Shown: piece after piece, positions 1 to 64,000 of the stretch
Position numbering within the stretch: position 1 is the first letter of the stretch
Layout of the letters: every line of letters begins with the position of its first letter
Source: an uncultured virus (IMG/VR IMGVR_UViG_3300042545_002012)
Lineage: Duplodnaviria > Heunggongvirae > Uroviricota > Caudoviricetes
DNA length: 64,000 nucleotides
Reading direction: 5' to 3' (one strand)
Virus record (IMG/VR): IMGVR_UViG_3300042545_002012
Made by a program: the position numbers and the translations under genes
The notes under the pieces: generated by a model
Database searches by the model: none
Told to the model about the DNA's origin: nothing
Seen by the model: the letters and a program-made list of their open reading frames with translations, nothing else

Positions 1-93
1 AATAGTTCGCCAGTCAGATCCGCTTTGACTAGCTCCAGCATTAAGCATGAAGCTAGTATTAGTGATTCCCTTTAGATCAGGTATTAAGCTCAT
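1..93 (-). CDS. 5' part of a putative structural/fibre protein, truncated by the window edge
   Basis: ATG at 93; MSLIPDLKGITNTSFMLNAGASQSGSDWRTI resembles the N-terminal region of 98..775 (DLKGTT...GADW). Confidence 0.55.
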   Translation of the reverse strand, partial: MSLIPDLKGITNTSFMLNAGASQSGSDWRTI

Positions 94-97
94 TTAA

Positions 98-775
98 TTA
101 TGATGGCACAGAGTAATACACCAAGACTCTAGCAGCTCCAGCACTAGCGCCACCTGCTGCGTAAGTAGCGATCAAAGCTTCACTAGCCGCCGCCTCTCCA
201 GGATTCGTTTCGTAAACATCTTTAGCGATGCCTTGCAAGACGTTTTGAGACGAACCCATATATTTAGAGGTAGTGCCAGCAATCCCCACGGTTACGTTAG
301 CAGTGCCATTAAAAGGCGTATCAATAACGATTTGGATTTTATGGATTACGGCATTAGCTGGAGTCGTAAACAGTGTTAATGGTGAAGACGTACCAAAAGC
401 TAGCGAAGTGGTATCAACCGCCATTTTGTCGGCAGATCCGCCCACCCCAGCCCATGTTAAATTACCACTGCCATCCGTCTGCAAATACTCAGATGGAGAT
501 CCGTCAGTTGTAGGCAGTGTCAGCGTGTAGCCAGCCGCCATACCAGTTGCAGGACGATTGATTGTAATAGACCAATCCGCGCCTGTATTAGCAGCGTCAG
601 CGTTGATAATCAGACCAGTGTTGCCAGTTGTTTCAAATTGGCTTGCTTGAACCTTTACGTCGGCATTATCAGCAGCATTACGAGCAGCAATCCCACCCGT
701 AATATTTTTCCAAGCATTTACGCCTACGCGAAAAATGCTTTCTGTCGTACCTTTTAGATCTTTAAACAGCCCCAT
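98..775 (-). CDS. Putative virion structural protein (fibre/decoration-like)
   Basis: Gly/Thr/Ala-rich; fibre-type motif YTLTLPTTDG...LQTDGSGNLTW; downstream of the capsid gene in the same direction. Confidence 0.6.
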   Translation of the reverse strand: MGLFKDLKGTTESIFRVGVNAWKNITGGIAARNAADNADVKVQASQFETTGNTGLIINADAANTGADWSITINRPATGMAAGYTLTLPTTDGSPSEYLQTDGSGNLTWAGVGGSADKMAVDTTSLAFGTSSPLTLFTTPANAVIHKIQIVIDTPFNGTANVTVGIAGTTSKYMGSSQNVLQGIAKDVYETNPGEAAASEALIATYAAGGASAGAARVLVYYSVPS

Positions 776-784
776 TTCTTTTTC

Positions 785-1186
785 CTATTCGTAATAAACA
801 ATAACAACGCCTGATCCTTGAGTAGCGCCCATACCAGTATTAAGAGTTAGCAAAATATCGGTATTTGACGCATATTTATAAAACGGGGTCGTTGCGTAAA
901 CATCCGTAGAAAGCGGATTATTTTGTCCTGTAGTCATTAATCTCTGAGTGTTGCCACTATCACCTACAGAAATAGTAGAAACGACATTAAAGGCAACATC
1001 AAAAACAATTTCAACCTGAGTAATCCGTTGCCCTGCCGTCAATGCATAGATCGTCTGTGTAGTCACATCGCCATAACTAAAATTTATGGATTTTTGCTTA
1101 GCTGATACGCCAGTGTTATTAATCTGGATTGGTGCAGATTTAATAATTCGTGTTGGCGAGTTAAGGACTTTAACTATTTGCGTCAT
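785..1186 (-). CDS. Putative structural protein, paralogous to the C-terminal domain of 98..775
   Basis: ITQVEIVFDVAFN..ISVGDSG aligns by eye with IHKIQIVIDTPFN..VTVGIAG. Confidence 0.55.
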   Translation of the reverse strand: MTQIVKVLNSPTRIIKSAPIQINNTGVSAKQKSINFSYGDVTTQTIYALTAGQRITQVEIVFDVAFNVVSTISVGDSGNTQRLMTTGQNNPLSTDVYATTPFYKYASNTDILLTLNTGMGATQGSGVVIVYYE

Positions 1187-1551
1187 GGCATTGGTACAGG
1201 ATTAACGACGTAAGGGGAGATCTCTATAAAATATTCTGGCGATCCTCCAGCTATTAACTGCAAAAAACAATGTCCAGTCCATCGACCTGCGGGGGCCATG
1301 GCACTTGTCTGAATTGCGCTAAATTCAAATTCCGCTAATCCGTTAGAGTACTTTGTAACAGTAGGGGCAATACTAATAGACGATTTTGCGTTTGGCGCGA
1401 TCGCAAAAAAGATATCGTACAGCAATAAATCAGCACCAACAAAAGTCGCCTGAGTACCCACACCAAAAGATAGCGATGCTTTCCAAGGGAAACCAATAAC
1501 TATCGGATTGTCCGCAAAATTTTCAATTGGTACTTCAAGAGCGCAACTCAT
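1183..1551 (-). CDS. Hypothetical beta-rich structural protein
   Basis: ORF overlapping 785..1186 by 4 nt within the capsid operon. Confidence 0.5.
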   Translation of the reverse strand: MSCALEVPIENFADNPIVIGFPWKASLSFGVGTQATFVGADLLLYDIFFAIAPNAKSSISIAPTVTKYSNGLAEFEFSAIQTSAMAPAGRWTGHCFLQLIAGGSPEYFIEISPYVVNPVPMP

Positions 1552-1594
1552 TTTTATTAAAATAGGCGACCTTGCGATCGCCTATTCCGTTTAG

Positions 1595-1783
1595 TTATTC
1601 AGTATCTACAGGTGTAGATTTTTTAGCTTTTGACTTTGGTGCGATCGCTTCTGGTTCTTCCTTAACAATCGGATTTAGATCGGGTGGCGCTGTTAGCCAT
1701 CCGTCTGCAATCCAGCCCTCAACATCATGGTGATGGATTCGTTTTAATCCCCCTGTTTTGGGGTGATAAAGATTGATCTTCAT
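1595..1783 (-). CDS. Small hypothetical protein with a Lys/Pro-rich tail
   Basis: 62-aa ORF in the capsid operon, followed by a hairpin at 1562-1586. Confidence 0.55.
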   Translation of the reverse strand: MKINLYHPKTGGLKRIHHHDVEGWIADGWLTAPPDLNPIVKEEPEAIAPKSKAKKSTPVDTE

Positions 1784-1786
1784 AAA

Positions 1787-2242
1787 TTAGCGACCAGATG
1801 GAACGAGGTAAGCGCCAAAAACGAGGTTTCCTGCTGTGCTGAGTTTAGTTGCGACAATTCTTAAAAACCTTGCATTAGCAAAAGTTTTATTGATTTGTTC
1901 ACCACTCAAGAATACCTCTTGACTATTGAGAGCCGCGCCAGCCGCTACGGTGGGGGCAATAGAGGCAACTTGCCTATAAGTACCGCCAACAGTGTCGCAA
2001 ACCTCAAGAGATAGAGTCCAATGAACAGTACCAGCCGCATAGCTAGAGTAAGCAGCCTGATTAATGATCACCTTTACCGATTCTTCAGCAGTAAAAGGAT
2101 ATTCAATGGGAGTGCCATTAGTAGTTGCACTAGCAGCCGCCGCTGTGTAATCGCGTAGGGTTGTTAACGCATCGATCTGCGATTTGTTAGTAGAGTTATT
2201 AGCTCTAGGGAGAGTAGATTTAAAAGCGCTTGAGTAAACCAT
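1787..2242 (-). CDS. Capsid-associated (decoration/cement-like) protein
   Basis: Directly after the major capsid gene; beta-sandwich-like sequence; ATG at 2242 (MVYSSAF) preferred over the ORF-track start. Confidence 0.55.
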   Translation of the reverse strand: MVYSSAFKSTLPRANNSTNKSQIDALTTLRDYTAAAASATTNGTPIEYPFTAEESVKVIINQAAYSSYAAGTVHWTLSLEVCDTVGGTYRQVASIAPTVAAGAALNSQEVFLSGEQINKTFANARFLRIVATKLSTAGNLVFGAYLVPSGR

Positions 2243-2311
2243 AATTTTCTCTTTAATTGGGTTGAAAGCATTGCAAAATATCAATCCTGTAGATTCACAG
2301 GATTGATATTT

Positions 2312-3265
2312 TTAAGCGACAAAAGCAGCGTCCTTTACACCAGCAAGGCGAACAAAGGAACGAGGGTTATAAGTTGCGAAATTGTTCAACCAATCCATGC
2401 GAATCAGTCTTTTAGTTTCTGTCTGCATCTCTCCCATATCGCGCACGTCAATACCGCCTGTTTGAATACCTGTAAGGTCTTCAGGAGAAAATGCAACGAT
2501 GTAGATTGAAGAGGTTACAGCCCCGCCGCCGCCGCTTCCAACTTCGGTAAAACCAAGAATTTGATCGCCCTCTGCGTCTTCTTCAATAGGAAACCAAGGG
2601 ACCCCCATAAATGTAGGGGCTTCAACGCCGATGTCATTCTTGGTTTGGACAACGTAACCCGAAATTGTGGGATTACTGATTGCATCTTGGTAGCGCAAAT
2701 ACAAATCAAGATTGGAGTAGATACGCAATTGGGCACGAGGGTTGACAGCGCGAACTCTAGAACGAGCGCGGCGTAAAGCGCTAAGTGATAATGCATCACC
2801 ACCCGAAGTGCTACCAGCTTGAACTAGTTGAGTACCACCAGCACGAGTCTTCAACCCAGAAAATTCTTTAGGGTTAATAGCGTGATCACCATTAAAGAAA
2901 TCGCCATGCCATTTAAGTTGTAATGACTTGAGGGCCATCGAGATTTGAGTGGTCAAGACGTTTTCGCCATACAGCTTCAAGCCAGCCGTATCGATCTTGA
3001 TTTCGCCACCAGCAATGACGACTTTCTCGATCCGTCGTTCAACTTCACCAATATCGGCTGTAAAACCTTCGTTGATTGCACGGTTAGCCATTAAGGGGAG
3101 TCGCTTCTCTTGCAGCCACTCAACGACACCGCCTGCTCTTTCTTCAAACGCAATAACGTCAAGGATCGGAGAATTACCCGCATACTGCTCGACAATACCA
3201 GCCTTGAGAACGTCTCCCGTCTCACGGGCTTGCTTTGCCATTTCTAATAGTGTTAAAGCTGCCAT
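2312..3265 (-). CDS. Major capsid protein (HK97 fold)
   Basis: 317 aa; MAALTLLEMAK start, RAINEGF, FFNGD..NPKEFSGL, SSIYIVAF and RLAGV motifs typical of this capsid family. Confidence 0.88.
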   Translation of the reverse strand: MAALTLLEMAKQARETGDVLKAGIVEQYAGNSPILDVIAFEERAGGVVEWLQEKRLPLMANRAINEGFTADIGEVERRIEKVVIAGGEIKIDTAGLKLYGENVLTTQISMALKSLQLKWHGDFFNGDHAINPKEFSGLKTRAGGTQLVQAGSTSGGDALSLSALRRARSRVRAVNPRAQLRIYSNLDLYLRYQDAISNPTISGYVVQTKNDIGVEAPTFMGVPWFPIEEDAEGDQILGFTEVGSGGGGAVTSSIYIVAFSPEDLTGIQTGGIDVRDMGEMQTETKRLIRMDWLNNFATYNPRSFVRLAGVKDAAFVA

Positions 3266-3303
3266 ATTTATGATTCCTAACTTTGAGTGCTTTGCTGTGT
3301 AGC

Positions 3304-3385
3304 GGGGGCATCACGCTCAAAGGTAGAAATCACTTCTAATCTTTTCCGCAATCTTTTATTAATTAGGGCATCACGCCCCATTAAC
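3304..3385 (-). promoter_or_regulatory. Capsid 5' leader with three GUGAU-loop hairpins
   Basis: Minus strand reads gggc-GTGAT-gccc, tagaa-GTGAT-ttcta and gagc-GTGAT-gccc. Confidence 0.55.
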
Positions 3386-3430
3386 TCAGATTAAGCTGAT
3401 AATATCATATTAATAATTAATGTTGCAAAA

Positions 3431-5062
3431 ATGACAACAGAAACTTTAATCACGTTACAGCCAAATCAATTGCCAGAAGCGATCGCTAAAGGCTATCGAG
3501 GCGGTAACATACTTGGCGACGATAACAACCCAACATTAAAGAGCATTGCTTATCAAAGACAGCAAGCTAATGTCAGGCGTTGCATAGATTTCTACGAGGG
3601 GCAAAGCGCTTGGATCTATGGCGAAAACCTCGATCAGATTATCGATGATTTGGCTGAGGAATATTTACCACTCATGCCAAGCGAAACACCGAAAGAGTGG
3701 TATTTCAGATTAAGGCGATCGCTATTTGTTAATTTCTTTAAACCAGCCGTCAAAATTGTATCTAGTCTGCTTAGTAAATGGGTACTTAGTGGCAATGTAC
3801 CTGAGTCGGTTATCAATGCCTCTAAAAACTTTGATAAGCGCGGCACATCGATCAGAGCGTTCTTTCTCGAAGCCGATCGCATGGCTGTTAGAGATGGCTT
3901 TGTAGGGGTGCTTACCCTTTATCCTAATTTTGGCGAAATCCCTAATCGTGCAGTTGAACAACAATTAGATTTGCGTCCTTACTCAGTGCTAATTCCTAGA
4001 TTAGATATTGATATCAAGGATTACGAATACACCAATGACGGCTCTGTACTGCTTAAGCACGTCACGATTGATCGGAGTGAGGTAATTAGCGAAACCCGTT
4101 ACAAGCAATCAATGAAAAATTATTGCTGGGAATACGAGCTAATCAAAGTGCAAGAAAAAGATCGTATTTATTATGCTGTGATGCGATCGGTAACTTGCAT
4201 TGAAACTAATGACAAAGGCGAAAAGGAATATCGAGTAGAAGAAGCGCCTAGACCATTGCTAGATACCAATGGCTTGCCATTGAGTCAAATCCCCTTTGTG
4301 CTTTACTCAGTAACCAGTGCTAACCCTTGGGATACGATACCCCCGTTACTTGATTTACAGCAAAAGAATCATGTTCATTACCAAGTGTGTAGTGATTGGC
4401 TTGCGACAGTTCGTAAGATGAATCCTACTGCTGTACGTGAGCATATTGATTTTATTCCAGAGAAACTCAGTCCTTTGTCTACAGGCGGCGCTGCTGTCAT
4501 TGAGACAGTGATAACCCAGATCGGGGCTGCTAAGGTTTACTATTTGCAAGCTGACGCAAATAGTGTTGCGCCTATGATTCAAGCGCTAGATAGATTAGAG
4601 GCATTGATTAAACAGACTGTTTTCAATTTCTTGGGTGAGTCTTTTGTTCAACAATCTGCTACTGAGGTAAGTATCAAAGCAGGGCAAAACGAAGCAGGCT
4701 TACAAGAGTATGAGGTTAACAAAGAGTCATGCTCTCAACAAATCTTTTGCCATTGGGCAATGTGGGAAGGTGAAGACGTAACCGAGGATCACGGTACAAT
4801 TGACGTAGATTTGAGCTTTATTCTTGCCCCTGCTGATGTGAACTTGATTCGCACTATCTTCGAGGTAATTAATAAAGGCTTAACTGAAGAAGCTGCTACT
4901 GAGATTTTGCATAGGGTTAACTTCTTACCAAAGGATCAGAAGATTGTGGCGATCGCGCCGCCTGTTGAGATGGTTGCTGCTAATCAAAGCCAATCGGTAG
5001 AGACTGATGATGAAGATGACAGCGAAAATGATGAAGAAGAGGAATCGGAGTCGGAATCATGA
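3431..5062 (+). CDS. Portal protein (DUF4055-like)
   Basis: 543 aa; YLP..P.E...Y..RL, IPFV, PPLLDL...N..HYQ..SD and SATE motifs; acidic tail. Confidence 0.85.
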   Translation: MTTETLITLQPNQLPEAIAKGYRGGNILGDDNNPTLKSIAYQRQQANVRRCIDFYEGQSAWIYGENLDQIIDDLAEEYLPLMPSETPKEWYFRLRRSLFVNFFKPAVKIVSSLLSKWVLSGNVPESVINASKNFDKRGTSIRAFFLEADRMAVRDGFVGVLTLYPNFGEIPNRAVEQQLDLRPYSVLIPRLDIDIKDYEYTNDGSVLLKHVTIDRSEVISETRYKQSMKNYCWEYELIKVQEKDRIYYAVMRSVTCIETNDKGEKEYRVEEAPRPLLDTNGLPLSQIPFVLYSVTSANPWDTIPPLLDLQQKNHVHYQVCSDWLATVRKMNPTAVREHIDFIPEKLSPLSTGGAAVIETVITQIGAAKVYYLQADANSVAPMIQALDRLEALIKQTVFNFLGESFVQQSATEVSIKAGQNEAGLQEYEVNKESCSQQIFCHWAMWEGEDVTEDHGTIDVDLSFILAPADVNLIRTIFEVINKGLTEEAATEILHRVNFLPKDQKIVAIAPPVEMVAANQSQSVETDDEDDSENDEEEESESES

Positions 5063-5427
5063 GTACATGGACAAACAACGATCGCGATCGCATCGTGAAA
5101 TACCTCAATCTCACACGCGATTATTACACTCTAATTGAAAGCACTCTCACAACCTATGAGGACACATACGGAGCGAGTGCTATAACTGAGGTACAATCAA
5201 AGCTTGACGGACTTGACACATACAAGACTACTATCGATGGTCAAATGACCGATGGCAGTCTTGGGGTAACCAGTCAATCTGTCCCATCGTTCTACAGTAT
5301 TACAAAACAAAGTGGCTCCGATCTTAGAGCTACAATGGCTTTATACAATGGCGATCGGCAATGGCTTATCGACAATTTGCAACTACAGAATTATGCGAGT
5401 CTATCAGGAAAACATACTAGAGCTTAA
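5059..5427 (+). CDS. Putative head-tail adaptor / head completion protein
   Basis: Coupled to the portal stop; size and helical character; call rests on position. Confidence 0.45.
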   Translation: MSTWTNNDRDRIVKYLNLTRDYYTLIESTLTTYEDTYGASAITEVQSKLDGLDTYKTTIDGQMTDGSLGVTSQSVPSFYSITKQSGSDLRATMALYNGDRQWLIDNLQLQNYASLSGKHTRA

Positions 5428-5429
5428 AT

Positions 5430-6176
5430 ATGCGATTTAAATTTAGAAACTATTTCTACCAGAATGAAGAAAGCGGTGCTGACTCTACCGATGGTGTTAG
5501 CAGTGGCGCTACGGAAGAGGTAAAACAGCCAGAATCAGAAGAAAACGAAACAGTCAAAGTCACACTCAAAAAACTGAGATTGCAAGCTGATGCAGCAGAG
5601 AAAAGAGCTAAGCAGCTTGAGGCTCAACTTAGGGAAAGGGAACGTTTAGACGAAGAAGAACGAGCCAAGCGGACGGGTGATTTTGAGTCATTAAAGGAGC
5701 GTCTGTTAACGGAAACAGCAGCCAAAGAAGCAGCAGCCAAGAAACGTGAAGAGGAGGCACTGCAAAGGCTAGAAGAAAAAGACGCTAAGTTTAAAGAGCA
5801 ATTCATCAAAAAAGAAATTAAAGCCGCTTTTGCTCAGGTTTTTAAATCTGAATTTCTTGATGACTTCACCAATAACCCTGCATACGCTAAGCAGTTGGAA
5901 GCAGTGGAAAACGAAGACGGCGATCTTGAGGTGATTGTTGTAGAGTCAGTCAAAGATCGCACTCAGCGCTTTAAGGTTGTGGATAAAAAAACTGTACCAT
6001 TCACTATTGAAGATTGGGCTAACGAGATTGCAGCTAAGAAACCATCAGCAGCAAAGCCACTTAATCGCGCTAGTGGTGATAACATTCCTAATGGCAGTGG
6101 CAAGCGTCAAACGAGTGACTTTAACCGCACAGCCGATCCGATGGACCTAGTGAAGAGAGGGTTAGGACTTAGCTAA
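5430..6176 (+). CDS. Capsid scaffolding protein
   Basis: Acidic N-terminus, long coiled coil, Gly-rich C-terminal linker. Confidence 0.7.
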   Translation: MRFKFRNYFYQNEESGADSTDGVSSGATEEVKQPESEENETVKVTLKKLRLQADAAEKRAKQLEAQLRERERLDEEERAKRTGDFESLKERLLTETAAKEAAAKKREEEALQRLEEKDAKFKEQFIKKEIKAAFAQVFKSEFLDDFTNNPAYAKQLEAVENEDGDLEVIVVESVKDRTQRFKVVDKKTVPFTIEDWANEIAAKKPSAAKPLNRASGDNIPNGSGKRQTSDFNRTADPMDLVKRGLGLS

Positions 6177-6179
6177 TTA

Positions 6180-6404
6180 ATGGAAATCTACCAAATTAGT
6201 GGATGCTCGGACGCTTTAAAGATTTGGGTGCAAAATCTTTTTACTGAAAATGACATTGATTATCACTTAAATAAAATGTCTGACGGATGGTGTTTCGACA
6301 TTGAGCAAACAAAAAAGTGTATCTGGAAAACAACCTTTCTTGAACGACTTGCTGTTTCTAATTTAGATGATTCAGACAAACAATTCTTGTTAGGTGTTAA
6401 TTAG
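6180..6404 (+). CDS. Hypothetical protein
   Basis: ORF 3 nt after the scaffold stop, followed by a terminator. Confidence 0.5.
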   Translation: MEIYQISGCSDALKIWVQNLFTENDIDYHLNKMSDGWCFDIEQTKKCIWKTTFLERLAVSNLDDSDKQFLLGVN

Positions 6405-6417
6405 CTAACTCAACCAA

Positions 6418-6448
6418 CAAAAAGCGCTGTAGTGATATGGCGCTTTTT
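6418..6448. terminator. Intrinsic terminator (bidirectional type)
   Basis: aaaaagcgctgta-gtga-tatggcgcttttt. Confidence 0.6.
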
Positions 6449-6475
6449 AAGTAACAAATTTAATGGGTAACAATC

Positions 6476-6826
6476 ATGGATGATATACAGAACGAAGCTT
6501 TTGATCTTATCCAATCTCACAGACAGGAATTAAAAGTAAGGCTTGATGAGTTGGTGCAAAAATATCGCAAATATCCTGATGGCTTTGAATTTCTATTTAG
6601 AGGGGAAGACGACAAACCAGAAAAATGTAAAATTATCGACGCTTATATATTTTATGTTTATGATGCCAATGGACTACCAGACTCGCAAAGTATTGCAGTT
6701 TGGTATAGATGCTATTGTCCTAGTTGGTGCTTAGAAGATGGTGTTTATGTACCAATATCAGACAAGCTTTTAGATAGAGCTATCGAAAAATACGGGTTAC
6801 ATGGCCCTACTACTGCCAAAGCTTGA
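6476..6826 (+). CDS. Hypothetical protein
   Basis: 116-aa ATG ORF convergent with terL. Confidence 0.55.
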   Translation: MDDIQNEAFDLIQSHRQELKVRLDELVQKYRKYPDGFEFLFRGEDDKPEKCKIIDAYIFYVYDANGLPDSQSIAVWYRCYCPSWCLEDGVYVPISDKLLDRAIEKYGLHGPTTAKA

Positions 6827-8245
6827 TTGACGATTGATAGGTAGCAACCTATAAGCAGCATATCCCGCAGCCTCTGGTAAGTGGTCTAAGTCGTTTTTCT
6901 TTTCTGGTTTGCCATCATCGCCTAATGGCTGCTGTTCTAAGCATCTCGTTAAGTTTGGGCATTGCTTTACATTTACAAATAGATGAGTTTCTCCTAATCC
7001 ATTCATAAAGCCAGTATTCATAGCATTAACACGATCCTTAACGGCTGGATTTGTCGTACCCCTAATTATTTGAAAGCCAGCCTGACTAAACAAACTTAGA
7101 TCTGTCTGCGATGCTGATGTATGCCTTTGATTACCCGATACATCAGGATATAAAAATTTACTGTGATTAGGGTATTTTTCGTTAATTGATTCGATTGTAT
7201 GTGAGCTATCCTGCATACCAAAAAACTCATCAACAGCATGATAATTTTGTCCTCTTTGGACATATACAACACTTGCCATTTTGCCAACATTAAAATCTTG
7301 ACCTATATACAATCTTTCGTTAGGCTGCACTGTTTCACCAGAGTTATTGCGATGGCGATCAAAAGTATGGTAAGCCGTTCTAGTTGATAGGTTTACAAAT
7401 TGACCATGAACATATGCATCAATTAGGTTAGGCGGATAATTCTCGTATAGCGATCGGATATAGTCATCAGTCGTGAATGGATTCTCAAGAGTGCTGAGAT
7501 TTATTAATTTACGATCGGTTTTATTTGCTACTTCAGGACTGCCAAAAAAATCATATGCAAAGTTAAAGCCTTCAGGTGTAGTAGTGCAAAATATTTGATT
7601 GCAATGTCCTACCCGCACCCGTCCGACTAATTTCTTCCAACTGAGATCTAATATTTTGCGCTGTACTGTATCAATCTCATCTACACCTGCAAAGCAATAA
7701 TTACCCCCAACAATGCGCCGCCAATTCTCAAAACTATTCAGGTAAATTACCGCGCGACCATGTGGAAAATCAATCGTATATTTGCGGGGAGCGGATGCTC
7801 TGAGTGTATATTTAAGCCCTGATGCATCAAGAATCTCATCTAGTTCTGGTACTAAGAGCTTCTCGATCATCTCATCTACAGGCTCGTACAAAGCCAATGC
7901 ACAGCCCTTTTTGGTTGGTATCGCATTGATATACGCATGAAGCAAACCTTTTCTCGCGAGAAGGTAAGTTTTGCCTCCACCGTAACCACTAACTACGCCA
8001 ACATAAGGTTTATCAAGCGTCTTGAATGCTATCGCTTGTTTTGGCAGCAAGGATATCTTCAAGATTTCGGGAGGCGGCAGGAATAATGGTTGGTTGGATT
8101 TCTGCAACTCCTGCCATGACGGAATCAAATGGGATTGCGTCTCCGCTTGTTTCTGTGCTATACGCTGCTCTACCCTCTCCCAATCGCGCTCTATCTTCAT
8201 CTGAAGCGCTGGTAAGTGTTCTAGGATCGGTGAGTAGGAAACCAA
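6797..8245 (-). CDS. terL: Terminase large subunit (start uncertain)
   Basis: Walker A SGYGGGKT, Walker B AGVDEID, TTTPEG, RNase H-like GQDFN and DH..EA.GY. Confidence 0.93.
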   Translation of the reverse strand: MVSYSPILEHLPALQMKIERDWERVEQRIAQKQAETQSHLIPSWQELQKSNQPLFLPPPEILKISLLPKQAIAFKTLDKPYVGVVSGYGGGKTYLLARKGLLHAYINAIPTKKGCALALYEPVDEMIEKLLVPELDEILDASGLKYTLRASAPRKYTIDFPHGRAVIYLNSFENWRRIVGGNYCFAGVDEIDTVQRKILDLSWKKLVGRVRVGHCNQIFCTTTPEGFNFAYDFFGSPEVANKTDRKLINLSTLENPFTTDDYIRSLYENYPPNLIDAYVHGQFVNLSTRTAYHTFDRHRNNSGETVQPNERLYIGQDFNVGKMASVVYVQRGQNYHAVDEFFGMQDSSHTIESINEKYPNHSKFLYPDVSGNQRHTSASQTDLSLFSQAGFQIIRGTTNPAVKDRVNAMNTGFMNGLGETHLFVNVKQCPNLTRCLEQQPLGDDGKPEKKNDLDHLPEAAGYAAYRLLPINRQSSFGSSRAM

Positions 8246-8696
8246 GTCTTCTAGCCTCGTTTAAAATCTTTTCAGGTGTCCAGCTATCCATATCAAGCGA
8301 TGTGCGCCCTATCTTTTGGATTGTTGCCAAGGAGTTAGTAAGCGATCCTATGTCTTTTGGATCTATCAGTGTATCTGTATTGATAGATCGGCTTAAATGC
8401 CCTGTTATCTGTCTACGTAAGCCCCTCGCAACTATCAGGATATCAGCATCAAATTTAGTTTGCTCACTGGCTAGGCTTGTTATTTTCTGGCTTTGCGCTT
8501 CTTCAGAGACACGCCTCAGAAACATTTTGCTTTGCTCTACCCATTTATCTTTAGCGCATTTTTGCTGAATATAGCCAAATTTTACACCATACTTTTTTGC
8601 TAAGTCCTCCAAAGACGGGCGCAAATCATCACTAGGAGCCTCTATATATTCCTTACTGATTTTGTCCCATTCATATTTGGGCTTTGTACCTGCCAT
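8013..8696 (-). CDS. terS: Terminase small subunit
   Basis: N-terminal W..I..EY...SLEDLAKKYGV HTH...KDKW; directly upstream of terL. Confidence 0.7.
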   Translation of the reverse strand: MAGTKPKYEWDKISKEYIEAPSDDLRPSLEDLAKKYGVKFGYIQQKCAKDKWVEQSKMFLRRVSEEAQSQKITSLASEQTKFDADILIVARGLRRQITGHLSRSINTDTLIDPKDIGSLTNSLATIQKIGRTSLDMDSWTPEKILNEARRLGFLLTDPRTLTSASDEDRARLGEGRAAYSTETSGDAIPFDSVMAGVAEIQPTIIPAASRNLEDILAAKTSDSIQDA

Positions 8697-8758
8697 TTAT
8701 ATTTCTTCGATCTATCTTCGATTCATCTTCGATAATCTCATTGTAACCGTTGCACGCA

Positions 8759-9028
8759 TTAAATCTTATTCAAAAGTGAGAACGGAATAGTTGTAATTTT
8801 ATCTTCTCCTTCTGGTTGCACCCATGCCATAACAGGCGTAGGATTCAACACATTCATATAGCCTACAACTTCAAGATAGATAACGGCTGTGAGTTTATGC
8901 TGATATTTGTTGCCTGTGTACTTAACATCATTGGATTTAGATGGAGTATAAGGAGTCTTAGAATTAGCAGTGTAAGCCAATCTTGCTTTATCTGCTTTTG
9001 CTTGTTCGTGTGGTCTAAGTGTTTGCAT
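8759..9028 (-). CDS. Hypothetical protein
   Basis: 89-aa ATG ORF co-oriented with the terminase genes. Confidence 0.5.
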   Translation of the reverse strand: MQTLRPHEQAKADKARLAYTANSKTPYTPSKSNDVKYTGNKYQHKLTAVIYLEVVGYMNVLNPTPVMAWVQPEGEDKITTIPFSLLNKI

Positions 9029-9070
9029 TGTGTTTGTTTACGATAAAAATACGATAAAAGTATTGTAATC

Positions 9071-9907
9071 TTATTTCTTGGTAAATACCATCCCATATTC
9101 GTTAGGTTTATCAGGTATTTCAATATTTTGCTTTAGGATTAATTTGTTGCTTTTAAAAGAAGAGTAATCCACCTCATGTTGCCATCTACCCCATTTTTGG
9201 ACAATTTTTGTCACATCAGGATGTTGATCTTTCAGGCTTTTAGCCATCAAATAACGCCCATCGGTTTTACCGTCAAGTTTGTATAACTCTTCTGTGTTTC
9301 CGCCTTTGACTGTCATTGTCGCAATTTTATCAGCCAGAAAAGCACAAAAAAGAATCGTACACCATCCGTCTTTTAATGCCCTTAAAGACAAATCTGTATC
9401 TTCATTGTACCGACCTCTCCATCTGTAGGGTATTTGGTTGTTAATCAGTATGCAACTATATATACGAGTATTTAAAATTAATGGGTTACATTTCTTTTTT
9501 CTTGGAACAAACATTTCATACTGAAAACCAGAAATAGCTACATTTTTATACCTCTCACATAAATCTTCAGCTGCATAAAATATAGTGCCATCAGCAACCC
9601 TGTATTTTATATTTTTGTTTAACCTATAAAAATCTCTAATATTGTCATCTAATATCCAATGCCTTTTATAACCTCTAGAGATAGAATCATCCCATACCCA
9701 ATTCCTAGCAGGGATCGATCCTTGCCCTAAATTGCTAAATGGTAATACTTTTATTTTTTCAGGATTAATCACAGAAGCATATTGATCGTATTCCTGCGGT
9801 TCAATGACAATATGATATGGAATATTTTTCTGCTCCAAGGCTTTACTTGTATGCCTTGATTCGTGGCGACCTTTAGAAATAATATATACAGGATATCTAG
9901 GATTCAT
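9071..9907 (-). CDS. GT-A-fold glycosyltransferase-like protein (TET-associated GT / GREB1-like family)
   Basis: YPVYIISKGR, ARNWVWD, HWILDDNI (DxD-like), YSCILI, YNEDTDLSLR and GGNT motifs. Confidence 0.8.
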   Translation of the reverse strand: MNPRYPVYIISKGRHESRHTSKALEQKNIPYHIVIEPQEYDQYASVINPEKIKVLPFSNLGQGSIPARNWVWDDSISRGYKRHWILDDNIRDFYRLNKNIKYRVADGTIFYAAEDLCERYKNVAISGFQYEMFVPRKKKCNPLILNTRIYSCILINNQIPYRWRGRYNEDTDLSLRALKDGWCTILFCAFLADKIATMTVKGGNTEELYKLDGKTDGRYLMAKSLKDQHPDVTKIVQKWGRWQHEVDYSSFKSNKLILKQNIEIPDKPNEYGMVFTKK

Positions 9908-10553
9908 TTTTGACTGAGTATGCTTTTAAATCTTCTTTGAGAACAACAGGATAATTTATATATTTTGTTTTTTCAGTTATTTTTTGACCAACTAAATCAG
10001 CAAAATTATTTAAGTCTTCTAAGGAGTAAAAATTAACTTTAATAGATTTAAATGCATCAGCATCATTTTGCTCAAACTCTGGCATACCCTGCCAAACTTC
10101 ATTAGGATCGTTGGTTCCTTCTTCTTGCTGCTCTGTCGCAACCAACGCTGCTAATTCATCTTCAAAAAACATATCACTAATATCAACTTCATCAGCGATA
10201 GTAGCCAATATATCAGCGTCCCAATCTAGGTCAACTGATGCGATCCGATTAGCAGCGATCGCTAATTTCTTCGCCCTTGGATCATCGGCACTAGGGATAT
10301 CGATCCGCCTCACGATGATCGGGCGTGTGCCATCTGCATCAATGACGATCGGCTCTACATCTTCACCAAATCTTTCGTAAGCTGTCTCTAATCTTGCACT
10401 GCCATCAAATATCTCACCATCGGCGGCGCTTGTCATGGCTCCGATAAAGCCATTTTCACTCATGCTTTTGTCAAGCATTCCTAAGCCGCGTGGAGTATGC
10501 TTATTCGCATTTTGTCTTTGCGGCTTAAACGCTGATATTTTCTCTTTCGCCAT
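9897..10553 (-). CDS. ParB/Srx-like N-terminal domain protein with a C-terminal WQGMPEF motif
   Basis: NANKH, IFDGSAR and LAIAANR..LDWD motifs; overlaps the glycosyltransferase start. Confidence 0.7.
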   Translation of the reverse strand: MAKEKISAFKPQRQNANKHTPRGLGMLDKSMSENGFIGAMTSAADGEIFDGSARLETAYERFGEDVEPIVIDADGTRPIIVRRIDIPSADDPRAKKLAIAANRIASVDLDWDADILATIADEVDISDMFFEDELAALVATEQQEEGTNDPNEVWQGMPEFEQNDADAFKSIKVNFYSLEDLNNFADLVGQKITEKTKYINYPVVLKEDLKAYSVKNES

Positions 10554-10630
10554 AAATCAACATACGAATTTACTGCGATTGTAGCATTATCGCGCCCCTT
10601 GATGGCGATATCGTAGGGGCGCGGATGTTT

Positions 10631-11422
10631 TTAGCTTACTGGTAGCTCGGTTTGATATTCAGACGAATAAGCGATCGCTTTAGCCTGATTAGGGCGTAAG
10701 TGCTTTTCCTCCCATGTTGGCTCTAATGGTTTACCGACAGTTTGCTCATGCAATTGTCGCAAGCCGATCGCCGCGTCTAAAACCTTGCCAGAATTACCAG
10801 ACATCAAAGCCATTTGATTAGCTAAGCTGTTTAAATTCAAGTCATAGGCAGAAAGGCGATCCAAGGGAGTCTCCGATTTTTTAAGCCCTGCTTCTTCTCT
10901 GAGTTGGGTTGCATTTTTGCGATACAGACCACGATACCGATTGTTATGGACTTCGGCATAACTAGCGCAGTCAAGTTTAGCTAGCTCCATAGTTTCCTTG
11001 TTAGTGCCAGAAACCAAGACACGCTTTTTAGCCCTCTCAACCCGATCGCGGTTATGAGAATTAATCAGGATGTCAGCAGCAAAATCTTCAGGCGATTCAA
11101 TAAAACTGCCAATAATGCCAAGCATCCAAGATTTAAACTCAACCGATAAATAGCCAGCATACTCAAGAGCGATCTTGTAGTGAGCTAAAGTTTCGCCGCC
11201 CTTACCACGCTTGGATTCCATAAAGGAAGATTTAAAGCCTTTATCTTCTTTTGAGATTTGCTTCACAAGCCTTTTAGCTTCAGGTAAAATCTTCCACTTG
11301 TTTGGGGTTTGACTTTGTGGACTGCCAGCCATTCTCCAAAGTTGAGTCAAACTGACTAACTCAGTTTTGGAAAATTCAACCTGAACACCGTTGCGATCTA
11401 ATGTAATAATATCTTTAGCCAT
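10631..11422 (-). CDS. KilA-N domain DNA-binding (antirepressor-like) protein
   Basis: VSLTQLWRMAG.P....PNKW...KRGKGGETLAH..IALEYAGYLS.EF. Confidence 0.85.
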   Translation of the reverse strand: MAKDIITLDRNGVQVEFSKTELVSLTQLWRMAGSPQSQTPNKWKILPEAKRLVKQISKEDKGFKSSFMESKRGKGGETLAHYKIALEYAGYLSVEFKSWMLGIIGSFIESPEDFAADILINSHNRDRVERAKKRVLVSGTNKETMELAKLDCASYAEVHNNRYRGLYRKNATQLREEAGLKKSETPLDRLSAYDLNLNSLANQMALMSGNSGKVLDAAIGLRQLHEQTVGKPLEPTWEEKHLRPNQAKAIAYSSEYQTELPVS

Positions 11423-11552
11423 GTTATCTACCGTACCTAGTTAATGTGGATAAGCGATCGCACCGTCAAAAACTGCGATTCGCTTCTAATATTTTACCAC
11501 TTTTTCGCCTCAATCTGTTAATACATATAGCTTTCAGTGCATTACCAGAATC

Positions 11553-11596
11553 AAAAAAAAGGAGTTATTACAATCCGTAATAACTCCTTTTTTTTG
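11553..11596. terminator. Bidirectional intrinsic terminator
   Basis: aaaaaaaaggagttattac-aatcc-gtaataactcctttttttt. Confidence 0.75.
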
Positions 11597-11597
11597 A

Positions 11598-11888
11598 TCA
11601 CCATTTCGTGACCGAAGACCACCAAGCCGCACTCATCTTACCTTTGGCTATATTCTTAGCATGACGCGCTTTAAATGCTTTGCGCTTTGCTTTCATTGCT
11701 TCAGATTCACCTTCTTTGGGTTTCCCCGCAGTCTCGGCACCTTGTTCGCCAAAACGGATCGTCTTGATCTCTGAACCAACCTTTGCCACGACTACATGAG
11801 ACTTAGTCGGATGCTTAGGAGTGCGTTTAGGCTTGTTGTAACCATCAACACCAGCTTTCTCAAGGCGCGGATCTTTTTTAGCTGCCAT
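11598..11888 (-). CDS. Conserved basic phage protein
   Basis: Lys-rich; NKPKRTP.HP.KSHVV.AK....K.IRFG.QG...FKARH...SAAWWS...KW is a widespread phage ORF pattern. Confidence 0.7.
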   Translation of the reverse strand: MAAKKDPRLEKAGVDGYNKPKRTPKHPTKSHVVVAKVGSEIKTIRFGEQGAETAGKPKEGESEAMKAKRKAFKARHAKNIAKGKMSAAWWSSVTKW

Positions 11889-11925
11889 AATTTTGTAAGT
11901 ATGATTTTGCTAATAGTTTAGCAAA

Positions 11926-12153
11926 TTACTTCACCCACTCCCATTTCATACCAGCGCTTTTACCACCCCTAGCGATCGCTTGGGATATACAGCTATGTTT
12001 AACAAAATTAGCTCTAGCAGCTTCTTTTACGCCCGAATATTCTCTAATTCCATCAGGAGCATAACAACGCACAGCACGGCGAAAACCTCTAGTTGATGGC
12101 TCTGAGTTTTTGACTTGCTGTACTAAGTTTTCATCTTCTAGCAGCCAGAACAA
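11926..12153 (-). CDS. NUMOD1-like DNA-binding fragment (possible homing endonuclease remnant)
   Basis: YSGVKEAAR....SCISQAI....KSAGMKWEW; TTG start only. Confidence 0.5.
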   Translation of the reverse strand: MFWLLEDENLVQQVKNSEPSTRGFRRAVRCYAPDGIREYSGVKEAARANFVKHSCISQAIARGGKSAGMKWEWVK

Positions 12154-12197
12154 GTTATCGCGATCGCAGTTAGCAAAATGCGAGGGATTATTCAGGA

Positions 12198-12908
12198 CTA
12201 AAGCGATCGCGTCTTTACGTTTAACTGCGTTCTGATTTCTGGCAATTTTGCAACATAGCTAACCAAATCTAGCAAGCGATTACCACGCTTAGCAGCGATC
12301 ACAGCCTCACATGCTGCGTACTCACTGATGCTCTTAGCTAATTTGTCGCTTCGATAATTACCAGAATTAATTTCAGTTTTGCTAAATCCCATAGCCATAA
12401 GCTCTTCATATCGTGTGAGCAAATGAGTAAAGGCAGATCGGTAAATGTGCAACGTATCAAGCTCAAATTGCACTGGGAAATAATCGCGATTAGTTGCCTC
12501 TAACGCCCAAGGCAAAATATGTTTTTGCCCTGATTCCGCAATGCAAATAGTAAAGGGCGGCTTTGGCGGATCAAGCAACCAAGTCCTGATTTGAGCGCGT
12601 GTGGGGAGGCGATCAACTATTTCTAGCGTGTTCCCCCCCTCAGTATGTTGATTACCAAATTTAGGATAAGAACCATACGCATCATCAGCAGAAAGGAGCC
12701 ATGACCAGCCCCTAGCAAATAATGTGCTGTATTTTCCCTTCGCTTCATTCCAATAAAAAGCCCTTAACGGAATCACCCATGCACAGCGATCGCATAGATG
12801 CTTTGACTCAGGACATCTAGCGCTACTATGTGCAGTGAATGAATCTTTGAGAACTAACGGTTTATCAGCGTTAGGGGCGGCGCAAAGGTAGCAGTAATTA
12901 TTATTCAT
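12198..12908 (-). CDS. csf1: Type IV(-B) CRISPR-associated large subunit Csf1 (Cas8-like)
   Basis: Zn finger CYLC...KDSFT...LCDRC, LLDPPKPPF.I.IAESGQKH, GFSKTEI.SG.Y and RG..LLDL; ATG at 12908, alternative TTG at 12950. Confidence 0.78.
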   Translation of the reverse strand: MNNNYCYLCAAPNADKPLVLKDSFTAHSSARCPESKHLCDRCAWVIPLRAFYWNEAKGKYSTLFARGWSWLLSADDAYGSYPKFGNQHTEGGNTLEIVDRLPTRAQIRTWLLDPPKPPFTICIAESGQKHILPWALEATNRDYFPVQFELDTLHIYRSAFTHLLTRYEELMAMGFSKTEINSGNYRSDKLAKSISEYAACEAVIAAKRGNRLLDLVSYVAKLPEIRTQLNVKTRSL

Positions 12909-12975
12909 GGCAAAAGCCACCCTATAGGATGGCTGATTAAGTTTATTCAATGTCCGTGGTTACCGCCTCTAGGCA

Positions 12976-13461
12976 TTACGCAACCTCTTGTAAATTATCG
13001 TTAGCAAAACGAGATTCCCATTCATCGCCATCAACTTCTTTGGGTTGAGCAATTTCTTTTTCAACCTTAGTGATTGAGTAAGACAGGTCAGAAAACAAAG
13101 CGCGAATAGTACCTGATTGACGGCTTAAGTAACATTCAACAGATTGAGTTAAACCAGAGAAAACCAAAAAGCCGCAATCAGTCTTTTTCTTGTCCGTCTT
13201 TTTAACATATAAACGGGTTTCGCCACGCTTGCCTGTCCAAAGCTTGCAGTCAAAATCACCAGAAGCATCAATTAAGTCAAGCGCTTCACAAGCAAAATCA
13301 TAATGAGAAATTTCCATTTTAATTACCTTCTTAGATACAAAACGAGCGCCCTTACCTTGAACTACAACAAAAAGGACATTCTTCCATTCCTCAGATCTCT
13401 TGATTTGGTTGGGAGAGACGTTTAAAGCGGTTGCGATTTGTGCGATTTGGTTGGCGTTCAT
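12976..13461 (-). CDS. Hypothetical protein in a stand-alone promoter/terminator cassette
   Basis: Own TTGACA at 13509-13514 (minus); hairpin with T-tract at 12912-12935 downstream. Confidence 0.6.
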   Translation of the reverse strand: MNANQIAQIATALNVSPNQIKRSEEWKNVLFVVVQGKGARFVSKKVIKMEISHYDFACEALDLIDASGDFDCKLWTGKRGETRLYVKKTDKKKTDCGFLVFSGLTQSVECYLSRQSGTIRALFSDLSYSITKVEKEIAQPKEVDGDEWESRFANDNLQEVA

Positions 13462-13628
13462 GGCTTTGTTTAACTCGATAACCTATTGTTGATCGAGTCC
13501 ATAGGTTTTGTCAATAGTAAAACCAAAAATATTTAAACTCTTAATATTTGTTTACAAAGTAGGGTATCGGCGCACAAAATTAGGGTCTTCAAAGTGGTAA
13601 AATCTCATACAAGCAAAGGAGTTAAACA

Positions 13629-14030
13629 ATGAGAAAACAACCATTAACAGGCGCTTGCAGATGTAAAACCATGCGGATGGTTAAAGGGCGCAAAGATTAT
13701 GAATGCTGTGAATGTAACGCGATACTTAGCAAAGGTACAGTGCATCAGTTATCTAAAGGGATTTGGGGTAACTCAAATCTAGAGTTTCGCACCTGTGAAG
13801 ATTGCTTAAACCGATGGGAGCAATTAATAGCTGATTACCCAGATTTTAATTTAACCCCATTCAATCATGGCGATCTCAATGAGGCGATCGCATACAACGA
13901 ATTGCAGCAAGCTTTTAAAGTTGGTGATTTAGATTTGGTTGATGCTGCTATCAAAAATTTTGAGCCGTATGCTTACGGAGAATTTAAACAATCATTGCAA
14001 CAGATAAAAGCTGAGCTGGTAGCTGCTTAA
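13629..14030 (+). CDS. Zn-finger hypothetical protein
   Basis: RKDYECCEC...TCEDC; AAGGAG RBS. Confidence 0.6.
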   Translation: MRKQPLTGACRCKTMRMVKGRKDYECCECNAILSKGTVHQLSKGIWGNSNLEFRTCEDCLNRWEQLIADYPDFNLTPFNHGDLNEAIAYNELQQAFKVGDLDLVDAAIKNFEPYAYGEFKQSLQQIKAELVAA

Positions 14031-14031
14031 T

Positions 14032-14063
14032 AAAAAAGCCCGATCATTTGATCGGGCTTTTTT
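14032..14063. terminator. Intrinsic terminator
   Basis: aaaaaagcccgatca-tt-tgatcgggctttttt. Confidence 0.75.
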
Positions 14064-14160
14064 ATGATAATATAGCTTCACTGCTGGTTATTTAATGTTC
14101 TCAGGCATTAAATAACGTACTTGCAAAAGCGCAGGATATCCAACTGCTGACGACAGTCGA

Positions 14161-15162
14161 ATGACACAATCTTATCATAACTACACGACAATATACACAG
14201 CATTTAGCCAAAGTGATAAATTACCTCACTTGGTTAAGTTGCTGTATTTATTTGTGCGCTCCTATGATAGGCAGTCATTCGTAAAGCGTGGCAAGAAGGG
14301 TACACAGGGCAAAGGATCGGGCATTGTAGTTTTAGACATCCCGACGATCGCAGCTACCTTAAATCGCAAAGAATCCACAATTAAAAAGAATTTACGCTTA
14401 GCTTTAAAGTTAGGTGTTTTCTGGATGCTTGAGATTAAAGGTAAATGTGTGAGGCTTGTTTATTCTGCTTTAACTAAGCTTTGCTCACAGATTGGCATAT
14501 CTAATTTAGGCGCTATACACGAAGAGAAAGCTACTGAGCTTGATAATATTCGGACGCATAACATTAGAGCCACTGTCGCTCAAAAGCAACGCAATGCACA
14601 GCAAGGAGCGTTACGCAAAACCAAGGAGGAGAATGAATTAAACCAAGGAAAGAAACTTACCAAGCGGGTAGTTAAACCATCCAAGATTTTTAAAAACGTG
14701 TCAATTCTAAGCGATCGCGATCTCCCAAAAGAAAAGGTGGAGAAAGCATCAGGCATCAAGGCTTTTAGAAAGGTACTTGGAACTAGGTTTCTACTGGTAA
14801 ACCGTCAATTTGTCCCCTATGGCGTTTCTCAAGAGACTATAGGTAAATTAGTTAATCGGACACCTCAAACGGTACGTAAGCACCTTAATGCTATTAATGA
14901 CTTACCGCCTATTGAGTGTGTACAAATTTGCTACCCAAGCAACGATGCTATAAGAGCACCTGAATTTTGGCTAGATCATAATTTAGGTGAGAAGCACTAC
15001 TTGCGTTTTAAAGGCGATCGCGAATTGTACCAGCTCCACACTAATATCTATAACCTTGAGGTTGATGCCACTCATCTACTTGGGTGCGTTGGTTTGAGAA
15101 GACGTATTAGCAAGGCTACCCGAAAATCTCAGCACAGCCCCTCTGTGGGTATGCAAGCTTAA
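14161..15162 (+). CDS. Basic protein with two HTH-like segments; candidate replication initiator
   Basis: IAATLNRKESTIKKNL and GVSQETIGKLVNRTPQTVRKHL; function inferred. Confidence 0.45.
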   Translation: MTQSYHNYTTIYTAFSQSDKLPHLVKLLYLFVRSYDRQSFVKRGKKGTQGKGSGIVVLDIPTIAATLNRKESTIKKNLRLALKLGVFWMLEIKGKCVRLVYSALTKLCSQIGISNLGAIHEEKATELDNIRTHNIRATVAQKQRNAQQGALRKTKEENELNQGKKLTKRVVKPSKIFKNVSILSDRDLPKEKVEKASGIKAFRKVLGTRFLLVNRQFVPYGVSQETIGKLVNRTPQTVRKHLNAINDLPPIECVQICYPSNDAIRAPEFWLDHNLGEKHYLRFKGDRELYQLHTNIYNLEVDATHLLGCVGLRRRISKATRKSQHSPSVGMQA

Positions 15163-15265
15163 GTAGAGATTACTTTTTATCCCTCTAAATTAGATCGCTG
15201 TCATAGGCGATCGCTTTGCTGTGTTTGCCAATTAAATAAAGTTGCAGAAAAATATTTTTTAGTGG

Positions 15266-15294
15266 TTGACATAATTATTGTTTGGTGGTAGTTT
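15266..15294 (+). promoter_or_regulatory. Sigma70-type promoter
   Basis: TTGACA-17 nt-TAGTTT with TG extension, upstream of 15328. Confidence 0.55.
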
Positions 15295-15327
15295 TAATTT
15301 ATAGCAAATAAGACAAAGGAAAAAGCG

Positions 15328-15510
15328 ATGCAAGTTTTAGATTTAGGCAATAACGAATCATTAACTACTGGAATTTTTGAAGATAGTGACGGAACATTTG
15401 AAGCATTGACACTTACTCAATCCAAGTCATTCAAAACCCGCAAAGGTGCTGAAAAATGGCTAGCTGCTAGAGGTTACGACGCAAACGGAAAAAAACAAAT
15501 CAATGGCTAG
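15328..15510 (+). CDS. Small protein (DUF1391-like)
   Basis: DLGNNESL..G.F...DGTF.ALT...SK.FKTRKGA.KWL. Confidence 0.55.
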   Translation: MQVLDLGNNESLTTGIFEDSDGTFEALTLTQSKSFKTRKGAEKWLAARGYDANGKKQING

Positions 15511-15679
15511 ACCTAAAGGCACAACCAAGCCTGATTCACTTGTATTTATCAAAGTGGTTTTGGGCGTAACAAAAGAAACAGAGGAGTGGTATAAATCACT
15601 CCCTGAAGGAACAAAAGCCAAAATTCTAAGAGAAGCAATCTCTTTATATCGTAATCAAAACAAAACTAAAGAACTATGA
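15503..15679 (+). CDS. Small RHH-like DNA-binding protein (58 aa, not in the ORF track)
   Basis: MARPKGTTKPDSLVFIKVVLGVTKETEEWYKSLPEGTKAKILREAISLY...; overlaps the upstream stop. Confidence 0.55.
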   Translation: MARPKGTTKPDSLVFIKVVLGVTKETEEWYKSLPEGTKAKILREAISLYRNQNKTKEL

Positions 15680-15842
15680 CGCAAGGAATCTACGCAATTA
15701 CAAACAAAGTAAAAAAAATGGTTAGACTGCAATTTCAACTTATTGTTTTAAGGCTTCAGTTTTTCCTTGTTTACTCTGGCTTGATTGATCGCCGATCTAT
15801 TGCAAATAAAATTTTATGGGAGCTTCAAAAGCTTTTTGATTG

Positions 15843-15935
15843 ATGGCTAGACATAAGGGAACAACCAAGCCTGATTCACCACTTGTATTTATTAAAGTGG
15901 TTTTGGGTGTAAACAAAAAAACAGGAGATAGATGA
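15843..15935 (+). pseudogene. Truncated duplicate of 15503..15679
   Basis: MARHKGTTKPDSPLVFIKVVLGVNKKTGDR*; near-identical DNA to the first ~80 nt of the intact copy. Confidence 0.6.
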
Positions 15936-17743
15936 TGAGTAACATTTTTGATGTTTTTGACTTTGGTAAAATCCGATGGATGCAAAACATTTGGGTTTTT
16001 AAAGATGGCAATAAAAAGCCCGTCCTTACCCTTGGATCTGGTGAGCCTATCATCAGTAAAGACGGATTGAAAGTATTGATTAAGGGCGCTTCTACCGTAT
16101 GTCGCATCAAAGATTTTTCTGGCATATATCCCGAAAGCTCAAAACCCAATACTTTTAATATCCCCAAAAAAGTATGCCAAGCTTGCGAACATTTTGATAA
16201 TGGATATTGCAAGCCCAAAATCGAATTAAACCGCACTGAGTTTAATGAAAATCTGGCTAAAGTTTCAGAGAAGTTCGCAAAAAATATGAAAGAGACTTTT
16301 AGATAGAATCATGAACGACACTAACGACTATTACCTATATCAAGGCAAAATCTACCACTGCTCTGAAGTGACAGCAGAAGCTGAACTCTATGGCGCTGAT
16401 AGCTCCTATGGCTATGGTAAAACACTCTTATTCCTAGATGAGATTGGCGAATATGTTGATGCCAATGATTGCGTACAAGTTGCGCCTAATTTCTGGCAAC
16501 ATTTTGAGTTTTGGGTTTGCTCGGTAGTTGCAAGTTTAAATGCAAAAATCCAAGATTTGCGCCGCCCAAAATATGATGACGTGCCATTTGATGACTATGT
16601 ACCTTTTGATGATTGCGAGTTTTAAGTTATGAAAGAACTAACAGGGATTGCACTTTTTACACAAGATATTAATTGGATTGCTGCTCAGTTTCGCCCTCCA
16701 TTGATTGAAGTGCAATGCACTACAAGATATTTAGGGGATAGGGTATGGGAGGTTTCTGAAGTGACTTACCGTTATTCAAAATATGAAATCAATATTGATA
16801 ATAGCGGAGTTACGAATATTAATATTCGTATTAGTAAAATCAGAGAGCTTTGTATTAACAAAGTCATTTTCTTGAAAACTCCAAAGATTTCTATAGATGA
16901 AGCCGTCAAAATCGCTAAGCGCCTTATCAAGGCAAACAGCTTTTTATTAAGGTAATTGCAACCATGAAAAAATCATCACGCGATTACCGCGTATTCCGTA
17001 GAGCCATACCAACTTTGTTGACACATCCTGAGAAGTATAAGGAATTACAGGCTGCTATCCAAAGGATAAACGACACAATGATTGATTTAAGTCAAGCTCA
17101 AAAAGCTTTTGCAGACTTTAAATCAACTTGCGACAATCCCTCAAAAGTGAAAATCAATATCAGTATTTAATAATGAACCCAACATACGAGATCGAGAAGG
17201 AAGAAGCGCAGCCCATGATACAAGCAATCAGAAATAAGCTGATTGAATCGGGTTACAAGTGCCGTAAATTTACTAAGAGTAATGACGGATTTATTGCTAG
17301 AAATGGCGAAAACTTAGCGCGTGTTTGGTTTGATATTCGGTGTTCTGGTAAAGCTTGGATTACTTGGCGCTTTTGGTGCGATCCAAGCGATCCACTACAT
17401 CAGCTAGGGATTGATTATTTGATTGAGTCAGCGATTGTTAATTTTGGATGTAAATAGGAGAATTAATTGCATTATGAGAAAAGATGTCAAGACCGAACTA
17501 GAAGAATTAATTGATGCTCAAAAATTTTCTTTCCCTGTAAAAATATCTGTAAACGACAGAATCTCTAATGCTACCCTCATTTCTCTATGCTGGAAATTTG
17601 ACGATAGGATATATGGTTTAGATCGTAGGTTACACAGTATTGAGAATAGCTTCGATCCTCAAGCAGTGCAAACAGGAATGCTAAAAATAATTGTTGAAGA
17701 CATTACAGATTATATAAATTCACCGTATATAAATAAGCCATGA
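15932..17743 (+). other. Run of small co-oriented hypothetical genes (15932-16306, 16311-16625, 16629-16955, 16964-17170, ~17173-17457, ~17474-17743)
   Basis: Tightly packed ORFs without a recognisable family. Confidence 0.55.
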
Positions 17744-18351
17744 TGCTAATCCAATACATCATAGACGAACCGCCCAAAAACACAAGTAACGGGCGTGGCA
17801 ACTGGATACTACACCTCAAAGAAAAGCAATCACTGAAGCAAGGCGGCGCGATTGAGTCTGCTTTTGATTGGGATACCAAATCACAGTTACGCATTCACTT
17901 TCATCGCTTCGCCGCCCGAAATATGCCGATGGATGATGACGGTTTAGCGATCGCTTTTAAACCCGTGAGAGATGGCTTGATTGATAGTCTGTCTCAGTAC
18001 TTTGGGCAAAAGTTTGACGATGGTAATCAGGATTTATTCCACTTTGTTTACTCTCAATGTAAAGCGCCCGATCCTGTTTTTGCGGATACCATTGTGATTA
18101 CTATTGGCTGTATGCCAAGTCCATCACCATACAGTAGCGTGGTGATTAAATGGGGACATAATCCCATGTTGCATGACAAAGCCTCTCTCATCGCAACATT
18201 AGGCGAATTACGAGCATCTAGGATTAATGAGATAGTTGATGAGCTTAAGTGGTCAAAGATTGGAACTAAGAAAGTGGATAAACTTAAGAAAGAGTTAGTC
18301 AAAACTCAGAAAGCGATCGCGCATTGTGTAGCTGAAACTGTGTTTAATTAA
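17740..18351 (+). CDS. RusA-like Holliday junction resolvase
   Basis: PPKN.SN...W..., MDDDGL..AFKPVRDGL...DD pattern. Confidence 0.55.
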   Translation: MMLIQYIIDEPPKNTSNGRGNWILHLKEKQSLKQGGAIESAFDWDTKSQLRIHFHRFAARNMPMDDDGLAIAFKPVRDGLIDSLSQYFGQKFDDGNQDLFHFVYSQCKAPDPVFADTIVITIGCMPSPSPYSSVVIKWGHNPMLHDKASLIATLGELRASRINEIVDELKWSKIGTKKVDKLKKELVKTQKAIAHCVAETVFN

Positions 18352-18353
18352 AA

Positions 18354-18471
18354 TCCAAGAGATAGGATTTGAACCTATAACCTTCGCTTACAAGCCATTT
18401 AGTCAGTATAAGAGCTACTTATATGACATCAGAACCTTCACGATGCTCTATCCACTTAGAGCTACTCTCGG
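18354..18471 (-). ncRNA. tRNA-like RNA (Thr-UGU-like) with an ~45-nt insert in the anticodon arm
   Basis: Acceptor CCGAGAG/CTCTTGG+A, D arm GCTC-TAAGTGGATA-GAGC, T arm ATAGG-TTCAAAT-CCTAT; CTTGTAA loop remnant. Confidence 0.75.
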
Positions 18472-18476
18472 TTAAA

Positions 18477-18594
18477 GCGATCGCGTTTAGGACAAGGAGG
18501 ACGAGACTTTTAGGCGGCACGATTACAAGGCGACTATCCACACCCTAAACCTTTGGGCTTGCACCAACACTTGATCTGCTCTATGCGCGATCGC
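18477..18594 (-). ncRNA. Candidate structured ncRNA directly upstream of the tRNA-like element
   Basis: Closing stem GCGATCGCG/CGCGATCGC, T-loop-like TTGG-TGCAAGC-CCAA, GTTTAGG/CCTAAAC stem; TAATAT -10 element just upstream. Confidence 0.45.
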
Positions 18595-18632
18595 GTTTAC
18601 AATATTAGCACAAAGCTTTATCGGTTGCCATC

Positions 18633-19145
18633 GTGAAAACACCGCTTGAAATCAGAACAGCCATACTCGCTGCTATTCCCGATCTAATTGGCATCAGGTA
18701 TTTTGGCAACATTGTGCAACCCTCTATCTTGATGCTACCCGATCCCGCTCTTGAAGAGTCGGGAATGTCCTTTCCCGCGATCATTAATGGCAGTCCAGTC
18801 ATGTATCAGGGCATTGAGATTATAATTTATCGCAATCGCACCTTAGATTCGTTTGCTCCTATGCTTAATTCGGAAGTAGATTTTAGGGCTAAATCTTGGG
18901 TATTGCTTAAAGATCATGCGAGTCTAGACAACTTTAGCCTCGCTCAAATTAATGCGCTTAGATCGGTCGCAGGATTAAGCGCTATTACTCAAGAGGGGCT
19001 AGATGAGGGACTTAGTTATGCTGCTGCAAAAGTTTGCAAGTTACTGAATCTATACAAGCAGCTACCTTCCCCCACTCCCAAGAACGACCAATCTTCTCTA
19101 TTAGATTCACTTATCTTTGAGTTTGATTACGCAGGATATTTGTAA
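18633..19145 (+). CDS. Putative tail terminator/completion-like protein
   Basis: P.EIR.AI...I N-terminus and beta-rich C-terminus; isolated from other tail genes; weak call. Confidence 0.35.
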   Translation: MKTPLEIRTAILAAIPDLIGIRYFGNIVQPSILMLPDPALEESGMSFPAIINGSPVMYQGIEIIIYRNRTLDSFAPMLNSEVDFRAKSWVLLKDHASLDNFSLAQINALRSVAGLSAITQEGLDEGLSYAAAKVCKLLNLYKQLPSPTPKNDQSSLLDSLIFEFDYAGYL

Positions 19146-19161
19146 CGGAATATTACGATCT

Positions 19162-19235
19162 AAAAAATAGTTTGCTTACCCTATTGACACCTTTTACTTA
19201 GTGGTGATACTATTTTATTCATACAGACAAAACAA
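19162..19235 (+). promoter_or_regulatory. Repeated promoter/leader module, copy 1
   Basis: tttgcttacccta-TTGACA(19184)-18 nt-TACTAT-tttattcatacagacaaaacaaa. Confidence 0.8.
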
Positions 19236-19258
19236 AAACAATAACACAGGAAAACGCA

Positions 19259-19411
19259 ATGACCACTACTCAGCTAGAAAAAGCAATCGCCCGTTGTGAA
19301 AGAGAAATCGCAGACATGGACAACACTTTTGAGCAACGCCAAGACTGGAAGCGACACTTTGTAATGCTTACATCTAAAGGTCGTTACTGCACACCTCAAG
19401 AGCTAGCTTAG
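19259..19411 (+). CDS. Small hypothetical protein (50 aa, not in the ORF track)
   Basis: MTTTQLEKAIARCEREIADMD...; AGGA RBS downstream of the promoter. Confidence 0.55.
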   Translation: MTTTQLEKAIARCEREIADMDNTFEQRQDWKRHFVMLTSKGRYCTPQELA

Positions 19412-19451
19412 AGACGACTAAACCCGCAAACAATAAAAGGAGTAAACGACC

Positions 19452-19751
19452 ATGACTGTTATCCAATTCGATCTATTTGGCGAAGACGAAGAAACTACTG
19501 AACTTAATACTATCTTGATCGAAACCGCAGAACAATTAGAGGCTTTGTGGACTAGTGTTTGTGGTAAGTCTGAAGAGCAAATCGCTTATGACAATGCCAA
19601 GAAGGCTTGGGATGATTACTACCCTATCTGGACTAAAGCTCAAAACGACTACTACCAAAAAGACGCGATTTCTAAAGCTGAGTTTTTGGCAGCAAAAGCC
19701 ATTTTTACGGAATTGGACAAAGCGTATAACGATGCTTACAACGCTTTTTAA
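19452..19751 (+). CDS. Hypothetical acidic helical protein
   Basis: Preceded by the conserved AAAGGAGTAAACGACC-ATG leader. Confidence 0.7.
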   Translation: MTVIQFDLFGEDEETTELNTILIETAEQLEALWTSVCGKSEEQIAYDNAKKAWDDYYPIWTKAQNDYYQKDAISKAEFLAAKAIFTELDKAYNDAYNAF

Positions 19752-19797
19752 TATTACACATCAGGGGCTTAACCGCCCCTCATTCAACTAACATTCT

Positions 19798-19888
19798 AAA
19801 AAATAATTTGCTTACCCTATTGACACCTTCCATCTAGTACTGATACTATTTTATTCATACAGACAAAACAAAGGAGTAAACGACCATG
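19798..19888 (+). promoter_or_regulatory. Repeated promoter/leader module, copy 2
   Basis: TTGACA(19820)ccttccatctagtactgaTACTATtttattcatacagacaaaacaaaggagtaaacgaccATG. Confidence 0.85.
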
Positions 19889-20137
19889 AAATTAGCTAAC
19901 GCGATCAAAAAACTAACAACTAACGGGTTTGAAGTTACAACAAGCGCTCACACTCTCCAAGCCAAGAAAGGGAATCAAATTGTAGGTTGTGCAATAAGCA
20001 GAGATGGATCGGCTAATTCTTTTTATACCAAAAACGCTGATCAGCATTCAGACGTGCAGAGAGATTATTTTGTTGAAAGATGGCATAACAATATATCGCA
20101 AGCAATTCAGTTTGTTAATAGATACGACAAAGCCTAA
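19886..20137 (+). CDS. Hypothetical protein
   Basis: Directly after promoter module 2 and its RBS. Confidence 0.7.
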   Translation: MKLANAIKKLTTNGFEVTTSAHTLQAKKGNQIVGCAISRDGSANSFYTKNADQHSDVQRDYFVERWHNNISQAIQFVNRYDKA

Positions 20138-20201
20138 CCACACCCGCGCAAACGAGGGAGTTGCGCCCCTCTCTCAATCAACATTCACAAAGGTAACGAC
20201 G

Positions 20202-20465
20202 ATGACAATGCTAAAAATACACATGATCGAAATCGCGCTAGCCAATCTAGTCGCATCAGAATCAGCCGAGATCGTCGGCATGGGTTGGCAGATTGAGCTA
20301 AGTAGCGGGAACACGCTATTTATTGAGCCAAGTGATGAAGGGTTTGTTTATCAAGTGCTTTATAAAGCTACTGATGAGCATAAAGAGTATTTTGGCGATT
20401 GGTTAACCTTGGAACGTGTTAGCCGATTGACTGAGCTAATTAATGAGGTTGATGAAGATGCCTAA
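20202..20465 (+). CDS. Hypothetical protein
   Basis: aaaggtaacgacg-ATG leader; start placed at MTMLKIH rather than the ORF-track start. Confidence 0.55.
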   Translation: MTMLKIHMIEIALANLVASESAEIVGMGWQIELSSGNTLFIEPSDEGFVYQVLYKATDEHKEYFGDWLTLERVSRLTELINEVDEDA

Positions 20466-20895
20466 CCCAGACTGCCCATACTGTCACAAACCGATGACCT
20501 ACAACGGTACAAAATCATCAGGAGCGAAACAATATCGCTGTAGGCGTGGCTGTCTCACTCCTGAAGGGAAAACAGTAACCATAACTGACAGCGATCGCAA
20601 GCGTGGAGGTCAAACGATAGGCGCAGAGCCCATGAGTCAGGCTGAGTATGATTTACGATACAGGTTGGCTAATCCTGAGAAGTATAGGGAAGTGCATAAA
20701 TACAAGCCAAAAACTAAAGGTGAAATGACTGCCACACAAAAATTACAAGCTAAGCTACAAGCTAAGCTACAAGCTAAGCTACAAGCGCTAATGGTTGAAA
20801 GAGAAACCATAACAGATAAATATTGGATTGATCTATATTGGATTGATCTAGAAATCGAAGATCTTGAAGTCAAGATTGCAAAGCTAGCCAAATAA
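20458..20895 (+). CDS. InsA-like Zn-ribbon small regulator fused in frame to a repeat-containing coiled-coil segment
   Basis: CPYC..PM..NG...SG..QYRC...C; paralog of 34739..34960. Confidence 0.55.
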   Translation: MPNPDCPYCHKPMTYNGTKSSGAKQYRCRRGCLTPEGKTVTITDSDRKRGGQTIGAEPMSQAEYDLRYRLANPEKYREVHKYKPKTKGEMTATQKLQAKLQAKLQAKLQALMVERETITDKYWIDLYWIDLEIEDLEVKIAKLAK

Positions 20896-20994
20896 CACCG
20901 CACACATCAGGGGCTTAACCGCCCCTAGGAGTTGCATAAATACAAGCCAAAAACTAAAGGTGAGTAGTAATTGTAAACAAATATTGCAAATATC

Positions 20995-21060
20995 TTGACA
21001 CCTTCCATCTAGTACTGATACTATTTTCATACAGACAAAACAAAGGAGTAAACGACAATG
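20995..21060 (+). promoter_or_regulatory. Repeated promoter/leader module, copy 3
   Basis: TTGACAccttccatctagtactgaTACTATtttcatacagacaaaacaaaggagtaaacgacaATG. Confidence 0.85.
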
Positions 21061-21348
21061 CAAACACAAATTAACTGCTATTTCGCCCACGCATGGGACT
21101 CAGAAACTCACCCCGATCTAGCTGACAAGAAAGCGGCGATCGCACTGGCGAAGAGTTTATCCCCAAATGTCAAAAGTTTTGAGTACGAAGGTAATCAGGA
21201 AGACGGCTTTACCTTTTACTTCACTGAGATTGTGACTGTGACGGTAGACTTTGAGGATGGCGACTGTATCAGCTATTTTGATGAAGTGCAAAATGCACAG
21301 CCACTTATCGCAGGTGGCGAAATGACAACGGCTCGTAAAGCTAAATAG
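21058..21348 (+). CDS. Hypothetical protein
   Basis: Directly after promoter module 3. Confidence 0.7.
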   Translation: MQTQINCYFAHAWDSETHPDLADKKAAIALAKSLSPNVKSFEYEGNQEDGFTFYFTEIVTVTVDFEDGDCISYFDEVQNAQPLIAGGEMTTARKAK

Positions 21349-21371
21349 ACAAAACAAAGGAAAGTAACACG

Positions 21372-21722
21372 ATGGAAACTCAATCACTTAAACACATTGA
21401 ATATTTTGAGTCTCGATACAAACGCCACTATGACAAATATATGCAAGCTATGACAGATTTTTCTGTTGGATGCCTGCAAGATGAACAGATTCTTAAAGCG
21501 ATGGCTTTCTGTGAATGTCAAAGGCTTGGCAGGTATCTTAGAGAAGATGTTTTGACCAGCCCTAATTGTAATGACGAGCTTAAAAAAGCTAGAGCTTCCG
21601 TAGTTTCTAGGATTCACGATTTTGGGATCTCAGATAGATTGCCAGATATAAATGATCGAGTTAACAGGATCGTCACTAGAGACTGCCTTGATTTACTAAA
21701 CGATTTACTCACTAACGAATAG
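21372..21722 (+). CDS. Hypothetical protein
   Basis: Variant leader agacaaaacaaaggaaagtaacacg-ATG; terminator at 21744-21777. Confidence 0.65.
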   Translation: METQSLKHIEYFESRYKRHYDKYMQAMTDFSVGCLQDEQILKAMAFCECQRLGRYLREDVLTSPNCNDELKKARASVVSRIHDFGISDRLPDINDRVNRIVTRDCLDLLNDLLTNE

Positions 21723-21786
21723 CATCTTCAGAAACCAAAGCTAAAAAGCGCTTACAATACACCGTAAGCGCTTTTTTGTTGCCGTC

Positions 21787-22203
21787 ATGCTTAAATTCAC
21801 CCTGCCCAACACACCGATCGCCGCTAAGCTCTTATCCAAGCTCACAAACATAGAGCCTGTGATAAAGACTGTCAGCGCCGATCATGTAGTCGCTCTGCAA
21901 GATAATATTATTCGTGAGGGGGGCGATCCTGATACGGGTGCGGCGTGGAAAACGCTATCAGCTAAGTACATCGCACATAAGCGCTTAATTGGCGCGTTCC
22001 TTACGATTTTGCGGCGTACTGATGCGATGCGTAAAGGGATAACGGTAATATCAAGCGATGGCAGAAGTTATCGGATCAGCGTCACTGGTGATGCTAAACG
22101 TTATTTTGCATATGCCAATGAGGCGCGGCGGTTTTTGGGGATGTCGCCAGAGACTAAAGAACGCGCTAAGATGGCATTGAGTAAGCATATAAAGGGTAAG
22201 TAA
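21787..22203 (+). CDS. Phage virion morphogenesis (tail completion/neck) protein
   Basis: DPDTG.AW..LS..Y...K....IL..T..M...I...YA....RRFLGMS. Confidence 0.7.
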   Translation: MLKFTLPNTPIAAKLLSKLTNIEPVIKTVSADHVVALQDNIIREGGDPDTGAAWKTLSAKYIAHKRLIGAFLTILRRTDAMRKGITVISSDGRSYRISVTGDAKRYFAYANEARRFLGMSPETKERAKMALSKHIKGK

Positions 22204-22386
22204 GCATGACTTCTAGCGAAATGGAAGACTCTATCGATAGCCTGAATGTGTCTGTTGCATCAATCGCTTATTATCTATATAGGTTGGCTGGATGCCCTTA
22301 CGGTGACAGCATCAGTGGTTGGACTGCATGGCTGGACGTTCAAAAAGAAGTGTTTGAAAAGCTCGTAGAGCCTATAGGTGAAGACG

Positions 22387-22797
22387 ATGCAACTCCCTAA
22401 CCTCATCCCCCCATTTGCGCCCAAGAACCCCGATGGCAGTTACAAGCTTAACTGCACGTTTTGGGTACGGAATAGCATAGATACAGGCACGGTTAACGCA
22501 CTTGGCAATCCTGTGATTGATAGCGATACGAGAGCGGTACAAGGCTGGGCTGTACGTGAAAGTAATCCGCAATTACTTGAGACGATCGGCGCTAGTGTGG
22601 AGGAAACACCGATCAAAATATGGATTCAAGATCCAAAATGCTTGCCTGCTAATTTTGCGTCATTTAATAATGTGCGATGTGAGTTAGATTTAGGAGGTAA
22701 ACGCGTAGGCATATTCCGACCTGTACCAATGGCACATCCGTTTGTGCCTAGTAATTTTCAGTTTGTTATTGGAGCTTTTAAAGGAGTAAATGCATGA
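22387..22797 (+). CDS. Putative head-closure / head-tail joining protein
   Basis: GTVNALGNPV motif, beta-rich; adjacent to the morphogenesis gene. Confidence 0.45.
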   Translation: MQLPNLIPPFAPKNPDGSYKLNCTFWVRNSIDTGTVNALGNPVIDSDTRAVQGWAVRESNPQLLETIGASVEETPIKIWIQDPKCLPANFASFNNVRCELDLGGKRVGIFRPVPMAHPFVPSNFQFVIGAFKGVNA

Positions 22798-23020
22798 AAA
22801 GGAAACTAAGACGAATAAGGCATACTCGTCCTGAATGGGTTACGGCTTTAAATTTTGCAAGAGTCTATCCATCAGCGCAAATAAATGAAGTTCTAACTCA
22901 ATCAATAAATGGAGTTAGATTCGTGCAGATACATATTAAAAATTGGGTGAATACTTGGTACTGGGCTAAAGGAAACGCAGAAATCAGGACAACTGGAATT
23001 AAACCAAATAAAACAAAACC

Positions 23021-23299
23021 ATGAAAAAATACCTACTCCCCATCCTACTTTTCGCAATCCCATCCCCCGCGATTGCCATTGAACCTCTCAACTATCCAGC
23101 CAACTTCATCGAATGGCGCGGCGTTGTCTACAACCTCGATCACTTAGCTGGTAAAGGCGTGCAACAAATTATCACAGTGCAGCAAAAGCCTGTTGAGAAA
23201 CCAGCGGAATCGCGTGAGGTGAGAGACAATAAGCAGCGGGTTAATTTTGAGAATGCTCGGAAATTGATTAGATTAGAATATTTACGAAATATGCGATAA
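23021..23299 (+). CDS. Small secreted protein
   Basis: Signal peptide MKKYLLPILLFAIPSPAIA. Confidence 0.6.
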   Translation: MKKYLLPILLFAIPSPAIAIEPLNYPANFIEWRGVVYNLDHLAGKGVQQIITVQQKPVEKPAESREVRDNKQRVNFENARKLIRLEYLRNMR

Positions 23300-23393
23300 T
23301 CACAGTGTAAATCGCTTGACCGCGTGTTTACTCCTTTACTATGTCTTGAATGCGATCGCTGTCCTGAGTTAATTGGATGGCGATCATTTTTTA

Positions 23394-23663
23394 TTAATCA
23401 GTTATATATTCTTGTAGAATTTTACCTTTTTCAATACTGCTATCAGCGATTCCCAAATACTTAACAGTAAGTAAATGTTTAGCTCCTTCTGGAATCCAAT
23501 TCCCGCGATCTAACCTTTCATCATTTCCGTATTGATAGCTAGGCTCAAACGATAGATCCTTAGCTTCATCCTCGCTATCAGCGCAAATCACAAAGCCAAG
23601 ATAACGAGCATAGGACTCTGACTCATGCGATTCAATTGGTTTTACTAGGTATAAATTTGGCAT
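23394..23663 (-). CDS. Hypothetical phage protein
   Basis: LYLV...Y..Y.GFVICADSEDEAK...W...V.YLG.A pattern. Confidence 0.6.
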   Translation of the reverse strand: MPNLYLVKPIESHESESYARYLGFVICADSEDEAKDLSFEPSYQYGNDERLDRGNWIPEGAKHLLTVKYLGIADSSIEKGKILQEYITD

Positions 23664-23882
23664 TTAGCTTCTCCTTAAATAATCTCGATTACTGCCATAA
23701 TTCGGGCGTGGCTCTTGCTGTGATTTATTTTTAGTTGCAAGATAACCTTCTCTGATAAAAAAATAGATTATCTCAGTGCGATATCCCTTGCCCTTCTCGC
23801 AATCTGGCATAAGTTTATTAAGCTCTGCAAGAAAAGCAGATGTGATGACGATTTTTATTTCTATTGATTTACCTTCTTCCAT
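23664..23882 (-). CDS. Small RHH-like protein
   Basis: Beta strand followed by two helices (RTEIIYFFIREG). Confidence 0.4.
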   Translation of the reverse strand: MEEGKSIEIKIVITSAFLAELNKLMPDCEKGKGYRTEIIYFFIREGYLATKNKSQQEPRPNYGSNRDYLRRS

Positions 23883-23884
23883 GC

Positions 23885-25174
23885 TTACTTACCAACGAGA
23901 CGGGCGATCCAATCAACTATGACGATCTGCTCATATGATGAAGGCTCTCGACTAATCTTTTTGTATTTCTGCCTTAGCTCCATGATTGCAAAGCAGATAT
24001 CAGGTTGCTTGGCATCACTAGGCAAGTCCAAAAACGAGGCAATACCAGATATACAGCGATTTAGTCTCTCAATTTCGCGATCCTTGTCTCCTGTAAGTTG
24101 TTCAATCTTGGCGATCGCTTCATTCCTGTCATAGGAACAGCCCAAATATGACGCTACTGTAGCGCGAAAGCTAATGGCATGTTCTATATTTTCAAGTTTG
24201 TATTTATCATTAAAAGGATCGTAAGGTGCAGAATCAAATCTGTTTTGATTGGCTTGCAAGCGCTTAATCTCAGCGATCGCCTCTTCATTGCTAATATCTT
24301 TACCAACTGAATCAATTAAAAGCTGTTTAACCTCAAGCGCAAATTGAGTAAACTCATGATCGCGCCCCCAGTGTTTGTGACGATCTATTAAATGCTCTAC
24401 AAAGCTGATAGCGTCATCGTCAGGGAACTCATCAATAGACGGATATTTGTCTTTCCTGACTCCTTCATATAGCGCTTGTTTGATCTGACTGCGAAACTCG
24501 TAAGATAAATTAGAAAGTACGCCAATATTCCCTAAAGCTATTTCCGCTTTAATTTCGGCTAACTCTTTGATTTTGGCGATCATCTCATTGTCGTTATTTA
24601 CACCTAACATTTCAGCGAGTGCAAAATAGAATTCTCGCAACGAATCAAAAGATTCTCTTTCTGCCTTGTCTATCCTCCTCTGGATTTCTTCTTGATCATA
24701 GGCTTGCTTTTGGGCTTGTAAATCTACTGAGTTTAGCAAATCATTAATAATGCGACTGCCATAAATCTCATACTCACTACGCTTTTTAAAAAGGGCTGCG
24801 TGAATGTCGCATAATCCGCGGAATCCAGTAACAACGATCTTTTCTTCTTGCTTGAATCTGCGATGGTCAAAGCATTCTGCATTAGCCATTCTTAGAATGT
24901 CGCCAATCTCGCTTAGTAGTTGTGATTGCTCTGATAATTCTTTGATTTTAGCGATCGCTTCATCATCAGATAGCTTGCCCTGACTTAATGCTTCTTTGAT
25001 TGCCATAACAAATCTATTGGATTGATTTTGATCCCATCTCCTAGCTTTGATTGCTGCAATAGTTTCGTCATCACTCAAACCTTCGCCAAATAAAAACTTG
25101 ACCTGATCGCGAAACTCATTAGCAGTCATGGGCGCGTCTTTTAATTGATAAAACTTGCTTAAACTTTCGCTCAT
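23885..25174 (-). CDS. Hypothetical helical protein with internal repeats
   Basis: Recurrent S(D/N)DEAIAKIKEL-like motif, about 6 copies. Confidence 0.65.
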   Translation of the reverse strand: MSESLSKFYQLKDAPMTANEFRDQVKFLFGEGLSDDETIAAIKARRWDQNQSNRFVMAIKEALSQGKLSDDEAIAKIKELSEQSQLLSEIGDILRMANAECFDHRRFKQEEKIVVTGFRGLCDIHAALFKKRSEYEIYGSRIINDLLNSVDLQAQKQAYDQEEIQRRIDKAERESFDSLREFYFALAEMLGVNNDNEMIAKIKELAEIKAEIALGNIGVLSNLSYEFRSQIKQALYEGVRKDKYPSIDEFPDDDAISFVEHLIDRHKHWGRDHEFTQFALEVKQLLIDSVGKDISNEEAIAEIKRLQANQNRFDSAPYDPFNDKYKLENIEHAISFRATVASYLGCSYDRNEAIAKIEQLTGDKDREIERLNRCISGIASFLDLPSDAKQPDICFAIMELRQKYKKISREPSSYEQIVIVDWIARLVGK

Positions 25175-25182
25175 AAAATCTC

Positions 25183-25212
25183 AGTCCGTAGTTAGTCCGT
25201 AGTTAGTCCGTA
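25183..25212. repeat. 11-bp tandem repeat AGTCCGTAGTT, about 2.7 copies
   Basis: agtccgtagtt agtccgtagtt agtccgta between divergent genes. Confidence 0.8.
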
Positions 25213-25274
25213 CTCAATATTATAGCTATACCTTTGATGCAATCCTAGAGGGTAAAGTATCTAGGATTAAAATC

Positions 25275-26054
25275 ATGGGTGAGAAGCTCACGACATTTGA
25301 GACGGGTAATGGCGCTAAAGTTGAGATCGTGCCTTTAGGTAAAGGCGACACCAATTACCCTAAGCGCATTGCGATTACCGTTACCACGGCTGCTACTAAA
25401 AACGCTGTCACTGTTGCGGTATCTTATAGCGTTGCAACGGCTGGGCAAACCATTAAGATCCCCGCTGGAACTTGTCTGCCATTTACCGATCCAGTAACTG
25501 GAAACGTAGTTAGCGCAACGGTTACAACTGATGTCAGCACGGCGTTAAGTACTGGGTCGGGGCCGTACACTGCGACTGGCTCAATTGCACTCGATGCGAA
25601 CCATCTAGCGATCCCAAATAACAGCACCAGCTCTAATTTTATTCCTCTTGGAGCGCGTTCAACAGCTACAGGTACAGTAACCCTCGCTGATGAACAGTTG
25701 CGAACCTTTGACTCGACCCTATTTGATCAAGGTCAAATCGTTAGCGGCGCGGGTGAATTTAGCTGTGATGGTGCGTTTAGTTCTATCGATGCTGGGCTAA
25801 CTACCGTAGCCAACTTGACGATCGGCGCAACTGCGATCGATGGGACAACTGTGATTTCAACTCCAGGGAATTATATGTGGGTAGTTATCACTACTCCGCC
25901 TCCAGCGGCTGGTTATACATCGGGATTGGTTCGCCGTGCTATCTGCTATTGCACAGACCAGACTATTGACGTACAGGCTGGAGCGATTAGCAAGCAAAAC
26001 TTACCTTTCAAAGCTAACGGAAGTGTATTCACAGATCCCGCAGTCGTAACTTAA
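25275..26054 (+). CDS. Major tail tube protein
   Basis: Thr-rich; C-terminal ...FKANGSV motif; precedes the chaperones and tape measure. Confidence 0.7.
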   Translation: MGEKLTTFETGNGAKVEIVPLGKGDTNYPKRIAITVTTAATKNAVTVAVSYSVATAGQTIKIPAGTCLPFTDPVTGNVVSATVTTDVSTALSTGSGPYTATGSIALDANHLAIPNNSTSSNFIPLGARSTATGTVTLADEQLRTFDSTLFDQGQIVSGAGEFSCDGAFSSIDAGLTTVANLTIGATAIDGTTVISTPGNYMWVVITTPPPAAGYTSGLVRRAICYCTDQTIDVQAGAISKQNLPFKANGSVFTDPAVVT

Positions 26055-26266
26055 TGCACGAATATCTAATCTCTCCTAAAGCATACGCAATAAGCTGCAA
26101 GCTAGACGGCAAGCAGCTTATTGCCGAAATGCTTTATCTAAGGGAAGAGTTTACGCAAGAAACAAAAGTGGATTTATACAGTGGCGATCGCGTTTTGGTT
26201 GCCACTGTATTAATCCCAAAGACTGACATTAATACACATCAAAATATCACTTTGCAAATATGCTAA
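26054..26266 (+). CDS. Small tail-region protein
   Basis: Coupled (TAATG) to the tail tube gene. Confidence 0.55.
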   Translation: MHEYLISPKAYAISCKLDGKQLIAEMLYLREEFTQETKVDLYSGDRVLVATVLIPKTDINTHQNITLQIC

Positions 26267-26721
26267 TTTTTGAGATTGAGCAAAAGCCTCCCTTTAAATC
26301 TAAAACCGTTTTTGGTGTTGAAATTCCTTTACTAGGGGAATTAACCGTAGATGAAGCGATTGCAGTCGATAAAGCGATCGCTATTGATTTAAGCTCGACT
26401 AGTGCCAATACTGAGTGGAAAATCGTACAGGTATCGGCATGGTTGGCAGTGCGATTATCTGTAAGCCGTGAAGAAATTACAGCACAACTCAAAAAGTCAA
26501 TACTTTTGATCGAGGCTTTGTGGCTAACTTTTGTATCTGAACGCGAGGGAATTACCGAAAACTATGAACTTGATGAACCCGTGACTGAGGGAAAGGACGG
26601 AAGTCCAACCGTACCGTTAAAGACATCGAAGAAGAGTGGAATCAAATCTACCTCAAACTCACAGGATCAAGATTCCGAGACAAATTTAGTGGAGATTTCG
26701 GGTCTACTCGAATCAGCGTAA
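26260..26721 (+). CDS. Tail assembly chaperone (lambda gpG-like)
   Basis: Between the tail tube and tape measure; contains slippery GGGAAAG. Confidence 0.75.
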   Translation: MLIFEIEQKPPFKSKTVFGVEIPLLGELTVDEAIAVDKAIAIDLSSTSANTEWKIVQVSAWLAVRLSVSREEITAQLKKSILLIEALWLTFVSEREGITENYELDEPVTEGKDGSPTVPLKTSKKSGIKSTSNSQDQDSETNLVEISGLLESA

Positions 26722-27005
26722 TTAGGCAATATCTTGCTTATATTAACGAGCAAGAGTTACAGCGATCGGCAGAACTAGAGGTGATTGCGGCGCGGAATAC
26801 CCTAGCTACTGGTGATTTTAAAGACCGTGAGAAAGCCTTTAGATCGCTTACCCCTTCACTGCAAGCATTGCGTAGAATGCAAGCTAAGAAGCGGATGTCT
26901 GTAACCTTTGCCAAGAAGTTTGCTATGCTGTTTAAGAAAGGCAAGATCCCGAATTGGGTTGTAGAAATTTGTGATTACGAGACGATTGAATTATTAGCTG
27001 AGTAA
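26589..27005 (+). CDS. Tail assembly chaperone -1 frameshift extension (gpT-like)
   Basis: G GGA AAG at 26589-26595; the -1 frame is open to 27005 and includes ORF 26781..27005. Confidence 0.8.
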   Translation, partial: GKGRKSNRTVKDIEEEWNQIYLKLTGSRFRDKFSGDFGSTRISVIRQYLAYINEQELQRSAELEVIAARNTLATGDFKDREKAFRSLTPSLQALRRMQAKKRMSVTFAKKFAMLFKKGKIPNWVVEICDYETIELLAE

Positions 27006-27009
27006 AACC

Positions 27010-27213
27010 ATGAAAAAAGACTTACCTATCCTTCGCTATTTTGTTTATGCTCACTTACCATCACATTTACAAGAAGTATCCAAACCATTTAGTGACTTAG
27101 CTCATAGTATTCATGAACGCTATCTAACTAATGAGGTGGATATAGCTGAAACAGTTGCAGGGCTTCGCAAGCTTCTTGAATCTAAAGATGCGATTGTTCG
27201 ATCTCTTTTGTAA
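27010..27213 (+). CDS. Conserved small phage protein inserted in the tail operon
   Basis: ILRYF.Y.HLP.HLQEVSKPF..LA...E...GLRKLLE.KD..VR. Confidence 0.7.
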   Translation: MKKDLPILRYFVYAHLPSHLQEVSKPFSDLAHSIHERYLTNEVDIAETVAGLRKLLESKDAIVRSLL

Positions 27214-27259
27214 ATTACTGATTTTGAGACGATAGAACTTTTAACGACGGGTGATTGAT

Positions 27260-30200
27260 ATGGCTGATGAGAATTACGCAATTAGAGTAAGTTTTGATGG
27301 CATCGACAAGGCGATCAGTGACATCAAAACTTTGCAATCTGCGATCGGTAATATCAAAGCACCCGTCTTAAATTTGGGCGGCGCGGATGCTTCTAACATA
27401 GCTGTCGCTGCACTAAAAAAACTACAGCTAGAAATAGACTCTTTAGAGAAGAAAAAGGCACAAAGCGGCGCAAACGACGCAACTAGATCGGCTGCTTTTA
27501 TTTCGCAACTAGAGAGGCAAAAAGCAGCTAGCGCTGTACGGGTATCAGATGGCGCTGACAAAGAGGCGGCGCGAGTTGCACAAGAATTACTACGATACAA
27601 ACAGCAATTAGCAGCTATAGATGCAAAGCTAATTAATCCTGCTGATATTGCTAACGCTAAAGCACTAGCGAGTGAAATCAATAAACTCAATCTTGACAAA
27701 ATCAAGAAAGGATTTGACGATGCGAGTCCTGTAACTTTTAATCAATTTATTGGTGCTACTACTGAGAAAGCGCGAGATTTAGCTGAGCAACTACAAAATA
27801 CATCGCAGACATTAGAACGGATTGGCACTACTTTCAATCAAGTTTCTAGTGCTGCTAATCAGGCTTTTTTGGGGTTTGATACAGCTAAAACAAAGATTGC
27901 TACTTTATCCAGCGAGTCGGACGCTTTTGCAGGTGTAGCGGTCAAACTATCAGGTGAGCTAAAAAATCAGGTAACTAGCACTGAGATTTTAGGCGCACAA
28001 TATGAGATTTTATCTAGTGGATTCAGTAATGTAGCTGACGCTTCAGAGATTACGAGAGTATCGGTATTAGGTGCTAAAGCTGGTTTTACCGATACTGCTA
28101 CGGTAGCTGACGCAACTACATCAGTGCTTAATGCCTATGGATTGGCTGCTAGCGATGCGGCTTTAATTGTCGATAAATTTGCAGTTGTGCAAGATAAAGG
28201 TAAAACCACGATCGGACAATTTGCGGGGCAACTAGGAAAAATCGCTCCAATAGCAAAAGCAGCGGGTGTAAGTTTTGACGAAGTATCGGCGGCGATCGCA
28301 ACAACTACAGCTACTGGTATTAAAACAGAAAGTGCTGTTAGTGGAGTAAGACAGGCGATCGTTACATTGCTTAAACCTACAGCAGCAGCAACCAAAGAAC
28401 TAGAAAAATATGGCATTGCAAACAGCGCTGCGATCCTAAAAACTGAAGGGTTAGCAGGTGTGCTTGGTAGGCTGTCCAAAGCGGGCGCTACATCTTCAGA
28501 GCAACTATCTAAGATCTTTACAGATGTTGATGGATTGGCGGCTGTATTACCTTTAATTAGCGGCGATCTTGGTAAATTTAACGATAATCTAGCGGCCATT
28601 GGTAATGCATCAGGTAAAGCACAGCAAGGCTTTGATACTGTCGCCAAATCTGCTGAAGGACAAATCACATCAGCAATTAACAAGATTAACGAGGCATTGG
28701 TTAATCTAGGACGCGGCGCACAAGTTGCATTCTCCCCATTAATAGCGGCTGTAGGCGGCGCGATTGATATCTTTAATCAATTACCCGCGCCGATCCAAGT
28801 AGGCTTAGGCGCGATCATAGGACTAGTTGGAGGTGTCGCCACATTAGGTGCGGCTCTCACAGCTTTAGGCGCGGCGGCTCCAGCTTTTGTTGGGGGGTTA
28901 AAGTTATTTGGTGGGGCGGCTGGTATTGCAGCTTTTGGTGTTAATGCCCTCACCTTTGCGACTACCCTAGCTAGTAATGCCTTTACACTGCTAACCACTA
29001 AAGCGGGATTAGCGGCGATCGCTCAAGGGGCACTTGCTGTAGGTACGGGAGTGCTAACAGGTGCGCTCACGGCTGCTAGTGTAGCGGCGTATGCACTGAC
29101 AACGCCATTGGGGTTAATTGTTATTGCTGCGATTCCACTAATTGCAGTAGGTAAGCAATTATCTTCAGCTTTTAATGTTTCGGAATCGACAAAAAGCTTG
29201 CAGGATTACAAGCAAAAATTAGCAGAATTACAAGCGCTACGCGGTAAGCTAGCGCCACCTGAGCAAACTACTGACGACGGATTAGGAAGACAAGGCGCAA
29301 CATTTGATATTTTTGGGGCGCAAAGGGGGCGACAAAAAGAAGTAATTGCATTTGCTGAAAATCAAAAGGAATATACCAAAGCCCTCGACGAATCACTCAA
29401 CGTATTGAATAAATACGGTGTAGCCATTGACGCTACAGGGGCTAAAAATAGATTAGGTGCCGAAGGAGTAGCGAAATTTAATAAAGAAACTAAGGAGCAG
29501 GTTGAAAATATTGATTTAGCTATTAATTCCTTGAAAGCGCAAGCTCAAGGCGCTTCTGATAACCCTGCTTTACAAAAACTTCTAAACAATGAGATTGCAA
29601 TATTCTCCAAACGCAAAAAACTTTTAGAAGATCGAATTGCTGCGGTAAATAGTACAGCAGCAGAGGAAGCATCAGCGATCGCTAAAGTAACCGATGAACA
29701 ACGCAAGCAAGCTGAAAGAATCAGGGAAGCCCAAAACCAAGACGCTGAAAAGAATATCAAGCGATCCTTTGAAGACACCAAAGCCAAACGCGATCGCGAG
29801 AATGCCAATGCAATCAAGGCAATCGAAGAAAAAAATGCACTCGCAAAAGGTGAGCTAGATCGCAAGCAAGCGCTAGAAACAGAGGCACTAAAGGAAAAGC
29901 AAACCCTAGCTTTACAAGATAAGCAACGCGCATTTGACGACACTCAGAATGCCAAAAAACTACAACTTGAAGATGCTCTTGATGCCAAGAAACGTGCAAA
30001 CGAGGAGAAACTAAACAAACTCAAGCAGGATTTTGATGACAAGCAAAATGCGCTTAAGGAACAGAGAGCAGAAAAGCAACGTAAGGATGACGAGTTGTTT
30101 GCAGCGCAACGCGCTCAACGTGACAAACAAGCGTCTGAGGCTTTGTCAAAAGCTAAGCAATTAATCAGTAATGAAGGCGCGATCGCTACTGCTAGCCCAG

Positions 30201-31207
30201 AAGATCGGGCTAGGATTGCAGCGCAAATCGAAGAAGAGAATCGCATTAGATCGCAAGCAGCGACCCAAGGACAGGGCGGAGTACAAAGCCAAGAACAGTT
30301 AGTTGCTCAAGCCAAGCAAATAGCTCAAGTATCCGCGATCGCTACGGGTGAAGAGCAGAAAAAAGTACAGCTTGCCTTAGACGAATTGGAGAAAGCCAAC
30401 AAAGCCAAGCAGCTTGAAATCGATAAAGCTGAAGATGCAAAGCGCACTGAGGTCAAGAGAGCTAGTGATAAGGCTTTTGAAGCTGAATTAAACGCTGCTA
30501 AGTTGGCTTTTGATGCTGAGCAAAACGCTGCTAAGTTGGCTTTTGAGAACACTGTACTCAAACCTGAAAAACAAAAAATCGAAGCTGAATTACAGGCTAG
30601 TAAATTAGCTTTCGAGAGAGGTGAACTTGCAGCAATTAAAAAGCAGCAAGCCGATGAAGAACGTGCTTTAAAACTACAGCAAACCAACGAGGACTTAGCA
30701 CTCAGGAAAGCTGCTGATGCTGAGCTAGAGACGATTAAGTTAGCTCAAAAAGAGAAAGAGCTAGCGCTTGATCGGGCGTTTGAGGATCAGAAAATCGAAC
30801 GTGAGAGAGTATTTAAAGAGCAACAAAGGGCGCTAGATAAAGCGTCTGCGATTGAGATACAACAAATCCTTGGTAAGTCTGCACAGCAAATTATCAGCGC
30901 TCTATCAGTCGCCAAAGGGGCTTCACCACTTAGCGGCGCTGTAGGGGTAGGTAAAGTTCCTGCTTTTGCTAGTGGTGTTACAAACTTCCGCGGCGGTATG
31001 GCATTGGTAGGAGAACGAGGTGCTGAGCTTGTGACATTGCCTAGAGGCTCTAATGTCCTACCTGCAAATCAGACTAAGAACGTATTGAACAATTCGGGCG
31101 GTAACAAAACCTATAACGTAAATGTAACTACAGGCAGTGGTAACGCTACAGAGATCGCTTTGCAGATACAAAGGGAGATGGCGAGATCGGCGGCGTTGAG
31201 TATGTAA
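27260..31207 (+). CDS. Tape measure protein (TP901-family core)
   Basis: ~1315 aa; Y.ILSSG, TSVLNAYGL and GKTT..Q motifs; Ala/Gly hydrophobic stretch; long coiled coil; C-terminal FASG...GG.ALVGERG.ELV.LP.GS.V. Confidence 0.93.
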   Translation: MADENYAIRVSFDGIDKAISDIKTLQSAIGNIKAPVLNLGGADASNIAVAALKKLQLEIDSLEKKKAQSGANDATRSAAFISQLERQKAASAVRVSDGADKEAARVAQELLRYKQQLAAIDAKLINPADIANAKALASEINKLNLDKIKKGFDDASPVTFNQFIGATTEKARDLAEQLQNTSQTLERIGTTFNQVSSAANQAFLGFDTAKTKIATLSSESDAFAGVAVKLSGELKNQVTSTEILGAQYEILSSGFSNVADASEITRVSVLGAKAGFTDTATVADATTSVLNAYGLAASDAALIVDKFAVVQDKGKTTIGQFAGQLGKIAPIAKAAGVSFDEVSAAIATTTATGIKTESAVSGVRQAIVTLLKPTAAATKELEKYGIANSAAILKTEGLAGVLGRLSKAGATSSEQLSKIFTDVDGLAAVLPLISGDLGKFNDNLAAIGNASGKAQQGFDTVAKSAEGQITSAINKINEALVNLGRGAQVAFSPLIAAVGGAIDIFNQLPAPIQVGLGAIIGLVGGVATLGAALTALGAAAPAFVGGLKLFGGAAGIAAFGVNALTFATTLASNAFTLLTTKAGLAAIAQGALAVGTGVLTGALTAASVAAYALTTPLGLIVIAAIPLIAVGKQLSSAFNVSESTKSLQDYKQKLAELQALRGKLAPPEQTTDDGLGRQGATFDIFGAQRGRQKEVIAFAENQKEYTKALDESLNVLNKYGVAIDATGAKNRLGAEGVAKFNKETKEQVENIDLAINSLKAQAQGASDNPALQKLLNNEIAIFSKRKKLLEDRIAAVNSTAAEEASAIAKVTDEQRKQAERIREAQNQDAEKNIKRSFEDTKAKRDRENANAIKAIEEKNALAKGELDRKQALETEALKEKQTLALQDKQRAFDDTQNAKKLQLEDALDAKKRANEEKLNKLKQDFDDKQNALKEQRAEKQRKDDELFAAQRAQRDKQASEALSKAKQLISNEGAIATASPEDRARIAAQIEEENRIRSQAATQGQGGVQSQEQLVAQAKQIAQVSAIATGEEQKKVQLALDELEKANKAKQLEIDKAEDAKRTEVKRASDKAFEAELNAAKLAFDAEQNAAKLAFENTVLKPEKQKIEAELQASKLAFERGELAAIKKQQADEERALKLQQTNEDLALRKAADAELETIKLAQKEKELALDRAFEDQKIERERVFKEQQRALDKASAIEIQQILGKSAQQIISALSVAKGASPLSGAVGVGKVPAFASGVTNFRGGMALVGERGAELVTLPRGSNVLPANQTKNVLNNSGGNKTYNVNVTTGSGNATEIALQIQREMARSAALSM

Positions 31208-31208
31208 A

Positions 31209-31409
31209 CTAAAAGCCAAACAGAGTAGAAAGATCTATGACTTTACCTAATCTATTCAAACAGCCTTTGCGACCTCGACTGATAGCGATCTGGCAACACT
31301 TTGTATAATGCAAATCCTTGTTAGATACAGGTATATGCCGATTGCGATCGGCTGATAAGGAGATATTACCGTTAGTCTCTTCAGCGCCGCAAATATCGCA
31401 AACTTGCAT
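31209..31409 (-). CDS. Small Cys-rich hypothetical protein
   Basis: CDIC...CC....GCLN. Confidence 0.5.
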   Translation of the reverse strand: MQVCDICGAEETNGNISLSADRNRHIPVSNKDLHYTKCCQIAISRGRKGCLNRLGKVIDLSTLFGF

Positions 31410-31475
31410 AATATTGTTACTTGATACGTTGGTTAATTATTGCAAGTATCTTGCAGGTTTTTGTATAGGAAATTA

Positions 31476-31520
31476 CGCAACAAAAAAGCCGATCAACAAG
31501 CGATCGGCTTTTTTGTTGCA
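31476..31520. terminator. Bidirectional terminator
   Basis: gcaacaaaaaagccgatc...gatcggcttttttgttgc. Confidence 0.7.
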
Positions 31521-32031
31521 AGGGGCTGACTCAACGCTAATAATAGGGTTTAACCTTGCTTCATGATTTTAGCTTAGAACTTCTACCTATTGACCACCTC
31601 AAACAACTCATTGAGCGCGATCGCTAAATCATTATTAGCTTTAGAGTGAATAGCACCTGTAGAATCTTTTGCTGATACAACATAAGAAAACTCAGAATTA
31701 CGATTGTAATCAAGATGATAGCCAATCTTATTCAGAGTAAATTTATAGATTGCAGATGAGAGTAAAATACTGTCAGACATATGACCTCTTACTAGGTTAT
31801 GTGGATAGATTCGACTGATAACCGAATCGGGCGATCGCTGTGATAAAGGCGATCGCTTTTAATTATTACATAGTTTTGCACTAATCCCGAATCAACCGAT
31901 CCTCTAACTCAGGATAATACTCACGGATCAAGCGCTTGGTTAATGCGCTCGTATCGATAGGGAACGGATTGCACACTTTGGGCTTTGGGCTTGCCCTTGG
32001 TACAGCTTTGGTGATGTCAAATTGTTCCATA

Positions 32032-32448
32032 CTATTCACCAATCCATTTTTGGCGATTACTGTCATTGACCAATCGTTCTTGAAATTTCTTGTTACGGGT
32101 TAGCTCGTACGCATAAAGTGCGATATGCGCTTTATGCAAATTGCTATACAAACTTAGTTCTTCGATTTCATCTTCGATCATTGATTTAAAAGATTGAGAA
32201 AGTTCTTTTTCTGATTTTTCTTCATCCAAATAAGGGATAAGAAATTTTAGATCTGGCTGGTTGGCGGCAAATAATACTAAAGCTTGAAGGATTTCTATAG
32301 ACTCAGGGTTATTCCCTCGCTCATTTCTAAAGCTTGCGACTTTACTCGCAGCTTTTTTTGACTCAAGCCAAATTGCATGTATGCCAAACTCTCCTTGCAA
32401 AGCCTCTTTTCTTAGACTGTCTAAGAAAGATTTATTAGGTGTATCCAT
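32032..32448 (-). CDS. Hypothetical protein
   Basis: AAGGAG RBS; 138 aa. Confidence 0.6.
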   Translation of the reverse strand: MDTPNKSFLDSLRKEALQGEFGIHAIWLESKKAASKVASFRNERGNNPESIEILQALVLFAANQPDLKFLIPYLDEEKSEKELSQSFKSMIEDEIEELSLYSNLHKAHIALYAYELTRNKKFQERLVNDSNRQKWIGE

Positions 32449-32467
32449 TTTTCTCCTTTGATTTATA

Positions 32468-32923
32468 TTAATGCTGATTGTTCGCTCTTCTCAACTCAGG
32501 CAACAAATTGATCGCAGTCTCATAAGCCATCTGTACCTCACGGAATTTGTTAGCATCGCCGCCCGTATCAGGGTTATGTAATTTCGCCTGTTTGCGGTAA
32601 GCAGATTTAATTTCCCTCTCACTATTTGGAAACTTATCCAAGCCCAAAACAGCAAGAACGGAATCGATCCCTTTATCCCAAAAAGTCTCAACGCTACCTG
32701 TTAGGTTTTCGATTGGCATTGCCTCGACAAATTGCCAGATGGTGAATGTTGCGCCTAGGGTTTGTCGATAATAGTTAGAGCTTTTACTGTTGCGGTAAAC
32801 CACATAGAACTTAGTACCACCTTCAGAAGGGCATACATTATCAATATAGTTGGGATGCACATCAAGCATCTTAGCAGCGCGGCGGCGCAATTCATCGAAT
32901 GAGAATTTGATTTTGATAGACAT
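32468..32923 (-). CDS. Protein with a C-terminal J (DnaJ) domain, HPD motif altered to NPD
   Basis: VLGL.....EIKSAYRKQAKLHNPDTGGD...F.EVQ.AYE. Confidence 0.75.
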   Translation of the reverse strand: MSIKIKFSFDELRRRAAKMLDVHPNYIDNVCPSEGGTKFYVVYRNSKSSNYYRQTLGATFTIWQFVEAMPIENLTGSVETFWDKGIDSVLAVLGLDKFPNSEREIKSAYRKQAKLHNPDTGGDANKFREVQMAYETAINLLPELRRANNQH

Positions 32924-32928
32924 TGGTT

Positions 32929-33255
32929 TTATCTTTTTAACCTATTTTTTAATCCAAGTACAGTACGCTCCGATCTATAGGAATCTGTTTCAATCCGACC
33001 GCCAAATTTTGCACACCTTGGACAAAGATCGGTAGTGTCAATAACTAGATCATGTTCTGTCTCAAAAACATTTTCACCGCAATAAAATACGATTGCAGTT
33101 TGCTTTGCACAATCGCTGCAAATACGGCGATCGCAGGTTTCATCATTGATTTTGCCATCACATAGCAAAGTAGCTTCATTCTCGCAGTATTGGCATAGGG
33201 TTAAAGCGCTTGCGACTGGTGTATCAAATAGTTGATATGGTGTAAATTCTTTCAT
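32929..33255 (-). CDS. Zn-finger hypothetical protein
   Basis: CQYC...ATLLCD....TCD..IC..CA....DLCP.C. Confidence 0.6.
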   Translation of the reverse strand: MKEFTPYQLFDTPVASALTLCQYCENEATLLCDGKINDETCDRRICSDCAKQTAIVFYCGENVFETEHDLVIDTTDLCPRCAKFGGRIETDSYRSERTVLGLKNRLKR

Positions 33256-33260
33256 GGTTT

Positions 33261-33896
33261 TTACCCGTTAATCTCGCAAGCTTTAGCAGCACAGAAATAC
33301 ATAGAATCAGAATATTTTGCAGCTTCTGAATGCTCAGCAATATATGCAGATTCGTGATAATCACCATAGCCAAGATTTATTGTGGTTTCAAGATCGTCTG
33401 CTGTAACAATTTCAGCCCAATCACAAAAATCCGCAAAGTGCCTGACATACCCGATAGTTGTTTCGATGTCAAATTGTGCATGGGACTTGTCCTCATGACT
33501 AAAGCTCAAATAGGTAAGCTCATCAACAGCACTAAGGAATGCGTCAACTACAGCGTCTTTAACCAGTTTCAGGACTTGGTAATCATCTTTGGTTAACTCT
33601 AGCTGATGAATAGGACGGGGGAACCTATAGAGCTTGTCACCAATAATACAAACATCAACTTCAAGCCCAGAAATATTATTTTCAATTTGATACTTTTGAA
33701 CTTGATCCCGAAACTCATGATAACAGCCAACCTCAAATAATCTTTGCGCTCCCAAAATAGAGCCTAGTGGTGTTTGCTTTGCGATTTCTTCGGCATTATC
33801 AGGCATAGGGAATGTGCGCTGACCTTTGACGCAAGCCATTTGCTCTTCTCTAAGGATTTTGACAAGTTCATCAGTTGTGTAGATTTTATCAAACAT
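33261..33896 (-). CDS. Hypothetical protein
   Basis: 211-aa ATG ORF with RBS. Confidence 0.65.
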   Translation of the reverse strand: MFDKIYTTDELVKILREEQMACVKGQRTFPMPDNAEEIAKQTPLGSILGAQRLFEVGCYHEFRDQVQKYQIENNISGLEVDVCIIGDKLYRFPRPIHQLELTKDDYQVLKLVKDAVVDAFLSAVDELTYLSFSHEDKSHAQFDIETTIGYVRHFADFCDWAEIVTADDLETTINLGYGDYHESAYIAEHSEAAKYSDSMYFCAAKACEING

Positions 33897-34001
33897 GATT
33901 AAGCCCTCTTTATCGCTACGATTTTGTCAGAATCAAATTAGCGGCGCGGCGGCGTAATTCATCGAATGAGAATTTGATTTTGATACTCATTGTTTTGCTC
34001 C

Positions 34002-34667
34002 TTAAAATGTATCTAGAGCCATAGTTAACAATTGATCTGGTGTTGCGTTTGGATTTTGATTAGCCCTGCGAACCGCCATAAATTCAAAAGACTCTATAAT
34101 CCTTTGCTCCTCCAATTCCATATTGTCGCGATTGCCATTGAAATGATCGCGATGAAACAAGACTTGATTGGCTTTGATAGTCCATTGTTTGAACTGATTA
34201 GGACTTGGCTTTGCTCCAAAAATTTGAATATGGCGATCGCGCAAAATATCAGTCCATGCATGACGCGCCATCAATCGACTCATCCGCAAAACTAAGCGCT
34301 GGTTATACTCAGTCTCTGATACTTTCTTCTCAAAAGCTGTATCAAAGCGGCGCTCAATCGACTCTTCAAAAAAGGCATCAACTAAAGCTGTTGCGATCTG
34401 ATTACCTTGTTTGTCTAACTCTCTAACTAAAAGCCGAAAGACCGAAATAGAAATTACATTGACAGGGGCTTGATTAAATTCTGTTGTCATCTTGGATGAC
34501 TCAAAACGCGCACCTAGTAAGCGTTTAAAGTCTCTTGATGCTACCGATCTGGATCTCTCGAAAAGGTCTGCTGCTTGTGGAACTGCGATCGCGTATTGAC
34601 CATCTGGCAACATTAGCCCATCAAATTGAGTAAACCCTAGATCGATTGTCGCAACTTGTGCTTTCAT
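34002..34667 (-). CDS. Antirepressor-like DNA-binding protein
   Basis: A.IDLG...FDGLMLPDG.Y.IAVPQ...ESIERRFD.AF pattern seen in cyanobacterial mobile elements. Confidence 0.5.
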   Translation of the reverse strand: MKAQVATIDLGFTQFDGLMLPDGQYAIAVPQAADLFERSRSVASRDFKRLLGARFESSKMTTEFNQAPVNVISISVFRLLVRELDKQGNQIATALVDAFFEESIERRFDTAFEKKVSETEYNQRLVLRMSRLMARHAWTDILRDRHIQIFGAKPSPNQFKQWTIKANQVLFHRDHFNGNRDNMELEEQRIIESFEFMAVRRANQNPNATPDQLLTMALDTF

Positions 34668-34738
34668 ATATCTATTAGCCTGTGTGTTAGGTTGATCGAC
34701 CCTCGGATGTTTTCGGCATCGCGGGGATTTATATTATT

Positions 34739-34960
34739 TTAGCATTTTTCAGCTTTCTTCTTAGCTCTATACCTACGATTCCTTTCAACTTGCGTCAAAG
34801 GCGCATCACCTAATAGGGGGCGGTGTGCGGGGCGATCGCTATCGGTACAGGTAAAGCCACATTTGCAGCGATATTGCACTGCTCCTGACTTGGCTTGTTT
34901 ACCATTGCGGCGCATAGGGCGATCGCAATGGTATGGGTTTGCGGGGTTAGGTTTGGGCAT
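34739..34960 (-). CDS. InsA-like Zn-ribbon small regulator
   Basis: C.RPM..NG...SG..QYRC.C.FT.TDSDR...PLT..ER.RRYR. Confidence 0.6.
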   Translation of the reverse strand: MPKPNPANPYHCDRPMRRNGKQAKSGAVQYRCKCGFTCTDSDRPAHRPLLGDAPLTQVERNRRYRAKKKAEKC

Positions 34961-35354
34961 TGTCCAAGCTGTTTAAAAGGTTTATAAGAAATTCGCCGTT
35001 TTGATATCCACTCTCGTATGAAGGATCGTATCTAGGCAAGATATCAGGAGCGCTAGACGTAGTTGGGAACGGGATTTTGATTTTATTCAAACCGTCAATT
35101 ACGCCTTGAGTGTAAGCAGATTGTTTTTTAGCTTCCGTAGTATTTACGTGATCCTCAAAATTCTTTAGCTTAAACACTTGATTAACAACGCTCTGCACTA
35201 TTTTGGGTAATGCTTTCAATGATCTGGCTTGCTCAATTTCCTGCAACAAATTAGAGTGAGATTCTAATTTATTAATAGCAACCTCTCCTGCAAGATTGCC
35301 ATTAATAAAAATACGGATATGCTCGTTAGCCGAGCACGAGATGTTTATATCCAT
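34947..35354 (-). CDS. Hypothetical protein
   Basis: Coupled ORF in a minus-strand cassette. Confidence 0.55.
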   Translation of the reverse strand: MDINISCSANEHIRIFINGNLAGEVAINKLESHSNLLQEIEQARSLKALPKIVQSVVNQVFKLKNFEDHVNTTEAKKQSAYTQGVIDGLNKIKIPFPTTSSAPDILPRYDPSYESGYQNGEFLINLLNSLDNAQT

Positions 35355-35560
35355 TATTCAAAACCAAAGAATGTTAGTTTGCCTGATTTTATGACTGAGA
35401 ACCCATAAGCATCAACATGATACAAGCTGTCACCTAAAACTAGGTTGATTTGCTTCCAGATTTGACTGGCTAGACTTCTATCCAAAGAAGTCAAAACTGT
35501 TAAATTACAACCTGTTACTTGGAATGCGTCAGCTAATTGTTGTGCTAGCAAAGTTTTCAT
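35354..35560 (-). CDS. Hypothetical protein
   Basis: aaggaaaacgaca-ATG (MKTLLAQ); TTGACA at 35622-35627 (minus). Confidence 0.55.
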   Translation of the reverse strand: MKTLLAQQLADAFQVTGCNLTVLTSLDRSLASQIWKQINLVLGDSLYHVDAYGFSVIKSGKLTFFGFE

Positions 35561-35652
35561 TGTCGTTTTCCTTTGTGTTATTTGTTTGGTATATATATAC
35601 ATTACTTTAGTAATCAACTAATGTCAACCCAAACCAAAAATAATTTTGCCCA

Positions 35653-35694
35653 CAAAAAAAAGCAGCCGATCAATTGATCGGCTGCTTTTTTTGT
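35653..35694. terminator. Bidirectional terminator
   Basis: caaaaaaaagcagccgatca-at-tgatcggctgctttttttg. Confidence 0.75.
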
Positions 35695-35695
35695 C

Positions 35696-35845
35696 CCTTG
35701 TTATTACGCTCAGGAAAAGCAGGTTTAAATAGTTGTCCTCTATCGTCCTTGTTATTACGCTCAGGAAAAGCAGGTTTAAATAGTTGTCCTCTATCGTCCT
35801 TGTTATTACGCTCAGGAAAAGCAGGTTTAAATAGTTGTCCTCTAT
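35696..35845. repeat. 51-bp tandem repeat, about 3 identical copies
   Basis: ccttgttattacgctcaggaaaagcaggtttaaatagttgtcctctatcgt starting at 35696, 35747 and 35798 (third copy 48 bp). Confidence 0.95.
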
Positions 35846-36074
35846 AGGAGTAGATTCTCTCTCGCTCCATGAATTTAAATATAGTTGATTACGTTAGTAA
35901 TGTCAACTATATTTTAAAAATAATTTTGCCCAACAAAAAAGACGATCATGCGATCGCCTTCAAACTCTCAAAAAATCATTACAAATCCACAAATCTCAGC
36001 TTTTCGATTCTCCGCTCATTAGGATCTAGATCAGCCAAATTTTTAACGCAATCAAAATATAGCATAGAGAGGAG

Positions 36075-36260
36075 CTACTTATATTTATTAGAGAGCCATC
36101 CGCTAATATTTGGCTCTCCTTTGTGCTTGCCTATCTGAGTGATAAATCCTTCAGATAGGGCGATCGCTCTCATCTTCTCAATTATTGCCACTGGCAAACG
36201 CAAATTTAATTGAGCATAGTGATCGCTGCTTCGTGGTCTGCCTACAGGTCGGCGTTCCTG
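36075..36260 (-). pseudogene. Start-less paralog of the small regulator 37171..37362
   Basis: QERRPVGRPRSSDHYAQLNLRLP...IA..EG..TQIGKHKGEPNISGWL; in-frame TGA upstream and no ATG before the RPVGRPRSSD motif. Confidence 0.5.
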
Positions 36261-36265
36261 TAGGC

Positions 36266-36787
36266 CTAGGCTAAAAAATCATTCACATCCAAATACTCAC
36301 AGCCCAGATTTTGCGCAAAGATGCGATCGCTGTCTCTACCCTCAGCATAGGCGGGGTTGCCAGAAAGATCTCCTATGTAATGGGTGATCTGGCCAAGCCC
36401 ATAATGATTAAGATACACGTTGGCGGAGTCTCCCAAGCCTATATTAGGCTTTCTGAAGTATGGGGCAATCGCTAACTGCTCTGTCCATTCGTCTGCCCAA
36501 AAAAACTTAAACCAGCAACTTTCCCCTTCATCAGGGCAAAAGAAAGCCCCGATAAAATTAGGCTGCTGCGCCATGAGCCAATCAAATTGAGCTTGTACCA
36601 CTTTGAGTGTGGTATAGCCGCGATCAATACCAGCTTGATTACTGATAATGATCGAACGAGGCGGTACTTTGGCTAGTACCTCTTTGATAAGGGGCATCTC
36701 AGCGCCCTTGTAGTTTTTCGGGTGACTGGCAGCGAAATTGCCTAGCTTACCCACCAATACTCCATCTCTGTCAAATGCAAAAAGCAT
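36266..36787 (-). CDS. HAD-superfamily phosphatase (polynucleotide 3'-phosphatase/GmhB-like)
   Basis: AFDRDG, ISNQAG, RKP and YIGD...SD..FA.N.G motifs. Confidence 0.8.
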   Translation of the reverse strand: MLFAFDRDGVLVGKLGNFAASHPKNYKGAEMPLIKEVLAKVPPRSIIISNQAGIDRGYTTLKVVQAQFDWLMAQQPNFIGAFFCPDEGESCWFKFFWADEWTEQLAIAPYFRKPNIGLGDSANVYLNHYGLGQITHYIGDLSGNPAYAEGRDSDRIFAQNLGCEYLDVNDFLA

Positions 36788-37170
36788 ATTTTTTTTACCT
36801 CTAAAACTAACCCTCTGAAACTTCCAAATCCAAACCAAGATCTTTGATCCTAGTTTTCAAAGCATGGCTGTCACACCATGCTCCGACAAGCTCATGCTCA
36901 TCGTTAAAATTTTCTTCGCAATCTGCAAAGAATTCTGGTTGGTATGCGGATACTACGAAGTATCCGCAAGTGTTCCCCTCCATATCTTCTTCCCAATACC
37001 CGAACAATTTTTTTGTTATTTGCTTGTCCCCTGTTTTTTATATGCTTAACCTTGAATATAATATTAAGCGCTTAAATATTATTTGTCAAGTACTATTTAC
37101 AACTAAATTGCTGCAAACTATTAGCAAGCTTAAATAAAAAAGAGTTCTATCTTATTGATAGAACTCTTTT

Positions 37171-37362
37171 TTATTGATAATTTTCAATCAACCAAATGAT
37201 CGCCGCGTTGATATTTGGCTGACCTTTATAAGAACCTTGCGAGGTTACAAGAGTCTGTTTTATAGCGATTGCCTCAAGAATATCAATGTGCTTTTGAGTA
37301 AGCAAAAATTGTTTCCTGATGCGATCGCTACTGCGCGGTCTGCCTACAGGTCGGTTTACCAT
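37171..37362 (-). CDS. Small DNA-binding protein (AT-hook-like GRP plus RHH-like)
   Basis: RPVGRPRS...RKQFLLT...L..IA...NINAAI.WL. Confidence 0.55.
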   Translation of the reverse strand: MVNRPVGRPRSSDRIRKQFLLTQKHIDILEAIAIKQTLVTSQGSYKGQPNINAAIIWLIENYQ

Positions 37363-37370
37363 TGCCTAGC

Positions 37371-37898
37371 CTAAAAGCTAACTGCTTCTAGTTGCACCTT
37401 AGCCCAATCTTTTAGACTAAGGGGGTACACTTCATTCATGTACCAGTTTTCGTCATTTTCCGCTTTGTCGCGGAGGTTGACATTGTGCTTTGCTTCGTAC
37501 AAAGCCTCATAGTCAACCCATTCAGATTGAACAGGTGCGGGGGCGGGTGCAGCGATCTCAGGGAAGTACTTTTCCATCAGTTGATGGAAATCCTGATTGT
37601 GGTATATCCACGACTCCAAGAATCTCTCAACCTTGGAAGTCCATCCGTATTTTTGAAATACGGGAAGAAAAGCCTGAAAGTAGGGGAAGTCGATCCACTT
37701 ACTTACATAGTCACTGTCTGCCACCTGATCAGGGATCGTGGCAGATTTCTGCCACGAAAACAGGGCTACTAGCGCCCATGCTGTTTTCTCGTCAACATCG
37801 TGATGTTTCACGATGTCACGGACAGCCGACGCGTTTCTTGTGTAGCCAGCACCGCCATCGCTAGTGCTTTCACTGTTGCCTGCGTGAATCCATCCCAT
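37371..37898 (-). CDS. Hypothetical protein
   Basis: 175-aa ORF below TTGACA at 38004-38009 (minus). Confidence 0.6.
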   Translation of the reverse strand: MGWIHAGNSESTSDGGAGYTRNASAVRDIVKHHDVDEKTAWALVALFSWQKSATIPDQVADSDYVSKWIDFPYFQAFLPVFQKYGWTSKVERFLESWIYHNQDFHQLMEKYFPEIAAPAPAPVQSEWVDYEALYEAKHNVNLRDKAENDENWYMNEVYPLSLKDWAKVQLEAVSF

Positions 37899-38064
37899 TT
37901 CTTTCTCTCAGCCCCTCTTTAACTGAGTACCGCTATCAGGTTGCGGCGTTTGCGGGTGTGTTGTATCCTGATGTAAATCAATATACTACACACTAATATT
38001 ATTTGTCAAGTACTATTTTTGTGATGTGCGATAATTAATCAAAATCCTCTTCCTAGGCTCATTC

Positions 38065-38799
38065 ATGGCTGTTGGCGACTTAACACTCGTATATTTTGGG
38101 CGTAGCTACACATTTACTTTTAGTGGTAGCGCCATAACTCCACTACTGCAAGTATTTGCGGTTAATGACATCGTGCGCTTTACTACCACAGGCACATTGC
38201 CAACTGGATTAGCGCTAAATACTAGCTATTATGTGGTCAGTGTAGGCGCAACGATTACCGTATCAGCTACGCAGGGGGGAAGCGCAATAAGCTTAAGCGG
38301 TGGAAGTGGTACGCACTCGATCCGCGTTTATCTGAGTGTTGTATTCAGGAATTTTAGTTCTGATTCTCCCCCGCCCCGCCAAAGTTCTCGGTTATCAGGA
38401 AATGGGACTTTTAGCGTAAACGGAAATTTCATCGATACGGGCATTAGTTTTGAAGATCCGCAACAATACAATATTCAAGCAAAAGTTAGTATCGCTGATT
38501 CACTAAAGTTAAGCGCAATGTGGTCTACAGCTAATAATATAAGGCGTGAAGCTCAGACTCTAACAGGTTCACCATACTTAGAATTAACTGATGAGATTAC
38601 ACTTTATTTTGAAGAGGGGAAAACATCGTCAACTAAAACGCGTTCATCTGTTGGCATTCCATTCCAGCGAAACGGCGGGGTAAATTATTACCCTAAGTTA
38701 CAGGTAAAAATGCCTATTGAGCCAACGTTTAGCCCTGACACGGGGGTTGGTAATGTGATGGCAGTGTTTGAGTTGCAAGAGACAGGGGTGAAGATATGA
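38065..38799 (+). CDS. Tail/baseplate (distal tail-like) protein
   Basis: F.TTGTLPTGL..NT.YYV insertion module; C-terminal FELQE; first gene of the tail-tip block. Confidence 0.55.
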   Translation: MAVGDLTLVYFGRSYTFTFSGSAITPLLQVFAVNDIVRFTTTGTLPTGLALNTSYYVVSVGATITVSATQGGSAISLSGGSGTHSIRVYLSVVFRNFSSDSPPPRQSSRLSGNGTFSVNGNFIDTGISFEDPQQYNIQAKVSIADSLKLSAMWSTANNIRREAQTLTGSPYLELTDEITLYFEEGKTSSTKTRSSVGIPFQRNGGVNYYPKLQVKMPIEPTFSPDTGVGNVMAVFELQETGVKI

Positions 38800-39638
38800 T
38801 CGCACCTAATAGCATTATTAACGGTGATTGCTTAGAGGTAATGAAGGATATAGACGATCGCTCTATTGACTGTATAATCGCAGATCTGCCTTATGGAATC
38901 ACCGCTTGCAAGTGGGATTTAGTCATTCCCTTCGATCTCCTATGGGAGCAATACAAGCGAATCATTAAACCTAATGGCGCGATCGCCTTGTTTGGTTCGC
39001 AACCGTTTACCAGTGCGCTTGTGATGAGTAATCCTAAGTGGTTTAAGTATGAGTGGATTTGGGAGAAAAACAAAGGCTCTAATTTTGCTTCTATTAAATA
39101 CCAACCAATAAAAGCCCATGAAAATGTATTGATTTTTGGCTCAGGTAGAGTTAATTATTATCCAATTAGGGAAAATAGATCGCCGCTAAGTTTAAAAAGA
39201 GATCCTATTGGAAACCAAAGAACAAAAAAGCCTAAACTTAGCGCTATAAAGTCGTCTCCACTAAACGGAATTTTTAAAATAGATTACACCTATTCTATTG
39301 ACGGGACTAGGAACCCTTTCTCATACCAAAGGTTTAGCTTAGATTACAGTTTTGATCACCCCACTCAAAAGCCCGTAGCCCTAATCGAATACCTAATCAA
39401 AACCTACACCCAAGAAGGTGAGCTAATCCTAGACAACACCGCAGGGAGTGGCACATTAGCGATCGCCGCAATCAACACCAACCGCCAATACATCTGCATT
39501 GAAAAAGACCTGCAATATTTTGAGGTAATGCGTAACAGGATTGCTAACCATGATCCGTTCGCACCTGTAAAAACTAAAAAACCAAAAGCAGCACCAAAAG
39601 GGCAGCTAACTTTATTTGATGGAGGGTTAGCTGTATGA
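38796..39638 (+). CDS. Amino (N6-adenine/N4-cytosine) DNA methyltransferase, beta class
   Basis: GDCLE, DLPYG, HPTQKPV.L and LDNTAGSGT. Confidence 0.92.
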   Translation: MIAPNSIINGDCLEVMKDIDDRSIDCIIADLPYGITACKWDLVIPFDLLWEQYKRIIKPNGAIALFGSQPFTSALVMSNPKWFKYEWIWEKNKGSNFASIKYQPIKAHENVLIFGSGRVNYYPIRENRSPLSLKRDPIGNQRTKKPKLSAIKSSPLNGIFKIDYTYSIDGTRNPFSYQRFSLDYSFDHPTQKPVALIEYLIKTYTQEGELILDNTAGSGTLAIAAINTNRQYICIEKDLQYFEVMRNRIANHDPFAPVKTKKPKAAPKGQLTLFDGGLAV

Positions 39639-41677
39639 CGATTAATCTAAGTTCTCGCAAATTCAGCTTAACGATTAACGGGATAGCCCGTACAGCCAAC
39701 GTAATTAATATCAACCTCTCACAAAACGAATTAGGCACTGAGGGCGTATTTGTTACGGGTGAGATTGAACTGCAAGCCAATTATAACGAAGTCACACAAT
39801 TTACTTATCTTGCATCACCCTCTATTGGGGCTAATTGGGCTAGGGGTGCTTCTGTAATTTACCAGATTGCTAATGATTCGGGAACACTGGTAAACCATCC
39901 ATTATCAGGAGGCGCGCTATATATCCTAAAAGAACCCGCGCCGCCCGACTCAAATTTTAGAATCAGAATACAAGTAGGCGATCAAGGTGCGCTGCTAAAT
40001 TACCGTACAGCAGACACCGATCCAAGTGCTGTAGTAGCAGGGGTAAGCACAGCGAGAAATACTGTGATAGAGCGATATTTAGCAGCTAGTGGTGCGACTT
40101 ACAGTATTAGCTCTATTCCTTATCCTTTCTCGTTTCCACAGCCAAAAACTGAAGGCAATAGCCTTGTCAGTGTAGCGGCGCAAATGGCGCGATCGGCTAA
40201 TCATATTTTGCATACCAATGCCAGTGGAACGATTGTCAACAAGGCGATTAACTTGACCGCAAGTGCGATCGCAACTTATCGAATCAGCGAAGATGAGCAG
40301 CTATTCGATCAAGTAGATAGCTCTGGAGTAGAAACACCTGTAGATCAATTAGTAATCGCTGGAATTTCCACAACAATTGATACAAGCTCTTACCCTAAAA
40401 CCAATGTAGCGATTAGCTATGGTAATGTTTTAAATCTTGAGGGTGCATTAGGTTTAGTAGATTATCGCTTTATTTCAAAGAGAACTACGATCACTGATTA
40501 CGGATGGGATGGCTCTCAAGAAAGAATTGTATCTTTTGTTGAAGCAACGACTTTATATAAAAACCACCTCAGCTTATTAAAGAATAATCAATCGGCTTTT
40601 TTGTTGCCATCAATTGAGACTACTACGATTAAGCGCTATGACAGCAAAAACCGATTAATTTACCAGAAAGAAGAAACAGACGCATTTCTAACAAGTAGTC
40701 AACTTTTTACGATTACCAGTGGCGCTTTTGGCGTTAATTTTAGTGTAAATCCGAATCCTGAATTTACAGCTACAAGGCAAGACGCGCAAGACATTATAAC
40801 TACTTATTCGTATGACGATCTTACTGATATTTTAGTCAGCAAAAGAACTGAAACTCGAAATTATATTGTTTCTGGAAACCAAAATTTTGTATATACAAAA
40901 TTAGCAAAAGTTGAATCTTGGAATAATGGTTTCTATAACGTTGAAAATTTCTTTCAACAAAATAGTATCGTTTTAAATTTTGGCTCTTTATCTACTCGAC
41001 AAACTAGATTTGATTTTACCGAGGGGGAATGGGCTAGTAGTGGTGGCGAAAGTACTTACAGTACCGATGGCTCGACTAAAGCACCTGCGACAATATACCG
41101 TAAACCATTTGAGTCGATAGAGACACAAATTAAAGCAACTTTAACAGCCCGTCCGTTTGCAGGTCAGAGCTTTTACTCACGCTCTAAACCTGTTGACGTG
41201 CCTTATTTAGAGAGCCAATTACAGGCAACTGAATACGGTAATACTTATCTGGCTTTACTCTATGGCAGGAAACAGGGCTTTGTATTTGGAACTGCTATTA
41301 GTAATACTCTGATAGCCTCACTTACCCCATTATCTAGAATAGACATATTGTGGAGAGGAGTGCGGTATCGATGCCTTTCTGATGGCGCGTCATGGTCACA
41401 CGACCAAACCCAATGCGCGATCGGTATGAGGTTAATCGTAATTAGCACTGCTCTTGAATCCGACCCGCCCGAAACGGTTTATCCTGTGGTAGTTGCTAGC
41501 GCTCTAATCCAGTTGGCTATTAGACAAGCTGGTAGGGTCGCCGTAAGGATTACTCAAGATCCCTTTATTGGTGGCAAAATAAGACAGTCAGGGCGCGTAA
41601 ATGTCTTTATTAGTGAGGGCATTAGAATACAGGCACGATTCCGACAAACAGCGACAGTAAACGTTACCTATACTTAA
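39635..41677 (+). CDS. Large minor tail (hub/tip) protein
   Basis: 680 aa, Thr/Ser-rich and beta-rich; within the tail-tip block. Confidence 0.55.
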   Translation: MTINLSSRKFSLTINGIARTANVININLSQNELGTEGVFVTGEIELQANYNEVTQFTYLASPSIGANWARGASVIYQIANDSGTLVNHPLSGGALYILKEPAPPDSNFRIRIQVGDQGALLNYRTADTDPSAVVAGVSTARNTVIERYLAASGATYSISSIPYPFSFPQPKTEGNSLVSVAAQMARSANHILHTNASGTIVNKAINLTASAIATYRISEDEQLFDQVDSSGVETPVDQLVIAGISTTIDTSSYPKTNVAISYGNVLNLEGALGLVDYRFISKRTTITDYGWDGSQERIVSFVEATTLYKNHLSLLKNNQSAFLLPSIETTTIKRYDSKNRLIYQKEETDAFLTSSQLFTITSGAFGVNFSVNPNPEFTATRQDAQDIITTYSYDDLTDILVSKRTETRNYIVSGNQNFVYTKLAKVESWNNGFYNVENFFQQNSIVLNFGSLSTRQTRFDFTEGEWASSGGESTYSTDGSTKAPATIYRKPFESIETQIKATLTARPFAGQSFYSRSKPVDVPYLESQLQATEYGNTYLALLYGRKQGFVFGTAISNTLIASLTPLSRIDILWRGVRYRCLSDGASWSHDQTQCAIGMRLIVISTALESDPPETVYPVVVASALIQLAIRQAGRVAVRITQDPFIGGKIRQSGRVNVFISEGIRIQARFRQTATVNVTYT

Positions 41678-41681
41678 AATT

Positions 41682-42086
41682 ATGGACTTTTCTACTTATG
41701 TGCGTAATGCGATCCTATCTTGGATTAAAGGGACAACTTTTCCTACGGCTCCTTCAAATTTCTATATCGCTTGGTATTCTAGCGATCCTGGACGGGCTGG
41801 AACTGGGGGAACTGATATTACTACCTCAGTTAGAGCCGCTGGACGTTTAGCGATCGCAGCTTCAGGGTGGACAGCTATTTCTGCTAGTGGTGATGCTAGG
41901 CTAATTGAAAATAGTGGCGGTTTAACAATTGGCTCGGCTGCTAGTACAATCTCTTCAACCCATATTGGTCTATGGGATGCGTCAAGCGGTGGTAATTTTA
42001 TTGCTCGTGCTGTTGCGCCTTATAGCTTTATTTCGGGTACAAGTTATTCGATCGCTATTGGTGATTTAGAATTTATCCTTGATTAA
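41682..42086 (+). CDS. Minor tail / tail-fibre-associated protein
   Basis: STY..N.IL....G..F...P...Y.A....DP...THIGLWDASSGGNF. Confidence 0.7.
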   Translation: MDFSTYVRNAILSWIKGTTFPTAPSNFYIAWYSSDPGRAGTGGTDITTSVRAAGRLAIAASGWTAISASGDARLIENSGGLTIGSAASTISSTHIGLWDASSGGNFIARAVAPYSFISGTSYSIAIGDLEFILD

Positions 42087-42088
42087 TT

Positions 42089-43066
42089 ATGCCCATCAAC
42101 GATCGCCTAAAAGAGTTGCTTTCAGTCAATCAAAATAAAAGATTAGCTGAAGAAAAAGCGCGGGAAAATCGGCGCGATAATCCTAAGATTTTGCGCCATA
42201 CCACTTATCAAGGCGATCGCAAAATCCAACAATTAGGCGACGAAATTATTGAGAATGGCGTTGTACTTAACAATCAAGCCGTGGAGATTGGTGATGTGAT
42301 GTTGCCACTAGCGCAAGGCAATGTTTTGCGACGAGTGGACAATACTAACGGCGGTGAATTGCTTGGCAGTGCGTACCGCAACGCAAAAGAAGAAGATCTA
42401 GATATTAACGGTAATCAATTTAGCGGTTCTGGTGTTCCTACAATCCCTACTGGTGGTGGAGGTGGGATTGGAAACGGCGGGGGGGGTGGGAAATTACCAA
42501 CTAAAAGCCCCGCCCCTTCTGGCTGTGAACAGCCGCCGCCACAATGCGTTTGGAGTCCAGATCCTTCGCCGCCTTTAGGATGGCAAAGTTACGGCAGTGT
42601 CACACTTGAAAGCGGTACATTAAATTTATATTGCCTAGCTGGAACGTCTGTTCCAAGCGATCTTAATTGCGAATTTTTGAGAAGATATTCATGCTCTGGT
42701 GGAGTCTGCCAAATTAACCCGCTTGGCATTTATAGCAGTAAGGCGGATTGTGAGTCGGCGTTAGTCTATACTCAAACCTGCACTGTAACCGTAAAAACAT
42801 TTACTACAGCCCCAGAATCACCGACTGGTATTGAAGTAACCAGCTTCACTTACACTAATGTCCTTATACCAATAGGTGATAGTTTTGGCATAGAAACTTA
42901 TGCCGATGGCACATCTTTTACTGGGTTTTCAAGCGCGGTAAAACTTAATGTAAGTGGATTGTATTATTTAGGAGACAACAGTTTTACTCCAACTAGAACT
43001 AGATGGAGCCAGCGAACCACTACTGTGGATCAAACCTGCACACTCGCGCCCCCTACTTGCCCTTAA
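42089..43066 (+). CDS. Putative tail-tip/receptor-binding protein with a Cys-rich C-terminus
   Basis: Gly/Pro linker, then YSCSGGVC...G.Y.S..DC..A. Confidence 0.5.
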   Translation: MPINDRLKELLSVNQNKRLAEEKARENRRDNPKILRHTTYQGDRKIQQLGDEIIENGVVLNNQAVEIGDVMLPLAQGNVLRRVDNTNGGELLGSAYRNAKEEDLDINGNQFSGSGVPTIPTGGGGGIGNGGGGGKLPTKSPAPSGCEQPPPQCVWSPDPSPPLGWQSYGSVTLESGTLNLYCLAGTSVPSDLNCEFLRRYSCSGGVCQINPLGIYSSKADCESALVYTQTCTVTVKTFTTAPESPTGIEVTSFTYTNVLIPIGDSFGIETYADGTSFTGFSSAVKLNVSGLYYLGDNSFTPTRTRWSQRTTTVDQTCTLAPPTCP

Positions 43067-43071
43067 AAATC

Positions 43072-43329
43072 ATGAACCAATTAAGACTCCAATTAAAGAC
43101 AAATGCAGCCCGTCGATTATCGCTAGAAAAACCTCAAGACAATAGTGTAGTAGTCTGCGAGGTGATAGGCTACGATATCGCAACAGCTAGTTTTAAGGGT
43201 AAAGCCCCCGATGGCTCGCTAAGATATTTCCGATTTATCGGTAATGCTGCTTTACCAATAGGATCGCAAGTGTCTGTAGTACTGCCAGATAAGGGACTAA
43301 TAGGATGGGTGGATACTAAGGCAAGATAA
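43072..43329 (+). CDS. Small tail protein (OB-fold-like)
   Basis: Last gene before the terminator at 43333-43360. Confidence 0.45.
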   Translation: MNQLRLQLKTNAARRLSLEKPQDNSVVVCEVIGYDIATASFKGKAPDGSLRYFRFIGNAALPIGSQVSVVLPDKGLIGWVDTKAR

Positions 43330-43364
43330 GAGAAGCGCTCTAAATTTAGAGCGCTTTTTTATTT

Positions 43365-43520
43365 CTATTTTTTCTCCACTCCCTTACCTAACGCACCCAT
43401 CCCGATAATGCTTAAGCCAAAAGCCCATGACGCATATTCAGGATAGATATTTTTCGAGATCGCTAGCTCGGATGCTCCAGCGACAACACCCAAAACAGTT
43501 AGCCATTGCGTGGTATTCAT
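43365..43520 (-). CDS. Small two-TM membrane protein, holin candidate (not in the ORF track)
   Basis: MNTTQWLTVLGVVAGASELAISKNIYPEYASWAFGLSIIGMGALGKGVEKK; AAGGA RBS. Confidence 0.5.
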   Translation of the reverse strand: MNTTQWLTVLGVVAGASELAISKNIYPEYASWAFGLSIIGMGALGKGVEKK

Positions 43521-43578
43521 TTGATTTTCCTTGAAAAAGTGTCATAATCATTCTAATACTTTCCCTATTGTTTCAATA

Positions 43579-44307
43579 ATGAAATCTTATATCGCTGTAG
43601 CTACATCGCAGCCACAATCGCAGCCCCAGCCTAATGGCTTACCATCACAAGGAATAGATCCTTTATTTATTTATATTGCTGGATTACTAACTACTGGTAT
43701 TGCGGGGTTAGGGGCGTTTTTGCTTAAGGCTGGCAACAGTGACGTGGTTTCGAGAACTATTGCTGCAAAGATTAATCAAAAACAAGCGGAGACTAATGCT
43801 GAGGTTGCCGAAAAGCTTACTGATATTAATATTGAGAAGCAGATAGAAGAGAGCCGCATAGATCAGGCGACCACTCTTGCAGAAATTGCAAAAGCAGGGG
43901 TAAATCATTCTGCTGACACAACTAATTATTTACTGAGATTAGCTGAAAATGCTATAAACACGTCGGCGACTAATTCCCAGTCTTTGCAGTCATTGGCTAA
44001 GGCTAACGAGTCGGTAAATAAAGCGCATGAGGATTTGATTAATGCCACTAGGCACAACACCGAGGCAATTCAAGCATTGGAACAAGCGATCGCTAGCATT
44101 CCCACAGAGACAGCTTCTATATTAGAAATTCATGCATCAGAATTGAGAATTGCTTTAAATAGTATTGATCGCAGGATTGAGGAAAGCAATCGCATTATTC
44201 AGCTAGCAGAAACCCGCATCATTGAGCAGTACACAGGTACGATTGCTCAGTTGCGGGTTGAGATAAAGGATTTAGAGAAAGTGATTAAGGGTCAACAGCT
44301 TGGCTAG
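43579..44307 (+). CDS. Membrane-anchored coiled-coil protein
   Basis: Single TM (LFIYIAGLLTTGIAGLGAFLL) followed by heptads. Confidence 0.6.
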   Translation: MKSYIAVATSQPQSQPQPNGLPSQGIDPLFIYIAGLLTTGIAGLGAFLLKAGNSDVVSRTIAAKINQKQAETNAEVAEKLTDINIEKQIEESRIDQATTLAEIAKAGVNHSADTTNYLLRLAENAINTSATNSQSLQSLAKANESVNKAHEDLINATRHNTEAIQALEQAIASIPTETASILEIHASELRIALNSIDRRIEESNRIIQLAETRIIEQYTGTIAQLRVEIKDLEKVIKGQQLG

Positions 44308-45265
44308 GATCGAGCTTACAGATTGCATCGTAAATCACTCGCTTAATTAGGTGTATAGCGCCTAAACCTTGTTGGATTGGTACTGATTCCCAAGCTTGCA
44401 GCATACGCATAATGCTTGTTAGCTCTGATAGGCGATCGCTGTCGGAACGGTCAAGATTATCTTCTAGGATGTCGATTTTATTGCAACGCTCTTCAATTAC
44501 CGCCAAAAGTCGTTCATTTTCTTGAGCAAAAGCTTTGTTGTTTTGATCGATAACATCACGTAGTTGGTCAATCCTTTCAGCCCTGCTATGGGCTATAGAC
44601 TTAGCATTTTCTAAAGCTTCTTGCAGTCTTTCAACTTCTTGATTTAGCTCTTGAACTGTTTTGACCCCACCTCTAAGGGCCGCATCTCTTCCGTCGATCT
44701 GGACTTTGAGATTGGAGATAGTGCGATCTTGTTCTTTGATCTGTGATTCTAATTTTTGGTTAGCAATATAAGGATCAAGGGTTACAGCTTTTAATTCTTC
44801 AATCGCGGCATCAGCAACAGTCAGATCGTTTTTGGCAGTGTCAAGATCGCTTTGCATCTCCTCAATTATGATCATTAGCCTTTCATTGCTAGCCATAATC
44901 GTTCTATTTCCACTCTTGAAAATCTCAAGATCATAATTGAGGGTTTCATTTTTTTGCCTCAACTCATCACACTCGTTCAAGGCTTGAGTGAGGCTGTTCT
45001 GTAGCGCGATTGTGGGATCGGGAATGGGGAGTAGGAATTGGGCAGGTCTAAACTGCGCTAACTCTATAAATTTACTAGCATTAGCCATCTTAGGAGATAG
45101 CCAAAATGCCTCCAAAGCAACGCTAGGATCATTGCTCTTTGATGCTGTAATTAATCCTGTTTGCTTAGATACTTCGTCATACATCCAGCCTATAACCTTC
45201 TCCCCTGCTTGAATCAAATTCCAAGCTTGATCGTAATCCGTACTGAGTTGATAATATTTATCCAT
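44285..45265 (-). CDS. Coiled-coil protein whose N-terminal domain is paralogous to 50931..51296
   Basis: YQLSTDYDQAWNLIQAGEK vs YELSRDYDRAWQLIQQGEK. Confidence 0.65.
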   Translation of the reverse strand: MDKYYQLSTDYDQAWNLIQAGEKVIGWMYDEVSKQTGLITASKSNDPSVALEAFWLSPKMANASKFIELAQFRPAQFLLPIPDPTIALQNSLTQALNECDELRQKNETLNYDLEIFKSGNRTIMASNERLMIIIEEMQSDLDTAKNDLTVADAAIEELKAVTLDPYIANQKLESQIKEQDRTISNLKVQIDGRDAALRGGVKTVQELNQEVERLQEALENAKSIAHSRAERIDQLRDVIDQNNKAFAQENERLLAVIEERCNKIDILEDNLDRSDSDRLSELTSIMRMLQAWESVPIQQGLGAIHLIKRVIYDAICKLDPSQAVDP

Positions 45266-45653
45266 TGTATTTATCATCCATAGTTTGTTTGTACCAAGTT
45301 CTGTCCAATCGCTCGACCATGCTTACCGCATAACAGCGACGCAACCACGCGATCTTAACTTCTCTCAATCTACGATCGCGACTCTCAATCTGCGATTCCA
45401 CAAACGCCGTATGCCATCGGCAAACAAAAGCGATGACGACTAGAGCGATTGGAATTAGAAGTAAATTAGTTGAGTTTTCCATTGTTTCCAAAAGTCCGTT
45501 TATCTTGCCTGTAAGTGCCATCGGGTAATAAATAATACTTGTAGTTAACGTCATCAAATTTGGGCGAAATAACGACTTTGTGAGGGTTGCGAACTTGCAT
45601 CAAAAGCTCAGTAAGTTCTTCTTTTAGTTTTGATGAAATATTTTGATTTAGCG

Positions 45654-47318
45654 TCATATTTTCCTTGCTTCTAATCCGTTTCTTCCAGCGTTACGAGTTT
45701 CCACATAGCCCTGCACCTCCAAATATTGCAGATAGCCTTGGACTTCAGCGATCGGTGTTTTGGCTACCTTAAACTCAGTGATTGATTGACTGATTAAATT
45801 ATCACGCACCCAATCGCGCCCATCCAAATAATTAATAATTGCTTTTAATGTTGGCGCGGTAATTTGCGATTTAGGGGTATCCACAATCTCGCTAGATTTA
45901 ACCGTGATTGTGTTGGATGGCTCTGCTAAATCATCAAGGGAGTAAACGGGATCTCCTTTGGTTAACTTTGCAAAGTCGCTAGGTTCGCAAAGTAAAGACT
46001 GTAAGCGATCGCCATTAAAAAATAGATCGCCACGTCCTAATAAATCGCGCCCATCATAGGACTGCTTACCAAGTAAACATTCTGTATCACCCTCTTCTAG
46101 TACCTTTAAAAGTACTCTAGCTGGCAAGTTAGAGCGAATCTTTTTATCGATTACATCAACAGCTTTTTGAGTGACAATACCTTCAGAGATTCCAGAAGCT
46201 CTAGCCATTTGACCTAATCTGATATTGATATTCATAATTTCAGCCCACATAGCCTTACCTTCTTTATCGTCGCCACAAGCTGACTTAAGATCGCCGTATT
46301 CATCATTCAAAAAGAAAATACGTGGCAATTGTTCTGACTTAGAAACTTTTGCATTGTATTGATCAATATTCTCAACCTTGTACTCTGCAAACATTTCATA
46401 GCGTCGCATCATTTCAGCGATCAACCAATTACCAACTAATATCACCTCTTCGGGTGTGTAAATAATTGGCACTAGCAAATTAGCGCAGTCTTCAAAAGCA
46501 AAAAATGATACTCGTTTAGGATCGCAAATCACTACTAATAATTCTTGAGGCGATCGCCCAATCAGTAGCGACAATAACAAGCTTTGTAACCAAACTGACT
46601 TACCCGATCCTGTAGTTCCAGCCGCTAAGATGTGGCAAGTCTCAGGATGCGATAAATCAATAGATACGAGCTTATTATTAATATCAACACCGATCGCCGC
46701 TTCTACTTTCTGGCTAGGTTTCCAATAATCAGAGAATCTAGCAATTTGGCGATCGCTCCGAGGTGTATCAATGGCGATCGCGCCTTTACTGATAGAGATA
46801 ATAGGCGGCGAATCTAGTGCTAACTCTAGGTGTAATTCCTTGCCAATTCCTAACACTTTGGATGCAGTGCAATTAGTAGGCTTTACCAATGTGCGAACGA
46901 ATGAGGGAGATTTTAACTCTCCAGCAAAATCACACTCTAGCTTTTGGTTATACAGCGCTCTTAGGATTGGATGCGATGGAACAGGCTTAGCTGATTCCAT
47001 CACAACTACATCACGCTTAGGCGGCGCGTAAGATACCGCTAAATGATTAGATAAGCCCTCATTGGCTCTATGAATTACGTTTGCATGATTCTCTGCTGCA
47101 TATCGCGATCTGAATTTTGATAAGTAAAAACAATTTACAGTTGAAACTAGCTGACCTAAAAAAATAGATCCCTTAGCAAAATCACTCGACTGAAAGGGGA
47201 TTGCTAAGGCAAGCACTAAGGCAGTGAAACTACACGCACGACTCCCATAAGACGAGTAGCGCTTAGAGTCTAGAACTAGCGCTACTTGCGATACATGGAA
47301 GTCTTTCGTTAAGTTCAT
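45654..47318 (-). CDS. FtsK/SpoIIIE-family DNA translocase with N-terminal TM segments
   Basis: HIL.AGTTGSGKS, DPKR, EMMRRY, DEYGDL, ARASGI, TQK and LLGRGDL. Confidence 0.9.
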   Translation of the reverse strand: MNLTKDFHVSQVALVLDSKRYSSYGSRACSFTALVLALAIPFQSSDFAKGSIFLGQLVSTVNCFYLSKFRSRYAAENHANVIHRANEGLSNHLAVSYAPPKRDVVVMESAKPVPSHPILRALYNQKLECDFAGELKSPSFVRTLVKPTNCTASKVLGIGKELHLELALDSPPIISISKGAIAIDTPRSDRQIARFSDYWKPSQKVEAAIGVDINNKLVSIDLSHPETCHILAAGTTGSGKSVWLQSLLLSLLIGRSPQELLVVICDPKRVSFFAFEDCANLLVPIIYTPEEVILVGNWLIAEMMRRYEMFAEYKVENIDQYNAKVSKSEQLPRIFFLNDEYGDLKSACGDDKEGKAMWAEIMNINIRLGQMARASGISEGIVTQKAVDVIDKKIRSNLPARVLLKVLEEGDTECLLGKQSYDGRDLLGRGDLFFNGDRLQSLLCEPSDFAKLTKGDPVYSLDDLAEPSNTITVKSSEIVDTPKSQITAPTLKAIINYLDGRDWVRDNLISQSITEFKVAKTPIAEVQGYLQYLEVQGYVETRNAGRNGLEARKI

Positions 47319-48629
47319 TGCCCTGCTCTCAGTGCCTTTTCCAGTTTGCGGTTAGCAGCTTTTAAATTTTCATCAGTAACAGATCCAAGTTTGACATCGC
47401 TTTTAAATCCTGATTTCTCAAGTAATTTGCGATGTCTGTTTTCTAATTGTTTGCGAGATTCCGAGACTTCTACTACTGCAACTTTAGGCTGTAGATAGGT
47501 AGAGTAAACCCAACTACCAGCAATCCACGCAACAGATAAAACACAAGAACTCATGGCAACTAAAAAGGAAGTGCTGATCGCTCGTACATGGTTAAGGTTG
47601 TGCTGTCTGGTTGTAGACATCGCGGATCTCTCGCAATAATCGATTCTTTTTGAAAGCTGCTTTTGATTCTGTTATTTGCTCTGGCAGCGAGTTCAGGATG
47701 TAGGCGACAGAGCCGATACATACTAAACTCGCAATAGTTAAAACAATGCCTATAACCCTAGCCATGACATCCAACTGCTAGAAGTTTCTAGATCGCTGTC
47801 ATCTTCGCTGCCTGAATCATCTAAATCAGCACAGCTATTAACATGATCGGAGTAGGTCAAAGGCTCGACTAGTTCGGGGTCTTCTTCTCGGCAATAGATA
47901 AACTGATAATCTTCAGAATCCCATTCTTGCTGTGAAGTGCCAACAATAGCTTCAGCGATCGCAGAAAATATACTCATTTTGCCCTCTGTATTTGTGCGGA
48001 TGTCCAGCCTGAAGAAAACCCAATCGCAAATCCAACTGATACGCCAGTAATCAAAGTAGAGATTATCGACAAAACGAGCAAGGCAATTATCTGATCCTTT
48101 GCGCGTAGTCTTTCGATCAGCTCGACCGATGAAAGCGTGGATAGGTCGCGAGAGGTTTTCACTTAATAATTCCTAAAGCCTTGAGCTTTGCTTCTACCTC
48201 ATCCAATTCTGATAACTGCTCGTTAGTTGCTTCAGAACTTTTTTCTAATGCCACCAACTCATCAAAGCGGGCTGTAAGTGTTTCGATTTCTTGATCGGGT
48301 TTAGACTCAGCAAGGGAAGACGGAATGGACAATAGCATAGGCATATGATTCAGAGCGATCGGACTGTAATTTTTTGACAAATTGGTAAAAAAATCAGGAT
48401 CGATCTTTGGCTCCTCTAATGCACTGTCAAACTCATCTCGCCATGCTTCAAATTTAATTCTTTGCACAACTGAACGGGCTTTGTTGCGATGATGAGTGTA
48501 AATCATCTCAAGACTACCTTCTAACCCCTCAATAACGGGAATAGAGGTACTATTTGCATCTTGAGATGGCTTATCTTGAGATGCTTGTTCTGCTTTTACT
48601 TGTTCTTTAGTCTTGTATTGGGTTGTCAT
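47315..48629 (-). other. Five coupled small genes upstream of the FtsK-like gene, three with single TM helices (47315-47620, 47592-47774, 47750-47977, 47974-48162, 48159-48629)
   Basis: Overlapping start/stop junctions; hydrophobic segments. Confidence 0.65.
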
Positions 48630-48892
48630 AACGATCTTAAGATCCTTGATATTTTACGAGTGTTTTTGTTTTTAGAAGCTCCAAACGCTTTAGCAGACCT
48701 CTTTTCAGCATACTCAAGAATGATTTTCAATTCATCTTGTGAATAAGGCGGATCGCCAACTCCTGAATAAACAGCATCGCGCCAATCCTCAAAAGTTGAT
48801 CTTGCAAATCCGTATGCTTCAATAATCTGTTTAACGCTAAGCTCTATATGGCTTTCAGTGTGCGTCATAGCGTAAGCGATCGTGTGCGTCAT
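48626..48892 (-). CDS. HTH DNA-binding protein, first gene of the FtsK operon
   Basis: SVKQIIEAYGFARSTFEDWR. Confidence 0.6.
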   Translation of the reverse strand: MTHTIAYAMTHTESHIELSVKQIIEAYGFARSTFEDWRDAVYSGVGDPPYSQDELKIILEYAEKRSAKAFGASKNKNTRKISRILRSL

Positions 48893-48963
48893 GGCTTATA
48901 CTACAGCGCTGTAGCGAGTAACGTCAAGTGCTATATTTATATTTGTTTCTTAAGTGGTAATTT

Positions 48964-49239
48964 ATGGCAGGGCAACCCCGCAATATTAGAATTGATGATG
49001 ATATCTACAGCGCACTAATTCAATGCGTAGCGGCGCGTAATGCTAGGTTTGAAGCTGAGGGCAGCAAAGAGCGAATCACTATTATTGATTTAATAAATGA
49101 GTCTTTGCGGTTACAAATGCCTATACATATCTGGGATAAGCTAAACAACCGTGTAACCAAATTAGAGCAGCAAGTAAGCGATATCGAGGCGCGATTAGAG
49201 TCGGATCGCGATTACGAATGTGAGCAAAAATATAGATAA
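48964..49239 (+). CDS. RHH-type regulator divergent from the FtsK operon
   Basis: PRNIRIDDDIYSAL...ITIIDLINESLR; palindrome ctacagcgctgtag at 48901-48914. Confidence 0.55.
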   Translation: MAGQPRNIRIDDDIYSALIQCVAARNARFEAEGSKERITIIDLINESLRLQMPIHIWDKLNNRVTKLEQQVSDIEARLESDRDYECEQKYR

Positions 49240-50262
49240 CCCTTATGCCTCCTAATCAAGAACATTCCTACACACTTGAAAGATTTGTGGTCGTCCTACA
49301 AATTATAGAAACTTCATCCTTAACATCCCAATGGATGTTTTTGGGCAGTGAAAACCAAACGCCTGTAAGCAATATTGCTGATGCTGATTTTTCCACTACC
49401 TACGAAGTAGCTACAATCGCTTTAGAGTATGCAAAAGAGCTAGGGGACTATCCTGATGCCTTTGTTTTCCCTATAACCACTGTTGTGGATATTAGGCATT
49501 ACTCAGATTGGAGTAATGCCTACAAACTGTTACAAGCAAATAAAAAAGGCGGATCGCTGTAGGGAGTGCGATCCGCCTTTGATCAAGAAGGTAACAGGTT
49601 AAACAAAGGTAACAATGCTTTTAAATTATAACTGTTAAAACACAAAATAAAACATGTCGCCACAACTTACCGAATATCAAGTACAAGAGTCTTACCCCGT
49701 CCTATTGGAAAACACCCATGACGTGCGATCACTGAAAGGTTGCCACAACTGCCGATTTAATAATTGGCGGCTCTGTACCAAAGTACCGCCACGGGATAGC
49801 GCCAAGTTTTATGCAGCAAATGATTGCCACGATTGGCAGCGAGAAATAAAATAAAAAAAAGAACTACTTGAATAATTCAAGTAGTTCTTTTTTTTATTTT
49901 AAATACTCCCTATGCATCGTCGGGTACTTATCCGCATCCGCAGGAACATACAGCGCAACGAACTCCGCCCAAGTGTGGCGCGATCGGTATCGCTCAATGA
50001 TCGGCGTTGCCTCAACCGTCAGTTCTTTTTTGGGTGCTGATTTTCTGGTTGCCATAATTACTCACTCTCAAGCTGTTTCTTCATTTTCTCTTGCCAAATT
50101 TGATGCTTTAGCGCTTCTTCAGGTGTGCGTGTAGGGTGATCGATAACCTGTTGCCAAGTCTTTTTATGTCTTGGATTTCCTTTTATTATTGCCAATGCCC
50201 AAGCTTGATCTTCTCCATGCTTAGCGATTGCAATGCGGTTAAGATCCGCGAGTGTTTGAGTT

Positions 50263-50934
50263 TTAGCCATTGTTAATACCTATAAATTTAAATTTATACA
50301 CCCATAGCCAAGGGTTTGAATTAGCGATCGCCTTGCCATGCAGCATCTCGATCTCTGAGATATAGGAATCAATTGGATTATGCCTAGTCCATTCCCCTGT
50401 TACATAGTTTTTGTAAACACTTACGTCCTTCTTAGAATAAGGAGTGACGTAAGGTATTCCTTCAGCGATCGCCGACTCAGCCGTGATATCAAGCAATCGC
50501 TCTAACTTCACATCAACAATCTCAACCCAGTAACGGGCAAAGGACTTCAGCATGAAACGGGCGTTTTGTTTTGAGTATAAGCCAGTTTTGCGGTTGTTGA
50601 TTTTTATCAAATCTTGCTCAGTAGGAGTTACCCACTTAGATTCTGGACTATGCCAAAAATACTGAATATGCAGTTTTTTGTTTGTGTAATCTGCGCCAGC
50701 TAGGTTTTGCGTTGGCTCTGTTAGGTAGCAGCGATCGCCTATGTTGTATTTAGGCTTAAGCTCGTCGCCCAAGAACAAATAGTTGCCCTTTTCGTTGCGC
50801 TCTATCTTTGAGATTTGAGTCACTTCGTCTTGGGTTTCGCCTTTGATCGTGAGTAATCGGCGTGTCTCGGTTTTAGTACCGTTGAGAACAGCGCAAAAAT
50901 TGTCTTCTGTGAATGCGATCGGCGGTGTTTTCAT
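50263..50934 (-). CDS. ASCH/PUA-like phage protein
   Basis: PIAF......VLNGTKTETRR, RFM....R..VEI..V..ERL.DIT...AIAEG and NPW.WVY.F. Confidence 0.8.
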   Translation of the reverse strand: MKTPPIAFTEDNFCAVLNGTKTETRRLLTIKGETQDEVTQISKIERNEKGNYLFLGDELKPKYNIGDRCYLTEPTQNLAGADYTNKKLHIQYFWHSPESKWVTPTEQDLIKINNRKTGLYSKQNARFMLKSFARYWVEIVDVKLERLLDITAESAIAEGIPYVTPYSKKDVSVYKNYVTGEWTRHNPIDSYISEIEMLHGKAIANSNPWLWVYKFKFIGINNG

Positions 50935-52178
50935 GATGCTTCTCCCTTACGATATTTTTTTAAATTTTCAAAATTCCTGTCAATGACTTTTGAGGTTATT
51001 TCTGTTAAACGCTCCTCAGAAATCACGATCATATTGTCAGCAAGTGGTAGATAAAATTCTGCATTACGCTCTGTGCAACGCTTATCAAATCGCTCAAAAT
51101 GGCTTAGATTCAGAATCTTTTCTTGCCAATCGTCAAAGATACTTGGCTGAAGAAAAAACAAGCAATCATCATCTTTACTTATAGCAGTAGTGCATCTGTC
51201 ATCCCTATCACTGCAATCAACCCAACACGCAAGCTTTTCGCCTTGCTGTATCAATTGCCATGCGCGATCGTAATCGCGACTGAGTTCGTAAATCATAATT
51301 CAATACCTCTAACAACCTTTACAACAGTAATCGTAGTAGTCTCTTCTTCAATCGCAACCCGATACTGTAATTCAGGATGTCTCAATCTCATCCTTTTTAG
51401 TAATTTGATTGCATCAGATTCTTTTTTGTTGGAGCGTAGTGTTTTCCACTCGCTGCGATCTGATATAAATCGCTGGAGTAGATAGGCGATCTTGATTTGT
51501 TGAGTCATGAGATAGCCTCCTGAAACTGAAGAATGCAGTCAGCACCAAAATACAGATAGTCTTCCCCATTTGGTCTAGACTGTGCAGTGTTCAGTAACAC
51601 AAAATAATCTACTTGATTAGATCCTAGTACACGCTCTCTGCTTACACTTTTTTTGATTACTTCCAAGGGCTTGTCATCACCATTAAGGTAATAAGCTCCT
51701 ACGGGAAAATCGATGGCTTTACACTCTTTAGCCATAATCACACCTCCAATAGTTCTTTACTTTCTGGCAATGCGATCGCGCTATCAGGCACAGCAATATA
51801 AAAATACTCACCATGCCGCGAGTGATAAGCCCTGCCTGATTGCTGTAGCTTGGCTTTGTTGATGTGGAATTTACCGCCCTTGTAAAAGTCTGGGAATAAC
51901 TCCAAAATATCAAGCGATAGATCCTGTGATACCACAATGATTTCCATCGCTGTAGTTTTAACAACTGGACATGGTTCGTACCACACATTCCAACCATCGC
52001 CACTTGGCAAGCCATGACGGTTGATTCCATTCATGAACTCAGCCATAAATTCAGGGGGAATAGATGCGCGATCGCCAAAGTGATTAATAATTTTCGCGAT
52101 CGCTTGATTGAGTTCAGGTGTGTGCCAAAATCTACGAGCGCGGTATAGATGCGTGAGGTTTTCTACGGGGTGCATGAT
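50931..52178 (-). other. Run of small hypothetical genes (50931-51296, 51293-51508, 51505-51741, 51738-~52175)
   Basis: Coupled ORFs downstream of the BRO gene. Confidence 0.55.
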
Positions 52179-52188
52179 GTTACTCCTG

Positions 52189-52917
52189 TTATTTAAAAAA
52201 GTTCTTAACAGCTTTTTCGACTTCACTATTTGGGAACGGATAGCACCAAATAGGCATCATGCGACCATTGCAAATTCTTGATTCTTGCTTGCCAATATTG
52301 CCACATGCAGCTTTAACAAATTTACCTAGAGAGGTACGGTTTTGCAGCGTGATTGGTAGTTTCAAATATTCAGCAATTTCCGCTACTCCCATCCATTGAG
52401 TTTCACTAGCAGGGGTGATCGCCTTAATGCTGTTGACTGCATCATTAATAGCTACATCTACAAGCAATTGGCATAAACGCGGATCAGTATCTGCTAATAA
52501 ATCTTTGATTTCAGATACCGATCGGGCGGTTTCTAGTGCTAGCTCTCTAGATGCAATTACTGGAATAGATGTTTTAATTCCTGATTGAGATGGAACTACC
52601 TCATATTTACCAGTTTTGCGGATTGATGGAAGGATTTCTTCACATACCCAATCTTGGAACGGCTCAGCTTGAGGTTTACGAGATTTCATGGTCAAACGGT
52701 ATAAGCCAGACTCTGAAATGATTACTACATCTTGCTTACCGCCAAGGGTGTCATTATTGTATAGATCCTTTTCTCTAGCTTTCAAGGGTTTGCAAGCTTG
52801 GCTTACATTCCCTAAATCCAAAATAGAACAAACGTCTTGAGCGACAAACCAAGGATCGCCATTTACAGAAATGACACGAACTAAATGATCGTTAAATGAG
52901 AATAGTTGTAAGTTCAT
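52189..52917 (-). CDS. BRO-N domain antirepressor-like protein
   Basis: VR.....GDPWFVA.DVC.IL, ISESGLY.L...SRKP.A..FQ.WV..EILPSIRKTG.Y. Confidence 0.9.
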   Translation of the reverse strand: MNLQLFSFNDHLVRVISVNGDPWFVAQDVCSILDLGNVSQACKPLKAREKDLYNNDTLGGKQDVVIISESGLYRLTMKSRKPQAEPFQDWVCEEILPSIRKTGKYEVVPSQSGIKTSIPVIASRELALETARSVSEIKDLLADTDPRLCQLLVDVAINDAVNSIKAITPASETQWMGVAEIAEYLKLPITLQNRTSLGKFVKAACGNIGKQESRICNGRMMPIWCYPFPNSEVEKAVKNFFK

Positions 52918-53069
52918 TCAATCACTCCTTGCTTTTTAGCTTTTTTGACTGCTTCAATAATCAAAATCTCAATCGATGCACTCATTGATCTTTTCTGGGA
53001 TTTTGCAAAAGACTCAAGATCTTTCCGAGTCTCTTCCTCTAAATACAATGGCATTGATACTTTTGCCAT
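52914..53069 (-). CDS. RHH (Arc/CopG-like) repressor
   Basis: MAKVSMPLYLEEETRKDLESFAKSQKRSMSASIEILI. Confidence 0.75.
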   Translation of the reverse strand: MAKVSMPLYLEEETRKDLESFAKSQKRSMSASIEILIIEAVKKAKKQGVIE

Positions 53070-53087
53070 AAATGCTTTGTGTAAACT

Positions 53088-53178
53088 ACTTGATATCAAT
53101 ATAGCATATATTGATATCAAGTCAATACCAAATTAATATTTTAAAAGTATTGACATAGTACTTATTTCGATCTATAGT
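53088..53178. promoter_or_regulatory. Divergent promoter region with a perfect 16-bp-arm operator palindrome
   Basis: acttgatatcaatata-gca-tatattgatatcaagt; rightward TTGACA(53150)-17 nt-TATAGT. Confidence 0.75.
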
Positions 53179-53217
53179 ACTAAAAGATTCAAGCAAGTAA
53201 AGCAAAGGCAACGCATC

Positions 53218-53823
53218 ATGTCAGACACATTTCAAATCATTGGCGGTTACGATATGCGCCGCAGCACATCTACAATCGCAGCCAGAGACGCTCATGCAAT
53301 GGTGAAAGAATCCAACAAACGCGCTGGTATCACTAAACCACGCGCCCAAAAATCCCGCTCACTACAAGAGATTAGCGATCGCGCTGGTTCCTTGGGTGTA
53401 GAGATAGAGATCAAGGGGAAAGAAATCACGCTTTTCCCTCCAAAGTTTAATGAACTAGGTGAACAGATTGGTAATAATCATGGTGATTACTACACGACCA
53501 CAAAAGCAAATGCTTGGCAAGTGCTAGATGAAATCTCCCTAGAGATTGTCAAAGCTAAATCCGATGATGCGATCGCCACTGAAGCTAAGCAAGCATACGA
53601 AGATCTGCTTCCTGCTACCCCTGCTATTTGCGAAACCGTAGCTAAGCAAGCTTGTCAAGAGCTTTTGCCAGTAGACCCATGGGAACAACGTCGCTTAGAG
53701 CGCATCGCTAGCCAAGGCGCATACACAGTCGATGATTTCGCCTCTACCTACTCACCACGCGACACATTTGGCGATGACGCTTTTGCTTTGTCAGGTCGTT
53801 ACGGTTGCGGAGCGCTGATCTAA
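53218..53823 (+). CDS. Hypothetical protein
   Basis: First gene after the rightward promoter. Confidence 0.65.
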   Translation: MSDTFQIIGGYDMRRSTSTIAARDAHAMVKESNKRAGITKPRAQKSRSLQEISDRAGSLGVEIEIKGKEITLFPPKFNELGEQIGNNHGDYYTTTKANAWQVLDEISLEIVKAKSDDAIATEAKQAYEDLLPATPAICETVAKQACQELLPVDPWEQRRLERIASQGAYTVDDFASTYSPRDTFGDDAFALSGRYGCGALI

Positions 53824-54086
53824 TGTACCAACCATTGCAACAAGTCCTTTACCAAGGCGCGATCGCCACAATCGTTGATACACTCCCTAGCGTAATTGGA
53901 TACGATTATTTGATCCGCTGTGGTAATAGGGTTGAAAGACCCGTCAAAGAAGAAGAGCTAACGGAGGTTTAGTATGACTCCATACGACTATCTCCATCAG
54001 CAAATGGTTTACTGGCTATCTGTCGCATTCTTATCGCCTATCCTTTTGGCGATCGCTATTAACATTAATCCACACAGGTAAAACAA

Positions 54087-55028
54087 ATGTCAGCTATCAC
54101 AACTACATCTCAATCAAGCATCACTCATTTCAACCCTGAACAAATGAAGGTACTGCAAGAGCAGCTAGCCCCTAAGTGTTCTCCTTCAGAATTGCAGTAT
54201 TTTATCGAAGTCTGTAAGATCACTGGCTTGAGTCCATTTACTCGCGAGATTTATGCTATCTCTCGCAACAATTGGAACCCAGAAACAGGGCAAAATGAGC
54301 CTAAGATGACAATTCAAGTCAGTATTGACGGCTTGCGTAAAAGGGCAGCCAACACTGGATTGTATGACGGATCTGCTACTTATTGGTGCGGTGACGATGC
54401 TGTATGGGTTGAAGTTTGGTTAAAAAATACTCTTCCATCCGCCGCCAAAACCATCGTTTATCGCAAAGGTTCACAGCCCTTTGTTGCGGTTGCTCGTTTT
54501 GATTCTTACAAACAAGAGTATAAAAACAAGAAAACTCAGAAGATGGAACTATCGGGACAATGGGCTAAAATGCCTGATTTGATGATCGGGAAAGTTTCCG
54601 AGGCTCTTGCATTGCGTAAAGCATTTCCAGAACAAACGGCTGGTTTGTACTCAGGGGAAGAGATGGATCAGATTGACAGCGAATCTAAACCCGTCTACAG
54701 CCAATCTCTACCAGTGCAGCCTCAACCAGTGCAACAGACAGCAGGATGGGACAAGGAACTATGGGCAATCTTTGAAAAGGGCGTAAATAAATGCGCTACT
54801 GTCGAGGATCTAGAAAAGCTTATTGGATGGGTTGCGAAAAGCTCTAGCAAGTACGAGCCAAGTCAAGATCAGCTCTCAATCATTACTAATATTTTGGGTG
54901 ATTTCACTAAGAAGTTTAATCAGGAAGTTGCTTCTCAACCCGTGAAATCTGCACAAGCTGAACCTGATGAAGTAGAGCCAACGCTGGAAGATGAAAGCCG
55001 CAATCCTATAGACGCTGACGATTTCTAA
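54087..55028 (+). CDS. bet: Red-beta/Bet-family single-strand annealing recombinase
   Basis: EL..F...C...GL.PF.REIY, IQVSIDG.R..A..TG.Y.G, W.KMP..M..K..EA.ALRKAFP....GLY..EEM. Confidence 0.9.
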   Translation: MSAITTTSQSSITHFNPEQMKVLQEQLAPKCSPSELQYFIEVCKITGLSPFTREIYAISRNNWNPETGQNEPKMTIQVSIDGLRKRAANTGLYDGSATYWCGDDAVWVEVWLKNTLPSAAKTIVYRKGSQPFVAVARFDSYKQEYKNKKTQKMELSGQWAKMPDLMIGKVSEALALRKAFPEQTAGLYSGEEMDQIDSESKPVYSQSLPVQPQPVQQTAGWDKELWAIFEKGVNKCATVEDLEKLIGWVAKSSSKYEPSQDQLSIITNILGDFTKKFNQEVASQPVKSAQAEPDEVEPTLEDESRNPIDADDF

Positions 55029-55779
55029 CCACACACTCACAGGCGGCGCAATGCCGCCTAAACATTATGCAAGAACTACTACAACAAGTTCTATACCTCA
55101 CTATTAAGATTGCGGTTGCGAGGAGTTAATTATGATCGGAGTATATATTTTTACTGTGATTTGTTGTCTAGTGTCTCTATGTATTTCTTCTTTTACCCTT
55201 GGCTACACTATTGGAAAAAGAAGCAGATGAGCGATAAGAAATTCAAACTCATCCGCACCTATACCGTAACTACAGATGAGACAACATTCACACCTAAGCT
55301 AGACGTACTAAGGCTTAAGATGGAACGTCGCCAAAATGAATGCCCTAACGATGATTTTAGGATCGTAGACGAACAAGGCAACCCCGCCGAACTAGCCGAT
55401 TTTCTTGAATCAGAGCTAGCTCATCCCGTGGCTAAGGCTAAGCGGGTGAAGGAAGAGAAGAAAGAACAGTACAGGAAGGAAGTAGTCAAGAGGTTGAAGC
55501 GATGCTAAGTACAATCAAAGTATCTGTAACCGCCGCACACATCGCCGCCGCAAGATATCCTAGTAAGTCACCATTAGCTCTTGCCCTGCGAGAGATATAT
55601 TCCGAGAATGCTCACGTTACACAACACTACGCATATATCGGCAACAAAGTTTATCAGCTACCAGAAGCAGCAATTGCATCAGAGCGTTGTTTTGATTATT
55701 TAGCAAAAGGCGGTTCTAGCCAAGGTGAGATTGCTGAGAATATTTTTGCTTACGAGTGCGAGCTAGTGGAGTTGGTGCA

Positions 55780-56799
55780 ATGAGTAAAAAAACATTTACA
55801 GCATTGTTTGCAGGTGGAGGTGGTGCAGATTTAGGAGCGATCGCCGCAGGACTAGAACCATGTGAATCAGTGGAATACGATCCTGCGATCGCTGAAGTTC
55901 ACAAAGCAAATATAAACGGCAAAATGCATGTTGCCAATATCCTTGATTGCGATCCGTATCGCTTTGAAAAGCCTGATATCCTTCATGCTAGCCCAGTCTG
56001 TAAGCAATTCAGCACAGCTAATACTAACAAAGGCGAAGCTCAGCTTGATATCGACAGCGCCCGAAAGGTAGCAGAATTTATCCAAGTGCTACAGCCTAAG
56101 CATTTTACTCTTGAGAATGTAGAAGCTTACCGCAAATCCAAATCGTTCCATTTGATTGTTGAGATACTTCACAAGATTGGATATTTTTGCAATTGGCAAG
56201 TACTAAATGCTGCTGATTTTGGAGTGCCACAATCTCGCCGTCGCTTAATTTTAATCGCTGTTAAAGACGGCTTTATTCCTGCATTGCCACAACCTGAAAA
56301 GCATATTGGATGGTACGAGGCGATCGCTGATAAGGTTCATGATTTGCCTGATAGCAAACTGGCGGATTGGCAGTTGAAAGCTTTGCCTAGTGAGATTAGG
56401 GAGCATTTGTTGATTGATAACAGAAATAGCACACCACCAGTCACAATAAAAAACGGAAGTGAAACAGCTTTAACTCTTACAACTTCAACGACTACTAGGG
56501 ATTTAAAAGCCATCTTAATCGAAAACACAGGCGCAAGAAGCGATCGCGAACTCCAAACCCGCGCCGCCGATGAGCCGTGTTGGACATTGAGAGCAATGGG
56601 GCAGGACGGGCATTATCACAGGGCTAATGCTTTGCTAAATGCTCGTATCGTAGCTCTAGACATTGCTTGCTTAGCTCGTTTGCAGTCATTCCCTGATAAC
56701 TATCAGTGGAGTGGCAAAAAGTCGTTAGATGGCAAAATTATCGGTAACTCAGTACCACCCCTGATGTATCAAAAGATTTTGCAATCGATCATTCAATAA
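55780..56799 (+). CDS. C5-cytosine DNA methyltransferase
   Basis: LFAGGGG, SPVC..FS, ENV, ADFGVPQSRRR, RLQSFPD and IGNSVPP. Confidence 0.92.
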   Translation: MSKKTFTALFAGGGGADLGAIAAGLEPCESVEYDPAIAEVHKANINGKMHVANILDCDPYRFEKPDILHASPVCKQFSTANTNKGEAQLDIDSARKVAEFIQVLQPKHFTLENVEAYRKSKSFHLIVEILHKIGYFCNWQVLNAADFGVPQSRRRLILIAVKDGFIPALPQPEKHIGWYEAIADKVHDLPDSKLADWQLKALPSEIREHLLIDNRNSTPPVTIKNGSETALTLTTSTTTRDLKAILIENTGARSDRELQTRAADEPCWTLRAMGQDGHYHRANALLNARIVALDIACLARLQSFPDNYQWSGKKSLDGKIIGNSVPPLMYQKILQSIIQ

Positions 56800-56870
56800 A
56801 AATCAGCGATTGCCCCATGACAAGCGATCGCTGAAACCCGAATAACTGCATTTCTACCAAATATTAAACC

Positions 56871-57086
56871 ATGAAATATCTACTAATCCTCGCATTGCTT
56901 TCTATTTCCACCCCTGCGATCGCACAAGTTAACCGCACCGTTGGCAATGGCTTCTCTGACCTTGGTAAAATCACAGCTAGAAGCAATCAAGAGGCTTCTA
57001 GGCTATGCCGCAAGAAAGGCGGTAACGTTGTGATTAAGACTGGTAACAGATACACTTGCCACTATTTCCAGAGGTTAGCAAAATGA
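56871..57086 (+). CDS. Small secreted Cys-pair protein
   Basis: Signal peptide MKYLLILALLSISTPAIA. Confidence 0.55.
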   Translation: MKYLLILALLSISTPAIAQVNRTVGNGFSDLGKITARSNQEASRLCRKKGGNVVIKTGNRYTCHYFQRLAK

Positions 57087-57679
57087 TCGAAATATATTGG
57101 TTAGGCGATCGCTTTCACTGCACTGATAAAAAGCTAGAAGCCACGCATCAATTGGTGTTAGAGAGTAAATCAAACTCTAAACATATTTGCCAAAAGATGC
57201 AGAATTTAGGTTTTGACCTTGAAATAATCTGTCGTGATATATTCCCTAGAAATCAGATGTTTCTTGACAACTTAACTTTTTACCCCAAGAACTTACCAGT
57301 TGTTTGCAAGGGATTTACAATCAAAGAGATGGGAACTGGCTTTAATGTTTGCTTCAACCTAATCGGTTACACTGTCGCCGCAAATAATCTAGGGATAGCT
57401 TTGCGGATATATGGCGGCTCATTTCAAGGTTGTTTGCATCCTTTATTTTACAAGGCTTTAGAGAATTACTTCCTAAGTGAGGGTATTGAAGTTTATAAAC
57501 AATGTCCTTACTTTGCGGATTCGCAATATCTTAAATGCACCGTCAATCCTACGACTCCATGCAAGCAATGTGATGAGTCTCCACAGCTATTCAAAAATAC
57601 TTCTATCGAATGGATTCAGATCGGCGCTTGGCAGCATGTTCTTAAATATCGGGATGTGCAAGGTTTAATTTATGCTTAA
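57083..57679 (+). CDS. Hypothetical protein with a Cys-rich (DUF6464-like) C-terminal motif
   Basis: CPYF..S.YLKC.VNP..PC..C. Confidence 0.5.
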   Translation: MIEIYWLGDRFHCTDKKLEATHQLVLESKSNSKHICQKMQNLGFDLEIICRDIFPRNQMFLDNLTFYPKNLPVVCKGFTIKEMGTGFNVCFNLIGYTVAANNLGIALRIYGGSFQGCLHPLFYKALENYFLSEGIEVYKQCPYFADSQYLKCTVNPTTPCKQCDESPQLFKNTSIEWIQIGAWQHVLKYRDVQGLIYA

Positions 57680-57714
57680 AGTAACAATCACCCCAGACCA
57701 CATCGGAGAAAACC

Positions 57715-58239
57715 ATGACAGAACTGCAACTCAAACGATTAAAAGACCTCGCTTTTCGCTTGGCTAAGGCTAGTTTTAAACACGATCGCTACTACGGCTG
57801 GACGGTTAATCAACTGCACACTTTCTTTAAATATGCGACCGATTATCCCAAATGGAATAACCTAGAGGATGTCTACGACCTTATCTCTGAGTATTCCACT
57901 GAGGTCGTGGATTATGCTCATTTAATGGGTAATAGGCTTGAACGAGCAAAGTTAGATCGCTTTGTTGATACAAGGAGCCAGTCAGAAGACTGTACCGAAG
58001 AGGAACTAGAGGCTTACGATAATTTGCGCTTTGAGATAGCAGATAGGGTAAGCAATGCTTTTTCTTGTTGTTTGCACATTGCCTTTGATGTGGTAACAGA
58101 ACCTTGGGTCGGCGGTGTTTTAGGCTTTACTGTTGGAGATTTAAAACGAGCTTATCCTAAAGGTTTTCCAAATTGGTTTAAAGAAAAATTTACTGTCGAT
58201 TTGGACAGTTTGCCTAGCACTGAATATTTAACTTTGTGA
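57715..58239 (+). CDS. Hypothetical protein
   Basis: GGAG RBS; GVLGFTVGDL.R.YP.G.P.W. Confidence 0.6.
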   Translation: MTELQLKRLKDLAFRLAKASFKHDRYYGWTVNQLHTFFKYATDYPKWNNLEDVYDLISEYSTEVVDYAHLMGNRLERAKLDRFVDTRSQSEDCTEEELEAYDNLRFEIADRVSNAFSCCLHIAFDVVTEPWVGGVLGFTVGDLKRAYPKGFPNWFKEKFTVDLDSLPSTEYLTL

Positions 58240-58517
58240 AGGCATGAACTTAACACCACTTCCCAGAGAATCCCATCAACAGTTTTACGATCGCCTTGTC
58301 AGAGATGATCTATTAAATTAAATCTTGAGGACAATCTGCGATAATAAAAGTGTTAAGTCACAGAACCACTGCCATGAAAATGAAACCTAAGCCCAAAGGT
58401 AGTAAGCCCAAGCCTAAGCCTTATAAGTAAGCAAAAAGAGAGAGTGATCATTGCGATCGCTCTCTCTTTTTGCTGTGGGTTATTAATTAATCCAATTCGC
58501 GATCGCCGCTGTCATGC

Positions 58518-59310
58518 CTAAATCAACTCCATCGCTACCCATTGGAGTAGCGCTTTGAATGTGTCTACATTTTGCAAGTCTAGCCAGTCGTCTGCTTTTT
58601 GTGTAAAGCCGTCGGTTACTTTTGAGGGGGTATCCCATCTTTCAGTCATCAAAGCCCATCCCAAGTTAATAACTATATCTGCAAGATATTTTTGAGGCAT
58701 AGCCACAATCTCAGCCTCAAGCCAATCAGGGATCGGCGCTGTTGATGCGTAGTGGTTTACGGGTTTAGTCATCACAATAAACCTCAGTCATTCCTACAAT
58801 TGGTTGCGATTCAATTACAAATAGGCATTTTCGGCTTACCTTATTGCCATAATGAAATACTGGAATACTCGCTATTGCGATATTGCGAGAAATCCAGTAT
58901 TTTTCGCAATATTGGATTTGTGTCATGGGTTAAGCAACCTCTCTACGAGCGATCATCTTTTGCACCTTAACCAAAAACTTGTATTGCTCCCTTTGAGCGT
59001 CTTGCAAAGCGGCGGCGCGTGGATTCGATACTGTGCAATAGATGTTAGCCATGAGAGAACCCATAACGGTTTGAATCTCATTAGTAAATTTTGCGGCACA
59101 TTCGATTTTATCGAGATTGAATTGATTGGCAAAATTTTGATTGTATTCCCAAATCATGCACTCATGCATAGAGCGTGAAGCTCTTACAAAGTCGCCTTTA
59201 GCGATCGCCGATTGGCATTGGGTTTTCTCATATTCGTGGTTTTCTCTCAAGTCTTGCAACTCTAATGCGATTGCGTTTTTGATTGGTGCGAGTTGTGCTG
59301 CTGTAGTCAT
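58518..59310 (-). other. Minus-strand cassette of small hypothetical genes (58518-58772, 58930-59310)
   Basis: TTGACT at 59367-59372 (minus); terminator 58431-58473. Confidence 0.55.
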
Positions 59311-59483
59311 TGCTTTTTCCTGTGTTATTGCTTTCTGTATATACATTACTACCCTTTTGAGGGATAGTCAATACACAAATGATTAATATTGTCACTGCTT
59401 TTCGCATAATTGTATAAGTAAAAAGTATCCTTTTAGGGGGTAGTAGATAGTATAGTGATTAAGAGTAATGAGGTAACAAGTAA

Positions 59484-59915
59484 ATGAGTGGATATTTCCA
59501 AATTGGTATCTACCAAGGCAAGACAGAACCAAATATAGGAACTTTGTGGCGAAGCGCTTACCAGTTGGGCGCTAGTGGTGTTTTTACTATCGGGAAAAGA
59601 TACAAGCATCAAGCCAGTGATACGTACAAGACCGAAAGGCAGATCCCATTAGTGAACTACCGTGACTTCGACCACTTTCTTGACAATCGTCCAGTCGGCT
59701 CTCAGTTGATTGGTGTTGAGATGGGTGGTGCTGCATTGCGTGAATTTAAGCACCCAAAGACTGCGATCTATTTACTAGGTAGTGAGGATAACGGATTACC
59801 TAACGAAGTTAGCGCCCAATGTCAGCACATTGTATCTATCGAATCTGTTAACACCGCCTCCTATAATGTGGCTGTTGCTGGTAGCTTAGTAATGTATTCA
59901 AGGATGTTTATGTAA
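59484..59915 (+). CDS. SpoU/TrmH-family (SPOUT) RNA 2'-O-methyltransferase, single domain
   Basis: NIGTL.RSA...G, LLGSE..GL and S.NVAVAGS..MY. Confidence 0.85.
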   Translation: MSGYFQIGIYQGKTEPNIGTLWRSAYQLGASGVFTIGKRYKHQASDTYKTERQIPLVNYRDFDHFLDNRPVGSQLIGVEMGGAALREFKHPKTAIYLLGSEDNGLPNEVSAQCQHIVSIESVNTASYNVAVAGSLVMYSRMFM

Positions 59916-60138
59916 TGAAAATAGTTAGAGAGAACGTGGTAACTACATCTTTGTTGGAGCATGAAGGAGAGATTTATGTTCGCACCGAAGATCCTTGTAA
60001 TATCTATTGGAATAAAGAGATGGAAACTCATTTATACGAGTACTTTAAACCTAAGAGTAGATGGCAAATTCGTATTAAGTGCGAGTGGCGTAATTGTGAG
60101 TTGCCAGAATTAGAGCGCAAATACCAAGAACTAAAATC

Positions 60139-60381
60139 ATGCAACTAAATCTCAAGCGCTTACGCAAGGCGCGATCGCTCACTCAAGAGCAACTGGCAAT
60201 TCTTTGCGATACTTGGTTAAAGAGTAAGAGCAATGCGACAACTATGCATAAATGTAGTTTACGCAAAATCCAAAAGTTAGAGCAGGGTTATTACAGGTTC
60301 TTGGAATTTGACCTAATTGACGCGCTTTGCAGTGTACTCAACTGCAAAGCTGGCGAGTTGATTAAGGTAGAGAGGCTTTAG
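60139..60381 (+). CDS. XRE-family HTH regulator
   Basis: LKRLRKARSLTQEQLA...I.KLEQG...L...LNC...EL. Confidence 0.85.
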   Translation: MQLNLKRLRKARSLTQEQLAILCDTWLKSKSNATTMHKCSLRKIQKLEQGYYRFLEFDLIDALCSVLNCKAGELIKVERL

Positions 60382-60384
60382 AGC

Positions 60385-60750
60385 ATGACTAACACGATCT
60401 CAATCCGAAAGAAAGTCGCTGAGCTTTGCGGGTTTACTGGTGATTATCAAGAATTTGTTTTAGATGGACTCTGTGGAATTAACGACAGATCAACCGTTAG
60501 AAACCCTCTTGATGGCAGTAAGCAATATATTCCAGTGCCAAAATATGATCTATCCCTAGACGCAATCACTAGAGCTTTTGATGATCATAGGTTGACTTAT
60601 GTTTTGCAAAAAGGCGTAGCAGATAATGGTGATATTGGCTATTTTGCTTCTAATCCTAAAGGCGAAAAGTACTCTGATACAGCAGCTAAAGCCATGTGTT
60701 ATCTATTTATTCACTGTATGGAGAATAATGATGGCTACAAGTCAGACTGA
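60385..60750 (+). CDS. Phage ABA-sandwich-like protein
   Basis: I...VAE..G...VP.Y...LDA....TA..AMC. Confidence 0.5.
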   Translation: MTNTISIRKKVAELCGFTGDYQEFVLDGLCGINDRSTVRNPLDGSKQYIPVPKYDLSLDAITRAFDDHRLTYVLQKGVADNGDIGYFASNPKGEKYSDTAAKAMCYLFIHCMENNDGYKSD

Positions 60751-61335
60751 AGTTAGTATAAACAATAGGTTGTACCTAGAAAAAGCCAATGAAAAAGTCA
60801 GAAAAATTGTCATTATTCCTGAATGGCAAAAGCTTTTGAGAGGTTTTGAATGTGAGCTTAGCGCTACCAAATATTCTTTTGAAGAATTAAGAGCCATAGA
60901 AATGGCGATCGCCGCTAACCCATTGTTAAACAATGAAGATCGATTGGTACTTGTTCAAGAATTTATAAGTAAAAATAACCATGAGTGACACAGAAAAACA
61001 GCCAGAAAAACAGCGCATCCCGATCGCCATTTCATCACAGCAGATGGAAGATCGGTATAGGGTAGAAGCTTCTCGCGCAAAAGCTCAGAAGATGGGTGCT
61101 AGTTCTAGGATTTTGAGGTTATTTGAGTAAATTTACAGGGTAAAACAATGTATAGATTTTTAACTAACTTTCGATGGATTCGCAAATTAGCAGGAAAGAA
61201 CTGGAAGCTTTTAGAATCTTTTTTGGCTAATCAAAAGCCTACTTGGTATAACTGGGATTTAGTGCAAACAAATCCTTTGATGATGAGAATGATTGACACT
61301 GGATTGATTACTATTTTGGAAAGCGAGAGTTACGA

Positions 61336-61878
61336 ATGACGCTAGTTGACCACGAAATCGAAAAGCTTTGCGAAGAAAAAGGCGTTATCGTGCCATTTGA
61401 CAAAGCAATGCTTAACCCACAATCACTTGATGTGCGGATAGGCTACACGCTGAAAACTGAGAATAACTGGCTTAAGCGATGTCTAACAGGTCAAGAGTTT
61501 ACTACTCATGATTTGACCAAATACTCAGAATCAAACCCGTTTTTGGTATCGCCACTAAGTTTTATTCTGACTTGTACTTACGAGACTTTCAATATACCGA
61601 GTAATTACTCAGCAGAGTTTAGGCTTAAGTCAAGTAGAGGGCGATCAGGATGGGGGCACGTTTTGGCAGTATGGATTGATGGTGGGTTTAATAATTCAAA
61701 GCTGACCTTAGAGTTGCTAAATCACCGTATTTGGGCTTGGCAACCTATTTATCCACTTATGCGAATTGGTCAAATTGTTTTTGCTGAGACGGCTTATCCT
61801 AGGCATGATTACTCAGAAACAGGGCGGTATAACAACGATTTGGATACGCAACCAGCAAAACCAGAGAAGAGAATATAA
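61336..61878 (+). CDS. dcd: dCTP deaminase / trimeric dUTPase family protein
   Basis: LNP.SLDVR.G, T.E.F..P, KSS.GR.G, IDGGF...LTLEL.N, RIGQ.VF and Y...GRY. Confidence 0.88.
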   Translation: MTLVDHEIEKLCEEKGVIVPFDKAMLNPQSLDVRIGYTLKTENNWLKRCLTGQEFTTHDLTKYSESNPFLVSPLSFILTCTYETFNIPSNYSAEFRLKSSRGRSGWGHVLAVWIDGGFNNSKLTLELLNHRIWAWQPIYPLMRIGQIVFAETAYPRHDYSETGRYNNDLDTQPAKPEKRI

Positions 61879-62112
61879 AAAGATGATCGTCAAGATTGAA
61901 GACATCCAAGCATGGCTAGCGCAAAAAGCTCTTTGGGATAGCCAGAACATTGAAAGCATTGAGTTCACGCTAAACGGCGAACCATATAAACCGCAAATGT
62001 TTTGGACTGATGCCGACGGTAATCCAACTGACCCGATCGCCGCAGATAATTTTAAATTTATGGGCTGTTGCACCCATAGCATTTTTGAGATGATTGTTGG
62101 GGATTTGAAATA

Positions 62113-62355
62113 ATGAGTTGGACGTATCGAATCTCAAAGCAAACCCTTGAAAATGGCGATGAGTTGTTTGCTATCCGCGAGTTTTACCCAAATAGTAAGG
62201 GCGAATTAACCAGTTGGAGCCACGAAGAAGTAACACCTGTTGGCACAACACTGGAAGATCTAAAAGGCGAGTTAGCACTGATAATGCAGTGCTTGGACAA
62301 GGAAGTAATTGATATTGGTGGTGAAGACAATGAAAAAATGGTACGCGATGTTTGA
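62113..62355 (+). CDS. Conserved small phage protein
   Basis: MSW.YR......FAI.E.Y...G....W....P.G.TLE.L...L. Confidence 0.6.
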   Translation: MSWTYRISKQTLENGDELFAIREFYPNSKGELTSWSHEEVTPVGTTLEDLKGELALIMQCLDKEVIDIGGEDNEKMVRDV

Positions 62356-63073
62356 GGATCGAGGCTCAAACTGCATTGCTTATGGCGGATTTGACACTGA
62401 AGACGAAGCGAAAGCTATGTTTGGTGGAAGGGTTAGCTATGCAATGCTTATCCCAGACGATAGATTGGTTGTTTATCCAGATTATCGCACCGCAAAGTCC
62501 TGTATAGGAATAGGACTTTGCGGTGCACATGGCACGGGCAAAACCACACTAGCGAACGCCTTATCGCAAAAGCTAGGGATTCCATATATCCCTATTGATG
62601 CGAGTAGTGTGTTTTTGGAGTATGGTTTCCACCCGTCCGACAAATTGGATATCCGCACTAGGTTGTTTTTGCAACAAAAGATTTTGGCTAAAGCTGAAGA
62701 CATCTGGTTTGAAGTTGACGAACCTAGCTTTATCTGCGATCGCACACCGTTGGACATGGCTGCTTACTTGCTTACTGATGTTGGCAATGGTGAGTTAGAT
62801 AAGCATACACAGTCTGAGGTTATGGACTATTTGCAAAATTGCTCTAATGTTACGGCTCGGTATTTTGACAAAATTGTATTAATTCCTCCCGCAATCCCTT
62901 TTGTCGAGCGTGAGTACAAAGCAGCGATTAATCAACCGTTAATACTCAAGTTGCATACTCAGCTTTTGGGGATACTCAATTATTTGGATTTGCCTTATAA
63001 GGAGTTGCCAAAAGACTGCATGGAGTTGGGCGATCGCGTTGCTTTTGTTAAAGATTATCTCAATGAATCATGA
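62330..63073 (+). CDS. P-loop kinase (NadR/AAA_28-like, candidate nucleotide kinase)
   Basis: IGLCGAHGTGKTTLA and DRTPLD..AY. Confidence 0.8.
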   Translation: MKKWYAMFEDRGSNCIAYGGFDTEDEAKAMFGGRVSYAMLIPDDRLVVYPDYRTAKSCIGIGLCGAHGTGKTTLANALSQKLGIPYIPIDASSVFLEYGFHPSDKLDIRTRLFLQQKILAKAEDIWFEVDEPSFICDRTPLDMAAYLLTDVGNGELDKHTQSEVMDYLQNCSNVTARYFDKIVLIPPAIPFVEREYKAAINQPLILKLHTQLLGILNYLDLPYKELPKDCMELGDRVAFVKDYLNES

Positions 63074-63417
63074 TGCTCTTAGAAATTGAACGAGCCAAGC
63101 TCATCGGCTTTTTCGATGCCCATCGCGGCTCTTACTCCTTGCGCTACATTGAAATATGCACTCAAATCAATACGAGCGCATTGCGCTTACTTCTTAACCA
63201 AGGCGCGATCGCATACGGTAACAGGCGATTGCATATTGAGTGCGTTGAGGGTAATTATCGCGCTATCCCTAAGCTACGTAAGGCGACACCAAAGGAGATG
63301 CGGGCGCGTGAGTTAAGTAGACTGCGTAATAAAGCTTTTGATCATGCTAGGGCGCGTGGTGTGTCTGTCGGCAAAGCTAAGTTGGCGGCTTGGAATGCTG
63401 TTTGTGATCTAGAATAA
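63070..63417 (+). CDS. Hypothetical basic protein
   Basis: Coupled to the kinase gene. Confidence 0.55.
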   Translation: MMLLEIERAKLIGFFDAHRGSYSLRYIEICTQINTSALRLLLNQGAIAYGNRRLHIECVEGNYRAIPKLRKATPKEMRARELSRLRNKAFDHARARGVSVGKAKLAAWNAVCDLE

Positions 63418-63445
63418 AAACACCGTAGATGTACGAGAAATATTT

Positions 63446-63976
63446 ATGTATGGAATAGAAACTGAGGACAAGACTACAGCTTTAGCCAGTGCGCTTAGTT
63501 ATTGGGTTTTTCGCTGTAGAGACAAGAGTAAAAGTCCTGCCATGGGCTTAAAAACATGGGAATATTTTCAAAGCAGTATCCAAAATGCTGCTATTCCCTC
63601 TCGCAATATCGACGACTACATTGAGAATTTAGCCAAGAAGCTAATTGTTGCACACCTCAACCCAAAAGAATGGACTCGCATAATCGCGCCAAAACAAGTG
63701 GTTTTACGGGCTACTGTGAATGACGATGGCAGTATGGGAGACATTCAACAGAAAGACTGCGATCAAAATATTGATCTTTGGTGGTTGGGATGGAACGACA
63801 TTTTAGCCAAATTGAAATATACGCACGGGATAAGCGATCGCCATATTCTGAATATGTGCAAATCCAAACCTCACGTGATTACCACTTTTTGTCGCGTTCG
63901 CTTTGAAAGCGATCGCGCTTTGAATATTCCAGAAGAAACAGAAAATACTCTAGATGTAGAGGCTAATAATGCTTAA
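63446..63976 (+). CDS. Putative type IV-B CRISPR small subunit (Cas11-like)
   Basis: Helical 176 aa; W.YF...I.NAA..S..IDDY.E.L.KKL and C-terminal ...RVRFE..R pattern resemble type IV-B small subunits. Confidence 0.5.
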   Translation: MYGIETEDKTTALASALSYWVFRCRDKSKSPAMGLKTWEYFQSSIQNAAIPSRNIDDYIENLAKKLIVAHLNPKEWTRIIAPKQVVLRATVNDDGSMGDIQQKDCDQNIDLWWLGWNDILAKLKYTHGISDRHILNMCKSKPHVITTFCRVRFESDRALNIPEETENTLDVEANNA

Positions 63977-64000
63977 TTACAACCCACACGATCGCCATAA
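63969..64000 (+). CDS. Start of a coupled downstream gene, truncated by the window (Csf2/Cas7 predicted from position only)
   Basis: AGAGG RBS; ATG overlaps the end of the previous gene; MLNYNPHDRH... Confidence 0.35.
   Translation, partial: MLNYNPHDRH

What the first reader, a model, noticed from the sequence alone, without database searches (positions are those of the whole stretch)
18354..18471. tRNA with intact acceptor, D and T arms but an ~45-nt hairpin insert in the anticodon arm
Seen on the minus strand: a 7-bp acceptor stem and canonical D and T arms. A 4-bp stem (TCGT/GCGA) encloses 45 extra nt containing GTCA-TATAAG-tagct-CTTATA-c-TGAC, followed by CTTGTAA (a Thr-UGU-type loop). 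No CCA is encoded. The insert is far too short for a group I intron. Intact pairing in every arm suggests selection on structure. Inference: a tRNA mimic (for example a decoy for anticodon nucleases or synthetases), a processed scaffold presenting a cargo hairpin, or a ligand of the array-less Csf complex.
Basis: partly seen in the sequence, partly recalled or inferred. Interest (0 to 1): 0.75.

Follow-up and report, generated by a model that had tools for sequence, protein, structure and literature searches.

The report
Hairpin-interrupted tRNA gene in a cyanophage
A lake cyanophage's only tRNA-like gene is a threonine-type tRNA whose anticodon loop is blown up by a 45-base hairpin that nothing known can remove, so it is more likely a tRNA look-alike or a relic than a working tRNA.

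Summary
ARAGORN with introns allowed makes one call in the 64-kb window: tRNA-Thr(UGU) at 18354-18471(-), 73 nt plus a 45-nt insert between the anticodon stem and loop. It makes no call in 30 shuffles.

The window is an uncultured, HIP1-rich tailed cyanophage of about 80 kb. The element sits in an intergenic slot that holds other things in relatives:
- ordinary tRNA-Pro or tRNA-Met;
- other tRNA-like units with the same acceptor stem but abnormal anticodon loops;
- a homing endonuclease in one contig.

The interrupted gene occurs in 7 DNA sequences. The insert is 100% identical in all, in two versions that differ only in the 5' half. So there is no covariation to test. It spreads as a recombining cassette.

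RNA-library contigs from two studies carry it unspliced, which is weak evidence. I found no bulge-helix-bulge motif, ribozyme match, RNA ligase, splicing endonuclease or RNase III.

My ranking:
- 0.4: a non-decoding tRNA mimic, perhaps a decoy in the conflict over tRNAs.
- 0.3: an inert relic carried along with the cassette.
- 0.15: an intron removed by host enzymes.
- The Csf idea is unsupported.

This scan has noted similar hairpin-split phage tRNAs on other DNA. Devoto et al. 2019 reported unexplained tRNA introns in Lak megaphages.

The parts
18354..18471 (-). Whole tRNA-shaped element: a 73-nt tRNA-Thr(UGU)-type body plus a 45-nt insert
   Evidence: ARAGORN with introns allowed. It is the only call in the window, with 0 calls in 30 shuffles. 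The minimum-energy fold is a cloverleaf, z = -2.40.
18465..18471 (-). Acceptor stem, 5' strand CCGAGAG. C1-G72 and G3.U70 form with the 3' strand.
   Evidence: Variant B has CCAAGAG, giving A3-U70.
18445..18462 (-). D arm: GCTC / loop with GG / GAGC. RNAfold extends the stem to 6 bp.
18440..18443 (-). Outer stem of the expanded arm, 5' strand TCGT
18395..18439 (-). The 45-nt insert. It sits between the last pair of the anticodon stem's 5' strand and the first loop nucleotide. Its first bases can pair weakly with the 5' side of CTTGTAA.
   Evidence: It is 100% identical in all 7 DNA copies. No source or second copy was found.
18402..18427 (-). Hairpin inside the insert: 10 pairs with one bulged C and a 5-nt loop. 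Its apex repeats the 9-mer AGTAGCTCT of tRNA positions 6-14.
   Evidence: 1 match in the window at up to 3 mismatches, 0 expected by chance..
18388..18394 (-). Anticodon-loop-like heptamer CTTGTAA, with UGU in the anticodon position
18384..18387 (-). Outer stem, 3' strand GCGA
18362..18378 (-). T arm ATAGG-TTCAAAT-CCTAT
   Evidence: Rfam local match, 15.2 bits. Pair 49-65 covaries across the family.
18354..18361 (-). Acceptor stem 3' strand CTCTTGG plus discriminator A. No CCA is encoded, and TTTTA follows.
18477..18594 (-). Upstream module that always travels with the element. It is bracketed by two HIP1 sites (18587-18594 and 18477-18484) inside direct TAAACGCGATCGC repeats.
   Evidence: Identical in all 7 copies. 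Not significantly structured, z = -1.31.
18300..18700 (.). Approximate exchange block: zero mismatches against contig 3300042295_001683, inside flanks with roughly 10-40% mismatches per 50 nt
17740..18351 (+). 203-aa gene of unknown function bordering the slot. Its conserved 3' end is the left homology arm.
   Evidence: Only a weak RusA-type lead.
18633..19145 (+). 170-aa gene of unknown function bordering the slot. Its conserved 5' end is the right homology arm.

Best explanation
This is a phage tRNA gene of the threonine (UGU) type in which a 45-nt hairpin-forming insert expands the 7-nt anticodon loop into a long irregular arm. It occupies an exchangeable tRNA slot between two conserved genes of an uncultured cyanophage of about 80 kb. 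Related phages swap the slot's contents by homologous recombination through the conserved gene ends and HIP1-containing repeats, and a homing endonuclease is present in one relative.

Shown:
- the anatomy of the element;
- the cassette exchange;
- the lack of any recognisable splicing route;
- the presence of the uninterrupted 118-nt sequence, insert included, in RNA libraries.

Inferred:
- The RNA is made and kept with its insert.
- It retains the acceptor/T/D body that RNase P, RNase Z, the CCA-adding enzyme and tRNA-binding nucleases recognise.
- It cannot read codons, because the insert folds over the 5' side of the loop.
- It therefore acts as a non-decoding tRNA mimic. The most plausible role is a decoy or competitive ligand for a host tRNA-directed defence nuclease, in a slot where sibling phages keep real, presumably counter-defence, tRNAs.
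For: Anatomy and chance control.

The slot is variable among the 9 related viral contigs found through the flanking proteins:
- canonical tRNA-Pro(UGG), 51.2 bits;
- tRNA-Met(CAU), 58.9 bits;
- an A33 'Pro' unit with the same acceptor stem, 42.4 bits;
- non-canonical units in L024 and L021, and a 9-nt-loop unit in L011.

Family pattern:
- All 5 units with the CCGAGAG acceptor have an abnormal anticodon region.
- Their acceptor and T stems are paired in 98.6% of cells.
- Pair 49-65 occurs as G-C, A-U and C-G.

Spread:
- The interrupted gene is in 7 DNA sequences: the window, 1 viral contig and 5 of 5 metagenome contigs holding the 3'-half 24-mer.
- Variant B has a different 5' half that still pairs 7 of 7 in the acceptor stem.
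- The block is identical inside diverged flanks.

Sole tRNA-like locus: it is the only one in the window and in the 95%-complete relative G002.

RNA:
- 3 of 4 laid metatranscriptome runs have a contig on the element.
- 2 span all of it with 0 differences (X15 18342-18509, X18 18315-18502).
- There are 0 joints in 4 runs.

No splicing route found:
- 0 bulge-helix-bulge candidates;
- no ribozyme or intron family in Rfam;
- 0 of 5 related records with RtcB, Rnl2-type ligase, splicing endonuclease or RNase III.

Precedent for phage tRNAs in counter-defence: van den Berg 2023 (abstract and Results read) and Burman 2024 (abstract read).

Two further tRNA bodies with hairpin-expanded anticodon loops turned up by accident in an unrelated 192-kb phage contig.
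Against: - No copy differs in the insert, so selection on it cannot be shown.
- The identity across backgrounds can be explained by recent recombination or homing-endonuclease drive, without any benefit to the phage.
- The slot demonstrably tolerates junk: a truncated unit in L021/L029 and a malformed unit L024b.
- Variant B breaks the 27-43 pair, so the base of the expanded arm is not strictly maintained.
- The RNA evidence is from assembled contigs only. It gives no strand, ends or level, and DNA carry-over in the libraries could not be excluded.
- No promoter or terminator consensus lies next to the element.
- No target nuclease is identified, and the host is unknown.
- The complementary strand folds about as well (z = -2.82). 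Strand assignment therefore rests on the T loop, the GG of the D loop and the G.U pairs.
Confidence: 0.4

Rival explanations
1. Inert relic. A tRNA gene was inactivated by a one-time 45-nt insertion or rearrangement. It is kept only because the event is recent and the cassette hitch-hikes in a recombination-prone slot visited by a homing endonuclease.
For: - The insert and 3' half are 100% identical in all 7 copies, so there has been no time for decay and there is no covariation.
- The identical block sits inside diverged flanks.
- An HNH homing endonuclease lies beside the cassette in L034.
- Truncated and malformed tRNA pieces occur in the same slot.
- The notional product is substandard, with a 4-bp stem and an A.A mismatch.
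- Variant B weakens the stem further.
- Internal direct repeats (the 7-mer GAAGGTT and the 9-mer AGTAGCTCT) hint at a local duplication or template-switch origin.
Against: - It has been retained through at least one replacement of the 5' half that kept full acceptor pairing, and through moves into at least three phage backgrounds.
- It is the only tRNA-like gene in a slot that siblings fill with working tRNAs.
- No insert-free allele was found in any collection.
- Similar interrupted tRNAs recur in unrelated phages.
- It is present in RNA libraries of two studies.
Confidence: 0.3
2. A real mini-intron. Host enzymes cut the 45 nt out of the precursor and a ligase rejoins the halves, giving a working tRNA-Thr(UGU). 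The insert would mask the anticodon loop until then.
For: - Excising exactly 45 nt restores a 7-nt loop CUUGUAA with U33, UGU and A37.
- Lak megaphage tRNAs, including a Thr(TGT), carry unexplained introns that are identical across cohorts (Devoto 2019, passages read).
- Earlier notes of this scan describe 21-35-nt hairpins in other phage tRNAs (unchecked here).
Against: - 0 bulge-helix-bulge candidates, and no ribozyme or intron model matches.
- The insert lies at 31/32, not at 37/38.
- The product has a 4-bp stem with an A.A mismatch.
- 0 of 5 related phage records encode RtcB, an Rnl2-type ligase, a splicing endonuclease or RNase III. The Rnl1 search was uninformative, because it rang in no control genome.
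- 0 joints in 4 RNA runs, while the unspliced form is present in 3. Contigs can miss rare or short forms.
Confidence: 0.15
3. An RNA-processing or regulatory element for the surrounding operon. The tRNA shape would serve as an RNase P/Z cleavage signal or stabiliser, or the minus-strand RNA would act as an antisense regulator of the two flanking plus-strand genes.
For: - The element lies antisense in a 281-nt gap inside a plus-strand gene series.
- RNA contigs in X15 and X18 extend about 30-40 nt beyond its 5' end and 12-39 nt beyond its 3' end.
Against: - Siblings have ordinary tRNAs or nothing at this place (L010) with the same flanking genes, so the operon does not need it.
- There is no overlap with either coding region.
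- Contigs give no strand.
Confidence: 0.05
4. A ligand or guide of the phage's type IV (Csf) proteins.
For: A Csf1 homologue lies at 12198-12950 (E 1e-27) and a type IV Cas11-like protein at 63446-63976 (E 1e-12). No CRISPR-like array appears among the direct repeats shown for the window.
Against: - The element is 5.4 kb from csf1.
- The hairpin occurs once in the window and in no CRISPR-like context anywhere.
- The one genome hit to its 20-mer core is in a gut Saccharofermentans MAG. By my estimate that is about the number expected by chance in 596 Gb.
- Relatives swap the cassette for ordinary tRNAs.
- No Cas7, Cas5 or Cas6 partner was recognised among the 29 proteins scanned.
Confidence: 0.02

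Closest known systems
'Enigmatic' introns in tRNA genes of Lak megaphages (Devoto et al. [quoted passage not shown]
   Same: - Phage-encoded tRNA genes interrupted near the anticodon by short sequences that no model classifies.
- One case is also a tRNA-Thr(TGT).
- The same insert is typically identical across samples.
- The genes are only detected when bacterial tRNA finders are run in intron mode.
- No mechanism is known.
   Different: - Here the phage is a cyanophage of about 80 kb, not a 540-kb Prevotella megaphage.
- The interrupted gene is its only tRNA-like locus.
- The insert is a plain 45-nt hairpin at 31/32, not a possible nested tRNA.
- No insert-free allele was found.
- The gene sits in an exchangeable cassette slot.
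- I did not see their Supplementary Table 6, which lists the intron sequences and positions and may bear on this comparison.
Group I intron-containing cyanobacterial tRNA genes (tRNA-Leu(UAA), tRNA-fMet); review PMC4033280, passages read
   Same: A cyanobacterial setting, with an interruption in the anticodon region of a tRNA gene.
   Different: - Group I introns need a catalytic core of roughly 100 nt and about 10 helices. This insert is 45 nt with one hairpin.
- No Rfam intron model matches.
- The position is 31/32.
Archaeal and eukaryal protein-spliced tRNA introns (bulge-helix-bulge); review PMC4033280, passages read
   Same: A short insert that pairs with part of the anticodon loop and extends the anticodon arm.
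   Different: - No bulge-helix-bulge geometry can be drawn (0 candidates).
- No splicing endonuclease is found in 0 of 5 related phage records. In the control genomes it was found only in the four archaea.
Phage tRNAs as counter-defence: T5 tRNA-Lys variant against PARIS (Burman 2024, abstract read) and anticodon-loop mutations of phage tRNAs (van den Berg 2023, abstract and Results read)
   Same: Phage-borne tRNA genes whose anticodon loops depart from the norm, held at an accessory locus that differs between close relatives.
   Different: - Those tRNAs still decode and differ by point changes.
- This one carries a 45-nt insert that should prevent decoding.
- No cognate host nuclease is known here.
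tRNA-mimicking non-coding RNAs such as the tmRNA tRNA-like domain and bacterial or phage YrlA/Y RNAs
   Same: RNAs that keep acceptor, T and D features of tRNA but have no working anticodon arm.
   Different: - ARAGORN's tmRNA search finds nothing and no such Rfam family matches.
- In YrlA the ends lie in the anticodon-stem equivalent (recalled), which is the opposite topology.
Free-standing homing endonucleases in phage tRNA gene regions, for example T4 SegB (recalled, not read)
   Same: An HNH/NUMOD4 endonuclease gene lies beside the cassette in L034, and there is sharp mosaic exchange of the tRNA region between relatives.
   Different: The window itself has no endonuclease gene in the slot, and the target site is unknown.

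Membership tests
Canonical elongator tRNA (Rfam RF00005) | 7-bp acceptor stem, D arm with GG, T arm with a TTCRANY loop | tested here: met
   The T arm matches the Rfam model locally.
Canonical elongator tRNA (Rfam RF00005) | 5-bp anticodon stem closing a 7-nt loop with U33; score at or above the 29-bit gathering score | tested here: not met
   - As encoded, the loop is 52 nt.
- The only Rfam match is the T arm at 15.2 bits, and there is no match at gathering level.
- After notional excision the stem has 4 pairs plus an A.A mismatch.
Group I intron in a tRNA gene | Intron with a catalytic core (P3-P9) of about 100 nt or more; Rfam Intron_gpI match | tested here: not met
   The insert is 45 nt with one hairpin. 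No Rfam match at E up to 10.
Protein-spliced (bulge-helix-bulge) tRNA intron | Two 3-nt bulges on opposite strands, separated by a 4-bp helix, at the exon-intron borders | tested here: not met
   0 candidates in a scan of all registers, requiring 4/4 central, at least 2/3 outer and at least 2/3 inner pairs.
Protein-spliced (bulge-helix-bulge) tRNA intron | A splicing endonuclease and an RNA ligase available | tested here: inconclusive
   - 0 of 5 related phage records have PF01974, RtcB or PF09414.
- The Rnl1 search rang in no control.
- The host genome is unknown, so host enzymes could not be checked.
Lak-type 'enigmatic' phage tRNA introns (Devoto 2019) | Phage tRNA gene, detected only in intron mode, with a short unclassifiable insert by the anticodon | tested here: met
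   Phage context.
Lak-type 'enigmatic' phage tRNA introns (Devoto 2019) | The same insert is identical across samples | tested here: met
   7 of 7 DNA copies are identical in the insert.
Lak-type 'enigmatic' phage tRNA introns (Devoto 2019) | Alleles with and without the insert exist, and these define the excision point | tested here: not met
   No insert-free allele of this tRNA was found:
- viral contigs: 2 contigs hold the 3' T-arm 24-mer, 1 with the insert and 1 unrelated;
- metagenome contigs: 5 of 5 carry the insert;
- genome contigs: 0.
Small self-cleaving ribozymes (hammerhead, twister and others) | Match to an Rfam model; conserved catalytic core | tested here: not met
   - No such family at E up to 10.
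- The insert contains CUGAUG and UAAA, but by my reading the G12 and A9 equivalents and stems I and III cannot be placed.
- The RAGATH-12 match is at chance level (14.8 bits against 75, E 5.8).
tmRNA | tRNA-like domain plus a tag reading frame | tested here: not met
   ARAGORN with -m reports 0 tmRNA genes.
Type IV CRISPR RNA or Csf ligand | A repeat-derived hairpin, repeated in an array or next to csf genes | tested here: not met
   - A single copy in the window.
- No CRISPR-like array among the direct repeat families shown for the window.
- The element is 5.4 kb from csf1.
Phage attP carrying part of a host tRNA gene | A 3' fragment of a host tRNA next to an integrase gene | tested here: not met
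   - The tRNA body is full length.
- No integrase family appears among the 81 of 100 ORFs scanned with Pfam.
- The 24-mers of both halves are absent from 185,579 species' genomes.

The most novel reading that the evidence does not exclude
These cyanophages carry a family of RNAs with a tRNA body: a constant acceptor/T/D frame with C1-G72 and A73. The anticodon arm of this frame is a freely replaceable module, either hairpin-expanded, lacking U33, or with a 9-nt loop. The RNAs do not decode. They act as decoys or inhibitors of host tRNA-directed immune nucleases, and recombination and homing endonucleases trade them between phages as anti-defence cassettes. The same logic would explain the unexplained hairpin inserts in tRNA genes of many unrelated phages.
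Probability: 0.3. Interest if true: 0.8.

Novelty: new variant of a known kind. Interest (0 to 1): 0.55.

Why it matters
Short inserts in phage tRNA genes that cannot splice themselves have been in print since 2019 without an explanation. This scan keeps meeting them.

This case is unusually tractable and informative:
- The phage genome is small.
- The interrupted gene is the phage's only tRNA-like locus.
- Sibling phages provide natural swaps at the same place: a real tRNA-Pro, a real tRNA-Met, or nothing.
- The phage encodes none of the enzymes proposed for cutting and rejoining.
- RNA libraries hold the uncut form.

Together these points shift the question from how the insert is spliced to whether it is meant to be spliced at all.

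If the mimic reading is right, it adds a new kind of weapon to the phage-host conflict over tRNAs. If the relic reading is right, it shows how homing and recombination can spread a broken gene through a phage population.

Tried and rejected
- Named phages. A 3-kb query gave no match. The 146-nt query gave only generic T-arm matches covering at most 27% of the query. The L002 pair gave no match. The terminase is below 40% identical to any named phage.
- Donor of variant B's 5' half. 0 viral and 0 genome contigs.
- Origin of the insert. Short-word BLAST against the window and all fetched loci gave only chance 9-13-mers. The 26-mer is in 1 viral contig, the same relative. The 20-mer core is in 1 unrelated gut MAG.
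- Gapped pattern. I replaced it with a plain 24-mer.
- Hammerhead reading of CUGAUG...UAAA, rejected by hand and by Rfam. RAGATH-12 is at chance level.
- Alanine identity through G3.U70 plus A73. I considered this and dropped it, because variant B has A3-U70.
- Target-site duplication reading. The 7-mer GAAGGTT flanks a 47-nt segment, but removing that segment would leave a tRNA without an anticodon arm, so I judged this less parsimonious.
- Upstream module as a second tRNA. ARAGORN calls it only at a 70-80% threshold, and its fold is not significant.
- Promoter and terminator consensus. Nothing lies next to the element.
- Parts of the locus without RNA contig cover. These include 17900-18195 in all four runs and the element itself in X17. 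They say nothing either way.
- Protein atlas. Two requests were unanswered. The repeat for the 203-aa protein gave only sub-threshold leads.
- Earlier notes. None exist for this window or for look-alike sequence.
- Whole genome. None is held for the window.
Full report
**Observation.**
On the minus strand, 18471 to 18354, the sequence reads as a tRNA:
- a 7-bp acceptor stem CCGAGAG/CTCTTGG with G3.U70;
- U8 A9;
- a D arm GCTC/GAGC with GG in the loop;
- a 4-bp stem TCGT/GCGA;
- a T arm ATAGG-TTCAAAT-CCTAT;
- discriminator A and no encoded CCA.

Between TCGT and the heptamer CTTGTAA lie 45 extra bases (18395-18439). They contain a 10-pair hairpin at 18402-18427.

ARAGORN in its default mode finds no tRNA in the window. 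Rfam finds nothing at its gathering thresholds. A permissive scan sees only the T arm, at 15.2 bits against a gathering score of 29. With introns allowed, ARAGORN calls tRNA-Thr(tgt), 73 nt, with a 45-nt intron at position 32-33.

That setting gives exactly one call in the whole 64-kb window and none in 30 dinucleotide-preserving shuffles, so this is not a chance match. The RNA minimum-energy fold is the cloverleaf with one long composite arm, at -34.5 kcal/mol, z = -2.40. In that fold the first bases of the insert pair weakly with the 5' side of CTTGTAA.

After notional excision the anticodon stem has only four pairs, one of them G.U, plus an A.A mismatch.

**Context.**
The window has 41.5% G+C and 87 HIP1 sites. 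It encodes these recognised functions:
- a GP7-type capsid protein, a portal-associated DUF4055 protein, a T4-type large terminase, a tail-completion protein and a 1318-aa tape measure;
- RecT and two DNA methylases;
- a TET-associated glycosyltransferase and a dCTP-deaminase-like protein;
- a small SpoU-type RNA methyltransferase (59484-59915);
- a PNK3P/HAD-type phosphatase (36266-36838).

It is therefore a tailed cyanophage. Its terminase is below 40% identical to that of any named phage. Complete relatives are 75-80 kb long with direct terminal repeats.

The element lies antisense in a 281-nt gap between two plus-strand genes of unknown function, 17740-18351 and 18633-19145. I scanned 81 of the 100 non-overlapping ORFs of 70 aa or more with Pfam. 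None is an integrase, an RNA ligase or a splicing enzyme.

**The slot in relatives.**
The two flanking proteins retrieved 9 distinct viral contigs. At the same place they hold different contents:
- A canonical tRNA-Pro(UGG) in 2 contigs (Rfam 51.2 bits).
- A canonical tRNA-Met(CAU) in 2 contigs (58.9 bits), together with a truncated tRNA-like unit and small ORFs.
- A 'Pro(UGG)' unit with A33 in place of U33 in 1 contig (42.4 bits).
- Two non-canonical tRNA-like units in 1 contig. Neither program calls them.
- No tRNA at that spot in 2 contigs.
- The interrupted Thr-type gene in 1 contig.

One of the two contigs with no tRNA at that spot, L011, has two 51-nt repeat units in the slot. It also has another family member with a 9-nt anticodon loop about 0.9 kb away.

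Five units share the acceptor stem CCGAGAG/CTCTTGG, and four of those five have discriminator A (L011's unit has CTCTTGA and G). All five have an abnormal anticodon region. I aligned six units: both variants of the interrupted gene, L024a, L030, the L011 unit and L038. The truncated L021 unit was left out. In these six:
- acceptor and T stems are paired in 98.6% of cells;
- pair 49-65 occurs as G-C (3), A-U (2) and C-G (1);
- pair 3-70 occurs as G.U (4) and A-U (2);
- 9 of the 12 pairs never vary, and 12 of 500 shuffles reach the observed covariation score.

The family therefore evolves as tRNAs do, but the evidence is thin.

By my reading of the sequence, a different 115-kb phage contig holds an ordinary long-arm tRNA-Tyr(GUA) with the CCAAGAG/CTCTTGG acceptor.

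**Copies of the interrupted gene.**
Exact-pattern scans found it in one viral contig. They also found it in 5 of 5 metagenome contigs that hold the 24-mer spanning the loop and T stem. They found it in no genome of 185,579 species. With the window that makes 7 DNA sequences.

In all 7, the insert, the 3' half and a roughly 100-nt upstream module between two HIP1 sites are 100% identical. Three copies (variant A) are identical throughout. Four copies (variant B) have a different 5' half of about 32 nt, reaching from the HIP1 site to the CGTG at the insert border. In variant B:
- the acceptor is CCAAGAG, giving A3-U70 and 7 of 7 Watson-Crick pairs;
- the D loop is different but the D stem is the same;
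- G27 breaks the 27-43 pair.

Both variants occur in one metagenome (L033 and L034). I found no donor for the B half and no insert-free allele.

Against the viral contig, the window shows a mismatch-free block of about 400 nt (roughly 18300-18700). It sits inside flanks with roughly 10-40% mismatches per 50 nt. The outer edges of the slot are conserved in all relatives.

In L034 a 180-aa NUMOD4 + HNH_3 homing endonuclease with a C-terminal helix-turn-helix lies directly upstream of the cassette.

I read this as cassette exchange by homologous recombination through conserved arms and HIP1-containing repeats, possibly helped by homing. The phage has RecT. It is not slow purifying selection, and it means the insert itself offers no covariation test.

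**Is the insert removed?**
Six RNA-library runs hold part of the locus, and I laid four of them.
- Three have a contig on the element.
- Two span all of it, insert included, with no difference (X15 18342-18509, X18 18315-18502).
- In X18 this is the only piece of the 1.1 kb that is covered.
- No run shows a joint that skips the 45 nt.

These are assembled contigs. They give no strand, ends or level, they can miss rare or short forms, and DNA carry-over could not be tested. The evidence is weak: it favours transcription and gives no sign of splicing.

Other tests also find no splicing route:
- No bulge-helix-bulge geometry can be drawn (0 candidates).
- No intron or ribozyme family matches.
- In 5 related phage records there is no RtcB, no Rnl2-type ligase, no splicing endonuclease and no RNase III. 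These records include one that is 95% complete and carries the identical element, and two that are complete.
- The Rnl1 search rang in no control genome and is uninformative.

The host is unknown, so host enzymes remain possible. In the window and in the 95%-complete relative, the interrupted gene is the only tRNA-like locus.

**Origin of the insert.**
It occurs once in the window. It has no partial copy in any fetched sequence and is not a CRISPR repeat or dispersed element. Internally, the hairpin apex repeats the 9-mer AGTAGCTCT of tRNA positions 6-14. The 7-mer GAAGGTT stands both at the start of the insert and after the 3' strand of the stem. That hints at a local duplication or template switch but proves nothing.

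**Comparison with what is known.**
[quoted passage not shown] This insert is far too small for that.

Devoto et al. 2019 reported Lak megaphage tRNAs with introns, including a putative tRNA-Thr(TGT). They noted that the same intron is typically identical across cohorts and gave no mechanism (PMC6784885, passages read). That is the closest published kind.

Earlier notes of this scan describe hairpins of 21-35 nt in tRNA-Thr, tRNA-Phe and other tRNAs of unrelated phages, and a family of tRNA-Glu mimics. These are unchecked AI notes that I did not verify. They led me to the Devoto paper, and they propose a cut by a double-strand RNA nuclease followed by rejoining by a phage ligase. This phage has neither enzyme.

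- a canonical tRNA body with a 62-nt insert at the same stem-loop junction;
- a neighbour whose 7-nt loop is replaced by a 30-nt inner hairpin, and which shares 27 nt of the 3' half with the window's element.

Phage tRNAs are established or proposed counter-measures to tRNA-cleaving immunity (Burman 2024, abstract; van den Berg 2023, abstract and Results).

**Verdict.**
The anatomy is real and the cassette behaviour is shown. What the RNA does is not shown. My ranking:
- 0.4: a non-decoding tRNA mimic that is kept unspliced.
- 0.3: an inert relic spread by recombination and homing.
- 0.15: a mini-intron removed by host enzymes.
- 0.05: a processing or antisense role.
- 0.02: a link to the Csf proteins, which I consider unsupported.

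The Csf1 homologue at 12198-12950 is real, but nothing connects it to this element.

Noticed in passing
window 12198-12950 (-) and 63446-63976 (+): A Csf1 (type IV Cas8) homologue (E 1e-27) and a type IV Cas11-like protein (E 1e-12) in a phage. No CRISPR-like array appears among the direct repeat families shown for the window, and no Cas7, Cas5 or Cas6 was recognised among the 29 proteins scanned.
   Followed up: partly
window 35696-35848; L011 slot: Three tandem copies of a 51-nt unit, 96-100% alike. Two closely similar units fill the tRNA slot of the relative L011, so this repeat also moves between loci. Its function is unknown (iterons?).
   Followed up: no
window 19159-19255, 19795-19891, 20995-21063, 21333-21377: A repeated promoter-like module (TTGACA, 16-18 nt, TACTAT), followed by a shared leader and ribosome-binding site, stands in front of successive small plus-strand genes.
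   Followed up: no
window 59484-59915 (+) and 36266-36838 (-): A 143-aa SpoU-type RNA 2'-O-methyltransferase, with weak similarity to TrmL, TrmJ and RlmB, and a PNK3P/HAD-type 3'-phosphatase. Both fit a phage that tampers with or repairs RNA, but no ligase accompanies them.
   Followed up: partly
window 9071-9907 (-), 55756-56799 (+), 38796-39638 (+), 61336-61878 (+): A TET-associated glycosyltransferase, a C5 cytosine methylase, an N6/N4 methylase and a dCTP-deaminase-like protein. Together they suggest modified phage DNA.
   Followed up: no
L034:551-1093 (-): A 180-aa NUMOD4 + HNH_3 homing endonuclease with a C-terminal helix-turn-helix, directly upstream of the cassette in one metagenome contig. 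Its 3' end abuts a stray ...CTCTTGGA tRNA end fused to a piece of the 170-aa gene.
   Followed up: partly
L002 2990-3237 (-), contig of 192,712 bp: Two adjacent tRNA-shaped genes with encoded CCA. One has a perfect body and a 62-nt insert at the 31/32 junction (ARAGORN: Tyr(gta), but with G33). In the other the anticodon loop is replaced by a 30-nt inner hairpin flanked by a 9-nt direct repeat.
   Followed up: partly
L024 605-703 and about 725-800 (+): Two tandem tRNA-like units that neither ARAGORN nor Rfam calls. The first has the family acceptor stem, a 6-bp anticodon stem with loop AGCCATA and a long extra arm. The second has acceptor CTGAGAG/CTCTCGG and no recognisable anticodon arm.
   Followed up: no
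G005:C1:8411-8508: A 98-nt Rfam tRNA match (46.6 bits) about 4.8 kb from the slot in the relative that carries tRNA-Met. I did not inspect it.
   Followed up: no
window 18351, 18484, 18572, 18594 (run X16): Loose ends of RNA-library contigs continue into the slot variants of other relatives. Several cassette versions therefore coexist in one sample.
   Followed up: no

Follow-up and report, generated by a model that had tools for sequence, protein, structure and literature searches.

The function of type IV-B systems is still called uncharacterised in reviews of 2024 and 2025, including PMC11656645. The system of Mycobacterium sp. JS623 (PDB entry 7JHY; PMC7937560) consists of csf1, cas11, csf2 and csf3 together with a cysH-like gene on an actinobacterial plasmid, with no helicase, nuclease or CRISPR array, and in the structure a Csf2 filament is entwined with a Cas11 filament. 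Prophages and an archaeal virus have already been described as carriers of type IV-B (PMC7038947 and PMC10848311). The latter, the Bathyarchaeia virus Fuxivirus, encodes type IV-B effectors and a CysH-like protein, lacks adaptation genes and has a mini-array made up of two repeats with a single spacer; its authors suggest a role in counter-defence or in competition among mobile elements, and Cas6 goes unmentioned in the text of their paper (PMC10848311). Type IV-B loci that have the type IV-B gene set plus Cas6 are described as rare exceptions, with "only 12 instances", by Pinilla-Redondo et al. (PMC7038947); the word "cyanobacteria" does not occur in the main text of that paper, and in one supplementary file Nostoc and Synechococcus stand only in protein lists, beside I-B and I-D labels. 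In type IV-A (PDB entries 7XG1, 8RC2 and 8RC3), Csf1, Csf2 and Csf3 are homologous to those of the present locus and the system includes a Cas6-family protein (Csf5/Cas6). Finally, in transposon-borne CRISPR systems (CASTs) the effector, of type I or type V, belongs to a mobile element and is reported to be able to draw on the crRNAs of host arrays by way of Cas6 (PMC11656645).

The locus described here lies at the end of the window, by which we mean the whole stretch of 64,000 nucleotides that was analysed. A 176-residue open reading frame very probably represents cas11 and opens a phage-borne type IV-B-like operon, the frame overlapping its end being csf2, with csf1 detached from the operon. 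The system is phage-borne type IV-B with Cas6, without an array and with a remote csf1, and its function is one that we infer. Compared with the JS623 system, the carrier is a tailed cyanophage instead of a plasmid, the genes run in the order cas11-csf2-csf3-cysH-(csf1 or cas6), Cas6 is present and, in the clade of the window, csf1 is located about 50 kb away; sequence identity to the solved proteins is very low. Type IV-A, with its DinG helicase and its arrays, has no Cas11 or cysH; both are present here, in an operon with no helicase and in a phage with no array. The defining features of type IV-B that were examined are present except in three points: there is a Cas6, csf1 stands outside the locus and the gene order differs. 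As type IV-B loci with Cas6 are rare exceptions in the literature, Cas6 marks the locus as a variant of the subtype.

By its gene content, the window comes from the genome of a tailed phage, and its sequence bears a cyanobacterial signature. A PHROGs scan of its 77 open reading frames named the following tailed-phage genes:

2315-3265, minus strand, major head protein
3431-5059, portal protein
5430-6173, scaffold protein
6800-8245, minus strand, large terminase subunit
27251-31204, tape measure protein of 1318 residues
54087-55025, RecT

Further names given by the scan include several DNA methyltransferases, an anti-repressor and an FtsK-like protein. G001, the record nearest to the window, is a viral contig of 80,032 bp with direct terminal repeats of 127 bp, rated complete. 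It is collinear with the whole window, of which positions 1-3576 correspond to G001 76457-80032 and position 64000 to G001 58261; the window crosses the ends of G001 and thus covers, in circular permutation, part of an approximately 80-kb genome. The palindrome GCGATCGC, which we take to be a mark of cyanobacteria and their phages, occurs 87 times in the window against 0.73 expected. Seventeen sequencing runs with lake or freshwater metagenome labels, among them one labelled "fungus metagenome" and one that may be the source sample, contain at least half of the sampled words of positions 59400-64000, one lake run having every one of these words and others the majority, and any part of this stretch is found in 20 rows from 13 studies. 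By these sequence matches, the carrier is a widespread freshwater cyanophage lineage.

The genes at the right-hand end of the window are all on the same strand:

59484-59915, plus strand, SpoU-type methylase (Pfam PF00588, E = 6.1e-22)
61336-61878, plus strand, dCTP deaminase (PF22769, E = 2.9e-22; PHROG 1663, E = 5.7e-39)
62309-63073, plus strand, P-loop protein (PF13521 AAA_28, E = 1.1e-13)
63070-63417, plus strand, conserved open reading frame of 115 residues ("p114"), which begins inside the last bases of the P-loop gene
63446-63976, plus strand, cas11, 176 residues with an ATG start, predicted to encode the small Csf-complex subunit of a type IV-B-like system (PADLOC HMMs, fold match)
63969-64000, plus strand, 5' end of csf2 (Cas7), first 10 codons, its start overlapping the cas11 stop

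The first-pass annotation had described a helical 176-residue protein, which it took to be Cas11, co-oriented with the SpoU, dcd and P-loop genes, and the open reading frame list, the structure model and the profile matches bear this out. The AlphaFold2 model (mean pLDDT 83.9, pTM 0.78) is mainly helical, with eight helices and one small beta hairpin formed by residues 88-101. Two PADLOC typeIV_Cas11 models match the protein (PDLC01696, E = 1e-12; PDLC01183, E = 6.9e-12). Structural comparison with VIA-align, which is a second look at the list produced by Foldseek itself, placed chain g of 7JHY first, a chain of 143 residues from the type IV-B complex that ranks 28 in Foldseek; it can be superposed with a Z of 9.3 and an r.m.s.d. 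of 2.8 Å over 114 residues, with a sequence identity of 15% over the structural alignment. Chain g is probably Cas11, because chain e of 7JHY is labelled Csf2 and the paper describes Csf2/Cas11 filaments. A search of 5.8 billion proteins yielded 55 candidates, of which 47 match the protein at E <= 0.001, at identities down to 43%, all of them unnamed or "hypothetical"; the window protein and 35 of these matches make up the Cas11 alignment, from which four fragments and eight near-duplicates were left out. With dN/dS values of 0.10-0.14 against five relatives, these protein matches indicate a real gene under constraint.

An unrelated helical phage protein could resemble Cas11 by chance, since helical bundles with a Z below about 13 can share nothing but a common arrangement; the protein has no family in Pfam, NCBIfam or PHROGs, Foldseek gave no match to its model at E <= 0.001, and a profile search of PDB sequences returned solely designed helical proteins (E = 0.0029), which were treated as spurious and rejected as relatives. 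We consider this explanation extremely improbable. The two PADLOC models are independent and also match three of the four distant relatives tested (the protein of locus L031 being the one unmatched), chain g stands 5.7 Z units above the next match, which has a Z of 3.6 and is itself a chain of a type I-A Cascade, and the gene is located directly 5' of csf2 in 41 of 42 related loci. By sequence and by model, then, the 176-residue protein is a predicted type IV Cas11.

The ATG at 63969 lies within the last codons of cas11 (ATGCTTAA, an overlap of eight bases), and the frame starting there reads MLNYNPHDRH before leaving the window at 64000. The window itself contains, of the system, only cas11, these ten csf2 codons and csf1; the remaining genes were read from relatives. 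The closest of these, L012, is a 10-kb viral contig which is 99.4-99.6% identical to window positions 58002-64000, with an identical Cas11 protein. Following cas11 on its 3' side, it contains csf2 (401 residues, with the start seen in the window, PADLOC E = 1.8e-42), csf3 (PADLOC E = 1.2e-46) and a partial cysH-like gene. The genome G001 is 92-93% identical to this part of the window, and its operon reads, in order:

cas11
csf2, 401 residues, starting as in the window (PADLOC Csf2_0_IV, E = 4.1e-44)
a GIY-YIG gene, which none of the other mapped loci has
csf3 (Cas5; PADLOC E = 6.5e-47; NCBIfam TIGR03116, E = 2.4e-17, below cut-off)
cysH-like gene, directly 3' of csf3 (Pfam PF01507, E = 2e-13)
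gene for a Coq4-like protein of 196 residues
cas6 (Pfam PF09559, E = 7.2e-34; NCBIfam TIGR02807, E = 7.8e-31, above cut-off)
a hairpin plus T-run terminator, followed by a promoter-like site

From cas11 to cas6 the G001 genes overlap or almost abut, forming one operon, and all frames are intact in the operons of both G001 and L012. The downstream frame, which the first-pass annotation took to be a RAMP protein, is Csf2/Cas7 in both relatives, and the Csf3/Cas5 and PAPS-reductase-like genes that it suggested looking for beyond position 64000 are present in both as well. Csf2 matches the NCBIfam family TIGR03115 with an E of 6.7e-6, far below cut-off, and is weakly similar in sequence to chain e of 7JHY (E = 0.0066). 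The translation of the cysH-like gene of G001 shows the PP-loop-like motif SWGKDS. In most loci of the clade of the window, cysH is 50-62% identical, while the flanking genes are about 95% identical, so that this segment is evidently exchanged. Between cas11 and its terminator, G001 encodes neither a helicase of the DinG or RecD kind nor an effector nuclease, and cas1 and cas2 are not among the names given to the 77 open reading frames of the window in the PHROGs scan.

The large subunit gene lies elsewhere in the window:

12198-12908, minus strand, csf1, Cas8-like large subunit with zinc finger, 236 residues (PADLOC, fold)

The ATG start gives the 236 residues, while a TTG at 12950 would give 250. 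The protein matches PADLOC Csf1_0_IV with an E of 9.7e-28 and NCBIfam TIGR03114 with an E of 5.2e-11, below cut-off; four cysteines (C6, C9, C39 and C42) do not vary across 20 sequences. Its AlphaFold2 model has a pLDDT of 90.0, and at E <= 0.001 Foldseek returned only 7xg1_A (E = 4.9e-4) and 8rc3_G (E = 6.3e-4), 240-residue chains of type IV-A Csf complexes which we take to be Csf1, the next match having an E of 0.29. The protein that had been named as a possible partner of Cas11 is thus Csf1. In G001, csf1 is 96% identical and occupies the same relative place on the same strand. When a complex of Csf3 (from L012) and Csf1 (from the window) was predicted with separate alignments, the scores were 0.01, 0.36 and 0.01, with the mark at 0.32, a result that speaks neither for nor against binding.

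The separation of csf1 from the operon by about 50 kb, on the opposite strand, could be read as the breakage of a system that is now a decaying remnant without function, its other genes drifting. Decay does occur in the family: loci L029 and L030 have been reduced to pieces of csf2, csf3 and csf1, and one further locus, L068, looks decayed. For the window such decay is nevertheless very improbable. The dN/dS of csf1 is 0.12-0.19 against relatives, and 0.18 between the window and G001, in both of which it is detached, so that the detached gene is evidently under purifying selection, as cas11 is; add to this the intact frames of G001 and L012 and the presence of the stretch in the 17 metagenome runs. 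Five relatives' records (G303 to G307) have exactly one csf1 match each: G303 has it within the operon, G305 about 7 kb 3' of cas11 and G307 directly 5' of cas11; in G304, a record of the window type, it lies far away on the opposite strand. The match in G306 is a remnant of 22 residues, with csf2 and csf3 also in pieces; the four records in which csf1 survives thus have a single copy each. A csf1 gene "missing" beside a type IV-B operon need not imply a defective system. The first-pass annotation had called the operon the cas11-csf2(-csf3) remainder of a type IV-B set lacking the csf1 that normally precedes it. Its gene identities stand, and csf1 is indeed missing beside cas11; the set is no remainder, being complete with Cas6 in addition, and in the family csf1 usually follows cysH. 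On the sequence evidence, a complete type IV-B-like gene set with Cas6, conserved, under selection and array-less, is carried by this phage.

When IMG/VR was scanned with the Cas11 alignment, 55 viral loci emerged, with Cas11 identities down to 41%. Genes were mapped by tblastn (E <= 1e-4, at least 60% query coverage), and the counts cover the 42 loci with at least 5.5 kb downstream of cas11. Both csf2 and csf3 are present in 41 of these and cysH in 40; csf1 is found within 33 loci, mostly directly 3' of cysH, and the usual order is cas11-csf2-csf3-cysH-csf1. The cas6 gene is present in 16 of the 42, where it occupies three or more different positions. Eight loci have both csf1 and cas6, and eight have cas6 without csf1 in the locus, namely seven of the clade of the window plus L046, whose contig ends early; L068 is the one locus with neither. 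Three proteins (P0052 to P0054) have a Cas6 body starting with 11-19 residues of Csf1 (19 in P0052), and in L047 and L048 a remnant of the Cas6 amino-terminus overlaps the csf1 start, in L047 as an open reading frame of 42 residues. These recombination scars link cas6 and csf1 to one slot, and in the clade of the window cas6 probably displaced csf1 from it. Some relatives have lost the system, which is therefore dispensable. The same gene order, with a Cas6 fragment upstream, is present in a contig of a Spirulinaceae cyanobacterium metagenome-assembled genome.

A guide RNA source was sought in several ways. Neither the 64-kb window nor the complete G001 genome of 80 kb contains a CRISPR array. 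With eight repeat sequences from relatives, blastn-short produced, among the matches listed, only stretches of 8-17 bases with E values of about 0.7 or worse; the repeat of L021 has zero matches at up to three mismatches, a repeat-end motif has three matches against 1.89 expected, and the dispersed direct repeats contain nothing CRISPR-like. Searches of the window, L002 and L007 against Rfam at gathering thresholds gave zero matches, and the intergenic region 3' of cas6 contains the terminator and the promoter-like site without a repeat. Repeats do exist in relatives. In L021 a unit of two repeats separated by a 72-nt spacer, preceded by a promoter-like site, lies some 2.7 kb upstream of cas11; L022 matches most of this region at 87% identity and has at least one repeat copy; and in both an extra 37-nt copy is located about 59 nt before the cas11 start. 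Fuxivirus with its mini-array may be compared with these two relatives, with their two-repeat unit and cas11-leader repeat, while the phage of the window has Cas6 and no repeat. The apparent two-copy repeats of L071 and L073 were rejected as CRISPR, being tandem hairpin units of 37 nt. Long arrays in L055, L056 and L059, about 3-5 kb 3' of csf1, adjoin the gene for a Cas12 of 622 residues (PADLOC Cas12u2, E = 9.1e-58) and were for this reason assigned to that protein and not to type IV-B.

The phage Cas6 gives a full-length match to the Cmx6/PF09559 group of Cas6 endoribonucleases above the curated cut-off, and a G-rich carboxy-terminal motif is present in 10 of 11 aligned sequences. Its sole PDB sequence match is a type I-B Cas6, 8fcj_B (E = 2.1e-10), from an entry that we take to be a transposon-borne system. 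A profile search of genome contigs with the Cas6 alignment yielded no relative. Ten of 301 sampled genomes of the cyanobacterial phylum have Cas6 matches (E <= 1e-10), the best being 26-34% identical, a level that provides no tie to a host repeat. In 401 sampled genomes of that phylum the L021 repeat gave one single match, with three mismatches, and no array.

With no repeat to be found in the window or in G001, neither array nor single copy, the complex may be unguided. It would then form a sequence-unspecific filament on non-CRISPR RNA of phage or host, Cas6 would serve only as an RNA-binding cap or would soak up host crRNA and Cas6 substrates in the manner of a decoy or sponge (anti-CRISPR by sequestration), and the CysH-like enzyme would be the real activity, in keeping with the presence of cysH in nearly all loci of the family. 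This fits the description of the sole purified type IV-B complex, which had assembled on heterogeneous non-CRISPR RNA (PMC7937560), a result that counts against the use of host crRNAs; reviews also hold that type IV-B may not involve target recognition (PMC11656645). On the other hand, the recurrence of cas6 at three or more positions argues for a specific hairpin substrate, the close relatives L021 and L022 have CRISPR-like repeats, one of them in the cas11 leader, and Pinilla-Redondo et al. (PMC7038947) judged an anti-CRISPR role of the whole complex unlikely. On balance, we regard an unguided filament as rather unlikely.

Our preferred guess, a tentative one, is that Cas6 captures CRISPR transcripts of the host; it is favoured by the recurrence of Cas6 in the family together with the lack of a repeat. 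By analogy with solved type IV complexes, copies of Csf2 would polymerise on RNA, copies of Cas11 would form a second filament, and Csf3 and Csf1 would cap one end; Csf1 is not known to be resolved in 7JHY. The substrate that Cas6 binds or cuts would be a hairpin of the RNA, and since the phage has no CRISPR array, this RNA would have to come from elsewhere. The nuclease-free complex and the CysH-like enzyme may then act during infection, with host CRISPR immunity blunted or host spacers turned on competing elements as the outcome. The fuller version is unlikely as a whole: an array-less type IV-B complex that captures host CRISPR RNAs via its own Cas6 and either drains immunity or redirects spacers to rival phages and plasmids, with the CysH-like enzyme acting on the bound target and, in intermediate relatives, the cas11-leader repeat serving self-regulation. 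Host-crRNA capture would resemble the use of host arrays by CASTs, with the differences that the effector here is of type IV, that there are no transposase genes and that the use of host crRNAs is hypothetical. The role in infection that the first-pass annotation had suggested, a function we infer here as well, is compatible with the window being a phage genome.

No report of a type IV-B system in a cyanophage was found in the literature searched, a coverage mostly outside the subscription journals, and tblastn of Csf2 against 50,697 GenBank phage records, a set that may lack near records, gave no match. The cyanophage is one of few natural settings in which to study what type IV-B does. The viral loci, at least 55 in number, vary in having Cas6 or not, csf1 attached or detached, repeats or none, Cas12 with arrays adjacent, or decayed copies, and this variation provides a comparative handle on the RNA that is loaded and on the purpose of the complex.

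A promoter and terminator scan of positions 57000-64000 showed no enrichment over shuffled sequences. Short contigs from three RNA-library runs in two studies span parts of cas11 and of the 115-residue open reading frame; since RNA libraries can contain DNA, they are at most a hint of transcription. The p114 gene is located directly 5' of cas11 in the loci of the clade of the window, and further upstream, at 43% identity, in L021 and L022. Its product has no family in Pfam or PHROGs; an Atlas lead to phage helix-turn-helix proteins is weak (score 0.84), and it is uncertain whether p114 belongs to the type IV system. The type IV-B operon is placed in a DNA-metabolism block of the phage.

The close relatives L021 and L022, two viral loci with no Cas6 within their sequenced part, carry CRISPR-like repeats at the following positions:

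L021:6591-6729 and 9355-9391, CRISPR-like repeats
L022:1972-2007 and 4127-4163, CRISPR-like repeats

About 2.7 kb upstream of cas11, the L021 unit consists of two repeats with a 72-nt spacer between them, preceded by a promoter-like site; the matching region of L022 contains at least one repeat copy. In both loci, one identical 37-nt repeat is located about 59 nt 5' of the cas11 start codon and is preceded by TATAAT-like boxes. This position in the operon leader suggests self-regulation.

A sequence similar to the L021 upstream region is found in the window, where positions 35878-35928 are 84% identical to the stretch directly 5' of the promoter-like site preceding the repeat unit. Close to it are tandem copies, located in a 913-nt stretch devoid of long open reading frames and beside a terminator-like hairpin:

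Window 35696-35848, a 51-nt unit present in three tandem copies

The region around 35696-35928 may serve as a replication origin or have a regulatory role. Tandem units of another kind are present in the viral loci L071 and L073:

L071:5960-6190 (also in L073), 37-nt tandem units, about 3 kb upstream of cas11

Each of these units contains a 7-bp GC hairpin (CCCCAC / GTGGGG type), and a reading as CRISPR array was rejected in favour of tandem hairpin units.

In the complete relative G001, two additional genes are located within the operon:

L002:3429-3806, GIY-YIG protein of 125 amino acids, between csf2 and csf3 (Pfam E 2.9e-5)
L002:5158-5748, Coq4-like protein of 196 amino acids, between cysH and cas6 (Pfam E 6.4e-4)

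The first, which shows weak similarity to a group I intron endonuclease, looks like a homing-endonuclease insertion within the cas operon; among the mapped loci it is present in G001 alone, csf2 being followed directly by csf3 in L012 (the near-identical counterpart of the window end) and the other mapped loci of the window clade. The Coq4-like protein is variable and also occurs in L010, L014, L024, L045, L046, L055 and L062, in the slot from cysH to cas6 or csf1. It has a visible HDxxH motif and an Atlas score of 0.93 to Actinomycetota clusters, in which Coq4 is present on 15-40% of the cluster members, and may be an unrecognised accessory gene of type IV-B.

When L010, L013-L016, L018 and L028 are compared with L008, cysH is only 50-62% identical in most window-clade loci, with csf3 and cas6 of the same loci about 95% identical. 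The cysH segment seems to have been swapped through recombination among these loci. G001 also has a second gene resembling the PP-loop/PAPS-reductase family, as judged by eye (L002:12169-13059, 296 amino acids, SGGKTS motif), behind a DnaB-like helicase and about 7 kb downstream of the cysH-like gene of the operon.

In L029 and L030, from phage record G306 (rated 90% complete), only Csf2 residues 283-401, Csf3 residues 1-136 and a 22-residue piece of Csf1 remain; these two are decayed copies of the locus. L068, in which cas11 is retained together with pieces of csf2 and csf1, looks decayed as well. Locus L076 has a single cas11-csf2, followed by additional csf3 copies, a second cysH and a second csf1. 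The order in L052 is permuted to csf3-cysH-csf1-cas11-csf2, with an additional, inverted csf3-like gene.

The window contains a set of genes with a possible role in DNA modification:

9074-9907 (-), 9900-10553 (-), 38796-39635 and 55756-56796, one glucosyltransferase-like gene (PHROG 842, E 1.1e-39) and three DNA methyltransferase-like genes
61336-61878, dCTP deaminase

Because of this combination, it is suggested that the phage modifies its own DNA. The first two genes are located about 1.6-2.3 kb from csf1. Immediately 5' of the dCTP deaminase gene, 208 bases (61126-61335), holding a 63-residue open reading frame (61148-61339), are absent from G001 and from contigs obtained in three sequencing runs, of which two are RNA libraries and one is DNA; this is a strain-level insertion/deletion.

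Three viral contigs of 52-64 kb carry a Cas12 together with IV-B csf1:

L055:16823-19800, Cas12 and arrays
L056 and L059:14684-19574, Cas12 and arrays

The 622-residue Cas12 (PADLOC Cas12u2 E 9.1e-58, Cas12f E 1.7e-52) is accompanied by long arrays with 37-nt repeats, 1-3 kb behind csf1. For an Actinomyces plasmid, a 2025 classification paper shows IV-B beside an inactivated Cas12b3 with a mini-array (PMC12669027). L056 and L059 each contain two arrays, the repeats of which differ between arrays.
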